A DNA stretch of 59,951 bases from Candidatus Lindowbacteria bacterium RIFCSPLOWO2_12_FULL_62_27 (GCA_001784175.1 MFPR01000017.1:155024-214974); one strand, 5' to 3'; counted from the stretch's first letter, positions 1 through 59,951 are shown. Numbers and translations: made by a program. Notes: generated from the letters alone by a model not told the origin.

Positions 1-1
1 C

Positions 2-1303
2 CGCGCCAGAATTCTGCGTGCGGCGGCCAGCCTGATGACGGCGAAACGCCACGAGCTTGCGGCCCTGGAAGTTTGCGAGGCGGGGAAACCCTGGGAAGAG
101 GCACAGGCAGACGTCGCCGAGGCCATCGATTATCTGCGTTACTACGCGACCGAAGCCGAGCGTCTCGAAGCGGGCCGGCGATACCAGCCACACGTGCCCG
201 GAGAACTCAACCTCGGAATGTTCCGCCCGCGCGGGGTCGCCGCCGTCATCAGTCCTTGGAATTTCCCGCTGGCCATCCCCGCCGGCCAGACCGCCGCGGC
301 CCTGGCGGCCGGCAACTGCGTCGTCTTCAAACCGGCCGAGCAGACGCCGCTGGTCGCGCACCATCTCGCGCGGATTTATTTCGAAGCCGGTCTGCCCGCG
401 GGCGTCCTCCAGTTTCTGCCGGGCATCGGCGAGTGGGTCGGCCCGGCCCTCGTCGAACATCCGGACGTCGATGTGATCGCATTCACCGGCTCGAGAGCCA
501 TCGGCGAGGAGATTATCAAACGCGCAGCCGCCGCGGGCCCGGCGCCGTCAGGCGCAAAAAAAGTGATCGCAGAAATGGGCGGGAAAAATGCAGTGATCGT
601 CGATTCCGGCGCCGATGTTGACCTTGCCGTCCAGGAATGCGTCCGGTCAGCCTTCGACTACGCTGGCCAGAAATGCTCCGCGGCCGGCCGGCTCATCCTG
701 CTCAAGGATATTTATGAGGCCTTCTTGAAGCGCTTCGCCGCCGCCGTCCAAAGCCATCCGCTCGGCTACGCCGAAATACCTTCGACGCGCATCTCGCCGC
801 TCATCGACGCCGCCGCGCTCACTCGCGTGAATGAGCGAATCGACCTCGCCGTCCGCGAAGGCCGCTGGGTCCTGCCGCCCGACCCCGGGCGTATTCCAAA
901 AGAAGGTTACTTCGTCCCCCCCGCCATCGTCTCCCTCACGTCCGTGAGCGCGCGAACGGCCCAGGAGGAAATCTTCGGCCCTCTCCTCGCCGTCCTCGAA
1001 GCCCGCTCGATCGACGAGGCCATCGAGATCGCCAACAGCGTGCCCTACGCGCTCACCGGCGGGATTTTCTCCCGCCACCCCGGCCACATCGAACGCGTGC
1101 GCCGCCATCTCGACGTCGGCAACCTCTACATCAACCGCGCCATCACGGGCGCGGTCGTCGGCCGGCAGCCGTTCGGAGGACACCGCGCGTCGGGCGTGGG
1201 CTCCAAGGCCGGCGGCCCCGACTACCTCGCGCAGTTCTGCGTTCCGGTCACCATCTCCGAAAATCTCACGCGTCACGGGTTCTCGCCGGACGTCTCGCGC
1301 TAG
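2..1303 (+). CDS. putA: L-glutamate gamma-semialdehyde (P5C) dehydrogenase, probably the C-terminal domain of PutA; 5'-partial
   Basis: ALDH motifs ISPWNFPLAI, FTGS, EMGGKNA, AGQKCSA and EEIFGP, plus the P5CDH signature GNLYINRAITGAVVGRQPFGG. The frame is open from position 2. Confidence 0.85.
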   Translation, partial: RARILRAAASLMTAKRHELAALEVCEAGKPWEEAQADVAEAIDYLRYYATEAERLEAGRRYQPHVPGELNLGMFRPRGVAAVISPWNFPLAIPAGQTAAALAAGNCVVFKPAEQTPLVAHHLARIYFEAGLPAGVLQFLPGIGEWVGPALVEHPDVDVIAFTGSRAIGEEIIKRAAAAGPAPSGAKKVIAEMGGKNAVIVDSGADVDLAVQECVRSAFDYAGQKCSAAGRLILLKDIYEAFLKRFAAAVQSHPLGYAEIPSTRISPLIDAAALTRVNERIDLAVREGRWVLPPDPGRIPKEGYFVPPAIVSLTSVSARTAQEEIFGPLLAVLEARSIDEAIEIANSVPYALTGGIFSRHPGHIERVRRHLDVGNLYINRAITGAVVGRQPFGGHRASGVGSKAGGPDYLAQFCVPVTISENLTRHGFSPDVSR

Positions 1304-1311
1304 CCGCCGCG

Positions 1312-1618
1312 TCACCACCGCGGGCGAAAGCCCCCGCTCATCTTCGCCGCCACCGCCGTCGCCAGCATGTAGGCCACGACCGCCACCAGCACGTTAAAGA
1401 TACCCCCGGCTGGACTCGTGCACCACCAAACCGATCGAGGCCCAGTACAGCAGATCTTCCACCCCGGCCAGCAGAGTCGCGGATTTCACGCGGCCCCACA
1501 CGACCATCACCGTCTGCACTTCCGTCAGCAGACTCGATGTAAACCGGACGACAAAAATCAGCGGAACGGCAAACCAGCTCGACAGAGCGGTCGTCAACGC
1601 CGTCTCCAGGTCCATCAT
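1312..1618 (-). pseudogene. DUF5698/DUF2179 (UPF0316)-like small membrane protein, frameshifted at a homopolymer
   Basis: SD GGAGGTGA precedes ATG 1618. The frame stops at 1394, but removing one base from the C5 run (1403-1407) restores a hydrophobic tail GIFNVLVAVVAYMLATAVAAKMSGGFRPRW ending at 1312. Confidence 0.5.
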
Positions 1619-1872
1619 GATACTCACCTCCCACACTCACACCGCTGGATATTCAAGCACGCCTCGGGTTCCCATCTCAGGGGGTGTCGTGTTCCTATGC
1701 CCGATTGTCCCGCTCCCCGGCCCCCCGAATCAAGACACCCCGCCGAAAAGATTTTATCCCCCACCGCCTCTAAGGTACCCAACTCCTTAGAGCCGTTAAG
1801 TCCCTAACCCGTTGTTCCGCCGGAAACAAATTGACGCGGCCGGGGTTTTGAGGTCAAATCATTTAACCGGCC

Positions 1873-2823
1873 ATGACCTTGGATGCGATTTCAACGTTTG
1901 AGCAAAATGTGAATGCTGTGCTTCTCGGAAAACGCGAGATTGTCCGGCGGGCCCTGATCGTTCTCATCTGCCGCGGCCATATGCTTCTGGAGGATGTCCC
2001 CGGCACGGGCAAGACTGTTTTTGCAAAGGCCATCGCGCGTTCCCTTGAGGCCGAGTACAAGCGGATCCAATTCACGCCCGATTTGCTCCCCTCGGACGTG
2101 ACCGGCTCCAGCATCTTCAATCAAAAAACAAACGCCTTCGAATTCATGGCCGGCCCGCTTTTTACCCATGTCCTCCTCGCGGATGAGATCAATCGCGCCA
2201 CGCCCCGAACACAGGCGGCGCTCCTTGAGGCGATGGAGGAACGGCAGGTCACGGTGGACGGAACCACCTACCGCCTCCCGGACTCGTTTTTCGTCATCGC
2301 AACCCAGAATCCCATCGAACAGCAGGGCACCTTTCCCCTGCCGGAGGCGCAACTCGACCGGTTTCTCATGAAGATGTCCATCGGCTATCCTCCCGTCGAG
2401 AGTGAACTTTCCGTGATCGACATCCGCGCCGACAGCCACCCCGTGGACTCCGTCCGGCCCGTCATGAATCTGGAATCCCTCCAGAGCCTGCGGACGCACG
2501 TGGAAAATGTGTTTGTCCATTCCTCGATCAAGATGTACATCCTCTCCATCGTCCGCATGACCCGCGCGCATTCCGACCTCGTGCTGGGCGTGTCGCCCCG
2601 CGGCGCCCTTGCCCTCCGCCGGTGCGCCCAGGGCCTGGCCCTCGTCGAGGGCCGCGACTACGTGACGCCGGACGACGTGAAGCGGCTCACGGTGGACGTG
2701 CTGTCGCACCGCATCATGATCAAACCGCAGGTTCGGGTCGGCGGAAAATCCGAGCAGCAGATCATCCTGGAGATACTGAACTCGGTCCAGGTACCCGTCG
2801 AGTACGCGCCGCAGGCGCCGTAG
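1873..2823 (+). CDS. moxR: MoxR family AAA+ ATPase
   Basis: EDVPGTGKT Walker A, RIQFTPDLLPSD, LLADEINRATPRTQAALLEAMEE, ATQNPIEQQGTFPLPEAQLDRF. Confidence 0.95.
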   Translation: MTLDAISTFEQNVNAVLLGKREIVRRALIVLICRGHMLLEDVPGTGKTVFAKAIARSLEAEYKRIQFTPDLLPSDVTGSSIFNQKTNAFEFMAGPLFTHVLLADEINRATPRTQAALLEAMEERQVTVDGTTYRLPDSFFVIATQNPIEQQGTFPLPEAQLDRFLMKMSIGYPPVESELSVIDIRADSHPVDSVRPVMNLESLQSLRTHVENVFVHSSIKMYILSIVRMTRAHSDLVLGVSPRGALALRRCAQGLALVEGRDYVTPDDVKRLTVDVLSHRIMIKPQVRVGGKSEQQIILEILNSVQVPVEYAPQAP

Positions 2824-2829
2824 CGCCGA

Positions 2830-4119
2830 TTGGATCCGTCCGGAATCGAAACGTTTGAGCTGAAACGCCGCGGCGTGGCCCGCGCCCATGTCTCAGTCGC
2901 CGGATTCTTTTTTCTGATCGGCCTCCTCAAAGGCGCCGGCGCGGTGATCGCGCTGAGCCTCTTCATCCTCATCCTGCCCCTCCTGTTCGGTCTCGTTCAT
3001 CGCCGGGCGCTTTCGGCCCTGTCCATCCGGAGGCGTATGGTCGCCGGGCAATATGAAGGCCGCCCCGTGGCGGTCGAACTCCTGGTTCAGAATCGGTCGC
3101 CGATCCCGTTCTTCATGCCCGAAATCGAAGATCCCTTCATGGCCGACCCGATGCCGGCCAAGCGCGCGTTTCTCTCCGGATGGCTGCACGCCTGGGGGAA
3201 CATGACCGCCCGGTATACGGCGCTGGCCAAAGGTCCCAGGGGAGAGTACACGGTCGGCCCCTCGATCCTCTCCCTGATCGATCCGCTGGGATTGAGCCGG
3301 ACGGCCGGCGTCGTCGAGAACACGGATCTTTTGACCGTCTATCCGACCGTCTTCCCCATCCGGCAGATGCCCTTCGAGGCTGCCCGGGCGCGTTTCAGCC
3401 TGCACCTCAAAAGCACGACCAAGGCATCCCAGGGCCAGGATTTTTACGGCGTCCGGGAATACCGCCGGGGCGATTCGATGCGCCATATCCACTGGCGGTC
3501 TTCCGCGCGGCATCTGCGGCTCATCGTCAAGGAATTCGAAATGCCGGCCTCGAAGAACGTCTACCTGTTCATCGATCTCTTTGAACGCACCGCCCGCGGA
3601 ATGGGCCACCGGTCCGCCACCGATTATTCGATTCGCATCGCCGCCGCCATCGTCACGTACGCGATCCAGTCCAGCCACTGCGTCGGACTCTATGGTCACG
3701 GCCAGACCGCGATCCGTATGCCGCCGGCCGGCGGGGTGCCCCAGCTTCAGCGCATCATGCGAATGCTCGTCGCCGCCCGGCAGGTCGGCCAGACGCCCTT
3801 CGACCAGTTGCTCCTCGAACATCTCGCGGATATCCCCATCGACTCGGTGGTCGTTCTCATTTTCCCCACCTCCCAGGTGGATATCGGCCGATACGCTCAC
3901 GCGATTTCCGTCCTGAAAGCCCGCGGGGTCTCGCCGGTGGCGGTCCTCATCGACGATCGGTCGTTCTACCGGGTCCGGGGCGAGGTCAAGGATTACGGTC
4001 AGGAACGTTCGGTCGATGATGTGATGTCCGGCATGGTCTCGATCGGGCTGACGGTCTACGCCGTCAACGAAACCTCGGATCTCGAAGAAGTCTTCCGAAG
4101 GCCGCTCTATGCCTGCTGA
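2830..4119 (+). CDS. DUF58 domain protein (MoxR-associated)
   Basis: N-terminal TM segments and the motif FYGVREYRRGDSMRHIHWRSSAR...LIVKEFE; directly after moxR. Confidence 0.9.
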   Translation: MDPSGIETFELKRRGVARAHVSVAGFFFLIGLLKGAGAVIALSLFILILPLLFGLVHRRALSALSIRRRMVAGQYEGRPVAVELLVQNRSPIPFFMPEIEDPFMADPMPAKRAFLSGWLHAWGNMTARYTALAKGPRGEYTVGPSILSLIDPLGLSRTAGVVENTDLLTVYPTVFPIRQMPFEAARARFSLHLKSTTKASQGQDFYGVREYRRGDSMRHIHWRSSARHLRLIVKEFEMPASKNVYLFIDLFERTARGMGHRSATDYSIRIAAAIVTYAIQSSHCVGLYGHGQTAIRMPPAGGVPQLQRIMRMLVAARQVGQTPFDQLLLEHLADIPIDSVVVLIFPTSQVDIGRYAHAISVLKARGVSPVAVLIDDRSFYRVRGEVKDYGQERSVDDVMSGMVSIGLTVYAVNETSDLEEVFRRPLYAC

Positions 4120-5245
4120 CTCCGGAACCGGCCCCTGGGACGCGGTTCACAGGCTCTTTGTACTCAGCTTCGCGGCTTCCTGTTTCGTCGGATGGCTTGG
4201 CGCGAGCGCGGCGACCCCGACGGCGGTCCTTCTCATGACCGGCGTGTATCTGCTCATTATCCGTATCGGCCTGTACTCCAGCGCTGTCCGGTCGGCGGCA
4301 GCGTCCAACAAAAACGTCTGGCTCGGTTTCGTGGCCGCCGCCCTCCTCGCGCTGGTCGGCGGGCTGAGCGGAAAAATTTCGGCGATCTGGCTGCTCACCG
4401 GAATCGCCGGCGCGCTGTCGGCCATGATCGCCTCCTTCTGGTTCTCCAAACCGACCGGCCTCTCCATTTTTTTCGGCGCGCACCTCGCCCTCTTTCTGGC
4501 CGGCGTGCTCAAGACCGGCGCGCTGGACCCACTCCCGGCGACATGGTTCGCCTTCAGTTGGATCGGCGCCTGCCACTTCACTCGAACGCACGCCGCTTTC
4601 TCCGAATCCGGCGCGCACCGCCGCCCGCCGCTGTCGACCATGCTCAAAAATGTGGCGGTCCTCGCCGCGCTGGTCTTCGCCCTTTACATCCCGTGGTCCC
4701 TGCTTGTGAGCATGAAGGCGCCGGCCGCGGGCGTTCAAGCGCCGGCCGGCCCCATTCTTTCCCCGGGATCAGGCGCGGCCGGCGTGGACATGGAGCGCGT
4801 GATCAAGCTGCTGACGATGACCGCCGTCCTGCTCCTGGCCTTGCTCGTGTGCCTCATGATCTATTTGAAAAAATCCAGAAAAGAAAAGTCCCTCCTGCGC
4901 GTCCGGGATGCCGGTTCGCGCATCGACATCGAAACCGCCGAGGGCGGGCGGCCCCCCGATCCGGAGCGGTATCGCGACACGGGTCTCAGTGGGAAAATCA
5001 TCGAAGAGTATGCCCGGCTATTGACCCTCTGGAAAAAAACCGGCTACAGCCGCGAGCCGAGCGAAACGCCGTTGGAATTCGCCCGCCGGGTCGGCGGCCT
5101 CTTCCCGCAACTCTCGACGCCTTTTCAAACCGTCACGGCCATCTATCACCAGGCGCGTTATGGAGGCGATTCCCCAGCCCCCGCCGACTACGACCGTTTC
5201 GCGGGCCACCTCCACGAAATCCAGCGCCTGCCGCCGTTTCGATAA
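4109..5245 (+). CDS. multi-pass membrane protein with C-terminal DUF4129 domain
   Basis: Several hydrophobic helices; C-terminal REPSETPLEFARRV...TAIYHQARYG. Overlaps the DUF58 stop. Confidence 0.75.
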   Translation: MPADSGTGPWDAVHRLFVLSFAASCFVGWLGASAATPTAVLLMTGVYLLIIRIGLYSSAVRSAAASNKNVWLGFVAAALLALVGGLSGKISAIWLLTGIAGALSAMIASFWFSKPTGLSIFFGAHLALFLAGVLKTGALDPLPATWFAFSWIGACHFTRTHAAFSESGAHRRPPLSTMLKNVAVLAALVFALYIPWSLLVSMKAPAAGVQAPAGPILSPGSGAAGVDMERVIKLLTMTAVLLLALLVCLMIYLKKSRKEKSLLRVRDAGSRIDIETAEGGRPPDPERYRDTGLSGKIIEEYARLLTLWKKTGYSREPSETPLEFARRVGGLFPQLSTPFQTVTAIYHQARYGGDSPAPADYDRFAGHLHEIQRLPPFR

Positions 5246-5251
5246 GCACCC

Positions 5252-6205
5252 ATGAACGCCTCTAAAAAGGCCAGATTCTATGCCCAGCTTGCAGACGCCT
5301 TCTCCGCCGGCCTGTCGGCCACCGCAGCCTTGGATCTTGTCGGCGGGAATCCAAATTTTTCGTTGATCTGCCGCCGTGTCCGGGAGGCCGTGGGCCGTGG
5401 CGAAAGCTTGGCTGTGGCGTTCCGGCGTGAACCCGAAATATCGGTGTTTGATGTTGAATTGATCGCGGTGGGAGAAAAAAGCGGCACGGTTGATCGGCAG
5501 TTCAGAGCCTTGGAGGAGCGGTATGAGAATGTCTGGCGGATGACCCTTTCGATCGCATCCCACCTGGCCGGCCCGCCGCTCTGGTATCTTCTGGTATTGG
5601 GACTTGCGGTGATGCTGGCAATCCCGGCCAAAGGCATCGGCCTTGCTATTCATCTCCTCATGGATTTGGGACTGGCGGCCTTGGTTCTTGGCGGGTTCGT
5701 CCTGCCCTTTGTGTATTTTCCGTATGGCTCCCGTCCCACGCTGCAGAAAAGCTTCTTGAGGCTTCCCTTCCCATACGGCGCATACGTCCGCATGAAAATC
5801 TTTTATCCGTTCGTGAACGCCCTCCGGCATCTTTTTCGCGCCGGACTGACCATCGGTCAGGCGCTCGAAGTCGCCGCGGCCAGCACCGATGCCGAAGCGG
5901 TGAAATCGGACCTCAAGCCGGTGGTTGCGCAACTTGTGAACGGATGGAGCGTCGAGCGGAGCCTCGTCCTGTCGGATCTTCTGCCGGAGGACATTCAGGA
6001 CGCCATCCGGATCGGCCATTCCGTCGGAAAACTCGAAGAGACCTTGGCGCGGATCGAGGAACAATATGTCTTTCGGATGAAGGAAATATTGAGGCAGGTT
6101 CCCTTCTGGGTGAGCGCCATCGCCCTGATTCTGATCATGGCCATCATTGTCTACTACATCTTCGTGATGCTCGCGCCTGTCCTGACCTTCTATCAAGGAA
6201 TCTGA
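5252..6205 (+). CDS. type II secretion system F / PilC family inner-membrane platform protein
   Basis: Two T2SSF repeats (GESLAVAF...LIAVGEKSGTVD and GWSVERSL...IRIGHSVGKLEETL) with flanking TM helices. Confidence 0.85.
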   Translation: MNASKKARFYAQLADAFSAGLSATAALDLVGGNPNFSLICRRVREAVGRGESLAVAFRREPEISVFDVELIAVGEKSGTVDRQFRALEERYENVWRMTLSIASHLAGPPLWYLLVLGLAVMLAIPAKGIGLAIHLLMDLGLAALVLGGFVLPFVYFPYGSRPTLQKSFLRLPFPYGAYVRMKIFYPFVNALRHLFRAGLTIGQALEVAAASTDAEAVKSDLKPVVAQLVNGWSVERSLVLSDLLPEDIQDAIRIGHSVGKLEETLARIEEQYVFRMKEILRQVPFWVSAIALILIMAIIVYYIFVMLAPVLTFYQGI

Positions 6206-6220
6206 GCCTCGGTCCGGCGA

Positions 6221-6451
6221 TCAGACTTCCCGGATGTTCAACAGGACGATCGTGCGCCGCTGATACTCAAAGTCGACGATCTCGCCCGCCTCAGTCTCGA
6301 TCTCCCACCCCTCGTCGTGCGGCGTGCCTGAGACTTCGGCGGCGCGCAGTTTATAAATCCAGGCGTCAACCCGTTTTTGGGCCGCACCCTCCAGACGCAG
6401 GAATGCCCGGCGAAACTCGGGCGACATGAGAACGTCGTACAGGATGGCCAT
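6221..6451 (-). CDS. RelE/ParE-like toxin, divergent
   Basis: 76 aa; YDVLMSPEFRRAFLRLEGAAQKRV matches a RelE-type N-terminus; 3 nt downstream of a Phd-like gene. Confidence 0.55.
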   Translation of the reverse strand: MAILYDVLMSPEFRRAFLRLEGAAQKRVDAWIYKLRAAEVSGTPHDEGWEIETEAGEIVDFEYQRRTIVLLNIREV

Positions 6452-6454
6452 GAC

Positions 6455-6739
6455 TCACCGGCCGGCCGCCCATCCCAGCTCCTTGCGAAACTGATCGTAC
6501 GGGATTCCCTTCCCGGCCGCGATCTGCCGCTTGGCCCGTCGGATGGCCCGGAGCCGCCGTGGATCGCGGTTCAGCCTGTGGGACGCCTGCATCGATCGAA
6601 ACTCCTCCTCCGAGAGAAGGACGGCGTTGTTGCCGCTGGCGTGCCGGATATAAAACCGCCGCCCGTTTGCCGTCTCCCTCACCATCTTCATGAATTGAAC
6701 CCGCGCCGCCGACGCGGAAAGAACGTTCGGATTGAACAC
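6455..6739 (-). CDS. Phd/YefM family antitoxin
   Basis: GTG at 6739 after GGAGG; LSASAARVQFMKMVRE...IRHASGNNAVLLSEEEF follows the Phd/YefM pattern. Confidence 0.8.
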   Translation of the reverse strand: MFNPNVLSASAARVQFMKMVRETANGRRFYIRHASGNNAVLLSEEEFRSMQASHRLNRDPRRLRAIRRAKRQIAAGKGIPYDQFRKELGWAAGR

Positions 6740-6775
6740 CGGAAGCCCTCCGTTCGCGATTTGTACTGCTTTCCA

Positions 6776-6805
6776 AGTATATGCCTGGATAGGGATGCAA
6801 GTCAA
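6776..6805 (-). promoter_or_regulatory. sigma70-type promoter for the phd/relE-like module
   Basis: Minus strand reads TTGACT-N18-TATACT, about 35 nt upstream of the antitoxin start. Confidence 0.6.
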
Positions 6806-6876
6806 GGATGCGTAGAGCGGGCACTTGCGTTCTGAACTCGGGGCGGCGCCCGGATAACAAGCCTCCAAGCAGACGA

Positions 6877-7065
6877 TCAAAACGGTTTGCCAAGGCCGGC
6901 CTGCTTGCAGATTTCATTGGCCGTGACACGGTCCAATGTACGGTGACGTTTGACCGGAATCGTCCTGATTCCGTTTGTATAGATGGTGTGATTGCCGCCT
7001 TCGCGAAGAAAATAAAAGCCATGCCTTTCAAGATAACGTATCAGGTCGATGCGCTTGACGGACAT
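6877..7065 (-). CDS. hicA: HicA family toxin (mRNA interferase)
   Basis: 62 aa; LIRYLERHGFYFLREGGNHTIY...IPVKRH...ICKQAGL with the conserved GxH. Confidence 0.9.
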   Translation of the reverse strand: MSVKRIDLIRYLERHGFYFLREGGNHTIYTNGIRTIPVKRHRTLDRVTANEICKQAGLGKPF

Positions 7066-7071
7066 TCGGGG

Positions 7072-7287
7072 TCACATGGCAACGGCCAGTTGCTCCAGCA
7101 ACGCGCCTCCAAGGGGAATACGCTTCCTTTGTTTCCTGTAAGCCTTGACCATTTCCTTCAGGGCGTCCTTCAGCATATCCCGGCAATCTTCCAGCGTCCG
7201 CCCCTCCGTAACGACTTCGGGCCATTCAACAATCTGCCCCATGTATCCGGAAGGGATTTTCGTATATTTGGCCGTGTAATGGGTCAT
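7072..7287 (-). CDS. hicB: HicB family antitoxin (short form, no DNA-binding domain)
   Basis: YMGQIVEWPEVVTEGRTLEDCRDMLKDAL; adjacent to hicA. Confidence 0.9.
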   Translation of the reverse strand: MTHYTAKYTKIPSGYMGQIVEWPEVVTEGRTLEDCRDMLKDALKEMVKAYRKQRKRIPLGGALLEQLAVAM

Positions 7288-7368
7288 TTCCTGTTTTTCC
7301 TCGCTTTCATTTCAAAGGTACCAATTAGTCTGCAACGAATCAATCTTTTCCCGCGCCGTTTCCCCCGG

Positions 7369-8553
7369 TCAGCGTCCGAACGTCAGTTTCTTCATCTCAA
7401 ACTCCGCTGCCTGCACCAGCGGATCCCGCTTGTCGCCGCCCGCCAGTTCCTCAAAAATCACACGCGCTTCATCCGCCCGGTCCAGCTTGTTCAGGAGTTC
7501 GCCCATGCGGTAGCGGTACTGCGCCGGCCGCTGCGCGTCCGGATGGCGGGCCAGATAGTCCCGGAACAGCTCGTAGGACTCCCGGGTGTTTCCGTTGTTC
7601 TCCAGGAGCAGGCCGAATTCCATCACCGATTCATGTGGATCGACAGGACGGAATGCCGATCGGAGGATGTGCCCGCTCAGGCGGCCTTTGACGTCCTCCT
7701 CCGGAATGCAGGGCAGGATGCCATCGATCATCCGCTCGGCCGCCTCCGTCCGTCCGGCTCTCAGGCTCATCACGGCGTACCAGTATTTTAAATTCGGATT
7801 GTCGGGGCTTTGGTCGAGAACTTCCTTGATGGCCGTCATCCCCACCCGGGGGTCCACGTCGTCCGGCAGATTCTGCGCTTCATCGATCGCCGCGTGGGCT
7901 TTGACCTTCGAAAACGCCCGCTTGAAGTCGCCTCCGAATTTGAGGTAGGTCGTGACGACAAACCCGGCCAGAAATCCGCCGATGTGCGCGAAAAACGCCA
8001 CGCTGCTCATGTCGTGCTTCGATGCGCTGTCCCACTGGAGGATGAACCAGTATCCCAGCACCAGCCACGCGGGGAGGGAAAACTGAAGGCGCGGAAAGAT
8101 GATCAGGCAGTGCCTGATTTTGATCGTCGGATAGATCACAAAAAATGCGCCCATGACGCCCGAGATCGCTCCCGATGCGCCGATGAGAGGCTGGTCGATG
8201 TCGTAGGGTTTCAGGCTCAGCCAGTGCATGAGGACGGCCGCGACGCCGAAAAAAATGTAATACGCCACAAATCCAACGGGACTCAGCGCGCGCTCGACCC
8301 CCGGCCCATAGATCCACAAAAACAGCATGTTGCCGATTAGATGCATGAGTCCCCCGTGCAAAAACATGCTGGTCAGCATCCGCAAAATCCCGAATTCGAA
8401 GGCGCTGAAGCCCCAGTTCTGATAAAACATCTGCAGTTCCTCGGGCTTCAGCGTATCCACAAGAAAATAGATGGCGACGTTGATCCCGATCAGCGCGAAT
8501 GTGGCGTATGGTTTCTCATCCAGTTCCAGGTCGCTCCGAAAGGGGATGATCAT
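7369..8553 (-). CDS. rhomboid family intramembrane serine protease with C-terminal TPR region
   Basis: TSMFLHGGLMHLIGNMLFLWIYG, catalytic GASGAISG and AHIGGF. ATG 8553 overlaps the upstream TGA (ATGA). Confidence 0.9.
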   Translation of the reverse strand: MIIPFRSDLELDEKPYATFALIGINVAIYFLVDTLKPEELQMFYQNWGFSAFEFGILRMLTSMFLHGGLMHLIGNMLFLWIYGPGVERALSPVGFVAYYIFFGVAAVLMHWLSLKPYDIDQPLIGASGAISGVMGAFFVIYPTIKIRHCLIIFPRLQFSLPAWLVLGYWFILQWDSASKHDMSSVAFFAHIGGFLAGFVVTTYLKFGGDFKRAFSKVKAHAAIDEAQNLPDDVDPRVGMTAIKEVLDQSPDNPNLKYWYAVMSLRAGRTEAAERMIDGILPCIPEEDVKGRLSGHILRSAFRPVDPHESVMEFGLLLENNGNTRESYELFRDYLARHPDAQRPAQYRYRMGELLNKLDRADEARVIFEELAGGDKRDPLVQAAEFEMKKLTFGR

Positions 8554-9740
8554 GACCTCAGCCGCTCCTCGGCCTTCCGGATCCAGATCGATTTGCCGCC
8601 CTGCTGAATCGCCTCTTTCCAGAGGTCCTTCGCCTCCGCCGGCTTGCCGGATTTGTCGAGGCACTCCCCATACCGGTACAAGAGTTCGGCATTGTTGAAC
8701 GATCGTTTCTGCCCCTCGCCGAACAATACGGCAAACCGGGGATCCAGATCCTCGACATCCTGCGTCAGTTGCGCGAACATCTTGGACCATTTGTTGTCCT
8801 TGGGAATCAGTTTTTCTTTCAGGTCGGAAAATATTGTGCGTGCCTCGAAGGTGTCGTCGCGGTGGAGATACAGAAGGCAGGCTCGATAAAAATTGTAATC
8901 ATCCTCCCGGTTGAGTTCTTTCGCCTCTTTGGAGAATTCCGCCATGATTCTGTCCATGGTTTCATAGTCTTCCTTCTGAAGGACCGCGCGGATCTGCATC
9001 GCGATGCACTGGCCGCGAACGTCGTCGTCCACCGTCTTGTCCGCCACCACATGACCGGCCGCGTCGAATTGGAGCTGGTACCAGCGGTTGGATCGCCGTG
9101 TCTCCTCCCGTTCCAAAAACCGGTCGGCCATCCGCTGGGCCCGCCAGCTCTGAACCAGATACATCTCGGTCTCCACCCGCTGGACGCCCTTGGTCTTGAC
9201 TTCCTTCATCGCCCCCGTCATCGCGGACAGAAACAAAAAGGCGATCAGCATCAGGCAGACGCCGAATACCGGGCGTTCCCGGAAAACCAGAATGACCTGT
9301 TCCATGAATCCGCTCGTGCCCTTTTCGACCCGGCCCTCGGCGAACTTCACGCACTCGGCGCAATAAAACCCTCCGGCTCGATAGCGGACACACTGCGCGC
9401 ACAAAAACTTGGTGCACCGGTGGCAATGCCCTACCGCGTATGTGTCCGGGTGGGCCGGGCAAAAACACAGGGGGGCGGATTTGGGGGACTGGGAAATGCA
9501 GGCGTCCTCCGGGATCAGCTCGGCCGGCGGCGGGTCCTGAATTTGAGATGGAGAAGATCGATTCAGAAATTCCGAGATGGGAACCCAGCGCTCCTCTGTG
9601 GCCAGCCAGATATGGTCACCCTCGACCAGTTGCTGGTCATTCCAATATTGCTGGATCTCGGCGGCTGCGTAAGGACCAAACGTCTGATCGCCTCGACCCA
9701 CGTAAAAGCGCTCGGGCTCGGACTCCGACGATGCGTCCAT
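8550..9740 (-). CDS. membrane protein with GYF_2 (DUF4339), B-box-type zinc finger, TM helix and TPR-like C-terminus
   Basis: FYVGRGDQTFGPY...IWLATEERWVP; CPAHP...CHRCTKFLCAQC...FYCAEC; one TM; LLYRYGECLDKSGKPAEAKDLW. Confidence 0.75.
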   Translation of the reverse strand: MDASSESEPERFYVGRGDQTFGPYAAAEIQQYWNDQQLVEGDHIWLATEERWVPISEFLNRSSPSQIQDPPPAELIPEDACISQSPKSAPLCFCPAHPDTYAVGHCHRCTKFLCAQCVRYRAGGFYCAECVKFAEGRVEKGTSGFMEQVILVFRERPVFGVCLMLIAFLFLSAMTGAMKEVKTKGVQRVETEMYLVQSWRAQRMADRFLEREETRRSNRWYQLQFDAAGHVVADKTVDDDVRGQCIAMQIRAVLQKEDYETMDRIMAEFSKEAKELNREDDYNFYRACLLYLHRDDTFEARTIFSDLKEKLIPKDNKWSKMFAQLTQDVEDLDPRFAVLFGEGQKRSFNNAELLYRYGECLDKSGKPAEAKDLWKEAIQQGGKSIWIRKAEERLRS

Positions 9741-9824
9741 TCGCGCCCCTTATACATTACCGCGATGAATATTAGAAGCCTGAATCCTTGCCCGACCGCG
9801 CGGCCAAAGATAGCTTGTGCGGCC

Positions 9825-10796
9825 ATGACACGAGAATTGCCGCCCGGCGTGGCGGCGATCGACCTTGGGACTAACACGTTCCGCCTTGTTTCGCGCGGGG
9901 TGCAGGTGGTGGAGTATCCGCGGATCGGGCTTGGCGTGGACCGCACCGGCCGGATCGCGCCCGCGTCGGCCCGGCGCGGGATGGCGGCGCTCGCCGCGTT
10001 CGCCCGGCTTGTCCGCGCCCGCCGCCTGCGCGTCGTCGGCGTGGTTGGCACGAGCGCGCTGCGCGAGGCGGCCAACGGCCCGGCGTTTTGCTCAGCCGTC
10101 GAACGCCGCTTCGGCTGGCGCGTCGAGATCATTTCGGGCGAGGAAGAGGCGGCGCTCACCTTTGAAGGCGCCACCGCCACGCTGGACCTGCCCAAAAACC
10201 GGCGCGTCCTCATCTCCGATGTCGGCGGCGGGAGTACCGAACTTATCTGGGGAGAACCCCCCACCTCGATCATCCCCCACAAGGGGGGAGGAAGGAAACA
10301 GTATGCGTCCCTGAAACTCGGCTCCGTTCGCATGACCGAACGGTTCGGCACGGCCGGTCAGGTATCGACGGCCAGACTTCGGGCGCTGCGCGAGGGCGTC
10401 CGCCGCGTCCTCCGGTCGAGCGGCGTGCCTTGGATGAAGGCCGGCTCAGTCGTCGGCGTCGGCGGGACCGCCACGACCCTCGCCGCCATCCTGTATGGCG
10501 TCGATCCCTACGATGAGAAGCAGGTCCACGGCGCCCGCGTGCCGGCCGAGTCCCTCGATAAAATGGTCGAGGTGCTCGCCCGGATGACGCCGCGCGAGCG
10601 CCAGTTTTTGCCGAGCCTGCCGAAAGGCCGCGCCGACATCATCGTCGCGGGCGCCGCCATCCAGACCGAGATCGTCCGGCTGGCCGGCGCGTCCGAGATG
10701 ATCGCATCCGATGCCGGCCTCCTCACCGGCCTCATCCTCCGGCGCGGCTCGCGCGGCCGACAGAAATCTCTTGCGCGGCGCGCCCAAAAAGTGTAG
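9825..10796 (+). CDS. ppx: Ppx/GppA family exopolyphosphatase
   Basis: AAIDLGTNTFRL, TSALREAANG, IISGEEEA, DVGGGSTE, GVGGT, RADIIVAG. Confidence 0.92.
   Translation: MTRELPPGVAAIDLGTNTFRLVSRGVQVVEYPRIGLGVDRTGRIAPASARRGMAALAAFARLVRARRLRVVGVVGTSALREAANGPAFCSAVERRFGWRVEIISGEEEAALTFEGATATLDLPKNRRVLISDVGGGSTELIWGEPPTSIIPHKGGGRKQYASLKLGSVRMTERFGTAGQVSTARLRALREGVRRVLRSSGVPWMKAGSVVGVGGTATTLAAILYGVDPYDEKQVHGARVPAESLDKMVEVLARMTPRERQFLPSLPKGRADIIVAGAAIQTEIVRLAGASEMIASDAGLLTGLILRRGSRGRQKSLARRAQKV
10257..10294 (+). repeat. REP-like palindromic element inserted in-frame in ppx
   Basis: CCCCCCA-N9-TCCCCCACAAGGGGGGA; the 17-nt core is identical to the copy at 13533-13570. Confidence 0.6.
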
Positions 10797-10806
10797 GGTC
10801 TTGGCC

Positions 10807-12093
10807 ATGCGGGGGAAAATCAAGATCGAATGGGCGCGCCGGATGGACCGGTTGCCGCCCTATCTCTTTGCGACCATCAACGAGCTTCGCCACAAGATGC
10901 GCCAGGCCAACCGCGACGTCATTGACCTCGCCATGGGTAACCCCGACCGGCCGACGCCGCCGCACATCGTGAAAAAGATGATCGAGGCCGTGTCCGACGG
11001 ACGCAATCACCGCTACTCGGTCTCCAAAGGCATCTTCAATCTCCGTCGCGACGTGGCGATCTATTACAAGAACCGCTACGGCGTTGAACTCAATCCCAAT
11101 TCCGAAGTCGTCGCCTGCATCGGGTCCAAGGAGGGTATTTCCCACATGGCCCTCGCCATGCTCGGACCTGGCGACACCGCCCTCGTGCCGTCGCCCTTTT
11201 TCCCCATCCACGTCTATACCGCCATCATCGCGGGCGCCAACGTCATCACGGTGCCCATGAACGACCCCCGCGCGCCTCACGCGGCCCATGAGAAGGGCGA
11301 CGGATCGTTTCACGTCGACGGGTTCCTCGGGCGGCTGTCCATGGCGATGAAACAGCTCCACCCGACGCCGAAGATGCTCTATCTCAATTTCCCGCACAAT
11401 CCGACCGCCTACGTGGTCGAGCCCGACTTCTACACCGAGGTCGTCAAGCTCGCCCGGAAGAACGGCATCTGCATCATTCAGGACTTCGCCTACAAAGACA
11501 TCGTGTTTGACGGCTATCGAAGCCCCAGCATCCTGGCGGTACCCGGCGCCAAGGACATCGCGGTCGAGTTCTTCACACTCTCCAAGAGCTACAACATGGC
11601 CGGCTGGCGCATGGGCTTCTGCGTCGGAAACGAGAAAATGTGCTCGGCCTTGGCCAAAATCAAGGGATATTACGACTACGGCCACTTCCAAGCCGTCCAG
11701 ATCGCGGCCATCGTCGCGCTGCGTTCGCCCCAGGAGATCGTATCCGAGATCGCCAAAATATACGAACGGCGCCGCAATGTCCTCATTGATGGCCTCAACC
11801 GCATCGGCTGGCCCTGCAGTCCGCCGAAGGCATCCATGTTTGCCTGGGTGCCCATGCCTCGCCAGTACCGCAAAATGGGATCGATGAAGTTCTCGCTCAT
11901 GTTACTTGAAAAATCCGAAGTCGCAGTATCCCCCGGCAAGGGCTTCGGGGACGACGGTGAGGGCTTTCTGCGCATCGCACTTGTGGAAAACGAGCAGCGA
12001 ATACGCCAGGCAGTTCGCCAGATTGACCACGTCCTGAACCTCCGGCCAAAGCCGGAGCCAGTCAAAAAATCGACTCGGTCGGCGAGTTCCTGA
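10807..12093 (+). CDS. class I PLP-dependent aminotransferase (AlaC / LL-DAP aminotransferase-like)
   Basis: RLPPYLF, IDLAMGNPD, IGSKEGI, NFPHNPT, DFAY, TLSKSYNMAGWRMG, FLRIALVENEQR. Confidence 0.9.
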   Translation: MRGKIKIEWARRMDRLPPYLFATINELRHKMRQANRDVIDLAMGNPDRPTPPHIVKKMIEAVSDGRNHRYSVSKGIFNLRRDVAIYYKNRYGVELNPNSEVVACIGSKEGISHMALAMLGPGDTALVPSPFFPIHVYTAIIAGANVITVPMNDPRAPHAAHEKGDGSFHVDGFLGRLSMAMKQLHPTPKMLYLNFPHNPTAYVVEPDFYTEVVKLARKNGICIIQDFAYKDIVFDGYRSPSILAVPGAKDIAVEFFTLSKSYNMAGWRMGFCVGNEKMCSALAKIKGYYDYGHFQAVQIAAIVALRSPQEIVSEIAKIYERRRNVLIDGLNRIGWPCSPPKASMFAWVPMPRQYRKMGSMKFSLMLLEKSEVAVSPGKGFGDDGEGFLRIALVENEQRIRQAVRQIDHVLNLRPKPEPVKKSTRSASS

Positions 12094-12176
12094 CATAAAG
12101 TGACGCACTACAGCCCGGATAAATGATTAAAGTGGGCTTCAAGTAATATCCATGCGCCTCAAGCGAGGAAACGTAA

Positions 12177-12632
12177 ATGTCGGAAGAAGCTAAGGCTACA
12201 GAGGGACTGAAGTCGATCAGCGAGGTAGCGCAGGAAACCAGTATCCCCGAGTCGACGCTCAGGTATTATGACTCTGAATTTAGTGATTCCCTCGATATCA
12301 AGCGGGACCCGGCCAATCGGCGCATGTTCGACCAGAACGACATCCGGCAGATCATGTACATCCGCAGGCTTCTCAAAAAGGACAAGCTGACGGTCAAACA
12401 AGTCAAGGACAGGCTGGCTGTGGAAAAGGATCTGCTGATGGGCCCGGTCAGACAAATGGAGGACTCTGCGATGAGCGCACTGACCGACCGGCTGGACCGG
12501 ATCGAGCGCCAGCAGGAGCTTCTGGTGAAGGCCGTCGAGGCCACCTTGAATGAGGTAAGACACAGTCAGCGGCTTCTGGATCTTAATTTGACCCGCCTCT
12601 CATTGATCATCGGACAGCCAGAGCAGAAGTAG
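12177..12632 (+). CDS. MerR-family HTH protein with C-terminal coiled coil
   Basis: SISEVAQETSIPESTLRYYDSEF...RRMF; heptad-rich C-terminus with no effector-binding cysteines. Confidence 0.85.
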   Translation: MSEEAKATEGLKSISEVAQETSIPESTLRYYDSEFSDSLDIKRDPANRRMFDQNDIRQIMYIRRLLKKDKLTVKQVKDRLAVEKDLLMGPVRQMEDSAMSALTDRLDRIERQQELLVKAVEATLNEVRHSQRLLDLNLTRLSLIIGQPEQK

Positions 12633-13532
12633 GCAAGTGCCGTCGCAGTATTTTACGGCGGATCCCTCTATCCGTACCACATATCCTGATGGCTGATAAT
12701 ATCCTGTAAGGTTTAATTGACGAATTAGCAGGCTATTTTGATGTGCTACCGCCATCCTGACTTGAGTGTTGGGTGTCCTTGTCCACGTACTCGTGCATGG
12801 AGGCTGGATCGTTGTCTGGTTTTTTCTCTCGCCTGGCATAGCTTTAATACCCGCCGCACGAGGTTTATAGATTTTTTTCGTCGCAGTAATGCTTGGATGC
12901 CAATCTTGCAGTTTTTTTTCCGTGCATGTAGCTAACTGCCGGCTTTTGGCGGTCATCCGAGGGGGGCAACGAGCATCTCGTTAAAGCTGCAAGTAGCAAT
13001 TGTGCCCGGTTGCGGCAATAAATAGAGTGGTTTCATGACTCGTTGACGTCTCGCAATCATGTGCGGCTACTTTAGATCTGCTTGAAGATATTTGTGCGCC
13101 TCTGATTGCCAATCTGCTTGAGGATGGGGCTAGAGACAGCGCTAATGTCCCTCTATTTGTCATGAATCGTTTCGCCGGCCTTCCCTGTGTACCAGCGGTG
13201 CTGTGTATGGAATATCAGGGATGTTTGTAAATACGCGTTTCGTTAGGGTGAGGCCCCTGCGGGACTGCGGCGGGCGTCAGTACACCCACCGATGTTGCGA
13301 ATTGATGGGTTGCTGGGTGATGTTTTACATCGGCCGCCAAAAATTTTTTCGTTTTGCAGGATGCGGGATTTACCGGCGGATGGGTGGCTGTGGCTTTAGC
13401 GGGGTGGTTCATGTGCGTGGAGGCGGGTCGGGAAATATTTTTCCTGTCGCTTGAAGTAGAGGCGTGCAGATGGCGGGTACACGTAGGCCAGTTGGCCAGG
13501 GCGGGGTGCAGATGGTGAAAACCAGTCAAAGA

Positions 13533-13570
13533 CCCCCCATCCCGGCCTTCCCCCACAAGGGGGGAAGGAG
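13533..13570 (+). repeat. REP-like palindromic element (intergenic copy)
   Basis: CCCCCCATCCCGGCCTTCCCCCACAAGGGGGGAAGGAG, containing the hairpin CCTTCCCCC/GGGGGAAGG. Confidence 0.6.
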
Positions 13571-13970
13571 GAGTACTTCTGAAGACATGTGAAAGGCAGA
13601 TGCTTAGCGGTTACTTGAGGCACTCCATTTCGCTCGAGGGTGAGCGGGCGCGGGTAGGGTCTGATTCCGTGTTTGGTGGAGGACGTGTATTTCGTTTCGA
13701 GTGGTTGCTTGAACAGGGCGCAGACGATCTCTCTTCCGATCGGATCGGCCATCCGCTTTGACTGGGAGGCCTTCAGCAATCGGGCCTGAGCGCGGTTTTG
13801 AGTTAATGTCGGCAAAATTTTTTCCACCCGGTCGGCTTAAAAAGAGATTCCGGCGGCGTTTTGGCCTCGCGGGCGCGCTCTCAGTGTATGAACGTTTTCA
13901 ATGAGCTGTGACCAGTCCTGTTCGTCGGTTCCTGTTGTTGATGTTCGTTGTGACTTGCAGTTGAAGACCC

Positions 13971-13992
13971 GGGCCGGGATTGCCCCCGGCCC
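13971..13992 (-). terminator. GC hairpin after the small secreted-protein gene; possible terminator
   Basis: GGGCCGGG-N6-CCCGGCCC lies 7 nt past the stop at 14000; there is no clear U-tract. Confidence 0.35.
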
Positions 13993-13999
13993 ACCAACC

Positions 14000-14275
14000 T
14001 TAGATCCGGGCGCGGCTGGCCTTGTCAAAAGGCATGCCGTGGGTCTTCTTGTGTCCCAGGAGCGCTTGTTTCAGAATCTGAGTAAGCGACTTGCTCATGA
14101 CCAACACCGGTTTCTGGCTGATCGATACGAACAACTGTATCGGCACGGCGAGCAAATTGATGGTCGTCTGCGTCGTCTGAAGCTTTGTCTTCTTTGCGTT
14201 AATGCTCGCATCAGCCGGAGTGGTAGTGGCTAGAGCAAACAGGATCATCGTCACCAAAAGCAGGGCTCGTGTCAT
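14000..14275 (-). CDS. small putative secreted hypothetical protein
   Basis: Strong SD GGAGGAG; signal-peptide-like MTRALLLVTMILFALATTTPADA; followed by a hairpin. Confidence 0.55.
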   Translation of the reverse strand: MTRALLLVTMILFALATTTPADASINAKKTKLQTTQTTINLLAVPIQLFVSISQKPVLVMSKSLTQILKQALLGHKKTHGMPFDKASRARI

Positions 14276-14441
14276 TGCCATCTCCTCCACGAATGGCTGT
14301 CATTCGAACTGCAACGCAGTTCGGTCCCTCCCTGCCTGTTCTCTTGGCTTGTTTGTCCACAGTATACCGGGGGAATGTATGAAAATCCAATTTTTGTAAT
14401 AAATTTGTGTAATTTTTTTTGCGCTGAGGGTATGCCGGGTC

Positions 14442-16580
14442 TTATTTCCGCCGCTGATCTGCCGTTTTCCTGATCCGCGCAATCGATTCGGTCGCGCGCC
14501 GGGTGTCGGGGTGGGCCGGGCCGAGGAGTTTGGTGAGGACGGTGGCGGCGCCGGCGTACATGGGTTCGGCTTTCTCGTTCAGGCCCTGGTGTTCATAGAA
14601 TCGGCCGAGATGATTCAGGGTGTCGGCGACCTCCCGGTGGCTCGAGCCGAGGGTTTTTGCCTTGATGGCGAGCGCGCGAATAAAGAAGTCTTCCGCTTCC
14701 TTCAAGCGGCCGAGCGTTTCGCAGAGAAGGCCGAGCTTGTCCATGACCTCCGCCACTTTCGGATCGTTCATGCCAAATTTCGCGATCCGCATCGACAGCG
14801 ACCGGCGATACAGTGCTTCGGCCCGGTCGACCCGGCCGTCCCGGAAGGAAATCGTCGCGAGATTGTAGCTCAGTTGGGAGAACACTTCCGAGCGGTCCTC
14901 GAAGGGGTCCTGCAGGTAGATGTCCATGGTACGTTCCAAGAGGGGCAAGGCCTCCGCAAACCGGCCGTTTTCGGCGTAGAACGTGCCCAGGCTGTACAGA
15001 CAGACGGAGGTCCGGGGATGGTTTGGCCCCAGCGATTTTTCAAAGATGGACAGCGCCCGCTTGAGCAGGGACTCCACGCCGGTTTTCCGGCCCATTCCCA
15101 TCCGGAAATCCGCGAGCATGTGGAGGCTTTCCCCGACGTCCGGATGGTCCGGTCCCAGCGTTTTCTCCCGGTAGGCCGCCAGGCGCGTGACGAGCGGCTC
15201 GGCCTTTGTGTCCTCGAGATTGGTCATGTAGTTGCGCGTCAGGGCGGTCAGGCTTTCCACCACCGCCGGGTGTTCCGGGCCGAACAGTTTCTCGCGGATG
15301 TCAAGGGATTGCTTGAAGTACTTTTCGGCCTTGCGCGTGTCGAGGAGCTGCTCGTGGAATAAACCCAACCGGTATCGCGCGCCCGCGACCTCCGCGTGGG
15401 TTTTGCCCAGCACGTCCTCGCGCATCTTCAGGGCCGACAGGAACAGGGTTTCGGCCTCGTCCATGCGCCGCATGAACTGGTAGAGTCCGGCCAGTCCCTC
15501 GACTGCGGCGGCCACCGCCGGGCTCCGCTTGCCGGTCAACTTTTCCCGCATGGCGATCGCCGATTTGTACAGCCGCTCGGACTCCGACAGGTCGTTGCTG
15601 CGGTACAGGTCCGCAAGATGCATCAGGCTCTCCGCGACTTTCAGATGGTCCGGCCCGTAAGTTTCCCGGCGGATCGCGAGCGCTTGGGAGAGTCGGCGGT
15701 AGGCGGAGGCGTATCTTTCGCGCGAAATATCGGCGCTGCCGAGCAAGTCCAGCGCGTCGGCCGATTGCGGTTCCGCGGCCGGCGTCAGGGCGGGCGCCGC
15801 GGCGGCGGCCGGCGTTATTTTGCGCGGGCGCGGCCCGACCGCCGGAATATCGAAGACGAGCCATGTGTCGGTCGGCGCCTCCAGAGCCGCGGCCATCGGG
15901 GCATGGGCCTTGGCGATGAACTGAATCCCGGAGTGGGCGTTGCCTGGCGGGTAGGTCGAATCCTCGAACACGGCGGTCCGGTCGAACCAGACGCCGGTGT
16001 CGAAGGTGGCGGTGATCCGGTGCCGGCCGCCGATCCCGTGGCGGATGGAGATTTTCCGGATGGCGTGGACCGGGTTGGCGGGCAGCCACGCGTTGCCGAG
16101 CATTTCGATCCAGCCCGTGTCCATCCGATAAAAAATCATCTCGTTCGTCCCGTCCCCGTGCCGGAGCAGCCGCAGGACGTATCCGTTGCGGGCGCCCCGA
16201 TACGAGTTGGACTTGGCGCCGTACGGCAGCGGAGGGAAGGCGAGTCCGCCTCCGTCGGCGAGGGCGTAGCTGATGAAAAGCGAATTGGACATCTCAAACC
16301 CGCAGCCGAGCAGATTCATCTCGATGACGCGCTCGTCGATGTCCACAACGCTTGGGGGCAGCCAGCACTCGATCCCGTTCGGCGGTGAATTGGGCATCGC
16401 GGAGTAGGTCAGAACGAGGCTGCCGTTGCGGAAGGTATGGGCCGAAAACCGCGTGTCGAACAGGTCGCGATTCGAGGTTACGGGCGTGTCAAACGTCTCA
16501 CGCAAAAGCGGCGCCGCCGAACATTCGATGGCCAGGAGCGCCGCACATACGACAACCGCGCCGCGTGTCATGCGTGTCAT
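14442..16580 (-). CDS. secreted protein with N-terminal beta-rich domain and kinesin-light-chain-type TPR repeats
   Basis: Signal peptide; Ala/Pro linker; repeated 42-aa units of the form ALxxREKxLGPxHPxVAxSL. Confidence 0.85.
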   Translation of the reverse strand: MTRMTRGAVVVCAALLAIECSAAPLLRETFDTPVTSNRDLFDTRFSAHTFRNGSLVLTYSAMPNSPPNGIECWLPPSVVDIDERVIEMNLLGCGFEMSNSLFISYALADGGGLAFPPLPYGAKSNSYRGARNGYVLRLLRHGDGTNEMIFYRMDTGWIEMLGNAWLPANPVHAIRKISIRHGIGGRHRITATFDTGVWFDRTAVFEDSTYPPGNAHSGIQFIAKAHAPMAAALEAPTDTWLVFDIPAVGPRPRKITPAAAAAPALTPAAEPQSADALDLLGSADISRERYASAYRRLSQALAIRRETYGPDHLKVAESLMHLADLYRSNDLSESERLYKSAIAMREKLTGKRSPAVAAAVEGLAGLYQFMRRMDEAETLFLSALKMREDVLGKTHAEVAGARYRLGLFHEQLLDTRKAEKYFKQSLDIREKLFGPEHPAVVESLTALTRNYMTNLEDTKAEPLVTRLAAYREKTLGPDHPDVGESLHMLADFRMGMGRKTGVESLLKRALSIFEKSLGPNHPRTSVCLYSLGTFYAENGRFAEALPLLERTMDIYLQDPFEDRSEVFSQLSYNLATISFRDGRVDRAEALYRRSLSMRIAKFGMNDPKVAEVMDKLGLLCETLGRLKEAEDFFIRALAIKAKTLGSSHREVADTLNHLGRFYEHQGLNEKAEPMYAGAATVLTKLLGPAHPDTRRATESIARIRKTADQRRK

Positions 16581-16681
16581 GCCTGCATGGTATCACCGGT
16601 CCGCGCAAAAATCCTCCTTGACACTGCGCCGCAAGCCGGGCATCATGCAGCAAGGGGCCGAGGCCAACCGGAGAGGGGAGC

Positions 16682-17281
16682 GTGGCGATGAGCGTTCCAA
16701 GGACATTCATGACAATTCTGGCGTGTGCGGGCATGGCGTGCGCAGGTCTGCCGGCGGCGCTGGCGGAGGAAGACGGCGCATCGGGCGAGTGTCAGCCGGC
16801 GGTGGGGCGCGGCGCGAAAGGCAAGAGCGCGGGGCGCGGCGGCGCGGAGCGGGCCGGGCCTGACGTGCGCGTCGAGGGGCGCGAGGTGAGTCCGGACATG
16901 GACCGGACGTTTGAGATGTATCGGGACATGGATCGTGTGTTCGACCGCGTTCGATCGCGCAAGGCGCGGTCCGGCCGCAAGGTCCGGAAAGAGGACGGGC
17001 GGCGCGAGGAGCGGCGGGCGCGCGCGGGGGACGAGGAACGCGCCCGGCCCGGGCGCACGCGCCCCGAGGAGAAACAACTGGACGGACTGATTCGTGCCGA
17101 CGTGGGCCGCGCGACCGGGTTTTCATCGGCGTCCGGGCCGTCGGATCTTGCGGATGAGCAGTTCTCGTCTTCGATCGGCAAATCGGGAGACGAGGCGCAT
17201 GCCTTTGTCCGCCGGGCCGCCCAGTGGGGCGTGCCATTTCTGCCGGCGGATCTCGCGAAAAAGCTGGGTTACACGCCTTAA
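16682..17281 (+). CDS. hypothetical secreted protein with Arg/Gly-rich low-complexity region
   Basis: SD-like GGGGAG and signal-peptide-like N-terminus; fills the gap between neighbours. Confidence 0.5.
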   Translation: MAMSVPRTFMTILACAGMACAGLPAALAEEDGASGECQPAVGRGAKGKSAGRGGAERAGPDVRVEGREVSPDMDRTFEMYRDMDRVFDRVRSRKARSGRKVRKEDGRREERRARAGDEERARPGRTRPEEKQLDGLIRADVGRATGFSSASGPSDLADEQFSSSIGKSGDEAHAFVRRAAQWGVPFLPADLAKKLGYTP

Positions 17282-17317
17282 CCGGTACACCAATTTCGGA
17301 CGGGGAGAAACGCCGGA

Positions 17318-17764
17318 ATGAGAGACTTCAAGCCTGTCTTCAAAGACATCGAGAAAGGTTTGTCGCGCCAGAAGTGGTTTGACGAAAACTGGCGGATTTA
17401 CAACCGCGGTGTTTACATGCAGGTGTACAAGGAAAACTGGTTCAACGACAACCAGGGCGGGATCCATTTCGAAACCTATGTCGAAAAATATGAGCTGGAG
17501 GAGAAGATCGTCCCGATCCATATGCACGTCGAGGACGATTTTCCGGAGAGCGCGGCGTTCATTCCGCGTTTTGTCGAGCGCGCTCGCGGAATCATCGAGG
17601 GCTGGAAAGGCTACAAGGTCTACGGGACCGGGTATCTCGTCTGCCAGCGCAAACTTCCGCTGGACCCCGGCGCGCTGGCGGGCCGGCTGCTGGAGGAGTT
17701 CGGCCGGCTGCAGAGTTTGGCTCCGGTGATCGATCAGACGATTCAGGACGTTCTGCAGGGATGA
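17318..17764 (+). CDS. hypothetical protein
   Basis: 148-aa ORF with globular composition; ATGA overlap with the next gene. Confidence 0.75.
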   Translation: MRDFKPVFKDIEKGLSRQKWFDENWRIYNRGVYMQVYKENWFNDNQGGIHFETYVEKYELEEKIVPIHMHVEDDFPESAAFIPRFVERARGIIEGWKGYKVYGTGYLVCQRKLPLDPGALAGRLLEEFGRLQSLAPVIDQTIQDVLQG

Positions 17765-18171
17765 GCCAAACGGAGGTGTGGATGTGCTACGGGTGCTGTT
17801 GCGGCGTTGCGGCCGTCGACGTGCGGCATAGGCCGCGCCGCGAGCCCCTCGACCGCATCCGGACCGCGATGGAGGTCCGGCTTCGCGAGGGGGGTTTGGG
17901 TGACGTCAGAATCCAGAAAACCGGCTGTCTGGGTCCGTGTTCGAAGGGCAACATGGTGGTGGTCCATCGGCCGGGCGTGGAAGCGCATGTATTTCAGGGC
18001 GTGAACAACCAGCGGGTGGGCGTCGATGTGGCGGATTTCGCGATGGATATGGAGCGCCGGGGCTGGGGGTCCGAAGTTCCGGCGTCGCTCGACCCTCACG
18101 TGTACGGCACGGTCGCAGCAGACGAAGTCCCGCCGCCGCCGTCTCCGGAACCTTACAAGGACCGGCATTAA
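17761..18171 (+). CDS. thioredoxin-like (2Fe-2S) ferredoxin domain protein
   Basis: CYGCCC...IQKTGCLGPCSKGNMVVV Cys pattern. Confidence 0.75.
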   Translation: MSQTEVWMCYGCCCGVAAVDVRHRPRREPLDRIRTAMEVRLREGGLGDVRIQKTGCLGPCSKGNMVVVHRPGVEAHVFQGVNNQRVGVDVADFAMDMERRGWGSEVPASLDPHVYGTVAADEVPPPPSPEPYKDRH

Positions 18172-18186
18172 GGAAACAACTTAACA

Positions 18187-18236
18187 ACTTACGGTCTGGC
18201 CCCAACATTCGACTTACGGTCTGGCCCCAACATTCG
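18187..18236 (+). repeat. perfect 25-bp tandem duplication
   Basis: ACTTACGGTCTGGCCCCAACATTCG occurs twice (18187-18211 and 18212-18236). Confidence 0.9.
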
Positions 18237-18316
18237 GTTTGACTCCTGAGCTTGACCGGTGTTATTCTCATCCCAATACGCGAACAACAAACTTTGAACT
18301 CATGGGGGCGCTTGAC

Positions 18317-18682
18317 GTGACGGAACAATACGCCATTGTGGCGGTGTTTATCCTGATAGGGACGCTGATGGTCCTTGTGCCGCTGGTTCTCGGCCGGCTG
18401 GTGCGGCCGCACCATCCGTACGCGCAGAAGAATATGCCGTACGAGTGCGGGAAGGACCCGATGGGGGAGGCGCACAGCATGTTTGACATCCGGCTGTACG
18501 TGCTGATGCTGGCGTTTCTGATTTTCGACGTGGAGTTTGTGACGATCGTCCCGCCGATGCTGGTGCTGGGCAAGCTGGGACTGGTGGCGCTCTTGGAGGT
18601 GTTCGCCTTTGTCGGCGTTCTCCTTCTCGGTCTTGTATATCTGTGGCGGCACGGGCATCTGGAGTGGGTCAAAAACATATGA
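18317..18682 (+). CDS. nuoA: NADH-quinone oxidoreductase subunit A
   Basis: PYECG...FDIRLY...FLIFDVE...HLEW. The start could instead be ATG 18302. Confidence 0.93.
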   Translation: MTEQYAIVAVFILIGTLMVLVPLVLGRLVRPHHPYAQKNMPYECGKDPMGEAHSMFDIRLYVLMLAFLIFDVEFVTIVPPMLVLGKLGLVALLEVFAFVGVLLLGLVYLWRHGHLEWVKNI

Positions 18683-18714
18683 GATTTTGGATTTTAGATT
18701 TTGGATTTTGGATT
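18683..18714 (+). repeat. heptamer tandem repeat (GATTTTR)x4.5 between nuoA and nuoB
   Basis: GATTTTG GATTTTA GATTTTG GATTTTG GATT. Confidence 0.85.
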
Positions 18715-18727
18715 GGAGAAAACATAT

Positions 18728-19384
18728 ATGGGGGTCCTTGAGTATAAATTCGAAGAGAACATCATACTGACCAAGGTTGACTGGTTGCTCAACTGGGCGC
18801 GCAAGTCGAGTCTCTGGCCGATGACGTTTGGCCTCGCGTGTTGCGCCATCGAGATGATGGCCACCGGCGCGAGCCGCTTTGACCTCGACCGGTTCGGCGC
18901 CGGCGCGTTTCGCGCGACGCCCCGCCAGTCCGACCTCATGATCGTCGCCGGCACCGTCACGCTCAAGATGGCGCCTTGCGTGCGGCGGCTCTACGACCAG
19001 ATGCCGGAACCGCGCTACGTCATCGCGATGGGCGCCTGCACCATCGGCGGCGGGCCTTATGCGCTGCACGGGTACCACGTGCTGAAAGGCGTGGACCTCA
19101 TCGTGCCCGTGGACGTCTACGTTCCAGGCTGCCCGCCCCGGCCCGAGGCGCTGATCGACGGCCTGCGAAAGCTTCAGGAGAAAGTCCAGAAGCAGGGCCT
19201 CCTGGCGCGGCCCGCGAAACCCGCCGCAAATGCCGGAGACCATGTCCTCGAGTACAGCCGGATGGACGGCGTGCGCCGGAAATGGGAGGAGACACAGAAG
19301 CACGGGGGTCTCACCCCGCAGGACGAGGAGGCGGCGGTCGAGGAACAGAAGAAGAAGGATAAAGAGGCCGTCGCCAAAGTTTAA
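18728..19384 (+). CDS. nuoB: NADH-quinone oxidoreductase subunit B
   Basis: [37 protein letters not shown]. Confidence 0.97.
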
Positions 19385-19388
19385 CGAT

Positions 19389-19922
19389 ATGCCTTCCGTA
19401 CTCTCCGCCTCCGGCCAGACGGCCGCCGATCAGACGAAAGCCAGGTATGGAGACGCGGTCCTGGAAATCCAGAAGTGCGCGACCGACGTAATTCTGAAAG
19501 TCGCGCCGGGCGCATGGGCGGAAGTCCATGCGTTCCTGAAAGGCCAGGGCTTTGACCTCCTGGTTTCGATTTGCGCGGTGGACTGGCCGAAGGAAAACAA
19601 GATGTGGGTCGTTTCGCATCTCTACGACCCGGAGGGCAGGCGGCGGATTTCGGTGAAGACGGAGTCGCCCCGGGACGCGGCCCGCGTGGACAGCCTGACG
19701 CCACTTTGGGCGGCGGCCAACTGGCATGAGCGCGAATGTTTTGATCTTTCGGGTGTCGTCTTCACGGGACACCCGGACCTCCGGCGGATTCTCTGCCCGG
19801 AGGATTGGGAGGGACACGCGCTCAGGAAGGATTACAAGGCCCCGGATTTTTATCACGGCATCGCGAACAACGTGAACCTGATCGATCTCGACCACCGCCC
19901 GCCCATTCCGGAGATCGTGTGA
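19389..19922 (+). CDS. nuoC: NADH-quinone oxidoreductase subunit C
   Basis: AANWHERECFDLSGVVFTGHPDLRRIL...GHALRKDY. Confidence 0.95.
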   Translation: MPSVLSASGQTAADQTKARYGDAVLEIQKCATDVILKVAPGAWAEVHAFLKGQGFDLLVSICAVDWPKENKMWVVSHLYDPEGRRRISVKTESPRDAARVDSLTPLWAAANWHERECFDLSGVVFTGHPDLRRILCPEDWEGHALRKDYKAPDFYHGIANNVNLIDLDHRPPIPEIV

Positions 19923-21055
19923 TGGTTGCTGTTGAGAAGGACGTCCGCACCGACGAGCTGGTCATCAACATGGGCCCGCAGCATCCGTCGACCCATGGCG
20001 TTCTCAGGGTCGTGCTCAAGACCGACGGCGAGATGTGTCTGGACGCGCAGCCCGACATCGGGTATCTGCACCGGTGCGCTGAAAAAATCGCCGAAAATCT
20101 TCCCTACGGCCAGTTCGTTCCCTACACCGACCGGATGGACTACGTGTCCGGCATGGGCTGCAACATGGGCTACTGCATGGCGGTGGAGCAGGTGGCGGGC
20201 ATCCAGGTCCCGGAGCGGGGCGAGTGGCTGCGGGTCATCGTCACCGAACTCAACCGGATCGCGTCGCATCTTCTGGCGTTCGGCACCTACGGCCTGGACA
20301 CAGGCGCGATCACGCCGTTTCTGTACGGATTCCGCGAGCGCGAGCTGGTGCTGGACCTGCTCGAGATGCTGTGCGGCGCGCGGTTGACGTACAGTTACAT
20401 CCGGATCGGCGGCGTGGACGGGGACGTGCCGCCGGAGTTCATGGACAAATTGAAGGAGTTTCTGGATATCTTTCCGAAAAAAATCAGGGAATATAATAAA
20501 TTGTTGACGTATAACCATATTTTCATGAAACGCACCGTTGGTGTCGGCGTGTTGCCGGCCGACGTCGCCATCGCCTACGGCGTGACCGGCCCGTGCCTTC
20601 GCGGGTCAGGCGTGCGGCAGGACGTGCGGCGGGACGAGCCGTATTCGGTTTATCCGAAGCTCGAGTTCGACGTCCCGGTCGGCACCGACGAGCACGGGCC
20701 GATCGGCGACGCGTGGAACCGGTATTACATCCGGATCCGGGAGCTGGAGGAGAGCGCGAAGATTCTGAGGCAATGTGTGAAGATGATCTCGCCCGGGCCT
20801 GTCCTCGCGGAGAAGGTCGGCCGGGTGAAACCGCCGGCCGGGGCCGAGGCCTACACGCGGTCGGAAAACGCGCGCGGGGAACTCGGCTTTTACATCGTGA
20901 GCGACGGCACGATGACGCCGGCGCGGGTGAAGGTCCGCGCGCCGAGTTTTTCGAACATCAGCGTCTTGCCGGCGATCGTGCGGGGCCAGATGTTGGCGGA
21001 CGTGGTGGCGATCATCGGAAGCTTGGACATCGTGCTTGGGGAGATTGATCGATGA
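19922..21055 (+). CDS. nuoD: NADH-quinone oxidoreductase subunit D
   Basis: NMGPQHPSTHGVLR, GYLHR, ELNRIASHL, C-terminal SLDIVLGEIDR; no NiFe CxxC pairs. Confidence 0.97.
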   Translation: MVAVEKDVRTDELVINMGPQHPSTHGVLRVVLKTDGEMCLDAQPDIGYLHRCAEKIAENLPYGQFVPYTDRMDYVSGMGCNMGYCMAVEQVAGIQVPERGEWLRVIVTELNRIASHLLAFGTYGLDTGAITPFLYGFRERELVLDLLEMLCGARLTYSYIRIGGVDGDVPPEFMDKLKEFLDIFPKKIREYNKLLTYNHIFMKRTVGVGVLPADVAIAYGVTGPCLRGSGVRQDVRRDEPYSVYPKLEFDVPVGTDEHGPIGDAWNRYYIRIRELEESAKILRQCVKMISPGPVLAEKVGRVKPPAGAEAYTRSENARGELGFYIVSDGTMTPARVKVRAPSFSNISVLPAIVRGQMLADVVAIIGSLDIVLGEIDR

Positions 21056-22095
21056 GCGAGCTGGCCGCGGTTCTGCCGGGTGTGTTGGAGAAGGCCGGCT
21101 GGTCCGTGCCCGGCGGGCTGGTGCCGGTCCTGGCCATGTTCATCTGCGCGTCCATCGTGGCCGCCGCGATGGGCCTTTCGGCGGCGGTCCTCGTGTGGGC
21201 GGAACGCAAGCTGGCCGGGCATTTCCAGTGCCGGCTGGGTCCGGTGTACGTGGGCGGGAAATTCGGCTGGCTGCAGTCGATCGCCGACGGGATCAAGCTC
21301 TTGCTCAAGGAGGACATCATCCCGGCCGACGCGGACCGGCCGCTCTTTCGGCTGGCGCCGTACTTGGTGGTGCTGGGCGTGTTTCTGGCGTTCATCGCGT
21401 TCCCGGTCTCGGAGAAGTTGATGGTGGCGGACCTGAACATCGGAATATTTTTCATCCTGGCGGTGTTGACGCTCGAAGTCTTCGGCGTGATCCTGGCGGG
21501 CTGGGCGTCGAACAACAAGTGGGCGCTTTTGGGCGCGATGCGGGCCGCTGCGCAGATGGTCTCCTACGAAATCCCGATGGGACTGGCGATTTTGCCGGTG
21601 GTGGTCGAAGCGCAGAGCCTGTCGCTGAAATCGATCGTGGCGGCGCAGTCGGGCGGGATGTTGCGCTGGTACGTGTTTCAGCCGCCGTTTTTCATGGGCG
21701 TGAGTTTCCTGATTTTTTTCCTTGCAGGGTTGGCGAGCCTGAAGCGCGCGCCGTTTGATCTGCCGGAGGCCGAGTCGGAGTTGACGGCGGGGTTTCACAC
21801 CGAATATTCAGGCATGCGATTTTCGTTCTTTTTCATGGCCGAGTACGCCGGGATGATTCTGGTGTCGGGCCTGGCGGCGGCGCTGTATCTGGGCGGCTGG
21901 CACGGAATTTTGCCGGGCCAGTCGGGTGCGATGTGGTTCCTCCTGAAAACGGCCTTTCTCGTGTTCGTCATGATCTGGCTGCGCTGGACGCTGCCGCGCC
22001 TGCGGATCGACCAGGTCGTCTACGTGGGCTGGAAGGTTCTCACGCCGTTTGTTCTCGCGTGCGTCCTCGGCCAGGCGCTGATGGCGTACAAATAA
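21052..22095 (+). CDS. nuoH: NADH-quinone oxidoreductase subunit H
   Basis: ERK...RLGP, ADGIKLLLKEDIIP, RAAAQMVSYE, RAPFDLPEAESEL. Confidence 0.97.
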   Translation: MSELAAVLPGVLEKAGWSVPGGLVPVLAMFICASIVAAAMGLSAAVLVWAERKLAGHFQCRLGPVYVGGKFGWLQSIADGIKLLLKEDIIPADADRPLFRLAPYLVVLGVFLAFIAFPVSEKLMVADLNIGIFFILAVLTLEVFGVILAGWASNNKWALLGAMRAAAQMVSYEIPMGLAILPVVVEAQSLSLKSIVAAQSGGMLRWYVFQPPFFMGVSFLIFFLAGLASLKRAPFDLPEAESELTAGFHTEYSGMRFSFFFMAEYAGMILVSGLAAALYLGGWHGILPGQSGAMWFLLKTAFLVFVMIWLRWTLPRLRIDQVVYVGWKVLTPFVLACVLGQALMAYK

Positions 22096-22111
22096 ATATG
22101 GAGAAGCGGCG

Positions 22112-22570
22112 ATGACGGCGGTCAGGACATATTTTTCCGACGTGTTCATGGGTCTGTGGACGGCGCTGGTCGGGATGTCGATCACGCTGAGGTATCTTTT
22201 TTCCAAGCCGGTGACGGAGATGTATCCGGACGTGAAGCCCCGGACGCCGACGCGGTACCGCGGGATACACGTGTTCGAGGAGGAGAAGTGCATCGGCTGT
22301 TACGTCTGCGCGAAGGCCTGTCCGGTCGACTGCATCGAGATCGGGGTGGTGCGGAAGGGCAAGGAGATCAAGATCACGAAATTCGACATCGATTATCAGA
22401 AATGCATGTTCTGCGATCTCTGCTGTGAACCCTGCCCGGCCCACTGCATTCACATGGGTCCCGAATTCGAAAAGGCGTCGTTCACGCGCAAGGGCACGAT
22501 CCTCCAGTTCGCGACCCCGAAGACATTGACGGAGGAAGAGAAGAAGGTCGAGAAGGTGGCCCGGAAATAG
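22112..22570 (+). CDS. nuoI: NADH-quinone oxidoreductase subunit I
   Basis: Two CxxCxxCxxxCP motifs. Confidence 0.95.
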   Translation: MTAVRTYFSDVFMGLWTALVGMSITLRYLFSKPVTEMYPDVKPRTPTRYRGIHVFEEEKCIGCYVCAKACPVDCIEIGVVRKGKEIKITKFDIDYQKCMFCDLCCEPCPAHCIHMGPEFEKASFTRKGTILQFATPKTLTEEEKKVEKVARK

Positions 22571-22571
22571 A

Positions 22572-23081
22572 ATGAGCGCTGAGAAGGTTGCGTTTTTCAT
22601 ATTGTCCGGCCTGACGCTCGGCGGCGGGCTGGCGATCCTGTTTTCCGTGCGGCTCATGCGCGCGGTCGTGTATCTGCTCGTGTCGCTCTTCGGCGTGGCC
22701 GGCTTGTACATCCTGCTGAACGCGGAGTTTCTGGCGGCGCTGCAGGTGTTGATCTACATCGGCGGAATCACCATCCTCATGGTGTTCGGCCTGATGCTCA
22801 CCGGGCCGGGCCAGTTCGTGAACCCGGCCGAGAGCCGTTTGAAGGCCGTCGCCGCGGGCGTGTCGAGCCTGACGACCGCGATCGTGCTGCTCTTGATCGT
22901 CAAGAAGACGAAGTGGCCTGCGGGGACGCAGGCGCTTGCCGGTGACACCACGGCCGAGATCGGCCGGCTTCTTCTGACCGACCACGTCTTCGCCTTCGAG
23001 ATCGCCTCCGTGCTGCTTTTGGTGGTCCTGGTCGGCGTCGCGCTCTTTGTGCGTCTGGCCAGGGACGGCGGCAAACCATGA
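22572..23081 (+). CDS. nuoJ: NADH-quinone oxidoreductase subunit J
   Basis: AEFLAALQVLIYIGGI; FEIASVLLL. Confidence 0.95.
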   Translation: MSAEKVAFFILSGLTLGGGLAILFSVRLMRAVVYLLVSLFGVAGLYILLNAEFLAALQVLIYIGGITILMVFGLMLTGPGQFVNPAESRLKAVAAGVSSLTTAIVLLLIVKKTKWPAGTQALAGDTTAEIGRLLLTDHVFAFEIASVLLLVVLVGVALFVRLARDGGKP

Positions 23082-23380
23082 TCACGCTTCAGGAGTATCT
23101 CTCGGTGGGCGCGCTGCTCTTTACGGTGGGGCTTCTGATTGTCCTGTTCCGGCAGAACGCGATTTCGATTCTGATGGGGATTGAACTCATGCTGAACGCG
23201 GCCAACATCAACTTCGTCGCGTTCTCAAACGCGCTCGGCGGGTTGACCGGCCAGGTGCTTGCGATTTTCGTGGTCGTGGCGGCGGCGGCGGAAGCGGCGG
23301 TGGCGATCGCGATCATCGTGCTTCTGTATCAAAACCTGGGCACCGTCGACGTCGAAAAGGCGAGGAACCTGAATGGCTGA
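23078..23380 (+). CDS. nuoK: NADH-quinone oxidoreductase subunit K
   Basis: LMGIELMLNAANINFVAFS; AAAEAAVAIA. Confidence 0.95.
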   Translation: MITLQEYLSVGALLFTVGLLIVLFRQNAISILMGIELMLNAANINFVAFSNALGGLTGQVLAIFVVVAAAAEAAVAIAIIVLLYQNLGTVDVEKARNLNG

Positions 23381-25250
23381 GCTGTACGGGCCGTTGGGCC
23401 TGTCGTGCCTTTTGCACGGGATATTCTTTCCATATTTTATCGCCTTCGGCGTCATCATCCTGTTTTTGCGCCGCTGGGAGAAGGCGGCGATGGCCGTGTC
23501 GATCCTGGCGTCGTCGACGGTTCTCGCGTCCACCCTGATGCTTTTTGCGCGCCACCAGGGTCTGGCCGCCGGCCATGAGGGGGTTCTGCCGGCGGCGACC
23601 TACACACTGAGCTGGCTGTCCACGGACTCGGCGGCGTTTCAGTTCGGGTACATTCTGGATCCGCTGTCGGTGTTGATGCTGATCGTCGTCGAAGTGGTGA
23701 GTTTTCTGGTGCAGGTTTATTCGATCGGCTACATGCACGGCGACCCGGGCCGCGCGCGGTTTTACGCGTATCTGTCGCTGTTCTCCGGCTCGATGACGGG
23801 CCTGGTCGTGTCGCCGAATCTTCTGCAGACCTACATTTTCTGGGAGCTGGTGGGGCTGTGTTCGTACTTGTTGATCGGTTTCTGGTGGCACAAGCCGGAG
23901 GCGGCGGCCGCCGCGAAGAAGGCCTTCGTGATGACGCGGTTCGGGGATTTGGGGCTGTTCATCGGGCTGCTCATGCTGCTCCACGCGAAGGGCAACGCGG
24001 CGTTCACCGATTTCGGAACGCTGGGACTGCCGGCCGGTCTCGCCACGTGCATTTCGCTCCTGATTTTTTGCGGCGTGATCGGCAAAAGTTCGCAGTTCCC
24101 CCTGCACGTGTGGCTGCCGGACGCGATGGAGGGGCCGACGCCGGTGTCGGCCCTGATCCACGCGGCGACGATGGTGGTCGCCGGCGTGTATCTTCTGTCG
24201 CGCTCGGCGCCGCTGTTTCTGGCGTCCGAAACGGCGATGCTCGTGGTGCTCTCCTTCGGCGTCGTCACCGCCTTTGTGGCCGCGACCATGGCGTGCGTCC
24301 AGCGGGACATCAAGAAAGTGTGGGCCTACTCGACCGTGTCGCAGCTCGGATACATGGTGCTGGCCTTCGGCGCAGGCAGTTCGCAGGCGAGCATGTTTCA
24401 TCTGTTCACGCACGCTTTTTACAAGGCGCTGCTTTTTCTGGGCGCCGGCAGTTTCATCCATCACGCCGGCTCCAACGATCTCTTCGAGATCGCGCGCAAG
24501 GGCGGGCGCGGCATGCGGATCACGTTCTGGACGACGGTGATCGGCGCGCTGGCGCTGGCGGGCCTGCCGCCGTTTTCTGGATTTTTCAGCAAGGACGCGA
24601 TCCTGGTGGCGGTGAAGGAGAATTGCCATCCGCTGTGGTACATCAGCGTGATGTTTGTCGGGTTTCTGACCGCGTATTATTCGTTCCGGGTCGTGTTCAT
24701 CCTTTTTCGAAAACAGGAGGCTGGTCCCGGAGTCGCGCACGGGCACGGCGGCCACGACTCGCCGTTGGTCATGACCGGCCCCTTGATGGTGCTTGCGCTG
24801 GCGACGATCTGCGTGGGCGCCTGGGAGGGGGGCTTCGGCCATTATCTGTCAGGCGCGCCGCATGGCGCTCTGCATTGGGACGTCGCGATCCCGGCGACGT
24901 TTCTTGCGCTGCTTGGCATAGTTCTGGCCGGCGCGTCGTTCGGCTCAGGCGGGCGGGAGGAGGGCGTATTGGACCGGCTGCCGGTCATGGAGATACCGCG
25001 GCGGAAATACTATCTGGATGATTTCTATTACTGGGTCACGCAGAAAATCGTGCTCGGATTTTCCTTCCTCTGCGCCTACGTCGACCGGCACTTCGTGGAC
25101 GGCGCGGTGAACGGCGTGGCCGACACCGTGCGCTGGATGGGCAGCCAGTGGTCGAAGATGCAGACCGGTCAGGTGCAGCAGTACCTGAACGTGTTGATCC
25201 TGATTTTTTCCATATTGGGCTTCGGCGTGTATCTGACGGTGAAATTCTGA
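23373..25250 (+). CDS. nuoL: NADH-quinone oxidoreductase subunit L
   Basis: YSIGYM, FWELVGLCSYLLIGFW, GKSSQFPLHVWLPDAMEGPTPVSALIHAATMV, HAFYKALLFL. Confidence 0.96.
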   Translation: MAELYGPLGLSCLLHGIFFPYFIAFGVIILFLRRWEKAAMAVSILASSTVLASTLMLFARHQGLAAGHEGVLPAATYTLSWLSTDSAAFQFGYILDPLSVLMLIVVEVVSFLVQVYSIGYMHGDPGRARFYAYLSLFSGSMTGLVVSPNLLQTYIFWELVGLCSYLLIGFWWHKPEAAAAAKKAFVMTRFGDLGLFIGLLMLLHAKGNAAFTDFGTLGLPAGLATCISLLIFCGVIGKSSQFPLHVWLPDAMEGPTPVSALIHAATMVVAGVYLLSRSAPLFLASETAMLVVLSFGVVTAFVAATMACVQRDIKKVWAYSTVSQLGYMVLAFGAGSSQASMFHLFTHAFYKALLFLGAGSFIHHAGSNDLFEIARKGGRGMRITFWTTVIGALALAGLPPFSGFFSKDAILVAVKENCHPLWYISVMFVGFLTAYYSFRVVFILFRKQEAGPGVAHGHGGHDSPLVMTGPLMVLALATICVGAWEGGFGHYLSGAPHGALHWDVAIPATFLALLGIVLAGASFGSGGREEGVLDRLPVMEIPRRKYYLDDFYYWVTQKIVLGFSFLCAYVDRHFVDGAVNGVADTVRWMGSQWSKMQTGQVQQYLNVLILIFSILGFGVYLTVKF

Positions 25251-26731
25251 TGGAGCACGGATTCGGCATTCTGACGTCGATGTGGGTGACGCCGATGATC
25301 GGCGTCCTCATTTTGATTTTCCTGCCATCGCGGTACGAGACCGGCGTGCGCCTGGTGTCGCTGCTCGCGGCCGCGATCACGCTTGTGTCGTCGATTTACC
25401 TGTACATTCAATTTGACCCGCGCGGCGGATTTCAGTTCGAGGAGAACATGCTCTGGATCGACTATTTCGGCGTCCGCTATCACCACGGGGCCGATGGCCT
25501 GTCAGTGCCGTTGCTCCTCCTGACGTCGATCGTCATTTTCTGCGGGATTCTGTCATCGTGGGACGGGATCAAGCACCGGGTAAAGGAATTTCACATTCTC
25601 ATGCTGCTGCTCGTGTCCGGCGTGTTCGGCGTATTCATCTCTCTGGACGCCGTGTTCTTTTTCATTTTCTACGAGATCGCCGTTCTGCCGATGTATCTGC
25701 TGATCATTGTGTGGGGCTCCACGCGCAAGGAGTATTCCGGGATGAAACTGACGCTGTATCTTCTGTTCGGGTCGGTCTTCGTGCTCATCGGTCTGATCGC
25801 GGTCTACGTCCACACGGGCATGAAGACGACGGACCTGCTCGAGTTCAAGGCGCTTCTTGCGGCGAACCCGCCTTCGGACCTTTTTGTGCGCACGATTTTT
25901 CCTATGATGTTCCTGGGATTCGGGATGCTGGCCGCGATCTGGCCCTTCCACACGTGGTCCCCGGACGGCCACGTCGCCGCGCCGACGGCGGCGTCGATGC
26001 TGCATGCCGGGGTCCTCATGAAACTCGGCGCGTTCGGCATCCTGCGTGTCGCCGTGTATCTTTTGCCGGAGGGTCTTCGATACTGGGCCGACATGATCGT
26101 GGCGCTGTCGCTGGTGAACATCATCTACGGCGCGTTCGTGGCGATGCACCAGACGGACCTCAAGTTCGTGATCGGATACTCGTCGGTGTCCCACATGGGG
26201 ATCGTGATGTTCGGGATCGGGATGCTGAACTACGAAGGATTCGCCGGCGCGGCCTTCCAGATGTTCGCGCACGGCGTGATGACCGCGCTCTTTTTTGCCT
26301 GCGTCGGCGCGATCTACGACCGCGCGCACACGCGGCAGATTCACGCTTTCGGCGGGATCTACCGGCGGATGCCGATCGTCTGCGGCGCCTTTCTGTGCGG
26401 GGGCCTGGCGGGTCTGGGCCTGCCGGGCTTTGCGGGATTCGTCGCGGAGTTTCTGGTGTTCTGGGGCGCGTTCAAGGCGCATCCGGTGATCGCGTCGATC
26501 GCGGTGGTGGGCTTGGTGTTGACGGCGTTTTACGTGTTGCGCGTATTTCAGCGCGCGTTTTTCGGCGAGCCGAATCCGAAATGGGATGGTCTGACGGACT
26601 CGTCGGCGATTCAAAACACCGCCTACGCGATCCTGATCGGCACGATGCTGGTCTTCGGAATCTGGCCGCGCCTGTTTTTGGACATCGCGCAGGCTGACCT
26701 GAACCTGCTTCTTTCCGAGGTGCTCCGCTGA
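25250..26731 (+). CDS. nuoM: NADH-quinone oxidoreductase subunit M
   Basis: PFHTWSPDGHVAAPTAAS, LMKLG, YSSVSHMG, LPGFAGFVAEF. Confidence 0.95.
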   Translation: MEHGFGILTSMWVTPMIGVLILIFLPSRYETGVRLVSLLAAAITLVSSIYLYIQFDPRGGFQFEENMLWIDYFGVRYHHGADGLSVPLLLLTSIVIFCGILSSWDGIKHRVKEFHILMLLLVSGVFGVFISLDAVFFFIFYEIAVLPMYLLIIVWGSTRKEYSGMKLTLYLLFGSVFVLIGLIAVYVHTGMKTTDLLEFKALLAANPPSDLFVRTIFPMMFLGFGMLAAIWPFHTWSPDGHVAAPTAASMLHAGVLMKLGAFGILRVAVYLLPEGLRYWADMIVALSLVNIIYGAFVAMHQTDLKFVIGYSSVSHMGIVMFGIGMLNYEGFAGAAFQMFAHGVMTALFFACVGAIYDRAHTRQIHAFGGIYRRMPIVCGAFLCGGLAGLGLPGFAGFVAEFLVFWGAFKAHPVIASIAVVGLVLTAFYVLRVFQRAFFGEPNPKWDGLTDSSAIQNTAYAILIGTMLVFGIWPRLFLDIAQADLNLLLSEVLR

Positions 26732-26745
26732 TCTCGTGGTCGCGC

Positions 26746-28188
26746 GTGATCGACGTCGCGCCGGAGGCGTACGTTCTGGGCCTGGCGGTCTTCTGGCTGA
26801 TCGTGTCGGTGGTGCGGCCCGGCCGGGATTGCACGTGGCTGGCGATCGTTCTGGGTCTGGTCGGGATCTGGATCACGTGGGAGTCGTCGTTTCGATTCGG
26901 CGTCATGTCGCCGCAGATCCGTTTCTATCAGGCGTATCGCGTGGACCTCTTCTCGCAGGGATTCAAGCTGCTTCTCATGATCGGCTACGTCCTCATTCTG
27001 AACCTCCACAAGAGCGACCGGTCGCTCGTGAAGCGCTCGCAGGCCGAGTATCAGTTTCTGCTGGCGGCCGCGCTTTTCGGGATGATGATGCTGACGAGCG
27101 TCTACGACCTGTTGGTGTTGTATCTGGCGATGGAGACGACGTCGTACAGTTTGTACGTGCTGTGCGTTCTGCGGCGGCGGGTGACTGAATCGACGGAGGC
27201 GGGCCTGAAATATGTGCTGATCGGCGCGGTGTCCTCGGCCGTCATGCTGTTCGGCATCAGTTATCTCTACGGCCTGACCGGCACGACCTCCATCCCCGGC
27301 GTCATGTCGAGGTCGGCGGACCTGGTGAACACGCCGGGCTTTGTCCTCGGGATGTTTCTTCTGTTCTCCGGTCTCTTTTTCAAACTCGCGGCCTTTCCGT
27401 TCCATTTCTGGGCCCCGGACGTGTACGAAGGGACCAGCAACCAGGTGGCGGCGTACTTGGGGACGGTGTCGAAAGTCGCCGCGACCGCGTTCATTTTGCG
27501 CGTGGTGTCGATGATGCCGAAGGCCGCCGAGGTGATGAACGTCGCGCTGTACGTGGTGGCGATTGCGTCGATGACCTACGGCAATTTCGTCGCGATCCGT
27601 CAGACGGACATGAAGCGGATGCTGGCCTATTCGGGCATCGGCCACATCGGCTACCTCATGGTCGGGGTCCTGGCGGCGATCAACATGGGCGAGTCCGGCT
27701 ACACCGCGACGATCTACTACACGGGCATGTACATGATCATGAACTTCGCCGCGTTCATGGTGGTCCACGCCTGCGTCGACGAGTCGGGCCGCGCCCTCAT
27801 CCGGAACTTCAACGACCTGTACCGCCGCTCGCCGCTTCTGTGCGCGACGCTGGTGGTCTCGATGTTCACGCTGGGCGGCATTCCGCCGATGGCGGGATTT
27901 TTCGGCAAGCTCTATCTCTTCATGACCGCTTTTAAGGGCGGATTCGTGTGGCTGGTGGTGGTGGGGCTCTTGAACAGTTTCGTTTCCCTTTATTATTATC
28001 TGCGCGTCTGCAAGGCCGCGTTCATGGATCCGCCGGCGGCGCCGATGCCGGAGATCCGGCTGGAGCCGCGCCGGGCGGCGCTGTGCATCATTCTGATCGC
28101 CTACATGGTCCTGTTCGGTTTCTTCTCCAACGCGGTCGACAACTACGCCGCGCTGGCCCGCTCTCTCTTGGGACCCATCGGCGTTTAA
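26746..28188 (+). CDS. nuoN: NADH-quinone oxidoreductase subunit N
   Basis: EAGLKY, FKLAAFPFHFWAPDVYEG, KRMLAYSGIGHIGY, GIPPMAGFFGK. Confidence 0.96.
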   Translation: MIDVAPEAYVLGLAVFWLIVSVVRPGRDCTWLAIVLGLVGIWITWESSFRFGVMSPQIRFYQAYRVDLFSQGFKLLLMIGYVLILNLHKSDRSLVKRSQAEYQFLLAAALFGMMMLTSVYDLLVLYLAMETTSYSLYVLCVLRRRVTESTEAGLKYVLIGAVSSAVMLFGISYLYGLTGTTSIPGVMSRSADLVNTPGFVLGMFLLFSGLFFKLAAFPFHFWAPDVYEGTSNQVAAYLGTVSKVAATAFILRVVSMMPKAAEVMNVALYVVAIASMTYGNFVAIRQTDMKRMLAYSGIGHIGYLMVGVLAAINMGESGYTATIYYTGMYMIMNFAAFMVVHACVDESGRALIRNFNDLYRRSPLLCATLVVSMFTLGGIPPMAGFFGKLYLFMTAFKGGFVWLVVVGLLNSFVSLYYYLRVCKAAFMDPPAAPMPEIRLEPRRAALCIILIAYMVLFGFFSNAVDNYAALARSLLGPIGV

Positions 28189-28248
28189 TTTTCCTTTGTG
28201 GCGCCCGCCGCTCGGCGGGCGATCAAGTGCGATTCGGGGGGACGTCGC

Positions 28249-28986
28249 ATGGACTGGATAACGGATCCGCAGGCTTGGATCGGCCTGGTCACACTCACGG
28301 CGCTCGAAGTGGTCCTCGGCATCGACAACATCATTTTCATCTCGATTTTGTCGTCGAAACTGCCGGAACACCGGCAACCGCGCGCGCGAAAGGTGGGCCT
28401 GGCGATGGCGATGCTGACGCGGATCGGGCTTTTGCTGTCGCTGACGTGGATGTCGCGCCTGACGGCGCCGCTGTTCGGCGTGTTCGGCCATCCTTTCTCG
28501 GGGCGGGACATGATTTTGATTCTGGGCGGGATTTTCCTGCTGGCGAAAAGCACGCATGAGATTCATCAGAAGCTGGAGGGCGAGGAGGGCGTGGCGTCGG
28601 CGCGGGTGGCACCGGCGTTTTGGGCCGTGATTGTCCAGATCATGCTTCTGGACATCGTGTTTTCGCTCGACTCGGTGATCACGGCCGTCGGGATGATCAA
28701 TCAGATCCCGATCATGGTCGCGGCGATTGTGATCTCCGTCGGATTCATGATGTTTTTCGCGGACCCGATCAACGTGTTCGTGAACCGGCATCCGACGGTG
28801 AAGATGCTCGCGCTGAGTTTTCTGCTCATGATCGGGCTTCTCTTGGTCGCTGACGGGTTCGGGCATCACATTCCGAAGGGCTACGTGTATTTTGCGATGG
28901 CGTTTTCGGTCTTCGTCGAAATGCTGAACCTCCGGCTGAGAAGGGCCGTGTCGCCGGTGAAACTCCGCGACGCTTACACGCCCTAG
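28249..28986 (+). CDS. TerC family integral membrane protein
   Basis: LEVVLGIDNIIFISIL, LDIVFSLDSVITAVGM, PKGYVYFAMAFS. Confidence 0.93.
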   Translation: MDWITDPQAWIGLVTLTALEVVLGIDNIIFISILSSKLPEHRQPRARKVGLAMAMLTRIGLLLSLTWMSRLTAPLFGVFGHPFSGRDMILILGGIFLLAKSTHEIHQKLEGEEGVASARVAPAFWAVIVQIMLLDIVFSLDSVITAVGMINQIPIMVAAIVISVGFMMFFADPINVFVNRHPTVKMLALSFLLMIGLLLVADGFGHHIPKGYVYFAMAFSVFVEMLNLRLRRAVSPVKLRDAYTP

Positions 28987-28998
28987 CACCGCCGCCTG

Positions 28999-30132
28999 AT
29001 GCCGACCGTGTCCTGGCGCGCGTCGCCGCTCCTTGTGGTTGCGGGATTCGCGCTGTCGGGGGTTCTGACGGGGGCGCTTTTGCAGACGGACGTGATCGCG
29101 TATGAGCGGACCTTCGGGCTGAACCACGCGCAGGTATCGTTCTGGCTGAGTTTTTTTTCGCTGCTCACGGCCATCGGCGGCACCGCCGCTTCCTGCGTGT
29201 CCGACCGGTTGGGCGCGGGCCGGATTTATCGCGGAAGCCTGCTCCTGTCGGGGCTGGGACTTCTCGCGTTTTCCCGGGGCACCGAGCCTTGGATACTCGC
29301 CGGCGTTGTCACCGGGGGCCTCGGAATGGGCGGGCTGGTGGTGGGAAATATTCTTGTATCTCAAGGCGAGAGCGCCGCGCCGAACCGGGCGCTGAACCGG
29401 CTGCACGCGGCGCACAGTCTCGCGCGCCTGGCGGGCGTTCTTCTGTCGATGGCGGTTCTGGCCATGTCCTGGCAGACGAGCTATGCGGTGCTGGGCGCCG
29501 TTTTTTGTTGCCTTGCGGCGCTGTACTGCGCTCCGGGGTTCCAGACGGCGGCGCCCGTTTCGCCCAACAGTCCGGCCGGCGGCGGTATTTCGAAATTGCC
29601 GCTCTCGTCGATCGCTCTTGGATTTTTCGTGTACATGACGGCCGAAATGATTTTGATCACGTGGCTTCCGGCCTACCTCGAACGCGACCGGCAGTGGGGG
29701 AGCCTCGCGTCCAAGTCTGCTTATGGCGTGTTTCTCGCGGGCATGATTGCCGGCCGCATGATGTGCGCGGGCCGCTGGCCGGAAGAGCTGACGTCGTCGT
29801 CGTGTGCGGTGCTGGCGGCGGCGCACGCGGCGGCCATCGCCCTGTTTATTTTTTTGCCGAACCCGGCGGCGGCCCACGTTGCGCTGGCGGTGGCGGGTTT
29901 CTGTGAAGGCCCCGGCTGGCCGTCGCTGTATGCCTACGCGATCCGCCGATCGAGAGGCGCGGAGGGTAAGGTCACCGGCGTGATTTATGTCGCCGTCTGT
30001 TCGGGCATCCTCGTGTCGACCGCCGGGAGCGGCGTTCTGGCGCAACGCGCGGGGTTGGAGAGTGTCTTCTACGTCGTCGGCGTTGCCCACGCGGCGTTCA
30101 GCCTCATTTTTCTGAATCTGCTCAGGCGGTGA
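28999..30132 (+). CDS. MFS transporter
   Basis: About 12 hydrophobic segments; motif-A-like SDRLGAGR. Confidence 0.8.
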   Translation: MPTVSWRASPLLVVAGFALSGVLTGALLQTDVIAYERTFGLNHAQVSFWLSFFSLLTAIGGTAASCVSDRLGAGRIYRGSLLLSGLGLLAFSRGTEPWILAGVVTGGLGMGGLVVGNILVSQGESAAPNRALNRLHAAHSLARLAGVLLSMAVLAMSWQTSYAVLGAVFCCLAALYCAPGFQTAAPVSPNSPAGGGISKLPLSSIALGFFVYMTAEMILITWLPAYLERDRQWGSLASKSAYGVFLAGMIAGRMMCAGRWPEELTSSSCAVLAAAHAAAIALFIFLPNPAAAHVALAVAGFCEGPGWPSLYAYAIRRSRGAEGKVTGVIYVAVCSGILVSTAGSGVLAQRAGLESVFYVVGVAHAAFSLIFLNLLRR

Positions 30133-31703
30133 GCGGCGTGGTTGGTGACCGTGTGGTGATCACGCGGTGGTTCATCCGCTGTCTGGGTCTCGTCCATCTG
30201 TTCAATTTCGGCTCGCTGGCCGAGCAGGTCCGGCGCTGTCTCGGGAGTGACGGGCTTTCGCCGGTAAATGATTACATACAGGGCCTGTGGGGCAACACGA
30301 GCCTGACCTATTTCGAGCGGATCGTGGAGTGTCCGAGCCTGTTCTTGTGGTTTCCGGGCGACGCCGCGCTGATCGGATGCGCCTGGGCCGGTGTGGTCCT
30401 TGCGCTCATGACGATTGCGGGACTCTTCAGCCGATGGTGTTTCATCCTCATGTTCATTCTGTATGGCAGCGTCATGGAAGTCGGCGGTGTACTGTACAGT
30501 TTCCAGTGGGACCTGCTCATTCTGGAGACGACGTTCCTTGCGATCCTCCCGCCATCGAGCGGCGTGCTGTTTCGGAAGTGGACGCGCGGCGCGGACGCGC
30601 TGGTGACGTGGCTGATGCTGTGGCTCGTGTTCCGGCTCTACATCGAGTCCGGCGTGGCCAAGCTTTTCTGGGGCCCGGACACGTGGGCGACGCTCGACGC
30701 GATGCGGCGCTACTACGAAACGGCGCCGATCCCGACCTGGATCGGCTGGCATGCGCATGCGCTGCCGGCCGGATGGCACCAGTTCGAGACGGGCGCGACG
30801 CTGGTGGTGGAGCTGCTGTTTCCGGCGCTGATCTTCGCGGGCGCGTGGCCCCGGCGGATCGGGTTTGTGGTTTTCACCGGATTTCAGATCGGGATTATCC
30901 TGACCGCCAATTACGGGATTTTCAATTACAATTCGATCTGCCTCCACCTTTTCCTGCTCGACGATCACGATCTTGCCGCGATCGCCCGGCGGCTGCCGGT
31001 CATGCGCCGGCGCTTCGCCGAGTGGACGCCCGGCCCGCCGGCACGGCCGCGCGGGTGGATGGCTCCGATCGCGGCGGTGGTGATCGCGTGCACGATCATC
31101 GAGTTTCTGATGCTGGCGGGCGGCCGGGCGATTCACGAGACCGAGGTGGCGAAGATCGAGCGCTACGTTCGCGCGACGCACATCGCGAGCAAATACCATC
31201 TCTTCGGGCCGATCGACCCGACGCGATACGAAATGGTTTTCGAAGGAAGTCCCGATCACCAGACCTGGTTTGAGTACGAATTCCCGTACAAGGCCGGGAG
31301 CCTGCGCCGGCCGCCTCCGTTTGTGGCGCCGCACCATCCGCGCGTGGATTTCCGGATGTGGTTCGAGCGATATCCGCTCCGGTGGAACAACCTGACGATC
31401 CCGTATCCGGACGCGTCGGCGGCGCCCGCCGCGCTGCCGTCCTATGTCAACAAGCTCGCCGTCCAGTTGCTGGAATCGCCGCACCTGGCGCTGCGGCATT
31501 TTGTATCCGACCCGCTGAAGGGCGCGAAGCCGGTCGAGGTACGAATCACATTTTACCATTACCGTATGACGCGCCGAGGTTCGCCGCCGGCGGCGGGCGG
31601 CCAGTACTGGGAGCGGGAGAAGGTCGGAACGCTCTACGTCGATCCCAAGCTCGGCCGGGACGGTCGGTCCGGTGCCGTGCCGCAGCGCACGACGGGGCCG
31701 TAA
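30129..31703 (+). CDS. lipase maturation factor (LMF) family protein
   Basis: SFQWDLLILETTFL, FRLYIESGVAK, YYETAPIP, TANYGIFN, APHHPRVDFRMWF. Confidence 0.9.
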   Translation: MSGVVGDRVVITRWFIRCLGLVHLFNFGSLAEQVRRCLGSDGLSPVNDYIQGLWGNTSLTYFERIVECPSLFLWFPGDAALIGCAWAGVVLALMTIAGLFSRWCFILMFILYGSVMEVGGVLYSFQWDLLILETTFLAILPPSSGVLFRKWTRGADALVTWLMLWLVFRLYIESGVAKLFWGPDTWATLDAMRRYYETAPIPTWIGWHAHALPAGWHQFETGATLVVELLFPALIFAGAWPRRIGFVVFTGFQIGIILTANYGIFNYNSICLHLFLLDDHDLAAIARRLPVMRRRFAEWTPGPPARPRGWMAPIAAVVIACTIIEFLMLAGGRAIHETEVAKIERYVRATHIASKYHLFGPIDPTRYEMVFEGSPDHQTWFEYEFPYKAGSLRRPPPFVAPHHPRVDFRMWFERYPLRWNNLTIPYPDASAAPAALPSYVNKLAVQLLESPHLALRHFVSDPLKGAKPVEVRITFYHYRMTRRGSPPAAGGQYWEREKVGTLYVDPKLGRDGRSGAVPQRTTGP

Positions 31704-31744
31704 GTCAAAAAGTCAAGACCGGCACTTTTCTCCTTCGGACGATC

Positions 31745-32614
31745 TCAGCGGCTGCTGTAGCGGCGTTCCAGCTCGTAAAACCGGTCGAGGTCCACCATGG
31801 CGTGGAAATCGGACCATGGAAGAAGCATGTCCAAATGATCGCGCGTGGTGCCCTTCTCGCGCAGGAGCCGGAAGACGTCGGAATAGGCGCGGGCCGCCGC
31901 GTAGAGGGCGCTCAGCGGATGGACGACGAGATCGAATCCGATCTCGTGGAGTTCCTCGGGCGTCTGGAGCGGCGTTTTGCCTTTCTCGAGCATGTTGGCG
32001 ACTTTGACGCCCGGGACCTCCCGGCCGATCGTTCTCATCTCGTCGACCGAGTGCGGCGCCTCGATGAAGGTCGCGTCCGCGCCCATCTCGTGCGCGCGCT
32101 GCGCCCGCCGGATGGCCTCGTCGAGGCCGAGCGGCTCGCGGGCGTCGGTGCGGGCGACGATGAAGAAATCGCCGGTCGCGCGGCCGTCGATGGCCGCCTG
32201 CAGTTTCGATTCGAATTCCTCCGGCGGGATGACTTCCTTGCCGGCCATGTGCCCGCATTTTTTGGGCCAGACCTGGTCTTCGAGAAACATGCCCGCAACC
32301 CCGGCTTGCTGGAGGCCGCGGACGGTGTGAATCACGTTCAGCGCGTTGCCGTATCCGGTATCGGCGTCGACGATGAGCGGCGTCGACGGTTCGGCTGCGC
32401 AGACCCGCCGCGCGACGTCGATCATTTCTGTGGCGGTGAGGAGCCCGAAATCGGGCGAGGCGAGGCGCGTGGCCGACATGCTGTATCCGGACGTGAAGAT
32501 GACCTCAAATCCGGCGCGGACGGCGATCCGGGCGGTGAGGGGATCGAACACGCCGGGCATGAGAAGCGGCTGCCCGGTCTGGAGTCTCTGCCGGATTCGC
32601 TCCGCGAGCGTCAT
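31745..32614 (-). CDS. isocitrate lyase / PEP mutase family protein (methylisocitrate lyase or CPEP mutase-like)
   Basis: DADTGYG, LEDQVWPKKCGH, ARTDA. Confidence 0.9.
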   Translation of the reverse strand: MTLAERIRQRLQTGQPLLMPGVFDPLTARIAVRAGFEVIFTSGYSMSATRLASPDFGLLTATEMIDVARRVCAAEPSTPLIVDADTGYGNALNVIHTVRGLQQAGVAGMFLEDQVWPKKCGHMAGKEVIPPEEFESKLQAAIDGRATGDFFIVARTDAREPLGLDEAIRRAQRAHEMGADATFIEAPHSVDEMRTIGREVPGVKVANMLEKGKTPLQTPEELHEIGFDLVVHPLSALYAAARAYSDVFRLLREKGTTRDHLDMLLPWSDFHAMVDLDRFYELERRYSSR

Positions 32615-32673
32615 GCGGAAACGCTCGCTTAGAATGGGGGGAATGTCAAACCCATGTTAAACTGCCGGCGCCG

Positions 32674-33057
32674 ATGGAGAGACGAACTTATTCGCGCACT
32701 GTGATTTTCGACGGCGACTGCGGGTTTTGCCGGCGGTCGATCCGGATCGGCCGGGCGCTCGACTGGTTCGGCCGGATCTGGTGGCGGGCGAGACTCGAGC
32801 CCGGGGTTCGGGAGGAATTTCCGCAGCTCAGCGACGAGGAAACCCGGAACCGGATGGTGTCGATCCTGCCGGACGGGCGGACCTTCGGTGGCTTTTACGC
32901 CGTTCGCGACATCCTGGTCCGCCTGCCGCTCACCGCGTTGCCGGCGCTCCTCCTGTACATCCCCGGCGTATCGATCGTCGGCGTGCCGGTCTACCAATGG
33001 ATCGCGCGGAACCGCCACCGGTTCGGTGGGCGTCAAGACGATCAGTGCGCTATGTGA
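32674..33057 (+). CDS. DCC1-like thiol-disulfide oxidoreductase (DUF393)
   Basis: IFDGDCGFC; YQWIARNRHR. Confidence 0.9.
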   Translation: MERRTYSRTVIFDGDCGFCRRSIRIGRALDWFGRIWWRARLEPGVREEFPQLSDEETRNRMVSILPDGRTFGGFYAVRDILVRLPLTALPALLLYIPGVSIVGVPVYQWIARNRHRFGGRQDDQCAM

Positions 33058-34249
33058 CCAGGAGGCTGCGCAGGCACGGGACACCGGCGTTGCGCCACGT
33101 CAGCGGCGGGCGCTGCATGAGGCCCGGCGGGCAGAAGTAACTCGCGCCGAGTCTTCGCAGGAGCGGCTCGAGGATTTCGAGGTCGTCCACAGGCGCGGCG
33201 CCCACGCCCTGGAGGCGGCCGTCCTGCGGCTGCAGCAGGGCCGCAACTTCGGCAAGTGATCGAACCGGTTTGACGAGAATCGTGCGGCCCAGCGGAGAGG
33301 GGTGAAAGATTGGCGCGGTGTCGATCACGATTGTGTAGGCGAGCCGGTCGCCGAAGAAACAGGGCGCGCCGTGAAAGGCGTAGTCTCCGCGAAAATTCCT
33401 GATCTCACCCGCCTGCGCCACATCCATGCGGCCCGCCGGCAGGGATTCGGCGAGAAGCTGCATCTCCCCGGCGAGCATTTCGCAAAACCGCGCCGGCGCG
33501 ACCGGCGCGCCGGCCGCGATAAAGGCGCAGTGTGGCGAGAGGCAGCCGGACTGGTCGTACATCGCGACGTCGATCGCCAATCCCTTCGCCGCGTCCAGCG
33601 CGCCCGCCTCATTTTGCAGGGCGCCGTCTCTGATCACTGCCACGCTGACTTTGTGTCCATGCCCGACGACGCGCGCGCAGGGCGGCGCCGAAGCGCGGAT
33701 CGCTGTGATGGTTTCGTCCGATCCATAGGCCACGACCGTGTCGGCGTTCAAGGCAGCGATATCCGAATGATCAAAATATCCGGCCTCGACGGCCGCGCCG
33801 ACGTCGGGATCGACGGACCGGAGGGCGTCGGTGAAGATCGGCAGGATCGTTTTCTCATGGGACGAGCATTTGACCACGATCGGAGACTTGACGAGGAGCG
33901 AATAGACGACGCCGTTGACCGCCGGTTGAAAGATGGCGCCCGCCGCGATCAGAAGCGTCGCGCCGGGCGACCGGATCGCCGGGTCGTCGGCCGCGTCGTC
34001 GCTGCCGAGATCGTCGATGAGGACCCGGCGCATCTCGCCCGCCGTGATCTCGGAGAAGGTCCAGTCCAACGCCCGCTCGATCATCGGCGCGCTGAATCCG
34101 GACTGCGCCGCGCCCTCCCGCACGGCCCGGTGCCTCAGCGCAGACCCGGGCGCCAACAGTTCGCCCGCCGCAGCCTCAAGGCTCGCCATGATCCGGCGCA
34201 CCGGAACCTGACGCAACCGCGCGCGCGCGGCCTCCCGACGTCCGGTCAA
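33050..34249 (-). CDS. LuxC-like acyl-CoA / acyl-protein reductase
   Basis: LLVKSPIVVKCS, VVAYGSDETI, HGHKVS and catalytic YDQSGCLSPH. Confidence 0.85.
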   Translation of the reverse strand: MTGRREAARARLRQVPVRRIMASLEAAAGELLAPGSALRHRAVREGAAQSGFSAPMIERALDWTFSEITAGEMRRVLIDDLGSDDAADDPAIRSPGATLLIAAGAIFQPAVNGVVYSLLVKSPIVVKCSSHEKTILPIFTDALRSVDPDVGAAVEAGYFDHSDIAALNADTVVAYGSDETITAIRASAPPCARVVGHGHKVSVAVIRDGALQNEAGALDAAKGLAIDVAMYDQSGCLSPHCAFIAAGAPVAPARFCEMLAGEMQLLAESLPAGRMDVAQAGEIRNFRGDYAFHGAPCFFGDRLAYTIVIDTAPIFHPSPLGRTILVKPVRSLAEVAALLQPQDGRLQGVGAAPVDDLEILEPLLRRLGASYFCPPGLMQRPPLTWRNAGVPCLRSLLVT

Positions 34250-34251
34250 GT

Positions 34252-35355
34252 TTACTTGGGCAGCATCTCGTCGATGAGGAGGGAACAGCCGCGGGGATCG
34301 GCGCCCTTGGCCCGGCCGATGATCCTGAATCCGCCGCCTTCCTGGACGCCGATGTCCTCGGTCTGAATCGAGACGACCGACCCGCGGTTGGCGAGGTCCG
34401 TCACGCGGATGAGTCCGGGCACGCCGGGCGCCGCCGGCTCGTCGGTCACCGGATCGATGATCCTCACGCGCACCCAGGGCGGCGGAACCTTGACCGCCGG
34501 CCCGGCCGATCCGGTTTGGATGAGCGTCCGGAGGGAGTCGTCGTAGATCTGTGAGGAAAGTTCCGTCATTCCGTACTCGTTGACGACCCAGGCCGGCGGG
34601 ATCCCGAGGATGTCCCGGGCCAGTTCGTAGAAACGCTCGCGCGTGACCTCCCGGGATTTCCCCTTGTATCCGCCGGTTTCCATGATCCGGCTTCCGGCCG
34701 GCAGCGCGAATTTTATTTGTTTTTCGGCGAGCGCGTCAAAGAGGTGGACAAAGGCGAATGCCGGTCCCATCAGAATCCTCGGATCGCCGGTTTCGACCGA
34801 CAGGCCCAGGTCCTCCACCAGCGCGTCGACGTTGAGCTTTCGGTCGTGGATGTACCATTCCGCGTTGACGGCGAAGGCGTCCGCCGCGATGCGGCACATG
34901 TAGACGAGGCTTGAGTGCGGCGCCTCCTCGATCGTCGGCAGCAGTATACGCATCGGGAGGCTCGCGCCGTCCGGCAGGACATGCCGGCCGAAATTGGGGA
35001 TGGCCGACTCGTCGTAGAGCATCAGCGTATCGAGATGGTGTTTGCCGGGTTTGCCGGTGGTCGTTCCCGACGTTTCAAACACGCGGACGGTCTTGGCGGG
35101 CGAGAAGCTGGCGAGGACCGCCGCCCTGAAGGCGGTCGTGGGCGCGGCCGGGATTTTTTCCCACGAGGAGACCTGAGCCGGAGTCGTCCGCCGCAGCATG
35201 CAGAACATCCGGTACGGCGTGTTCTGGGCGAACTGGTGCGCAAAGAGTTCCACTGCCAGGCCGTTGAACTGTTCCTCGCCGACCTCTTCCGAAAGGGACT
35301 GATGGATGAAGTCGACGATTTTCCGGTCCAGGGCCTGCGCGAAGGCGCCGTTCAT
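34252..35355 (-). CDS. LuxE-like acyl-protein synthetase (ANL superfamily)
   Basis: FETSGTT, METGGYKG, NEYGMTELSSQ, DLANRGS, TEDIG and C-terminal GRAKGADPRGCS acylation Cys. Confidence 0.88.
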   Translation of the reverse strand: MNGAFAQALDRKIVDFIHQSLSEEVGEEQFNGLAVELFAHQFAQNTPYRMFCMLRRTTPAQVSSWEKIPAAPTTAFRAAVLASFSPAKTVRVFETSGTTTGKPGKHHLDTLMLYDESAIPNFGRHVLPDGASLPMRILLPTIEEAPHSSLVYMCRIAADAFAVNAEWYIHDRKLNVDALVEDLGLSVETGDPRILMGPAFAFVHLFDALAEKQIKFALPAGSRIMETGGYKGKSREVTRERFYELARDILGIPPAWVVNEYGMTELSSQIYDDSLRTLIQTGSAGPAVKVPPPWVRVRIIDPVTDEPAAPGVPGLIRVTDLANRGSVVSIQTEDIGVQEGGGFRIIGRAKGADPRGCSLLIDEMLPK

Positions 35356-35365
35356 GGGCGGCGGG

Positions 35366-35695
35366 TCAGTATCCTTCCTCGATCTTGCACCATGCGGGAA
35401 TGTGGGATGCCGTCTGGATGTCGATTTCAACGCGGAGCGCCGTGGGCTGCGCGATTTCCTTGACCGTATCGAAAATCTCCCGGGCCAGCGCCTCGGAGGA
35501 CGTCTCGGCCTCGTCAAAGCCCCGGATGAAGTCTCCGAAGGACAGATATTCGATCAGCAGCGCGCCCGGCCGGTACGTCACGATGACTTCGCCGGCAAAC
35601 CGCTCGTCGGTGACGGAACAGATGGTCGAAAAGGCCGACCGCAGCGCGACTTCGGATATCCCATGAACGTTGGGAAGCGTGTCGAAAGCGGACAT
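35366..35695 (-). CDS. QueF / QueF-L-like single-domain T-fold protein, divergent
   Basis: 109 aa; FSTICSVT...VIVTYRP...LIEY.SF...SEALAREIFD...P..LRV aligns by eye with the QueF pattern FTxLCPxT...IxYxP...VE.KS...HE...I.D...P..LRV. Confidence 0.65.
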   Translation of the reverse strand: MSAFDTLPNVHGISEVALRSAFSTICSVTDERFAGEVIVTYRPGALLIEYLSFGDFIRGFDEAETSSEALAREIFDTVKEIAQPTALRVEIDIQTASHIPAWCKIEEGY

Positions 35696-35701
35696 TCGGA
35701 C

Positions 35702-37069
35702 TCAACCCTCCCGGATTTTTATTTCTGTCAGGGCATCTTCCAAGACACCGACGCAAAAGTCAATCTCGCGTCGGCCGACCACCAGCGGCGGGGAGAGCGA
35801 AATGACATTCTGATGGATGCCCCCGCCGAGGATCATGAGCCGCCGGCGGAGCGCTTCGACGACCACGCGGCTGCACCGTTCGGGATCGGGAGTTTTCGTC
35901 CGAAGGTCCTTGACCAGCTCGATCCCCGCGATGAGCCCCTGCCCGCGAATGTCGCCGACCCCCCGCAGCCCGCCGAGCCGGCGGGCCAGTTCGGCGCGCA
36001 AATAGGACCCCATCCGCTCCGCCCGGCTGTGCAGCGAGCGCCTTATATATATGGAGAGAGCCGCGAGTCCCATGGCACAGCCGAGGGGGTTGCCCAAGAA
36101 GGTGCTGGTGTGGATCGCCTCGCCGGCCGACCGGCCCCAGCGGCGCATGACGGCCGGCGTGCCGATGCAGGCGGACATGGGAAACCCGCCGGTCATGCCC
36201 TTTCCGAGGCACAGGATGTCCGGCGTCACCCGTTCGTGTTCGCAGGCGAACATGCGGCCGGTGCGCGCAAACCCCGTGTAGATCTCGTCGGCGATCAGGA
36301 GGATCCGTTCGCGCCGGCAAAACCGGGCAAGCCTCGCCAGCCAGCCGGGCGGCGGCACAATCTCGCCGCCCCTGCCCTGGATAGGCTCAACGATCACGGC
36401 TGAAAACCGCCGGGCGCCGCCCGCCGCGCGAATTTTCCGTGCGGCGCCGTCGAGGCAGGCGATGCCGCAGCCGGGATACGCGAGTTTCAGCGGGCAGCGG
36501 TAGCAGTAGGGGTAATCGACGAAGAGCGTTTTTTTTGAAATCCTTCCGGCGAAGGGCGCTCGAAACATGCGCTGGCCGGTGACCGAGAGCGCGCCGTAGG
36601 AGAGTCCGTGGTAGCTGCCGGAGAACGCTACGAGCGCATCGCGTCCGGGCCGCGCGATCTGCGCCGTCTTGATGGCCGATTCGACGGCGTCCGATCCGTT
36701 CTGGGAGAGGATGGTTTGCGAAAGCGCGCCGGGCGCGGCGCCGGCGAGGGCCGCCAGGAATCGGGATTTGATTTCCGGCGGATGAACGTCGCCCATACCG
36801 TGAATCATGAGTCGCGTCTGGCGGCGAAGGGCGGCGATGAGCGCGGGATGGCCATGCCCAAGATTCGCGACCGCAAACGCGGCCGTCATGTCGACGTAGC
36901 GCCGTCCCCGGACGTCCCAGACGAAACACCCGGACGCTTTCCGCCAGAAGACGGGGAAGTCTCCGGAAAAGTAAGTGACCTCGGGACACTCATGGGCCCT
37001 CAGGGCCCGTACGAGATCCTGCACATGTTTGTCCACAGAACCTTTTCGCTTGGCGGGCATCTCCGGCAT
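35702..37069 (-). CDS. class III PLP aminotransferase (GABA / omega-amino acid transaminase-like)
   Basis: DVRGRRYVD, GSDAVESAIK, SYHG, VEPIQGRGG, LIADEIYTGFARTG, PDILCLGKGMTGG, HTSTFLGNP. Confidence 0.92.
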   Translation of the reverse strand: MPEMPAKRKGSVDKHVQDLVRALRAHECPEVTYFSGDFPVFWRKASGCFVWDVRGRRYVDMTAAFAVANLGHGHPALIAALRRQTRLMIHGMGDVHPPEIKSRFLAALAGAAPGALSQTILSQNGSDAVESAIKTAQIARPGRDALVAFSGSYHGLSYGALSVTGQRMFRAPFAGRISKKTLFVDYPYCYRCPLKLAYPGCGIACLDGAARKIRAAGGARRFSAVIVEPIQGRGGEIVPPPGWLARLARFCRRERILLIADEIYTGFARTGRMFACEHERVTPDILCLGKGMTGGFPMSACIGTPAVMRRWGRSAGEAIHTSTFLGNPLGCAMGLAALSIYIRRSLHSRAERMGSYLRAELARRLGGLRGVGDIRGQGLIAGIELVKDLRTKTPDPERCSRVVVEALRRRLMILGGGIHQNVISLSPPLVVGRREIDFCVGVLEDALTEIKIREG

Positions 37070-37150
37070 GGTATGTTGTCCCTTCCGAGGCAGTCAACGG
37101 CGCGCGCCGTGCTTGAAAATAGGGCTAAACGACAGTAAACTCCCTGTGGT

Positions 37151-38509
37151 ATGAGCCGAAAGACTGTACATATCGACAAGGTTGAACAGGGGATGAAGCT
37201 TGCGTCCGCTGTCGTGACCGTATCGGGTCAGCGGCTGATGGCGGCCGGCGCGGTTCTGGACGGCGAAAACATCGGGCTTCTGAAGAAGGCGGGCATCCGG
37301 TACGTCCAAATTTACGAGACCGCCTATCAGGAATCGATCGACGAGAGCGTATTCAAGGATGTTCTGAAGCGAATGGCCGAGCGCGCCGGCGCCCCCGTTC
37401 CGCCGTTGCCCCCGGTTGCGCCGCCTGCGCCGCCGCCTCCCGCCCCCGCGGCCTTGCCGGGCGATGAGGGCCTCAAGCGCGAGGAAGCCAGGAAAACGGC
37501 GGAGAGCCTGCGGGCGAAGCTTCAGGAGGACCGCGCGCGATACGCGCAGGAATTCGGCGAGCGATACACGACGATCTCCTACACGCTGGGCGACCCGATC
37601 CCGAGGGCGCCGGCCACGCCGGACGCGGCGTTTGTGGATCTGCTCAACGTTCTGGTGCGGAACATGACCGACAAATTGATATTCGAGCGCCGGATCGACG
37701 AAGACACGGTCCAGCTTCTGGTGCGGGACGTGATCACAGAATTGTCGAGCCGGGAGAACGTGATGCAGCTTCTGACGACCGCGTATTCGGTCAGCCGGTA
37801 TCTGTTGTCGCACATGGTAAACGTGAGCCTGTTTTCGATGCGCGTGGCCGCAGAGATGAAGCTGAGTTCGGCCGAGGTGACCGACACGGCCATCGGCGCG
37901 GTCCTGCACGATATCGGGATGGTCCTCATTCCGGTGGGATTCTGGACCACGCGCCGGGAACTCACGCCGAACGCGCGGTCCGAGGTCCAGAAACATCCGG
38001 AACTCGGCTACCGGCTGATCCGCGAGACGCCGAACACGCGGGAGGCGTGGGCCCTGCCCGCCCTGGATCATCACGAGCGCCTGGACGGCGGGGGCTATCC
38101 CCAAGGCAAGCGTTTCGAACAGTTGTCGGTCGGCTCCCGGATCGTCCAGATCTGCGACGTCTACGAGGCCCTGACGTCCGACCGGTCGTATCGATACGCA
38201 AAGTTTCCCGACATATCGATGAAGCACATCCTCGGGAGTCCCGACCAGTTCGACCGGGAGATCGCGCAGGTGTTTTGCAAATCCCTGGGATTTTACCCGG
38301 AAGGCTACAGCGTGAGGCTGTCGACCGGCGAGCATGCCGTGGTGCTGTCCTCGAATCCCAAGAACGTCTTCCGGCCGCTGATCCGGCTGCTGACCGATTC
38401 GAAGGGCGCCACGCTCGATCCGGACGCGCAGCTCGAGCTGGACCTGAACCACCGGCTGGACCTGCGGATCGTCGAGATCTCGAACCGGCGGATGCCGGCC
38501 GCGTCCTGA
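37151..38509 (+). CDS. HD-GYP domain protein (cyclic dinucleotide phosphodiesterase)
   Basis: LHDIG, HP, HHERLDGGGYP, DVYEAL...R.YR. Confidence 0.9.
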   Translation: MSRKTVHIDKVEQGMKLASAVVTVSGQRLMAAGAVLDGENIGLLKKAGIRYVQIYETAYQESIDESVFKDVLKRMAERAGAPVPPLPPVAPPAPPPPAPAALPGDEGLKREEARKTAESLRAKLQEDRARYAQEFGERYTTISYTLGDPIPRAPATPDAAFVDLLNVLVRNMTDKLIFERRIDEDTVQLLVRDVITELSSRENVMQLLTTAYSVSRYLLSHMVNVSLFSMRVAAEMKLSSAEVTDTAIGAVLHDIGMVLIPVGFWTTRRELTPNARSEVQKHPELGYRLIRETPNTREAWALPALDHHERLDGGGYPQGKRFEQLSVGSRIVQICDVYEALTSDRSYRYAKFPDISMKHILGSPDQFDREIAQVFCKSLGFYPEGYSVRLSTGEHAVVLSSNPKNVFRPLIRLLTDSKGATLDPDAQLELDLNHRLDLRIVEISNRRMPAAS

Positions 38510-38517
38510 GGCCTGAC

Positions 38518-39705
38518 GTGCCCCGATACGAAATCTACCATCTTCAGGCCAACGTGATGTTCGACGCCCCGCTCTATACCCCCGAGAAGCTCCTCCTCAT
38601 GCCCGCCCGGCGCCTCGTGACCGCCGACGATCTGGCCGCCCTCAAAAAGTGGCAGGTCGACTACGTGGAGACGTCCGGCCGGAAGCTGACGGACCAGGAA
38701 GTGGAGCGCATTCTTCAGACGATGATGGCGAAGAAGGCCTCGACGCGGGCGCTGTACGGGAAGGTCAAGGACTACGAGAAGAAGCGGGCGTTCGAGTTTT
38801 ATGTGGACGCCGAGGGACTCGTGCGCACCATGTCCGAAGCGCTTTGCTCCGGGATGCGCGTCGATCCGGAGAAGCCGCGGGGTCTGGTGAGGCGGCTGGT
38901 CGAGGAGATCCGCCGCAGCCGCGACATTTATTTGAACATCATTCACAACGATTACGGCAAGGAGGAGCACCTGGTGTTTCACATGCTCAACAACATGGTC
39001 CTGTGCCTGACGATCGGCGTCTCGTCCAACATGCGCGAGGAGGATCTGCTGACCCTCGGCCTCGGCGCCTTTTTCGCCGACATCGGGATGCTCAAGGTTC
39101 CCAAGCACGTCCGGGACAAGACGCGGGAGCTGACGGAATCGGACCTTTCCATGATCCGCAAGCATCCGCTCGAAAGCGAGAAGATCCTGAACCGGTGGAT
39201 TGAAGATTACGACGACGCGGTCATCCGGATGGCGGTCGAGCATCATGAGAACGTCGACGGCAGCGGTTATCCGTACGGCAAGAAATCGCACGAGATCCAC
39301 AGCCACGCCAAGATTCTCGCACTGGCCGACGTTTACAACGCCATGACCAAGAAACGGACCTACCGGGAGGGCAAGGCGGCGGTGTCGGCGATGAAGGAGC
39401 TCCTGCTCATGAAGGACAAAAAATTCGACGCCGCCATCCTGAAGACCTTTCTCGGCGTCATGTCGGTCTTCCCGGTCGGCACGATCATCAAGCTGTCGGA
39501 CGGGACGTTCGCGCTCGTGGTGCGCCCGAACGTCGGCATGCCGCTTCAGCCGATCGTCAAGGTTTTGTTCGACGCCGAGGGCAAGCGCCTGGAGCAGCCG
39601 GTGCTGGTCGATTTGAGGAGCGAGTCGCCGCAAGACGGCGTGAAGATCGTGGGTCCGGTGGATCCGGCGTCGCTTCCCAGGATTGACATTGTCGACGAGC
39701 TCTGA
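38518..39705 (+). CDS. HD-GYP domain protein with degenerate HD motif (AD)
   Basis: FADIG, HHENVDGSGYP, DVYNAMTKKRTYR. GTG start 38518 inferred. Confidence 0.85.
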   Translation: MPRYEIYHLQANVMFDAPLYTPEKLLLMPARRLVTADDLAALKKWQVDYVETSGRKLTDQEVERILQTMMAKKASTRALYGKVKDYEKKRAFEFYVDAEGLVRTMSEALCSGMRVDPEKPRGLVRRLVEEIRRSRDIYLNIIHNDYGKEEHLVFHMLNNMVLCLTIGVSSNMREEDLLTLGLGAFFADIGMLKVPKHVRDKTRELTESDLSMIRKHPLESEKILNRWIEDYDDAVIRMAVEHHENVDGSGYPYGKKSHEIHSHAKILALADVYNAMTKKRTYREGKAAVSAMKELLLMKDKKFDAAILKTFLGVMSVFPVGTIIKLSDGTFALVVRPNVGMPLQPIVKVLFDAEGKRLEQPVLVDLRSESPQDGVKIVGPVDPASLPRIDIVDEL

Positions 39706-40081
39706 AAGCTCGACGGCGAAGTCCGCGCCGGCCGTGGGCCGATGGGCGGAGGACACGGCGGCGGCGTTTCTCGAATCCAAAGGATGCCGCATCCTCTCGA
39801 GAAATTTCCGGACGCGCGCCGGCGAAATCGATCTCGTCGCGGAAGAGGGCGAGACGCTGGTGCTGGTCGAGGTCAAGTACCGGTCGGATGAGGCATTCGC
39901 GCCGGCCGAAGAAGCCTGGACCGCTTCGAAACGCAAGAAGGTTCTCAAGGCTGGCCGGTGGGCGGCCGCGCGGTGGGGCCGATCGAGGGCCGTGCGGTTT
40001 GACCTGATCGTTCTGGTCGGCCCGCCGGATCGGGCGGAAACCCGGCATTATTCCAACGTGATCGAGGGCGTGGATCTTTGA
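39683..40081 (+). CDS. yraN: YraN / UPF0102 family putative endonuclease
   Basis: GRWAEDTAAAFL, RNFRTRAGEIDLVA, VEVKYR, RFDLI. Confidence 0.9.
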   Translation: MTLSTSSESSTAKSAPAVGRWAEDTAAAFLESKGCRILSRNFRTRAGEIDLVAEEGETLVLVEVKYRSDEAFAPAEEAWTASKRKKVLKAGRWAAARWGRSRAVRFDLIVLVGPPDRAETRHYSNVIEGVDL

Positions 40082-40878
40082 AGGCGCGATCGTCCGGCAA
40101 GACGCTCGCCGTCGACATCGGAAACACCAACATCACCCTGGGCGTGTTTCAGGACTCGCGGCTGCTCTGTTCCGCGCGGGCGGTCACCGGCCGGCGGACG
40201 GTGGACGAGATGGAGGTGGTGATTTCGGCGCTCCTCGCGCAGCGCGGCGTTGCGCTGTCGAAGATCGCGGTTTCCGTGGTGGCGTCGGTGGTCCCGGACG
40301 TGACGCCTGCCTTGGTGTCTGCGCTCCGGCGCCATCACCGGACGGTCGTGGATGTGAACGACCCGAAGGCCCGGGCGCTGGTGCCGGTCGATTACCGGCC
40401 GGTCGCGTCTGTCGGCGCGGACCGGCTCGCCAACGCCGTCGCGGCGCACCAGATGTATCCGAAGGGCCGCGCGAAGATCGTGGTCGATTTCGGGACCGCC
40501 ACCACGTTTGACTGCGTTTCAGCCGATGGCGTGTATCTGGGGGGCGCGATCCATCCGGGGGTCGAAATTTCAGCCCAATCGCTCTTTGAAAAAACGGCGC
40601 AGCTTCCCCGGATCGATTTCACCCCGGAGCGGCGCGCGGTGGGCAAAGACACGCAGAGCAGCATCCGAGCGGGTTTATTTTTCGGCATCGTCGGCGCGGT
40701 TCGGGAGCTGATCCGGCAGATCGAACGCGAGATCGGCCCGTCGTACCGGATCGGCGCCGGGGGTCTGGCGCCGCTGGTCTGCCCCGCGGTCGGCGGCTTT
40801 CACGCGGTGGACGCGGACCTGACGCTCAAGGGCATCAAGATGTGGTTTGACAAATTCCGTGCATCGCAAGTAGCGTAG
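40078..40878 (+). CDS. coaX: type III pantothenate kinase
   Basis: AVDIGNTN, SVVP, VGADR, VDFGTATTFD, YLGGAI.PG. Confidence 0.95.
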   Translation: MKARSSGKTLAVDIGNTNITLGVFQDSRLLCSARAVTGRRTVDEMEVVISALLAQRGVALSKIAVSVVASVVPDVTPALVSALRRHHRTVVDVNDPKARALVPVDYRPVASVGADRLANAVAAHQMYPKGRAKIVVDFGTATTFDCVSADGVYLGGAIHPGVEISAQSLFEKTAQLPRIDFTPERRAVGKDTQSSIRAGLFFGIVGAVRELIRQIEREIGPSYRIGAGGLAPLVCPAVGGFHAVDADLTLKGIKMWFDKFRASQVA

Positions 40879-40884
40879 CGGGAT

Positions 40885-41343
40885 ATGGCGCTGCCGATCA
40901 GTTCAAGCTACCGGATTTTCTGGACCGGAAAATATCTCGAACGCGCGGAGGTTCTGGCCCGGCTTCTGGACCAGAAACTGCTGCACACCTTTGACATGTC
41001 GCCCGCCCAAAAGCTCGTGGCGTGGGAGGAACTCCTCAAGGCCTTCGGTGTCCACACGGAGTACGTCCGGCGGCACACGGAAGTGTCGACCGCGGAGGTT
41101 CTACAGTTTTTCGTACTCGAGGAGCAGTCGCCGACCTCCATCCTGAATTCGATGCACATGGCCCGGGAAAATATTTCGGGGTCGATGCCCGACGACATCT
41201 TCGTCGTTGTCAACAAGCTCTATCTGAAACTTCGCGACAAATCCGCCGCAGAGGCCTTGGCGAAAAAACCGCATGAATTCCTGAGCGAAGTCATCCAGAC
41301 GTGCATGCAGGTGGTCGGGATCGTCAACCGGCTGTGGGGATGA
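40885..41343 (+). CDS. alpha-E (DUF403) domain protein, single unit
   Basis: FWTGKYLERAEVLARLL and SI...ARENI (ER motif of alpha-E). Confidence 0.75.
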   Translation: MALPISSSYRIFWTGKYLERAEVLARLLDQKLLHTFDMSPAQKLVAWEELLKAFGVHTEYVRRHTEVSTAEVLQFFVLEEQSPTSILNSMHMARENISGSMPDDIFVVVNKLYLKLRDKSAAEALAKKPHEFLSEVIQTCMQVVGIVNRLWG

Positions 41344-42524
41344 CCGCCGATCCCCACCCGCTCCTTCGGGGCGTCGTCGAGGCGATTCCGGAAGGGGATC
41401 TCTTGCGGCGCGCGTCGCAGAAGAAGCTGCGGGTCAAGTTCGGCGTCGATCCCACCGCGCCGGATTTGCATCTGGGGCATCTGGTCGTCCTGCGGAAACT
41501 CCGGCAGTTCCAGGAACTCGGCCACACGGTCGTCTACATCATCGGCGATTTCACCGCGCGGATCGGCGACCCCTCGGGCCGCAAGACCACCCGGCCGCCG
41601 CTGGAGCCGGACGTGATTGAGGCGAACGCCCGGACGTATCTCGACCAGGTCTTTCAGGTGCTGGACCGCGACCGGACGGAGGTCGTGCGGAACGGGGAGT
41701 GGTTTGGGAAAATGGGATTCGCGGATGTTCTGAGACTGGCAGGGTCCGGAACGGTTGCGCGGACGCTTGAACGCGACGATTTCGCCGAACGGGTGAAAAC
41801 CGGCAGTCCGATCGGGGTACACGAGCTTCTGTATCCGCTCATGCAGGGATACGATTCGGTGGCGGTGCGAGCGGACGTGGAGATCGGCGCGACGGACCAG
41901 AAGTTCAACCTTCTCGTCGGCCGCGATCTGCAGGAGCGCGCGGGCCAGGCGCCGCAGGTCATCGTGACGATGCCGCTTCTGGTCGGGACCGACGGAACGC
42001 AAAAGATGAGCAAGAGCTACGGGAATCACATCGCCTTCCGGGACGATCCCGAGAATTTCTACGGAAAGGTCATGTCGATCCCCGACGCCCTCCTCTTCGA
42101 CTACTGGCGGCTCCTGACCGACCGGGATGAGAACGAGATCGGGGAAATGGCCAAAGCCTGCGCGGCCGGCCGCGAAAACCCGCGGGACGTCAAGGCGGCG
42201 CTGGCGCGCGAGCTTGTTTCATTTTTCCACGGCGCGGAATCAGCCGGCCGCGCCGAGCGGCATTTTCAGAAAGTCGTGGTTTCGAAGGACGCGCCGGACG
42301 ACGTCGAGGAATTCCGCGTGGAGGCCGGCGCCGCCGCGGACCTCGCGGGCCTGCTCGCGAAGGCCATGCTGGTGCCGTCCAAGAGCGAGGCCCGCCGGAT
42401 GCTGCGGCAGGGCGCGGTGTACGTGAACGGGCAGCGGATGGATGAGAAGACGGCTTATCTTCCGAAGGACGGGGACCTCTTCAAAGTCGGCAAGCGGCGG
42501 TTTGTCCGGCTGCGCGTCTCGTGA
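41340..42524 (+). CDS. tyrS: tyrosine--tRNA ligase
   Basis: KFGVDPTAPDLHLGH, YPLMQGYD, DQKFN, KMSKS and C-terminal S4 domain. Confidence 0.97.
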   Translation: MTADPHPLLRGVVEAIPEGDLLRRASQKKLRVKFGVDPTAPDLHLGHLVVLRKLRQFQELGHTVVYIIGDFTARIGDPSGRKTTRPPLEPDVIEANARTYLDQVFQVLDRDRTEVVRNGEWFGKMGFADVLRLAGSGTVARTLERDDFAERVKTGSPIGVHELLYPLMQGYDSVAVRADVEIGATDQKFNLLVGRDLQERAGQAPQVIVTMPLLVGTDGTQKMSKSYGNHIAFRDDPENFYGKVMSIPDALLFDYWRLLTDRDENEIGEMAKACAAGRENPRDVKAALARELVSFFHGAESAGRAERHFQKVVVSKDAPDDVEEFRVEAGAAADLAGLLAKAMLVPSKSEARRMLRQGAVYVNGQRMDEKTAYLPKDGDLFKVGKRRFVRLRVS

Positions 42525-43165
42525 GCAGGCTCGGGACGCTCTTTTCGCGCACCGCCGACGGCGTGTTCGTATCGGACGTGAACACGCATCGGATCGTCTA
42601 TTGGAATCACGCGGCTCAGTCGATCTTCGGCCGGCCCTCCTCGAACGTGTGCGGCAAGTTCTGTCACGACGTGGTGCGCGGGATGTCCCGCGACGGCACG
42701 CCGTTCTGCGGCCCGGATTGCCCGGTGAAGTGGGCGGCGCGGAGCGGCCGGGTCGTTCGGCATTTCGATCTGATCACGCATGCCGCTTCCGGCCGGAAAA
42801 TCCGGCTCGACGTGAGCATCCTCGTCGTCTGGGCCGGCCCGGGCCGGAAACTCCGGGTGGTGCATCTGTTTCGAAAAAAGACGGCTTCGATTCTTCGGCC
42901 GCCCCGCCCGGCCGGATCGCCGGGCGCGCGCATCCGTTTGGCGCCGGCCGACGGTGAAATCCTCATCGCCCTCACCCGCCGCGAGCGCGATGTGCTCGAC
43001 CACATGGCGGACGGCCTCTCCACGAGGGCGCTCGCCGCCCGGCTGGGCATCCGGTACCTGACGGCCCGCACGCACATCCAGCGCATCCTTTCGAAACTCG
43101 GCGTGCACACCCGCGTCGAAGCGGTCCTTCTGGCCATCCGGCGGCCGCGGGCTCCGGGGGGCTGA
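42521..43165 (+). CDS. PAS + LuxR/NarL-type HTH transcriptional regulator (paralog 1)
   Basis: DGVFV...IVYWNHAAQSIFG PAS; GKFCHDVV...FCGPDC; LTRRERDVL...HIQRILSKLGVHTRVEAV. Confidence 0.9.
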   Translation: MSRLGTLFSRTADGVFVSDVNTHRIVYWNHAAQSIFGRPSSNVCGKFCHDVVRGMSRDGTPFCGPDCPVKWAARSGRVVRHFDLITHAASGRKIRLDVSILVVWAGPGRKLRVVHLFRKKTASILRPPRPAGSPGARIRLAPADGEILIALTRRERDVLDHMADGLSTRALAARLGIRYLTARTHIQRILSKLGVHTRVEAVLLAIRRPRAPGG

Positions 43166-43181
43166 TCCCGCCGCGGGCGGT

Positions 43182-43199
43182 ATACTGCATTTGCTGTAT
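43182..43199. promoter_or_regulatory. palindromic operator, copy 1 (ATACTGCATTTGCTGTAT)
   Basis: Intergenic, upstream of the aminotransferase-transketolase operon; matches copies at 53940 and 55561. Confidence 0.75.
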
Positions 43200-43233
43200 T
43201 GATTCTTTCCGGCCGGCTCATCTTACATGAAGC

Positions 43234-44904
43234 ATGACGCTTTTCGGCAGATCGCTGGACCGGTTCCCGTTTCATCTGCTCAACCTCGCCGCGTCCAAAC
43301 TGGCCGGTGGGAACACCGGCCGGCTCCGCTCGCATCTCGTCCGGGGCATCCTCGAGATGAACCACGAATTTGCCGCGAGCCTCCGGCGCGGCGTGCCGTC
43401 CCATCCCTGCTGCCGGCCGCTCTTCATGCGGAATCTCTCCTGCGGCGCGCCCCGGGCCGGCCTCAACAACAGCGTCGAAACCTGGCTCAGCGAATCGGCC
43501 TTCGGGTTCGGCGCCATCATCGCCGCGATGGAGGAGACGGACCGGGCCGCCGCCGATTCGCCGCAGATGCTGGAACTTCTGAGGGAATCCGACGGCGCCG
43601 TTCCGGAATTCGGCGCCCCTCCCTCGCGGACCGCCGCGCCCATCGCCAAGCTTTCCATCGGCGCGCCCGGAAGTCCGCCGCCGCGCATTCTCGTCGACAA
43701 GGAGATTGAACTCCTTTCGACGAAGGACCCTGCGGACCTCCGGTCCCTCTATGCGTATCTGCCGGGTCCGGGCAGCGCCCAAACCCTCGGCGCGATCGCC
43801 CGGCGGTACGGCGAGCAGTTCGGCGTGCGGATTTCACGAAGCGAAGTGATGATGCTGGCCAGTTGCAAGAGCGCGATTTTCACGTTCCTCCTGGCCGTGC
43901 TCAATCCCGGCGAGGAGGTCGGCGGCATGACCCCGGAATTTCCGATGCACCGGTCCGTCCCGGAAATTCTCGGGCACCGGTACGTCAGTTGGGAGCCGCG
44001 GATCGACCGGGGCAAATTCACGTACGCCGTCGCCGATCTGGCGTGCCTCCTCCGGACGCATCCGCGCATGCGGGTGCTGATTCTTTCCTATCCCGGCAAC
44101 CCGGCGCCGTTCATGTTCTCGGAGGAGGACCTGCGTGAGATCGTGGATCTGTGCCTCCGAAGCGGCGTGCGGATCTACGTCGACGCGCCTTATCACGAAA
44201 TCATTTATCCCCAGATACCGGGCAACCGCTATCCGAATATTTTCCGGGCCCATCCGGCGGCCCGCGACATCTGCGTGGTTTCGCTTTCGGAATCGAAGCG
44301 CCTCGCCGTGCCCGGCCGGCGCATCGGATACCTCATCGCGCCCGAGGGCATCATCCGCGCCATGACGCGCCTCGCGATCAATTTCTGGAGCTGCCCGAAT
44401 TCCCTCAACGACCGGCTGATGCAGTGGGCCTACGGCGACGGGTACGACGCAATCGTTGCCTGGGTGCGGGACGAGGCGGCGAAGTACGGCGAGAAGGCCG
44501 CGCACACGTTCGGCCGCCTCAAGGAGCTGGAGGCCGACGGCCTCCTGCACATCGAGCAGCCGCGCGGGGGATTCTACGCCTTCCCGATTCTGACGCCGGA
44601 CTTCCTCGGCTGCGCCGGCATGAAGGCCCTCGCCGGCCGGGGCCTGGAGGGCGTTCGGGGGCTGGCGATCTATCTTCTGCTGGTCTACAAGACCGCCGCC
44701 ATTCCGGGCACGAGTTTCGCCGACCCGAAATCGTTCGTGGGCCGGAGCGGCATCCGGATTTCGTTCGCGGGCCGCCGCGTTGAGGATGTGGCGGTGGGCC
44801 TCGAGAGGTTCTGCGGGGCACTGCGGTCCTTGAAGACCGGGACCGTTTTCGGCATCCCGGAGAAATACGGAAATCACGTCGACGAGCTTCTGGCCGTCCT
44901 TTAA
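43234..44904 (+). CDS. class I/II PLP aminotransferase with N-terminal extension
   Basis: YPGNP, VDAPYHE, SLSESKRLAVPGRRIGY, GGFY, GIRISF. Confidence 0.8.
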   Translation: MTLFGRSLDRFPFHLLNLAASKLAGGNTGRLRSHLVRGILEMNHEFAASLRRGVPSHPCCRPLFMRNLSCGAPRAGLNNSVETWLSESAFGFGAIIAAMEETDRAAADSPQMLELLRESDGAVPEFGAPPSRTAAPIAKLSIGAPGSPPPRILVDKEIELLSTKDPADLRSLYAYLPGPGSAQTLGAIARRYGEQFGVRISRSEVMMLASCKSAIFTFLLAVLNPGEEVGGMTPEFPMHRSVPEILGHRYVSWEPRIDRGKFTYAVADLACLLRTHPRMRVLILSYPGNPAPFMFSEEDLREIVDLCLRSGVRIYVDAPYHEIIYPQIPGNRYPNIFRAHPAARDICVVSLSESKRLAVPGRRIGYLIAPEGIIRAMTRLAINFWSCPNSLNDRLMQWAYGDGYDAIVAWVRDEAAKYGEKAAHTFGRLKELEADGLLHIEQPRGGFYAFPILTPDFLGCAGMKALAGRGLEGVRGLAIYLLLVYKTAAIPGTSFADPKSFVGRSGIRISFAGRRVEDVAVGLERFCGALRSLKTGTVFGIPEKYGNHVDELLAVL

Positions 44905-44919
44905 AATTCTGAAGGAGGA

Positions 44920-47319
44920 ATGCTCATGACCTGCGCCACGTTTGGGGGACTGGGAACATTCAAACTCGAGGGCGTCAACCACGTTCATCCGGTCGTCCAC
45001 CGGCCGGACGTCGAGTACGTCGACGTCGGTGATCTGCTCGATGGCCGCGCCTATCTCAAATCCGCCGACCGGGCGATCCTCGACCGCATCTTCATTCTGC
45101 AGCGCGCTCTTCTGTCCATGCTCTTCAACTTCGCGCAATCGGGACACCCCGGCGGATCCATCTCCGTGAGCCGCGCGCTCATCGTGCTCTTTCTCACGGA
45201 CCGGACCGCCTATGACATCGGCGATCCGTGGCGGCGGGACGCCGACATCGTGTCCATGGCCGCCGGCCACAAGGCGATGGGATGGTACGCGTTCAACGCG
45301 ATCCTGAATGAGGCCGTCCGGCAGGCCAAGCCGGGGCTTCTGTCGGCCAATCGTAAAAACTCGCTCTTCCTCGAAGACCTCCTCGGATTCCGAAAAAACG
45401 AGGCGGTCCTGACGCCGCTCCGGGAGAAATTCAGGTCGAAATGCCTGGACGGCCATCCGACGCCCGCGACGCCTTTCACGTATCTGGCCACGGGCGCGTC
45501 CGGCGTGGGCGTGGCGTCGACCGCGGGGCTGGCGATCGCGGCGCGCGATGTCCACCGCACGATGCCGCCGCGGGTGTACTGCCTCGAAGGCGAAGGCGGA
45601 ATGACGCCGGGCCGCGTCGAGGAAACGCTCCAGATCGCCGAGCGCGCACAGCTTGGCAATTTCATCATGGTCGTCGACCACAACGACGCCTCCATCGACG
45701 TGCCGGGTGTCTGCGCCGGCGACTACACCTTCGTCAAGCCGGAGGAACGGGGCCTCTTGCACGGATTCAATACGGCGGTCGCCGACGGAAAGAATTTCGA
45801 CCAGGTCGTCGCCGCGTTCGATTACGCCTGCCAGTATTTCCAGCACACGCGGCCCGCGATGATCGTCCTGCGCACCGAAAAGGGCGAGGGCTATGGGATC
45901 GGCACGAACAAAAGCCACGGCGCGGGGCACAAGATGGATTCCGACGCGTATTTCGCCGCGCAGAAGGTTTTCCGCGAAACATTCGGCGTGGAGCTGCCGA
46001 AAGGCGCGGGCGGGTCGGCGGCCGCGGTCGAGGAGAATTTCTGGAAGAGTCTGTTGACCGTCCGCGCCGTTCTTCAGAAGGACGCCGCGGTGCGGGAATT
46101 CATCGCCGAGCGCGTCGAGGTCGCGAAGGTACGGCTGGGAAAACTTGCGGAACAGCGGGACCGCTTCAACGGAAACGGTTCGAGCCGGACGCCGGATTTG
46201 ACGGCCATCGAGCAACTGGACCCGGCCCACCCACCGGAGGCGATTCAGCCCAAACCCGGCGCGAAGATGGCCCTGCGCGAGGCCTTGGCGAGAACGCTGG
46301 GCGAAATCAACCGCGTGTCGAAGGGTGGCGTGTTCCTCGCCGCCGCCGACCTCTACGGTTCGCTCGATTTTCCCAAGGGCATCGAATACGTTCCCGTCGA
46401 TACCGGGCATCCTGACGGCCGTGTGGTCGCGACCGGCATCACGGAGGACGGCTTCTCCGGCGTCATGGCCGGCATCTGCGCCTACGGGCGACACATCGGC
46501 GCCGGCGGATCGTATGCCGCGTTCATGACGCCGATGGGGTTCACAGCCGCGCGGCTCCTGGCGATCGGCCACGAAGTGAGCGGTCGGACGGCCAATCCCC
46601 TGATCCTGGTCGGCGGCCATGCCGGCCCAAAGACCGGTGAAGACGGTCCGACCCATGCGGACCCCCAGGCGCTCTCGGCTTGGGCGTCCTTCCCGCGGCA
46701 TTCCGCCATCACGCTGACGCCGTGGGACAATCTCGAACTTTGGCCGCTCGTCATTTCGGCCCTGAAGACGCGTCCCCGGCCTGCCGTGATCGTTCCGTTC
46801 GTGACGCGGCCGCAGGAAACGGTGATCGACCGCGCCGGGCTCGGGCTGGCCCCAGCGATCGAGGCAGTGAAGGGCGTGTATCATCTGTTGCCGGCGCGGG
46901 AGGGAGAAGTGGACGCGTATGTGGTCCTCCAGGGGTCGGCCGTCGTCCACGAACTGCTTTCAAACGACCGCGAGGTCCTGTTCGACATCCTGGAATCCGG
47001 CCTGAACATCGGATTTGTGTACGTTTCCAGCGCCGAGCTGTTCGACGCGCTGCCGGACGTCGAGCGGCGCGTCCTATGGAACGAGCAGATGGCCGGGCGC
47101 GCAATGGGCGTGACCGATTTCACGCTCGACACGATGATGCGCTGGATTCCGACGGAGGAGGGTCGCGAGTCCTCCCTGCACCCGTTCAAGGCCGGACGTT
47201 TTCTCGGCAGCGGCATCGGGCCGCACGTGCTCAAGCAGGGCGGCCTTGCGGGCGAGGACATCCGGAATGCCGTGATCGAGTTTGCGAAAAGAATATCCGC
47301 GGAGCACGCCGCGCGCTGA
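44920..47319 (+). CDS. transketolase-like ThDP-dependent enzyme, divergent
   Basis: SGHPGGS, AAGHK, LDGHPTP, TGASGVG, LEGEGG...DHN, GITE, GEDGPTH; strong SD AAGGAGG. Confidence 0.85.
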   Translation: MLMTCATFGGLGTFKLEGVNHVHPVVHRPDVEYVDVGDLLDGRAYLKSADRAILDRIFILQRALLSMLFNFAQSGHPGGSISVSRALIVLFLTDRTAYDIGDPWRRDADIVSMAAGHKAMGWYAFNAILNEAVRQAKPGLLSANRKNSLFLEDLLGFRKNEAVLTPLREKFRSKCLDGHPTPATPFTYLATGASGVGVASTAGLAIAARDVHRTMPPRVYCLEGEGGMTPGRVEETLQIAERAQLGNFIMVVDHNDASIDVPGVCAGDYTFVKPEERGLLHGFNTAVADGKNFDQVVAAFDYACQYFQHTRPAMIVLRTEKGEGYGIGTNKSHGAGHKMDSDAYFAAQKVFRETFGVELPKGAGGSAAAVEENFWKSLLTVRAVLQKDAAVREFIAERVEVAKVRLGKLAEQRDRFNGNGSSRTPDLTAIEQLDPAHPPEAIQPKPGAKMALREALARTLGEINRVSKGGVFLAAADLYGSLDFPKGIEYVPVDTGHPDGRVVATGITEDGFSGVMAGICAYGRHIGAGGSYAAFMTPMGFTAARLLAIGHEVSGRTANPLILVGGHAGPKTGEDGPTHADPQALSAWASFPRHSAITLTPWDNLELWPLVISALKTRPRPAVIVPFVTRPQETVIDRAGLGLAPAIEAVKGVYHLLPAREGEVDAYVVLQGSAVVHELLSNDREVLFDILESGLNIGFVYVSSAELFDALPDVERRVLWNEQMAGRAMGVTDFTLDTMMRWIPTEEGRESSLHPFKAGRFLGSGIGPHVLKQGGLAGEDIRNAVIEFAKRISAEHAAR

Positions 47320-47324
47320 ACGGT

Positions 47325-47765
47325 GTGAGACGCGCCTGTCGGATATCGCCCGGGACGATTGCCGTCGGCGTTTTGCTTTCGCTTCTGTTCGTGTCCATCG
47401 AACCGGCGGCCGGTGAAAAAAACGGCCGCATCGCCATTACCCATATGCGCAAGATTGCCGGCAACGGCGGGCGGCCCGCCTGGAGCCCGGATGGAGCGCG
47501 CATCGCGTTTGATCGAAGGAGCGCGAAGGACGACTGCTACGATCTTTGGATCATGAACGCGGACGGCTCCGAACGCCGGCGCCTGACCTTTTTCAACTCT
47601 CCCGGCCATCCTCATCACACCGGCGACATCGTCAACGCCGCGGCCTTTTCATGGAATCCGGCCGGCACGTCCTTCTGCGGCGTCTTGAACCGGACGCCCC
47701 GGGGCAAGCAGGGTTCGCTCGAATTGTGGCTTTTCAAGGTCGAGGTGTCGGACACAGACTTATAG
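47325..47765 (+). CDS. short TolB/PD40-repeat protein (incomplete propeller, possibly internally deleted)
   Basis: Signal peptide; PAWSPDGARIAF...DLWIMNADGSERRRLT; only about two blades. Confidence 0.6.
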   Translation: MRRACRISPGTIAVGVLLSLLFVSIEPAAGEKNGRIAITHMRKIAGNGGRPAWSPDGARIAFDRRSAKDDCYDLWIMNADGSERRRLTFFNSPGHPHHTGDIVNAAAFSWNPAGTSFCGVLNRTPRGKQGSLELWLFKVEVSDTDL

Positions 47766-47997
47766 AGTTTCTGGCACTATGTCCACGCCACGCGCCGAAC
47801 AATTATTGTCCTGTATCGAGACACGCATACACCGGGCCGGGATTGATTTGACCCCGCGCCATCCTCGTCAACCGGCGCGGGCCGCGCGGGTTGGGTAATA
47901 ACGCCGTGGGTCTGCGGGGATCGGTATAATATTTGCTGTCGTACAGTAAGTTAAGTAGCATGAACATTTATTTGTATTTTAAACATTTACCCCGGGG

Positions 47998-49736
47998 TTG
48001 CTTGACTTGTACAGATTGCCTAATTTCCGAGCGGCGCTGGTGCTTGCCGCTCTCATGCCGGTCTTCGCCGCGCGTGCCGACTCGGCCGTTGTCCGGAATT
48101 TCCCGCACGCGGAAACGATTCAGAGCATTGACCAACGGCTCCGGTCGGCCGCCGGAGTCTACCGGCGGGGTGAGCGGGCGGCGGCCAAATCGGCGGTCGG
48201 CGCCGCATACTTTGACCTCTTCGAAGGCCGCGGGCTGGAGGCATGGATCGCCGGCCGCGATCCGGCGCTCAAGGCCGAACTCGAATCGCTCTTCGCGCAG
48301 TGCATCTCCGCTGCGCATGCAGGACGACCGACCGCGGAGTTTGACGCTGCCATCGACCGACTCCGGTCCGCGCTCGATGCCCTTCCCGCGCGCTTCGCCG
48401 ATCAGCCTCGCACGGGCCCGGCGGTCTTCGCCAACTCATTTTTGATCATCGTCCGCGAGGGCGCTGAGGCGATCTTGATTCTGAGCGCGCTCATCGCTTA
48501 TCTCGTAAAAACCGGACACGCGGGGCGCGTGCGCGTCATCTACGGTGGCGCCGGCGCGGCGCTTTTCGCCGGGATCGTCACGGCCGTCGTTGTCGACGCC
48601 GCATCGACGGCAAGCGGACAAAGCCGGGAAATCACCGAAGGCTTCACCTTGCTTCTGGCCGCCGCCGGATTCGGCGCCGGCCTGACGTTGATCGGCCAGG
48701 CGACGGGAGAGAATCCCGCCGTCAAGGACAGAACGGAGGCGTCGCTTTCGAGCGACCTCCGGATGTCCTTTCCCGTCGGACCCTACGGCACGATGCTCCT
48801 TCGGCATCATACCGGGCAGGGCGCGGGCATCGCGCCGCGGCTGCCGACAATGTTCGCCGGCCCCAACGCCGATCTTGAATTCAACGCGGCGCAGCCTAAC
48901 CTCGTCGAGGCCTGGTACGGCATGACGCTTCCCTGGCCGAATATTCGGGACCCGAGAATCACATTCAACATCGGCAAACTCGATCCGACGGGATTCTTCG
49001 ACGCCAATCGGTTCGCCAACAACGAAGCCGAGCAGTTCATGGCCACGCCGTTTGTCAACAACCCCGCCATCGAGTTCGGCGGCGACGCCAACGGTTATGG
49101 ATTCGGCGGCCGGATCGCGTATCAGTTCATGTCCGTTTATCAGAAGGGCCTGACGATCGTCGGATCGTACGGATATTTCGACGCCGCCGGCGATTTTGCC
49201 GAATCATTCCGCAAGCCGTTCCACATGGCCGAAATGGCCGTCTCGCGCAAGAACTACGGCTTCGAACGGAACGTCCGCACGTACGCGTGGATGAACCGCA
49301 AGGACCACGCGCGATGGGCAACGCCGGCGGGCGACCCGAAACACAACCGGGGATTCGGATTGAGCTGGGACGAGGACGTCTCCACCAACCTCGGGATGTT
49401 TTTGCGCTACGGCCACCAGGACCCCGACGTGGCGAAATTCGACCACTCGCTGACGCTGGGTCTGCGCGTCATCGGCAACGCCTGGCGAAGGTCGCGGGAC
49501 CATGTCGGATTCGGTTACGGCGTCAACCGCATCAGCGACGATTACAAACGCGTTTCGACCGGGACCGACGGCTATCCTGCGGACACCAACGAGCACACCT
49601 TCGAGGCCTATTACAAATGGTATGTGCTTGGCAGTTTCTACCTGACGCCGGACGTGCAGTACGTCCTGAATCCGGGGGGGACGACGACAAAGACGGCGTG
49701 TGGATTATCGGACTCCGGCAGCAGTTGAATTTCTGA
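47998..49736 (+). CDS. chimeric FTR1 iron-permease N-terminal half joined to an OprB-family porin; C-terminal frameshift in a G7 run
   Basis: AYFDLFE and [14 protein letters not shown] (FTR1), then [26 protein letters not shown] and FEAYY...LTPDVQY (OprB). The barrel end [13 protein letters not shown] lies in another frame and stops at 49736. Confidence 0.7.
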
Positions 49737-49767
49737 AGAAGAAACTGCTCGGGATTATATTACCTCG

Positions 49768-50943
49768 CTATAACTTTCGGATCAGCGCGGAAAGGATTTC
49801 TCTGGCATCGGCGACGACGCGGTGGGAAGCGACGTTGAATATTGGCGCATCGGCATTTTTATTGATGGCGATGATGACGTCGGAAGACTGCATGCCGACG
49901 GCGTGCTGGATGGCGCCGGAGATGCCGCAGGCGATATATATTTTCGGGCAGACGGTCTTGCCCGTCTGGCCGACCTGATGGCTGTAGGTGGTCCATCCCT
50001 CCTCCACCGCCGCGCGCGATGCGCCGACCCCGCCGCCCAGGAGTTTCGCGAGCTGCTCAACCAGTTTGAACCCCTCGGGCCCGCCCATGCCCCGGCCGCC
50101 GGAGACGATGACGTCGACTTCCTGCAGATTGACGGCTGCCTCCGATGCCTCCTTGACGCTTTCGAGGACGCGGGTTCGGGAATCATAATTGGGCGCTTTG
50201 AGAAGGACGATTTCGCCCTTCCGGCCCGGGTCGTACGTTCCTTTCTTCATGACCCTGGGTCTCACGGTTGCGATCTGCGGCCTGCGGTTCGGGCACAGGA
50301 TCGTGGCCATGATATTGCCGCCGAACGCGGGGCGGACTTGAAGGAAATTGCGGGTTTGGAGATCGACATCGAGCGAGGTGCAATCGGCGGTAAGCCCGGC
50401 GCTCAATCGGGCGGCGACCCTTGGGACGAATGACCGGCCAACCGCCGTGGCGCCGGCGAGCACGATCTCGGGCTTGTGTTCGCGAATCAGGCCCGACAGC
50501 AGGTTCGTGTAAGGCTCGTCATTGAATTCCTTCAGCTCGGGGCTGTCATAGAGATAGACCTTCTCAGCGCCCCACTTGATCAGCTCTTCCGCCTCGGCTT
50601 GCCCGGCGCCGAAAATCGCCGCCGTGAGGCAGACACCGAGTTTGTCCGCCAGATGCCGGCCCGCGCCGATGAGTTCGATGGCGACCTGCGCGAGGGATCC
50701 ATGTCGCTGTTCGGCGAAGACCATCACACCCTGGTAGCTGTCGAAGTCCGGCTGTTTTTCCTGCATGCTCTCCCCGCTGACCAGAATGGCTTCGACGGGG
50801 CAGGAACTGATGCAGGATCGGCATACCTGGCAAACTTCGAGGATGACCGCCTTGTCGTCTTTCATCACGATGGCGGCATAGGGACACGCGGCCAGGCAGG
50901 TTTCGCATCCGATACATTCATCCGCATTGACAAAGAGGCGCAT
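49768..50943 (-). CDS. etfA: electron transfer flavoprotein alpha subunit with N-terminal 2[4Fe-4S] ferredoxin domain
   Basis: [12 protein letters not shown] and [47 protein letters not shown]. Confidence 0.95.
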
Positions 50944-50954
50944 TTAGCGGTTTC

Positions 50955-51749
50955 CTATCCGGGTTGGATGCAGTGCAGGGCTTTGAGTTCGTCGAGGATC
51001 TGCGCGGCCATTTCATCCGGCGTGCCGGTGATGGTTTTCCGTTCTTTTTTAATCACAGGCGCGAAGATGTTCGAGACCCGGGTTGGAGAGCCGTTCAAGC
51101 CGGTGAGGGAATCCTCCGCGCCGATATCCTGGCGAGTCCATTTTCTGATTTCAATTTTTTTTGCCCGCATTTTCCCCTTGATCGACGGCAGCCGGGGCGT
51201 GTTGAGTTCCTTGACGACGGTCATGAGCAGCGGCAACGAGGATTCGAGGACGTCGTATCCGTCGTCCATCAGCCGGTGGACGGTGATTTTGCCGGTCTCG
51301 ATTTTTTCTATTTTCTTCACGTAGGCGATATGCGGGATGTTCAGAAACTCGGCCATCTCGGGACCGACCTGCGCCGTATCGCCGTCGATGGCCTGTTTCC
51401 CGCAAAAGATCATGTCGAAGCCGATCTTTTCGGCGGCCTTTGCCAGGGCGTACGCGGTCGCCCACGTGTCCGAGCCCGCAAAGGCCCGGTCGGTCAGGAG
51501 CGCCGCGTCGTCAACCCCCAGCGCGATCGCGTCCCGCAGCGCGACCTCGGCATGGGGCGGCCCCATCGTGAGGGCGGTCACCGTCGAGGCGGGGTCCTGA
51601 TCCTTGATCTGGAGCGCGGCCTCGATCGCATGGAGGTCATAGGGATTGATGATGCTCGGCACGCCTTCGCGGATGAGGGTGTTGGTCTCCGGATTGATCC
51701 GCACTTCCGACGTGTCGGGAACCTGTTTGATGCAGACGATGATCTTCAT
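50955..51749 (-). CDS. etfB: electron transfer flavoprotein beta subunit
   Basis: IIVCIKQVPD, INPYD, AFAGSDT, GKQAIDGDTAQVGP. Confidence 0.96.
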   Translation of the reverse strand: MKIIVCIKQVPDTSEVRINPETNTLIREGVPSIINPYDLHAIEAALQIKDQDPASTVTALTMGPPHAEVALRDAIALGVDDAALLTDRAFAGSDTWATAYALAKAAEKIGFDMIFCGKQAIDGDTAQVGPEMAEFLNIPHIAYVKKIEKIETGKITVHRLMDDGYDVLESSLPLLMTVVKELNTPRLPSIKGKMRAKKIEIRKWTRQDIGAEDSLTGLNGSPTRVSNIFAPVIKKERKTITGTPDEMAAQILDELKALHCIQPG

Positions 51750-51758
51750 CGGGAAGGC

Positions 51759-52916
51759 CTATTTATGCCGCGCGGCCTCCTTGATGAGCGCCTGGCCGAT
51801 GACATTCCGCTGGATCTGGTTGGTGCCTTCATAAATCTGGAGGATCTTCGCGTCCCGCATCATCTTCTCGGCGGGATACTCTTTCATGTAGCCCGATCCG
51901 CCCATCACCTGGACCGCGTCGATGGTGACGCGCATCGCCATGTCCGACCCGAAAACCTTGGCCATGGCGGCCTCTTTTGTAAAGTCCTTCGCGCCGGTGT
52001 CGATATGGCGCGCAACCGCATAGACGAACGCGCGTGTGACCTCGACCTGCGTCGCCATGTCCGCAAGGATGTGCTGGACGGCCTGGATCGCGGAGATGGG
52101 TTTTTCAAACTGGATGCGCTGCCGGGCGAACTTGACGGCCTCGTCCAGCGCCGCCTGCGCCACGCCGACGCCCTGCGCGCCGACGCCGACCCGCGACTGA
52201 TCGAGGGTCCGCATCGCGATGATGAACCCCATGCCTTCGCGGCTGATGAGGTTTTCCCTGGGAATCCGGCAGTTGTCAAAGACGAGTTCGCGCGTCACGG
52301 AGGATCGAATCCCCATTTTGTGTTCCTTCTTGCCGAACGTGAACCCCGGCGTGCCTTTTTCGACGACGAACGCCGACGCCCCGCGGGCGCCCTTGGTCTT
52401 GTCGGTCATCGCGATGATGGTGTTGATCGCCGCTTCCCCGCCGTTGGTGATCCATTGTTTGGTTCCGTTGAGGACGTACTCGCTGCCTTCGAGCCTGGCC
52501 GTGGTCTGAACTCCGCCGGCGTCGCTGCCTGCGTTGGCCTCGGTCAGGCCGAAGGCGACCAGTTTTTTTCCGGCGGCGATCTCCGGCAGATATTTTTTCT
52601 TCTGTTCATCCGTGCCGTAGAGGATTAGCGGGTAGGTGCCGAGTGCGGCGGCGGCGAAGGTGGTCGACACGCCGATACAGGCGCGGCTCAACTCCTCGAT
52701 CACGAGGCACATGTCCAGCGAGCCTTTGCCCAGCCCCCCGTATTCCTCCGGGACGAAAAGGCTGAACATGTCGGACTGGGCGAGTGCGTTCACGATGTCC
52801 CACGAAAACTCGTCTTTCTCATCCAGCTCGGCCCGCACGGGCATGATCTTCTCAACGGCGATCTTGCGCGCGAGTTCCTGTATCATCTTTTGATCGTCCG
52901 TCAGGAAATGATCCAT
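51759..52916 (-). CDS. acyl-CoA dehydrogenase (butyryl-CoA dehydrogenase-like)
   Basis: FGLTEANAGSD, LNGTKQWITNG, KMGIR, RIQFEKPI, QIYEGTNQIQR; SD GGAGG. Confidence 0.93.
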   Translation of the reverse strand: MDHFLTDDQKMIQELARKIAVEKIMPVRAELDEKDEFSWDIVNALAQSDMFSLFVPEEYGGLGKGSLDMCLVIEELSRACIGVSTTFAAAALGTYPLILYGTDEQKKKYLPEIAAGKKLVAFGLTEANAGSDAGGVQTTARLEGSEYVLNGTKQWITNGGEAAINTIIAMTDKTKGARGASAFVVEKGTPGFTFGKKEHKMGIRSSVTRELVFDNCRIPRENLISREGMGFIIAMRTLDQSRVGVGAQGVGVAQAALDEAVKFARQRIQFEKPISAIQAVQHILADMATQVEVTRAFVYAVARHIDTGAKDFTKEAAMAKVFGSDMAMRVTIDAVQVMGGSGYMKEYPAEKMMRDAKILQIYEGTNQIQRNVIGQALIKEAARHK

Positions 52917-53281
52917 ATCGTCATCCTCCACCGTTCTGCTGACCGTCCACGGCCAAGCCGCCGATGAAAGGCCCATTTGAGCACAGTCGGGGTGGACTAT
53001 CAAGAAAGAGGGAATGACCCCCAGAAGTTCCTCACGCCTCTGAAAAATCTGGGGGGGGGGTAAAAGCCCCCTCCCGGTTGAAGCCAAAAAAACGAAATAT
53101 TTTTGAAAAAAGATGGGGAAATCCCGGAGAATAGGTCCGGGAGGGGGACAAACTCACCAGTTGAAGGCATACAAGCATTTTGCCGAGGGGAAATTCAAGC
53201 TTTTTCATTGGGCGTCGATCCAAAAGGATGGTCGGGGTCGATATCGAGATTCTGCGGGTCTCTGAGCGCCGGCGCCGCCCG

Positions 53282-53854
53282 TCAGGCGAAAACCGCCGCG
53301 ATCCGCGCGGAGACCTCGTCGATCGATCCGATGCCGTGGATGTCCTTCACGATCTTCTTCGGCCGGTAATACGCGAGGCACGGCTCGCTCTGGTTCTTGT
53401 AGGTGTCGATCCGGTTCTGGATCACGGCCGGGTCGGCGTCGTCCGCGCGGCCTTCGATGGCGGCGCGTTTGGAGAGGCGCGAGCGGATTTCATCGTCGGA
53501 GATGGAGATATTGACGACGGCGTCGAGCCGGCGGTTTTTCTCGGACAGAATATTGTCCAGCGCCTCGGCCTGGGGTTTTGAGCGGGGGAATCCGTCGAGG
53601 AGAAATCCGCCCTTGACATCGTCCTGGCCGAGCCTCTCCCGCACCATCGCAATGGTGACTTCATCGGGGACGAGTTTCCCCTTGTTCGAATACTCCTTGG
53701 CCGTCCGGCCAAGTTCTGTGTTGTTCTTGATGTGATACCGGAACATGTCCCCGGTCGAAATGTGGGGGATGGAAAGAAGCGTCTTGAGCTTGACGGCCTG
53801 CGTGCCTTTTCCGGCGCCGGGCGGGCCGAAGAGAACGATGTTTTTACCGGGCAT
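53282..53854 (-). CDS. adk: adenylate kinase (short LID form)
   Basis: GPPGAGKGTQA, HISTGDMFR, LVPDE, FLLDGFPR, GRADD. Confidence 0.96.
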   Translation of the reverse strand: MPGKNIVLFGPPGAGKGTQAVKLKTLLSIPHISTGDMFRYHIKNNTELGRTAKEYSNKGKLVPDEVTIAMVRERLGQDDVKGGFLLDGFPRSKPQAEALDNILSEKNRRLDAVVNISISDDEIRSRLSKRAAIEGRADDADPAVIQNRIDTYKNQSEPCLAYYRPKKIVKDIHGIGSIDEVSARIAAVFA

Positions 53855-53939
53855 GATGGTCTCGCCTCCTCTGATTCGGGTTTGGTGAATCCTGATGAAT
53901 CCACGCGCTGGACCCTACCTGCCGCAAGCTAAAAGGGAA

Positions 53940-53957
53940 ATACTGCATATGCGGTAC
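53940..53957. promoter_or_regulatory. palindromic operator, copy 2 (ATACTGCATATGCGGTAC)
   Basis: Intergenic, about 85 nt upstream of adk. Confidence 0.7.
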
Positions 53958-53968
53958 TCCCCCCGCGC

Positions 53969-55501
53969 CTACGCAAGGCCGAGCAGCGGGCAAAGAACAA
54001 AAAGGCCGAGCCAGAGGGTAAAGAAACCGATCACGTCGAATAGAATCCCGGCGCGGACCATTTTGGTGATCGGCACCAGACCCGAGCCGTAGACGATGGC
54101 GTTCGGCGGCGTCGACACCGGAAGGCAGAACCCGTAGCTGGCGCCGAGACACGCGCCGAGGGCCGGCGGCAGAAGCGGCACGCCGGCCTCTTTCGCCACC
54201 GCCATCGCCACCGGAATGACCATGCTCGCCGCCGCCGTGTTGGAGGTCAGTTCGCTCAAAACGATCGCCATCCCGATCGACAGGCCCGTGATCGGCCAGA
54301 GCGTGTGGACGTCGAGAATCCGGGTAAGGCCGCCGCCGAGCGCCTGCGCGACGCCGGTTTTGAACATCTGATCGCCCAAGCTAAGCCCGCCGCCGAAGAG
54401 CAGGATCGTCCCCCAGTCGATCCCGGCGGCGTCGCGCCACGTGAACGTCATGCGCTCGAATCGGCGGTCCAGCGGCATGAGGAAGAGAAGGCATCCGGCC
54501 AGGAGCGCGACGACCGATTCGTTCAGGCGCGCGTCAATCCATTTGAACGCCGGCGAACCGGACCCGCACGCAAGACCGATCGCGCCCGGAAGGATCCAGA
54601 GAGACACGGCGAGTCCGAAGGCGGCGAGGGTGTTGCGCTCGCCGGCGGACCAAAGAGGTGACGCTGCCCCCGTCTCTGTATTTTCCCCTCTCCCGCCTCT
54701 GGCGGGAGAGGGCAAGGGTGAGGGTGGCAAATGGCCGCCGGCGGGGTGCAAGACATACAGGAGACTGAAGAGCACGGCAAACATGACCGCTGTCAAAGGA
54801 ACGCCGATCAGCATCCACTGAAAAAACGTGATCCGCACGCCCGCCTGCTCCGCGATGAATCCGATCCCGATCAGATTCGGCGGCGTTCCGACCGGCGTGG
54901 CCAGCCCTCCGACGCTTGAGGCGTACGCCGCCATGAGCATCAGCCCGCAGGCATAGCGGCGGCCGGCGTTCAGACTGCGGATGAGCCCGAGCGCGATCGG
55001 AAACATCATCGCCGTCGCCGCCGTGTTGCTGATCCACATCGAGAGAAACGCCGTGAGGCCGCCGAAGGCCAGCATCACGCGGGCGGGATGTCCCCGCACA
55101 AAACGCCACGCGAGAACGCTCGACGCGATCCGCCGGTCGAGCCCGTGCGTTGACATCGATTTCGCGAGGAAAAAACTTCCGATGAACAGAAAAATCAGCG
55201 GATGCGCGAACGGCGCGAAAATATTTTTCGCGCTGTCCACGCCGAGGAGCACGCACAGCGCCGCGCCCAAAAGCGCCGTCGCCGAAATCGGGATCGGCTC
55301 GCAGATCCAGTACGTCCCGACCAGCGCCAGAATCGCCGACAGCGCGTGTCCCTGCGCCGAAAGGGGCGCCGGCCAAAAAAAGATCAGAACGCCGAGCGCG
55401 GGCCCCAAGAGCAGCCCGGCCTGCGCCCGGCGTCGCGAAAAGCGCTCCTCCGCATCGGATAGTATCTCTCCGACCGCCCCTTCGTCGTGGATCATCAACA
55501 C
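53969..55501 (-). CDS. SLC13/DASS family sodium-coupled di-/tricarboxylate or sulfate symporter
   Basis: FLSMWISNTAAT, TPVGTPPN, ELTSNTA, LPVSTPPNAI. Confidence 0.93.
   Translation of the reverse strand: MLMIHDEGAVGEILSDAEERFSRRRAQAGLLLGPALGVLIFFWPAPLSAQGHALSAILALVGTYWICEPIPISATALLGAALCVLLGVDSAKNIFAPFAHPLIFLFIGSFFLAKSMSTHGLDRRIASSVLAWRFVRGHPARVMLAFGGLTAFLSMWISNTAATAMMFPIALGLIRSLNAGRRYACGLMLMAAYASSVGGLATPVGTPPNLIGIGFIAEQAGVRITFFQWMLIGVPLTAVMFAVLFSLLYVLHPAGGHLPPSPLPSPARGGRGENTETGAASPLWSAGERNTLAAFGLAVSLWILPGAIGLACGSGSPAFKWIDARLNESVVALLAGCLLFLMPLDRRFERMTFTWRDAAGIDWGTILLFGGGLSLGDQMFKTGVAQALGGGLTRILDVHTLWPITGLSIGMAIVLSELTSNTAAASMVIPVAMAVAKEAGVPLLPPALGACLGASYGFCLPVSTPPNAIVYGSGLVPITKMVRAGILFDVIGFFTLWLGLFVLCPLLGLA
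54685..54726 (-). repeat. REP-like CCCTCTCCC hairpin element inserted in-frame in the SLC13 gene
   Basis: Minus strand CCCTCACCCTTGCCCTCTCCCGCCAGAGGCGGGAGAGGG with a perfect 12-bp stem; translated PSPLPSPARGGRG. Confidence 0.7.
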
Positions 55502-55560
55502 GCGCCGGTGTACGCCTTCCGCCGCGGTTTGTCAAACGACCTGCGCCCTTTTTCAGTGAA

Positions 55561-55578
55561 ATACTGCAATTGCGGTAT
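55561..55578. promoter_or_regulatory. palindromic operator, copy 3 (ATACTGCAATTGCGGTAT)
   Basis: Divergent intergenic region between the SLC13 gene and PAS-LuxR paralog 2; near-perfect 20-bp palindrome when flanks are included. Confidence 0.8.
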
Positions 55579-55615
55579 TGATTCTCTCCGATTCGATCAT
55601 CTTAGATGAGCCTCG

Positions 55616-56272
55616 ATGACGCGGACCGATTTGAAGAAGTGCCTCGCGGCGACGGCGGACGGCGCGTTCGCGATCGACGCGAAGAAGCGAATCATCCTCT
55701 GGAACGCCGCCGCCCGGCGGATCTTCGGCCGGACGTCCGGGGAAGTGCTCGGGCGGTGCTGTCACGAGGTGGTGGCCGGCTACGATGTCTTTTGCAATCC
55801 CTTTTGCAAGCGAGACTGTACCATCGCGTCGATGGTCCGGCGAGGCGAGATGCCGGAGCATTTCACGATCAAAACAAAGACCCGGACCGGCCGGGACCTG
55901 TGGCTGAGCGTGAGCATTGTCGTGCCGCCGATTCGTCCTGTGCGTAGCGGGCCGGTGATTGTCCATCTGTTCCGCCCGACGCAATGGTCGGATCGGCTTG
56001 ACGTCACCGCCCGGGAAATCGGGACGCATCTTTCCCGGAGGATCGGCGGCGGGCGGCCGGCGAATCCCGCGCCGCCGCCGTCGCCCTTAAGCCGCCGGGA
56101 GCACCAGGTTCTCGGCCTGATGGCGGACGGCGTCGAGTCCAAGGCCATCGCCCAAAGACTGGGCATCAGCTATCCGACCGTCCGCGTCCATACGCGGAGC
56201 ATCCTGTTGAAATTGAAATGCCACAGCAGGCTGGAAGCGGTCTCGGAGGCGCGCAAGCGCGGCTTCGTCTGA
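55616..56272 (+). CDS. PAS + LuxR/NarL-type HTH transcriptional regulator (paralog 2)
   Basis: DGAFAID...IILWNAAARRIFG; GRCCHEVV...FCKRDC; LSRREHQVL...HTRSILLKLKCHSRLEAV. Confidence 0.9.
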   Translation: MTRTDLKKCLAATADGAFAIDAKKRIILWNAAARRIFGRTSGEVLGRCCHEVVAGYDVFCNPFCKRDCTIASMVRRGEMPEHFTIKTKTRTGRDLWLSVSIVVPPIRPVRSGPVIVHLFRPTQWSDRLDVTAREIGTHLSRRIGGGRPANPAPPPSPLSRREHQVLGLMADGVESKAIAQRLGISYPTVRVHTRSILLKLKCHSRLEAVSEARKRGFV

Positions 56273-56567
56273 ACGGGACCCCCGCCGCCGGAACCCGTCG
56301 CGGAAAGACACAATCCGCCTGAATAATAATGCAAACGCGCTAGAAAAACACCGCAATTGACGAATTGCCCCGCGCCGGGGGATGGCGGATAGTCACGGCA
56401 GTGTCTGTGTCGTACGCATCCATGGGTGCAGGCTCCGGGGCGTCTTCAGGGGGTTGGCCATGACAGGGCTGTCATTCGGTCAAGCAAACGGCGGTTTCGG
56501 AGGCAACGCGATGGTTGGAGTGCTCGGCGTGAATCGATCGGTGGTAGGCCGGACGGGAAGAGGGAAG

Positions 56568-59500
56568 GTGTGCGCCGTCCCTTCCGGGATTCGAATATCG
56601 AAAATCGCAATCCGAAACAAAAATGTCAAATTCTTGAACTACGAAAGGACGCGACCGGTTCTCCGTCTCGCTCTTTCGATCCTCTCCCTTCTGGCTTCCG
56701 GCTTCTGGCTCCTGGCGCCTGTCACCGTCGCCGAAGCCGCGTGGACCAACGCCGCCGAACCTTTGGGCGCCGGCGCGGGTTTGAGCACCAGTTCCATCCA
56801 GTGGGGCGATTACGACAATGACGGCGATCTCGATCTTGTCGTGTCCGGTTGGAATGTCGCGCTGACTCCTCGATTGATCGTGTACCGAAATAACGGCGGC
56901 GGAAGTTTCTCAAGCGCGTCCGAGCCGATGGGCGCCGGCGCGGGGGTTCGTGGAAGTTCCGTCCAGTGGGGTGATTACGACCGGGACGGCGACCTCGACT
57001 TCGCCGCGGCCGGAAATGACGACGTGAACCCCCGGCTGATCATATTCCGGAACAACGGCAGTGACAGTTTCACGAACGTGGCCGAGCCCAAGGGCGCCAA
57101 TGCGGGGTTTAACACGGCGACCCTCGATTGGGGCGATTACGATAACGACGGCGACCTCGACCTTGCCGTGGCGGGACACGATGGCACAAACTACCGATTG
57201 ATCGTCTACCGGAACAACGGCGGCGGAAGTTTCTCGAACGCGTCCGAGCCGATGGGCGTCAACGCCGGGCTGACCACGGGTTCCGTCCGGTGGGGCGACT
57301 ACGACAACGACGGCGACCTTGACCTTGCCGTGTCGGGACAGGATGCAGGCACAAACAGTCGATTGATCGTCTACCGGAACAACGGCGGCGGAAGTTTCTC
57401 GAACGTGTGCGAGCCGAGGGGCGTGAATCTCGGCGTGGAATCCAGTTCCGTCCAGTGGGGCGATTACGACACCGACGGCGACCTTGACCTTCTGGTTTCG
57501 GGATATGAGAGCGCCACAACCAACAAACGATTGATCGTCTACCGGAACATCGGCGGCGACACTTTCACGAATGGGGCCGAGCCGATGGGCGTCAACGCGG
57601 GCGTGGGTTGGAGTTCCGTCCAGTGGGGCGACTATGACAACGACGGCGACCTCGACATCGCGGCCACGGGCGAGGACGGCGTGAACTACCGGCTGATCAT
57701 CTGGCGGAACAACGGCGGCGACAGTTTCACGAACGTGGCCGAGCCGTTCGGCGCCAACCTGGGATTCTACAACAGCTCCATCGCGTGGGGCGACTACGAC
57801 AACGACGGCGACATCGACTTGGCGGTATCGGGAGATACGGCCAGCGGCGGCGACAAGCGGCTCATCATCTTCCGCAACGACGCCAACGGCGCGGTGAACA
57901 TTCGCCCGAACGCGCCGGCGCTGAATTACCCCAAAGGCGACACCATCACACTGGGTGACACTATCACGTTCCGGTGGACCGCCGTGACGGGCGACACGAC
58001 TTGCACGGCCGCGATGACGTACAACCTGCGCATCGGTTCTACGACAGCGAACTGCAATTATTTCGCCGCTGACACCAACGACGCCGATTCGTCGGGCAAT
58101 GCAGTCCTCGGCAACGTCCAGAACGACACATGGGCGCGGCTCGACACGGCGCTTCCGGTCGGCACGTACTACTGGTCGGTGCAGGCGGTGGACCAGGGGA
58201 TGATGCGCTCCACGTGGGCGACGGCGGAGACGTTCGCCATCACGGCGCCGCCTGCATACTCCGGCCCGGACTGGTACGTGAACGACACGTCGACGTCGGG
58301 CGATTCGTGGACGAGCGCCATCGGCAGCGACACTAACGACGGGTCGGCGTCCGCGCCGTTTCGAACGATCATCAAGGCGCTCAACAGCGCCGAGTCCGGC
58401 GAGACCATCTACATCGACAAAGGCATTTTCGATTCGTACGTGGTTGTCAGCGCCACCGAAACAGCCGGAATCAGGATTGACACGAACAGTATCACGCTTA
58501 TCGGCAAGGATTCCGCGTCGACGATCATCGACCCGCCGGGGGCGAAAACTGTCACGGGTCTCTACGGCATCTACGCCGACACGCAGACGGGTCTTCGCAT
58601 CCAGAACATCGGCGTGACGGGGGCGTATGATGGGATCAAATTCGTCAACGTGGATGCATCGACGATCTCCGGCGACAGCGCTTGCTCCAACGGCGAGTAC
58701 GGCATACTCCTGATGAACGGCTCCGACAGCAACACTGTCTCGACATCGATCACCGGGTTCAATTCCTCGATTGGGATACTCGTGACCGGTTCGAACTATA
58801 ACGCTCTCGACAACGTCATCGCCGATTCGAACTCGAACGCCGGCGTCAATTTCTCGTCCTCGTCCTACGACACCGTCATGAACAGCACGATGAATTCGAA
58901 CGGGTTCACCGGACTCGACTTGAACGGGGGATCCAACTATGTCATCACAGGCAACAAGGCGAACCAGAATTCATCCTACGGTTTCTATCTCGAAGCCGGA
59001 ACCAACAACAACTCGGTGAAAAACAATACGGCGGATTCGAACGCGAGCGGCGGTTATTATCTGACCGGCGGCGCCGACACCAACACGCTCTCGTTCGACA
59101 CCGCAATCGGGAGCGGTGACGGCATCAAGATTGTCAACAGCCGCAACAACACGATCGCAGCCTGCGTGGTGAGATTGAGCACGTGGAACGGGATCGTTCT
59201 GTCCGGCGCGCGCGACAACATCCTCGAAACCAACCTGTGCCGTTCGAACTCCATGGAGGGCATCCTCCTCGCGGACACGTCGAACTTCAACACCCTGCGG
59301 AACAACGTGTCGGAGACAAACACCTGGAGCGGGATCAAGATAGCAGGCGGCTCGTACGACACGGTGACGGGGAACACGGCGCGGTGGAATGCGATTTACG
59401 GCATCTGGCTGGACGACACAGCCACGAATAACGTTGTGAGGAACAACACTGTGTCGTCGAATGCCAATATCGGCATTTATCTGTCAGACGGTTCGGACAC

Positions 59501-59951
59501 GAACACGGTGGACAGCAACACTGCCAATTCGAATTCGGACGGAATCAAACTCCAGGCGAGTCATGGCAACCTGGTCGTGTCGAACACAGCCGATTTCGAC
59601 ACTTACGACGGCATCGTGTTGTCGATGGCGAACCGCAACTTGGTGGAGACGAACACGTGTCGGTCGAACCTGCAGGTGGGGATACTGGTGGCGGACGGGT
59701 CGCAATACAATCTGGTGCGGAACAACACGGCTGACACAAACACGCAGGTCGGTATCAAAATGTTGAACAGTTCCTACGACACGGTAACCGCGAACACGGT
59801 TCGAGGAAACCTTCTCCAGGGAATCCTGCTGGATGGGTCGGACACGAACACGATTGACAGTAACACGTGCGACGTGAACGGGGACGGGATCAAGCTCTCG
59901 GCGAGCCACGGCAACACTGTGACGAACAACGCGGCGATATCCGACACGTAC
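56568..59951 (+). CDS. very large secreted protein: seven FG-GAP repeats, Fn3-like domain, right-handed beta-helix repeats; 3'-partial
   Basis: Absent from the ORF track because there is no stop in the window. Signal peptide ...LLAPVTVAEA; seven WGDYDxDGDxD motifs (56802-57820); YYWSVQAVD; WYVND...GSASAPFRTI; Asn-rich GIxL repeats. Start uncertain (GTG 56568 or TTG 56634). Confidence 0.85.
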   Translation, partial: MCAVPSGIRISKIAIRNKNVKFLNYERTRPVLRLALSILSLLASGFWLLAPVTVAEAAWTNAAEPLGAGAGLSTSSIQWGDYDNDGDLDLVVSGWNVALTPRLIVYRNNGGGSFSSASEPMGAGAGVRGSSVQWGDYDRDGDLDFAAAGNDDVNPRLIIFRNNGSDSFTNVAEPKGANAGFNTATLDWGDYDNDGDLDLAVAGHDGTNYRLIVYRNNGGGSFSNASEPMGVNAGLTTGSVRWGDYDNDGDLDLAVSGQDAGTNSRLIVYRNNGGGSFSNVCEPRGVNLGVESSSVQWGDYDTDGDLDLLVSGYESATTNKRLIVYRNIGGDTFTNGAEPMGVNAGVGWSSVQWGDYDNDGDLDIAATGEDGVNYRLIIWRNNGGDSFTNVAEPFGANLGFYNSSIAWGDYDNDGDIDLAVSGDTASGGDKRLIIFRNDANGAVNIRPNAPALNYPKGDTITLGDTITFRWTAVTGDTTCTAAMTYNLRIGSTTANCNYFAADTNDADSSGNAVLGNVQNDTWARLDTALPVGTYYWSVQAVDQGMMRSTWATAETFAITAPPAYSGPDWYVNDTSTSGDSWTSAIGSDTNDGSASAPFRTIIKALNSAESGETIYIDKGIFDSYVVVSATETAGIRIDTNSITLIGKDSASTIIDPPGAKTVTGLYGIYADTQTGLRIQNIGVTGAYDGIKFVNVDASTISGDSACSNGEYGILLMNGSDSNTVSTSITGFNSSIGILVTGSNYNALDNVIADSNSNAGVNFSSSSYDTVMNSTMNSNGFTGLDLNGGSNYVITGNKANQNSSYGFYLEAGTNNNSVKNNTADSNASGGYYLTGGADTNTLSFDTAIGSGDGIKIVNSRNNTIAACVVRLSTWNGIVLSGARDNILETNLCRSNSMEGILLADTSNFNTLRNNVSETNTWSGIKIAGGSYDTVTGNTARWNAIYGIWLDDTATNNVVRNNTVSSNANIGIYLSDGSDTNTVDSNTANSNSDGIKLQASHGNLVVSNTADFDTYDGIVLSMANRNLVETNTCRSNLQVGILVADGSQYNLVRNNTADTNTQVGIKMLNSSYDTVTANTVRGNLLQGILLDGSDTNTIDSNTCDVNGDGIKLSASHGNTVTNNAAISDTY

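Follow-up and report, generated by a model that had tools for sequence, protein, structure and literature searches.

The window analyzed here, a stretch of 59,951 nucleotides from Candidatus Lindowbacteria bacterium RIFCSPLOWO2_12_FULL_62_27, contains an operon of four co-oriented genes on the minus strand. Read in the order of transcription, these encode a class III (omega-type) aminotransferase (35702..37069, 455 aa), a QueF-like T-fold protein (35366..35695, 109 aa), a LuxE-like ATP-dependent acyl-protein synthetase (34252..35355, 367 aa) and a LuxC-like acyl-thioester reductase (33050..34249, 399 aa). The genes are separated by gaps of 6, 10 and 2 nt with the LuxE start placed at the ATG at 35355, from which the protein covers nearly the full length of the LuxE profile; the longest form of this reading frame (34252-35517) begins at a TTG that falls within the T-fold gene. 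The ORF listing and Pfam assignments bear out the gene layout and families given in a preliminary description of this DNA. The order aminotransferase, T-fold, LuxE, LuxC is also found in the three other genomes of the phylum, and the arrangement is therefore not a chance juxtaposition. Housekeeping genes surround the operon (the nuo operon, tyrS, coaX, adk), with no defense or phage island. A PrpB-like gene (31745-32614) was rejected as an operon member, as it adjoins LuxC in only one of three sister loci (L008). No preQ1 riboswitch or other Rfam family was found in the window at the gathering score, and an Rfam search of positions 36900-37300 at E ≤10 returned no relevant match.

The aminotransferase matches Pfam Aminotran_3 (PF00202) with 320.1 bits (cut-off 30.5), is 66-70% identical to its copies in the three sister genomes, and falls below every NCBIfam equivalog cut-off (best match 327.9 against 574). 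A PigE model is among its NCBIfam matches, at 242.8 bits and under the cut-off of 850. The LuxE-like protein matches PF04443 (83.8 bits, cut-off 24.9; profile positions 18-390 of 391), and the LuxC-like protein, 48-49% identical to the sister-genome copies, matches PF05893 (158 bits, cut-off 21). The catalytic cysteines, reported earlier as intact, are both invariant: C357 in the RGCS motif of the LuxE-like protein (12/12 aligned homologues), which we take to be the position of the C-terminal acylated cysteine, and C236 in the DQSGC motif of the LuxC-like protein (10/10 aligned homologues). The module thus shares its families, the adjacency of its genes and both catalytic cysteines with the LuxC-LuxE pair of bioluminescent bacteria, and the mechanism is likely the same, proceeding from an adenylate through a cysteine thioester to an aldehyde. 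It differs from that pair in scoring far under the cut-offs of the lux-operon equivalogs (59 bits against 550 for the long-chain-fatty-acid ligase model NF052244, 59.6 bits against 750 for the LuxC model NF052251). As described before, luxAB and luxD are also missing: a Pfam scan of 37 window ORFs (8 + 29) found no luciferase or LuxD family, and a bioluminescence operon was rejected on this basis.

The T-fold protein scores just over the cut-off of one QueF profile (PF14489, 30.0 bits against 27.3) and under that of another (TIGR03139, 27.6 bits against 86.9). Its predicted structure (pLDDT 96.1) has the tunneling fold, with QueF-L 5jyx as the best Foldseek match (TM 0.87-0.92, rmsd 1.4 Å) and a match to QueF 4f8b at TM 0.83 and probability 1.00; a sequence search of the PDB also ranks QueF-L first (E 1.8e-9). 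C26, E68 and H98 are invariant across 45 family members and are probably the residues that bind a 7-deazaguanine. Cys26 aligns with the cysteine of QueF-L in an HMM alignment, and the protein has the catalytic Cys of QueF. In B. subtilis QueF, the catalytic residue is Cys55 and the proton donor is Asp62, seven residues past the Cys (PMC13740343, excerpt). That Asp is not kept, the family consensus past the Cys being xVxxxPFxG, with an Asp at +4 and a Glu at +5 in the window protein. The NADPH-binding motif of QueF, E(S/L)K(S/A)hK(L/Y)(Y/F/W) (PMC10516641), reads EYLSFGDF in the window protein and EFxSFExW in the family consensus, with both Lys positions gone. With motif and Asp both missing, we rejected the protein as the organism's real QueF; FolE was rejected in turn, as the protein has only 109 aa and the host has FolE2.

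In being unimodular and about 110 aa long, and in having the Cys but no NADPH motif, the T-fold protein agrees with QueF-L, the archaeosine synthase of Crenarchaeota (5jyx, 5k0p). The two share the 109-aa size and the fold, and the purine-anchoring Glu aligns as well as the Cys. Differences from QueF-L are an identity of about 20%, the absence of the Asp seven past the Cys and the extra invariant His98. Furthermore, the T-fold protein is bacterial or phage-borne, its operon partners are a synthetase, a reductase and an aminotransferase instead of an archaeal arcTGT, and the host Tgt is of the bacterial type. Conservation of its gene in the operon, on which the preliminary description had staked its proposal, is seen in 4/4 phylum genomes; in each it is the sole PF14489 match (about 30 bits apiece), and the sister-genome copies are 76-83% identical to it. 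A search with its profile found it in none of the 12 module loci from other lineages, and over 301 genomes the only matches outside the phylum were of ≤57 bits and resembled ordinary QueF or FolE. The T-fold protein is a lineage-specific add-on of the phylum, a predicted 7-deazaguanine binder of the QueF-L kind that lacks the NADPH motif of QueF.

The wider T-fold family is mostly phage-borne, with YhhQ and methyltransferases as neighbors. A YhhQ/Vut_1 transporter is the downstream ORF in 6/7 phage or metagenome T-fold loci scanned, and one member of the family has a DpdL-like domain at its N terminus. A tblastn search of cultured phages and plasmids with query P0053 gave no match at E ≤0.1, and no PDB relative was found for a conserved ORF (about 400-470 aa) that lies upstream of the methyltransferase in the phage loci.

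The host genome (94% complete) encodes FolE2 (283.6 bits), QueD with its CxxxHGH motif, a QueE-like protein whose five top NCBIfam matches are all QueE models, a bacterial-type Tgt beside QueA, and QueG (268.6 bits). Canonical QueF was not found in the host, where the window T-fold gene is the only PF14489 match, nor were YhhQ or a QueT over its cut-off; no DpdA-like second TGT was seen, the lone TGT match adjoining queA. As the three sister genomes are 81-91% complete, a gene missing from any single one is weak evidence. Across the four phylum genomes, Tgt is present in 4/4, canonical QueF in 0/4 and QueC over its cut-off in 0/4. Each genome has instead a single QueC relative of 50-65 bits against the TIGR00364 cut-off of 150.3 (51.5 bits for the host protein, G000:C23, which scores 72.1 bits with the PADLOC QueC model). 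The lack of canonical queC and queF anticipated for the host is therefore what we find.

Canonical QueC carries the motifs SGGxDS, YxQxHxxE, VPxRN, YPDC and C(x)8CxxCxxC (PMC13329287, excerpt). The host relative keeps SGGxDS and the Cys-rich C-terminal motif, has LPGRN for VPxRN, and has lost YxQxHxxE and YPDC. In the PDB it matches a single protein at E ≤0.001, the protein-conjugating QueC relative Cap9. In 4/4 phylum genomes the QueC relative retains both the SGGxDS loop and the Cys-rich zinc motif; such a retained protein might still make preQ0, in which case the pathway hole could lie at QueF alone.

We compared these findings with a sample of 297 genomes outside the host phylum. LuxE-like homologues (28-48% identity) occur in 17/297 genomes, and in 10 of these an aminotransferase homologue (33-45% identity) adjoins the LuxE-like gene in an aminotransferase-LuxE(-LuxC) cluster without the T-fold gene. 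The core of the module is thus three enzymes, and in other lineages it does without the T-fold gene. At the loci of G128, G083, G244 and G033, LuxC does not adjoin LuxE. All ten cluster carriers have Tgt, QueA, QueD and a QueE-like gene, and canonical QueC is present in one (G151, 153.8 bits). The 17 LuxE-positive genomes have Tgt, QueA and QueD in 17/17 and a QueE-like gene in 15/17. QueF is found in 0/10 cluster carriers (Fisher p = 0.0005) and 3/17 LuxE-positive genomes (Fisher p = 0.0045) versus 156/297 genomes overall, a comparison in which the carriers are not all independent (G129 and G284 belong to a single family, and synteny is shared between G083 and G244) and in which the QueF-negative background (141/297) may include Tgt-less genomes. 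The three QueF-positive LuxE genomes have no adjoining aminotransferase, and their LuxE proteins branch off as a clade of their own (support 0.999). The phylogenetic profile predicted from the window is therefore present, and in unrelated lineages as well. YhhQ is found in 4/17 LuxE-positive genomes, given which salvage is possible in some of them.

In 3/10 carriers, que genes lie in the module operon itself (QueE, or QueD and QueE). QueE is directly upstream of aminotransferase-LuxE-LuxC on the same strand in G206 (TIGR04349, 306.9 bits, cut-off 300) and in G080 (275.4 bits), and in G148 the genes for aminotransferase, LuxE, LuxC, QueD and QueE form an unbroken run in which the ends overlap. 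In G036, tgt abuts LuxE-LuxC in convergent orientation. Given its aminotransferase partner and its linkage to que genes, the module likely acts on a deazapurine acid, not on a fatty acid.

From families, motifs and gene neighborhoods, we lean towards the reading that the operon supplies preQ1 for queuosine-tRNA from 7-carboxy-7-deazaguanine (CDG) via an aldehyde, replacing QueC and QueF with no nitrile. FolE2, QueD and QueE would provide CDG, the carboxylate of which would be adenylated by the LuxE-like enzyme and then transferred to a cysteine as a thioester. The LuxC-like enzyme would reduce the thioester with NAD(P)H to 7-formyl-7-deazaguanine, the class III aminotransferase would convert this to preQ1 (7-aminomethyl-7-deazaguanine), and Tgt, QueA and QueG would complete queuosine on the tRNA. 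We infer the substrate and every chemical step of this route. The proposed aldehyde does exist: hydrolysis of the imine intermediate frees it from QueF variants (PMC13740343, excerpt). The earlier suggestion that the operon reduces and aminates CDG directly thus gains support of a comparative kind, from the pathway hole, the anti-correlation with QueF and the operon links.

Relative to QueC plus QueF, the module would share its substrate, its product, its slot between QueE and Tgt, and the use of ATP and NAD(P)H. It would differ in that nitrogen comes from an amino donor via PLP, not from ammonia, and in that its enzymes are of three unrelated families (an ANL-type LuxE, a LuxC of the aldehyde dehydrogenase superfamily and a class III aminotransferase). 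The occurrence of the two also differs, with canonical QueF absent from the four phylum genomes and from all ten other module carriers.

An unlikely alternative is that the operon replaces QueF only, with the divergent QueC relative making preQ0, Cys26 of the T-fold protein holding it as a thioimide, LuxC and the aminotransferase finishing preQ1 (for example via an imine or aldehyde), and LuxE recycling hydrolyzed CDG. This agrees with the conserved P-loop and zinc motif of the QueC relative in all four phylum genomes, with the match of the T-fold protein to the thioimide complexes of QueF-L and QueF, in which the Cys is aligned, and with G151, which combines canonical QueC and the module without QueF. 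However, it leaves an ATP-dependent synthetase without an obvious role, the T-fold family lacks the Asp that serves QueF as proton donor, and the PDB match of the QueC relative is to Cap9, not to canonical QueC. Furthermore, 9/10 aminotransferase-LuxE genomes have no QueC over the cut-off and none of the searched loci has the T-fold gene, so the module must start from CDG there.

In the direct route from CDG that we favor, our best guess for the T-fold protein, which we regard as possible with the balance tilted against it, is a carrier role in which Cys26 would bind the reactive intermediate (C7 acyl or aldehyde) in thioester or hemithioacetal form and then pass it on. Alternatively, the protein may deliver to this route the preQ0 made by the divergent QueC relative.

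As doubtful as we are of a replacement of QueF alone, so we are that the module makes another amine from a fatty or other acid, such as a lipid or glycan alkylamine, with the T-fold gene and que neighbors as passengers and preQ1 obtained by an unknown salvage. To our knowledge, LuxE and LuxC have been characterized for fatty acids only, which we count in favor of this alternative. Lipid genes lie near some module loci (e.g. LPG_synthase_TM and PMT_2 in L076), YhhQ in 4 of the 17 genomes would fit salvage, and the module would in this case resemble both the LuxC/LuxE-plus-aminotransferase sets of flagellin glycosylation islands and the reductase-transaminase pairs of tambjamine synthesis. The tambjamine TabE/TabA and TamH and the prodigiosin PigE follow the same logic, in which an acid or thioester becomes an aldehyde and then a primary amine, published for fatty substrates (10.1101/2025.08.11.669332, excerpt). 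Those enzymes use fatty acyl chains in biosynthetic clusters, whereas the module stands alone as a housekeeping operon and co-occurs with genes for tRNA modification. An alkylamine product is also at odds with the presence of que genes in the operon in three separate lineages and of the T-fold gene in a fourth. Acyl carrier, fatty acid synthase and LuxD are absent among the scanned flanking ORFs. Finally, carriers that all lack QueF despite having Tgt, QueA, QueD and a QueE-like gene would be left with unused CDG, a wasteful arrangement.

Least probable in our view is a 7-deazaguanine product that is not for tRNA, be it a DNA-modification base, a secondary metabolite or a substrate on which the Cap9-like QueC relative would draw for protein deazaguanylation: the phage-borne character of most of the T-fold family, its YhhQ and methyltransferase neighbors, its one DpdL-like member and the resemblance of the host QueC relative to Cap9 would fit such a product, but the operon sits among housekeeping genes, the host shows no DpdA-like second TGT, and the anti-correlation with QueF, seen among genomes that have Tgt and QueA, speaks for the tRNA pathway.

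In the published accounts of the pathway that we consulted, QueC and QueF are the sole steps given from CDG to preQ1, and tgt-positive genomes without queF are read as salvagers. Our literature search found no link of LuxE, LuxC or a transaminase to preQ1; two supplements outside its scope, the neighborhood tables that accompany PMC13329287 and the Data S1 file that accompanies PMC10516641, could bear on novelty. We see an even chance that aminotransferase-LuxE-LuxC is a widespread, undescribed branch of queuosine synthesis that displaces QueC and QueF in several lineages, that the T-fold protein of the phylum is a QueF-derived covalent carrier of the C7 group, and that its phage relatives act likewise on imported 7-deazaguanines. 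If the module is a true bypass, many genomes scored as queuosine auxotrophs would actually belong to prototrophs, 7-deazaguanine maturation would not depend on nitrile chemistry, and there would be a new enzymatic access to aminomethyl-deazapurines. It would also give a first functional handle on the family of QueF-like proteins of about 110 aa that is common in phage contigs.

The operon consists of four minus-strand genes that the ORF listing places head to tail: a class III aminotransferase (35702-37069; PF00202, 320 bits), a 109-aa T-fold protein (35366-35695; 30 bits for PF14489 QueF, just above the 27.3 cut-off), a LuxE-like protein (34252-35355; PF04443, 83.8 bits) and a LuxC-like protein (33050-34249; PF05893, 158 bits). 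The longest form of the LuxE-like ORF has a TTG start within the T-fold gene; begun at the ATG at 35355, it encodes 367 aa, covers LuxE profile positions 18 to 390 and reproduces the intergenic gaps of 6, 10 and 2 nt reported in the preliminary description. None of the four proteins reaches an NCBIfam equivalog cut-off (QueF-II, 27.6/86.9; LuxE, 59/550; LuxC, 59.6/750); judged by sequence, they are superfamily members outside the characterised subfamilies. The neighbouring genes are housekeeping genes (a nuo operon at 19230-28188, tyrS, coaX and adk), and the 37 window ORFs scanned include neither a luciferase nor a LuxD, acyl carrier or fatty acid synthase gene, in keeping with the earlier statement that luxAB and luxD are missing.

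Several other genes flank the operon. Two paralogous HD_5 (HD-GYP-like) proteins are encoded divergently from it on the plus strand (37151-38509 and about 38500-39705), the first being 65-66% identical to its counterparts at the equivalent position in sister-genome loci L007 and L009. Downstream of LuxC lies a PrpB/PEP-mutase family gene (31745-32614, minus; TIGR02317, 264.8 bits against 354.4), with a DCC1-like thiol-disulfide oxidoreductase gene (32674-33057) between the two on the plus strand; the PrpB-like gene comes right after LuxC at the L008 sister locus. The product of a further plus-strand gene (30129-31703) has the two lipase maturation factor domains, LMF1 (145 bits) and LMF1_C (86 bits); this bacterial protein belongs to a family that is best known in animals.

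The phylum is represented in our collection by four genomes, the host and three relatives found by a species-genome scan. The order aminotransferase, T-fold, LuxE, LuxC is kept in all four, and the T-fold gene, which the preliminary description had alternatively taken for an unrelated passenger, thus holds its place in the operon throughout (4/4). The small T-fold protein is also the best conserved of the four in the sister genomes (76-83% identity to the window; aminotransferase, 66-70%; LuxE, 49-59%; LuxC, 48-49%), and metagenomes hold 15 more near-identical T-fold proteins (75-88%).

The host genome (94% complete) encodes FolE2 (283.6 bits), with no FolE type I found, QueD with its CxxxHGH motif, Tgt (454 bits), QueA (364.6 bits), QueG (268.6 bits against a cut-off of 200) and a 238-aa QueE-like protein whose five best NCBIfam matches are five QueE models (61-87 bits, all under their cut-offs). 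Searches of the same genome gave no QueF (PF14489) match besides the window's T-fold protein, no YhhQ, and a best QueT score of 21 bits, under the cut-off of 33.7. Tgt is present in all four phylum genomes and QueA in three, the exception (G003) being only 88% complete; each genome has a single T-fold match of ~30 bits to the QueF profile and no canonical QueF, and QueC scores of 50-65 bits leave none of the four over the cut-off. The predicted host profile of FolE, QueD, QueE and Tgt without canonical queC or queF was therefore recovered, with FolE2 and a QueE-like protein in their places and a divergent QueC relative as the only QueC-like gene.

To survey other lineages, we searched 297 genomes with the window LuxE-like protein (E up to 1e-10) and examined the neighbourhoods of all 17 genomes with matches (28-48% identity). 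A class III aminotransferase belongs to the LuxE cluster in ten (G080, G297, G151, G284, G129, G128, G206, G148, G083 and G244), and a LuxC-like gene accompanies the pair in seven of these; the exceptions, with no LuxC seen next to LuxE, are G128 (locus L081), G083 (L086) and G244 (L087). In another four genomes (G036, G163, G141 and G296) the LuxE-LuxC pair has no aminotransferase with it. In G033 (locus L073) a class I/II aminotransferase takes the place of class III, and no LuxC-like gene adjoins LuxE. The A2 profile of the broad T-fold family found no member within about 7 kb at 12 module loci. In G129 (locus L080, 6820-7158) the position of the window's T-fold gene, between aminotransferase and LuxE, is taken by an ORF of 112 aa that is rich in Cys and hydrophobic at its N-terminus; it matches neither Pfam nor the T-fold profile and may be spurious.

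All 17 LuxE-positive genomes encode Tgt, QueA and QueD/PTPS, 15 encode a QueE-like protein and four YhhQ. QueF over cut-off occurs in only three (G141, G163 and G296), and QueC over cut-off in the same three plus G151. QueF is present in 156/297 genomes of the whole sample, and its scarcity among LuxE-positive genomes (3/17; Fisher's test, p = 0.0045) and its absence from those with aminotransferase-linked clusters (0/10, p = 0.0005) are to be read with related genomes not being independent and with a QueF-negative background that may include genomes without queuosine altogether. The expected profile thus extends beyond the phylum, Tgt, QueA and QueD occurring in 10/10 aminotransferase-LuxE genomes and QueF in 0/10. 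In seven of them (G297, G284, G129, G128, G148, G083 and G244) none of QueC, QueF and YhhQ passes its cut-off, and Tgt, QueA, QueD, a QueE-like protein and aminotransferase-LuxE are all present. The three QueF-positive genomes, which have no aminotransferase beside LuxE, form a separate clade of the LuxE tree (support 0.999), and their LuxE probably serves another function.

The module is also linked to que genes by position. Both G206 and G080 have QueE immediately before aminotransferase-LuxE-LuxC and in the same orientation (TIGR04349, cut-off 300; 306.9 bits in G206, 275.4 bits in G080), and in G080 the QueE frame ends at about the aminotransferase start. In G148 the aminotransferase, LuxE-like, LuxC-like (PF05893, 29.7 bits), QueD and QueE genes are contiguous with overlapping ends. 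In locus L077 (G036:C8, 6655-10383) LuxE-like and LuxC-like genes with no adjacent aminotransferase are followed by a convergent tgt, in a genome where no QueF passes its cut-off and the QueC relative is weak (81.6 bits). With the T-fold gene of the window's phylum counted, the cluster includes a 7-deazaguanine gene in four lineages and has tgt alongside in a fifth.

The main uncertainty as to whether the operon bypasses both QueC and QueF is that, in the window's phylum, it may replace QueF only, with the divergent QueC relative making preQ0. The host has a single such relative (G000:C23:34763-35368; locus L002 1462-2139, minus; TIGR00364, 51.5 bits against 150.3), and it is conserved in all four phylum genomes. 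It retains the SGGxDS loop and the Cys-rich C-terminal motif, and reads LPGRN at the VPxRN position. The YxQxHxxE and YPDC motifs, which define canonical QueC according to PMC13329287, are not retained in its translation. In the PDB it matches, at E up to 1e-3, only Cap9, the type IV CBASS QueC relative by which a deazaguanine is conjugated to a protein, and the PADLOC QueC model gives 72.1 bits; its neighbours are a glycoside hydrolase and an HAD protein, with no defence genes beside it.

An exhaustive profile search for the T-fold family (E up to 1e-3) yielded 212 representatives, nearly all of 100-150 aa. Cys26, Glu68 and His98 do not vary across 45 members, Glu49 and Pro43 hardly vary, and Pfam matches are to QueF (38/45) and GTP cyclohydrolase I (27/45). 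The best PDB sequence match of the window protein is archaeosine synthase QueF-L (E 1.8e-9), followed by GTP cyclohydrolase I and QueF, and its structure model (pLDDT 96.1) superposes on QueF-L with TM 0.87-0.92 and rmsd 1.4 Å and on QueF with TM 0.83. In the alignment, Cys26 corresponds to the thioimide-forming Cys and Glu68 to the Glu of the 'HE' pair. Missing from the protein are the QueF NADPH motif (sequence in PMC10516641) and the Asp seven residues past the catalytic Cys (Asp62 in B. subtilis QueF; PMC13740343); it cannot act as a reductase alone. The conserved Cys in a predicted deazaguanine pocket suggests covalent capture of a C7 electrophile, and our preferred guess is that the protein holds the intermediate in its acyl or aldehyde form.

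The wider T-fold family is tied to 7-deazaguanines. A phage and metagenome sister clade (hhalign probability 99.8%) is found on metagenome and viral contigs (loci L013, L019, on the same contig as L031, L021, L022, L023, L024, L032, L012 and L014), L013 carrying terminase and portal genes. A YhhQ/Vut_1 gene, of the preQ0/preQ1 transporter family according to PMC5372724, follows the T-fold gene in 6/7 loci with a downstream ORF scanned. A class I SAM methyltransferase precedes it in four loci and is fused to it in L032, and the arrangement suggests an undescribed phage module for 7-deazaguanines. Protein P0039 (303 aa) joins an N-terminal QueD-like domain with an LxxxHRHxF motif to a C-terminal T-fold family domain. 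By tblastn the N-terminal domain matches hypothetical-protein genes of phages phiST and ACP17, whose dpdL genes were tested in the NAR paper that gives LxxxHRHxF as the DpdL motif (PMC10516641); DpdL is the proposed CDG decarboxylase of phages without QueC.

For the operon itself, the LuxE-type enzyme would adenylate its substrate and then form a thioester at the conserved Cys357, the LuxC-type enzyme would reduce this with NAD(P)H via Cys236 to an aldehyde, and the aminotransferase would yield a primary amine by PLP-dependent transamination. LuxE and LuxC act via Cys thioesters. A paper on fatty substrates (10.1101/2025.08.11.669332) echoes this mode of action, and there the acid-to-aldehyde-to-amine logic is already known for fatty substrates. 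With CDG as substrate, the route would run through 7-formyl-7-deazaguanine to preQ1; this aldehyde has been described as a compound that leaky variants of QueF release (PMC13740343). No link of LuxE, LuxC or a transaminase to preQ1 formation appeared in the openly accessible main texts searched, and tgt-positive genomes without queF are taken as salvagers in work on queuosine gene distribution (PMC5372724). By gene inventory, members of the phylum make CDG and need preQ1, yet have no recognised route between them, and three core enzymes working in their own known chemistries are the most economical reading of the operon, which would take CDG to preQ1 via the aldehyde.
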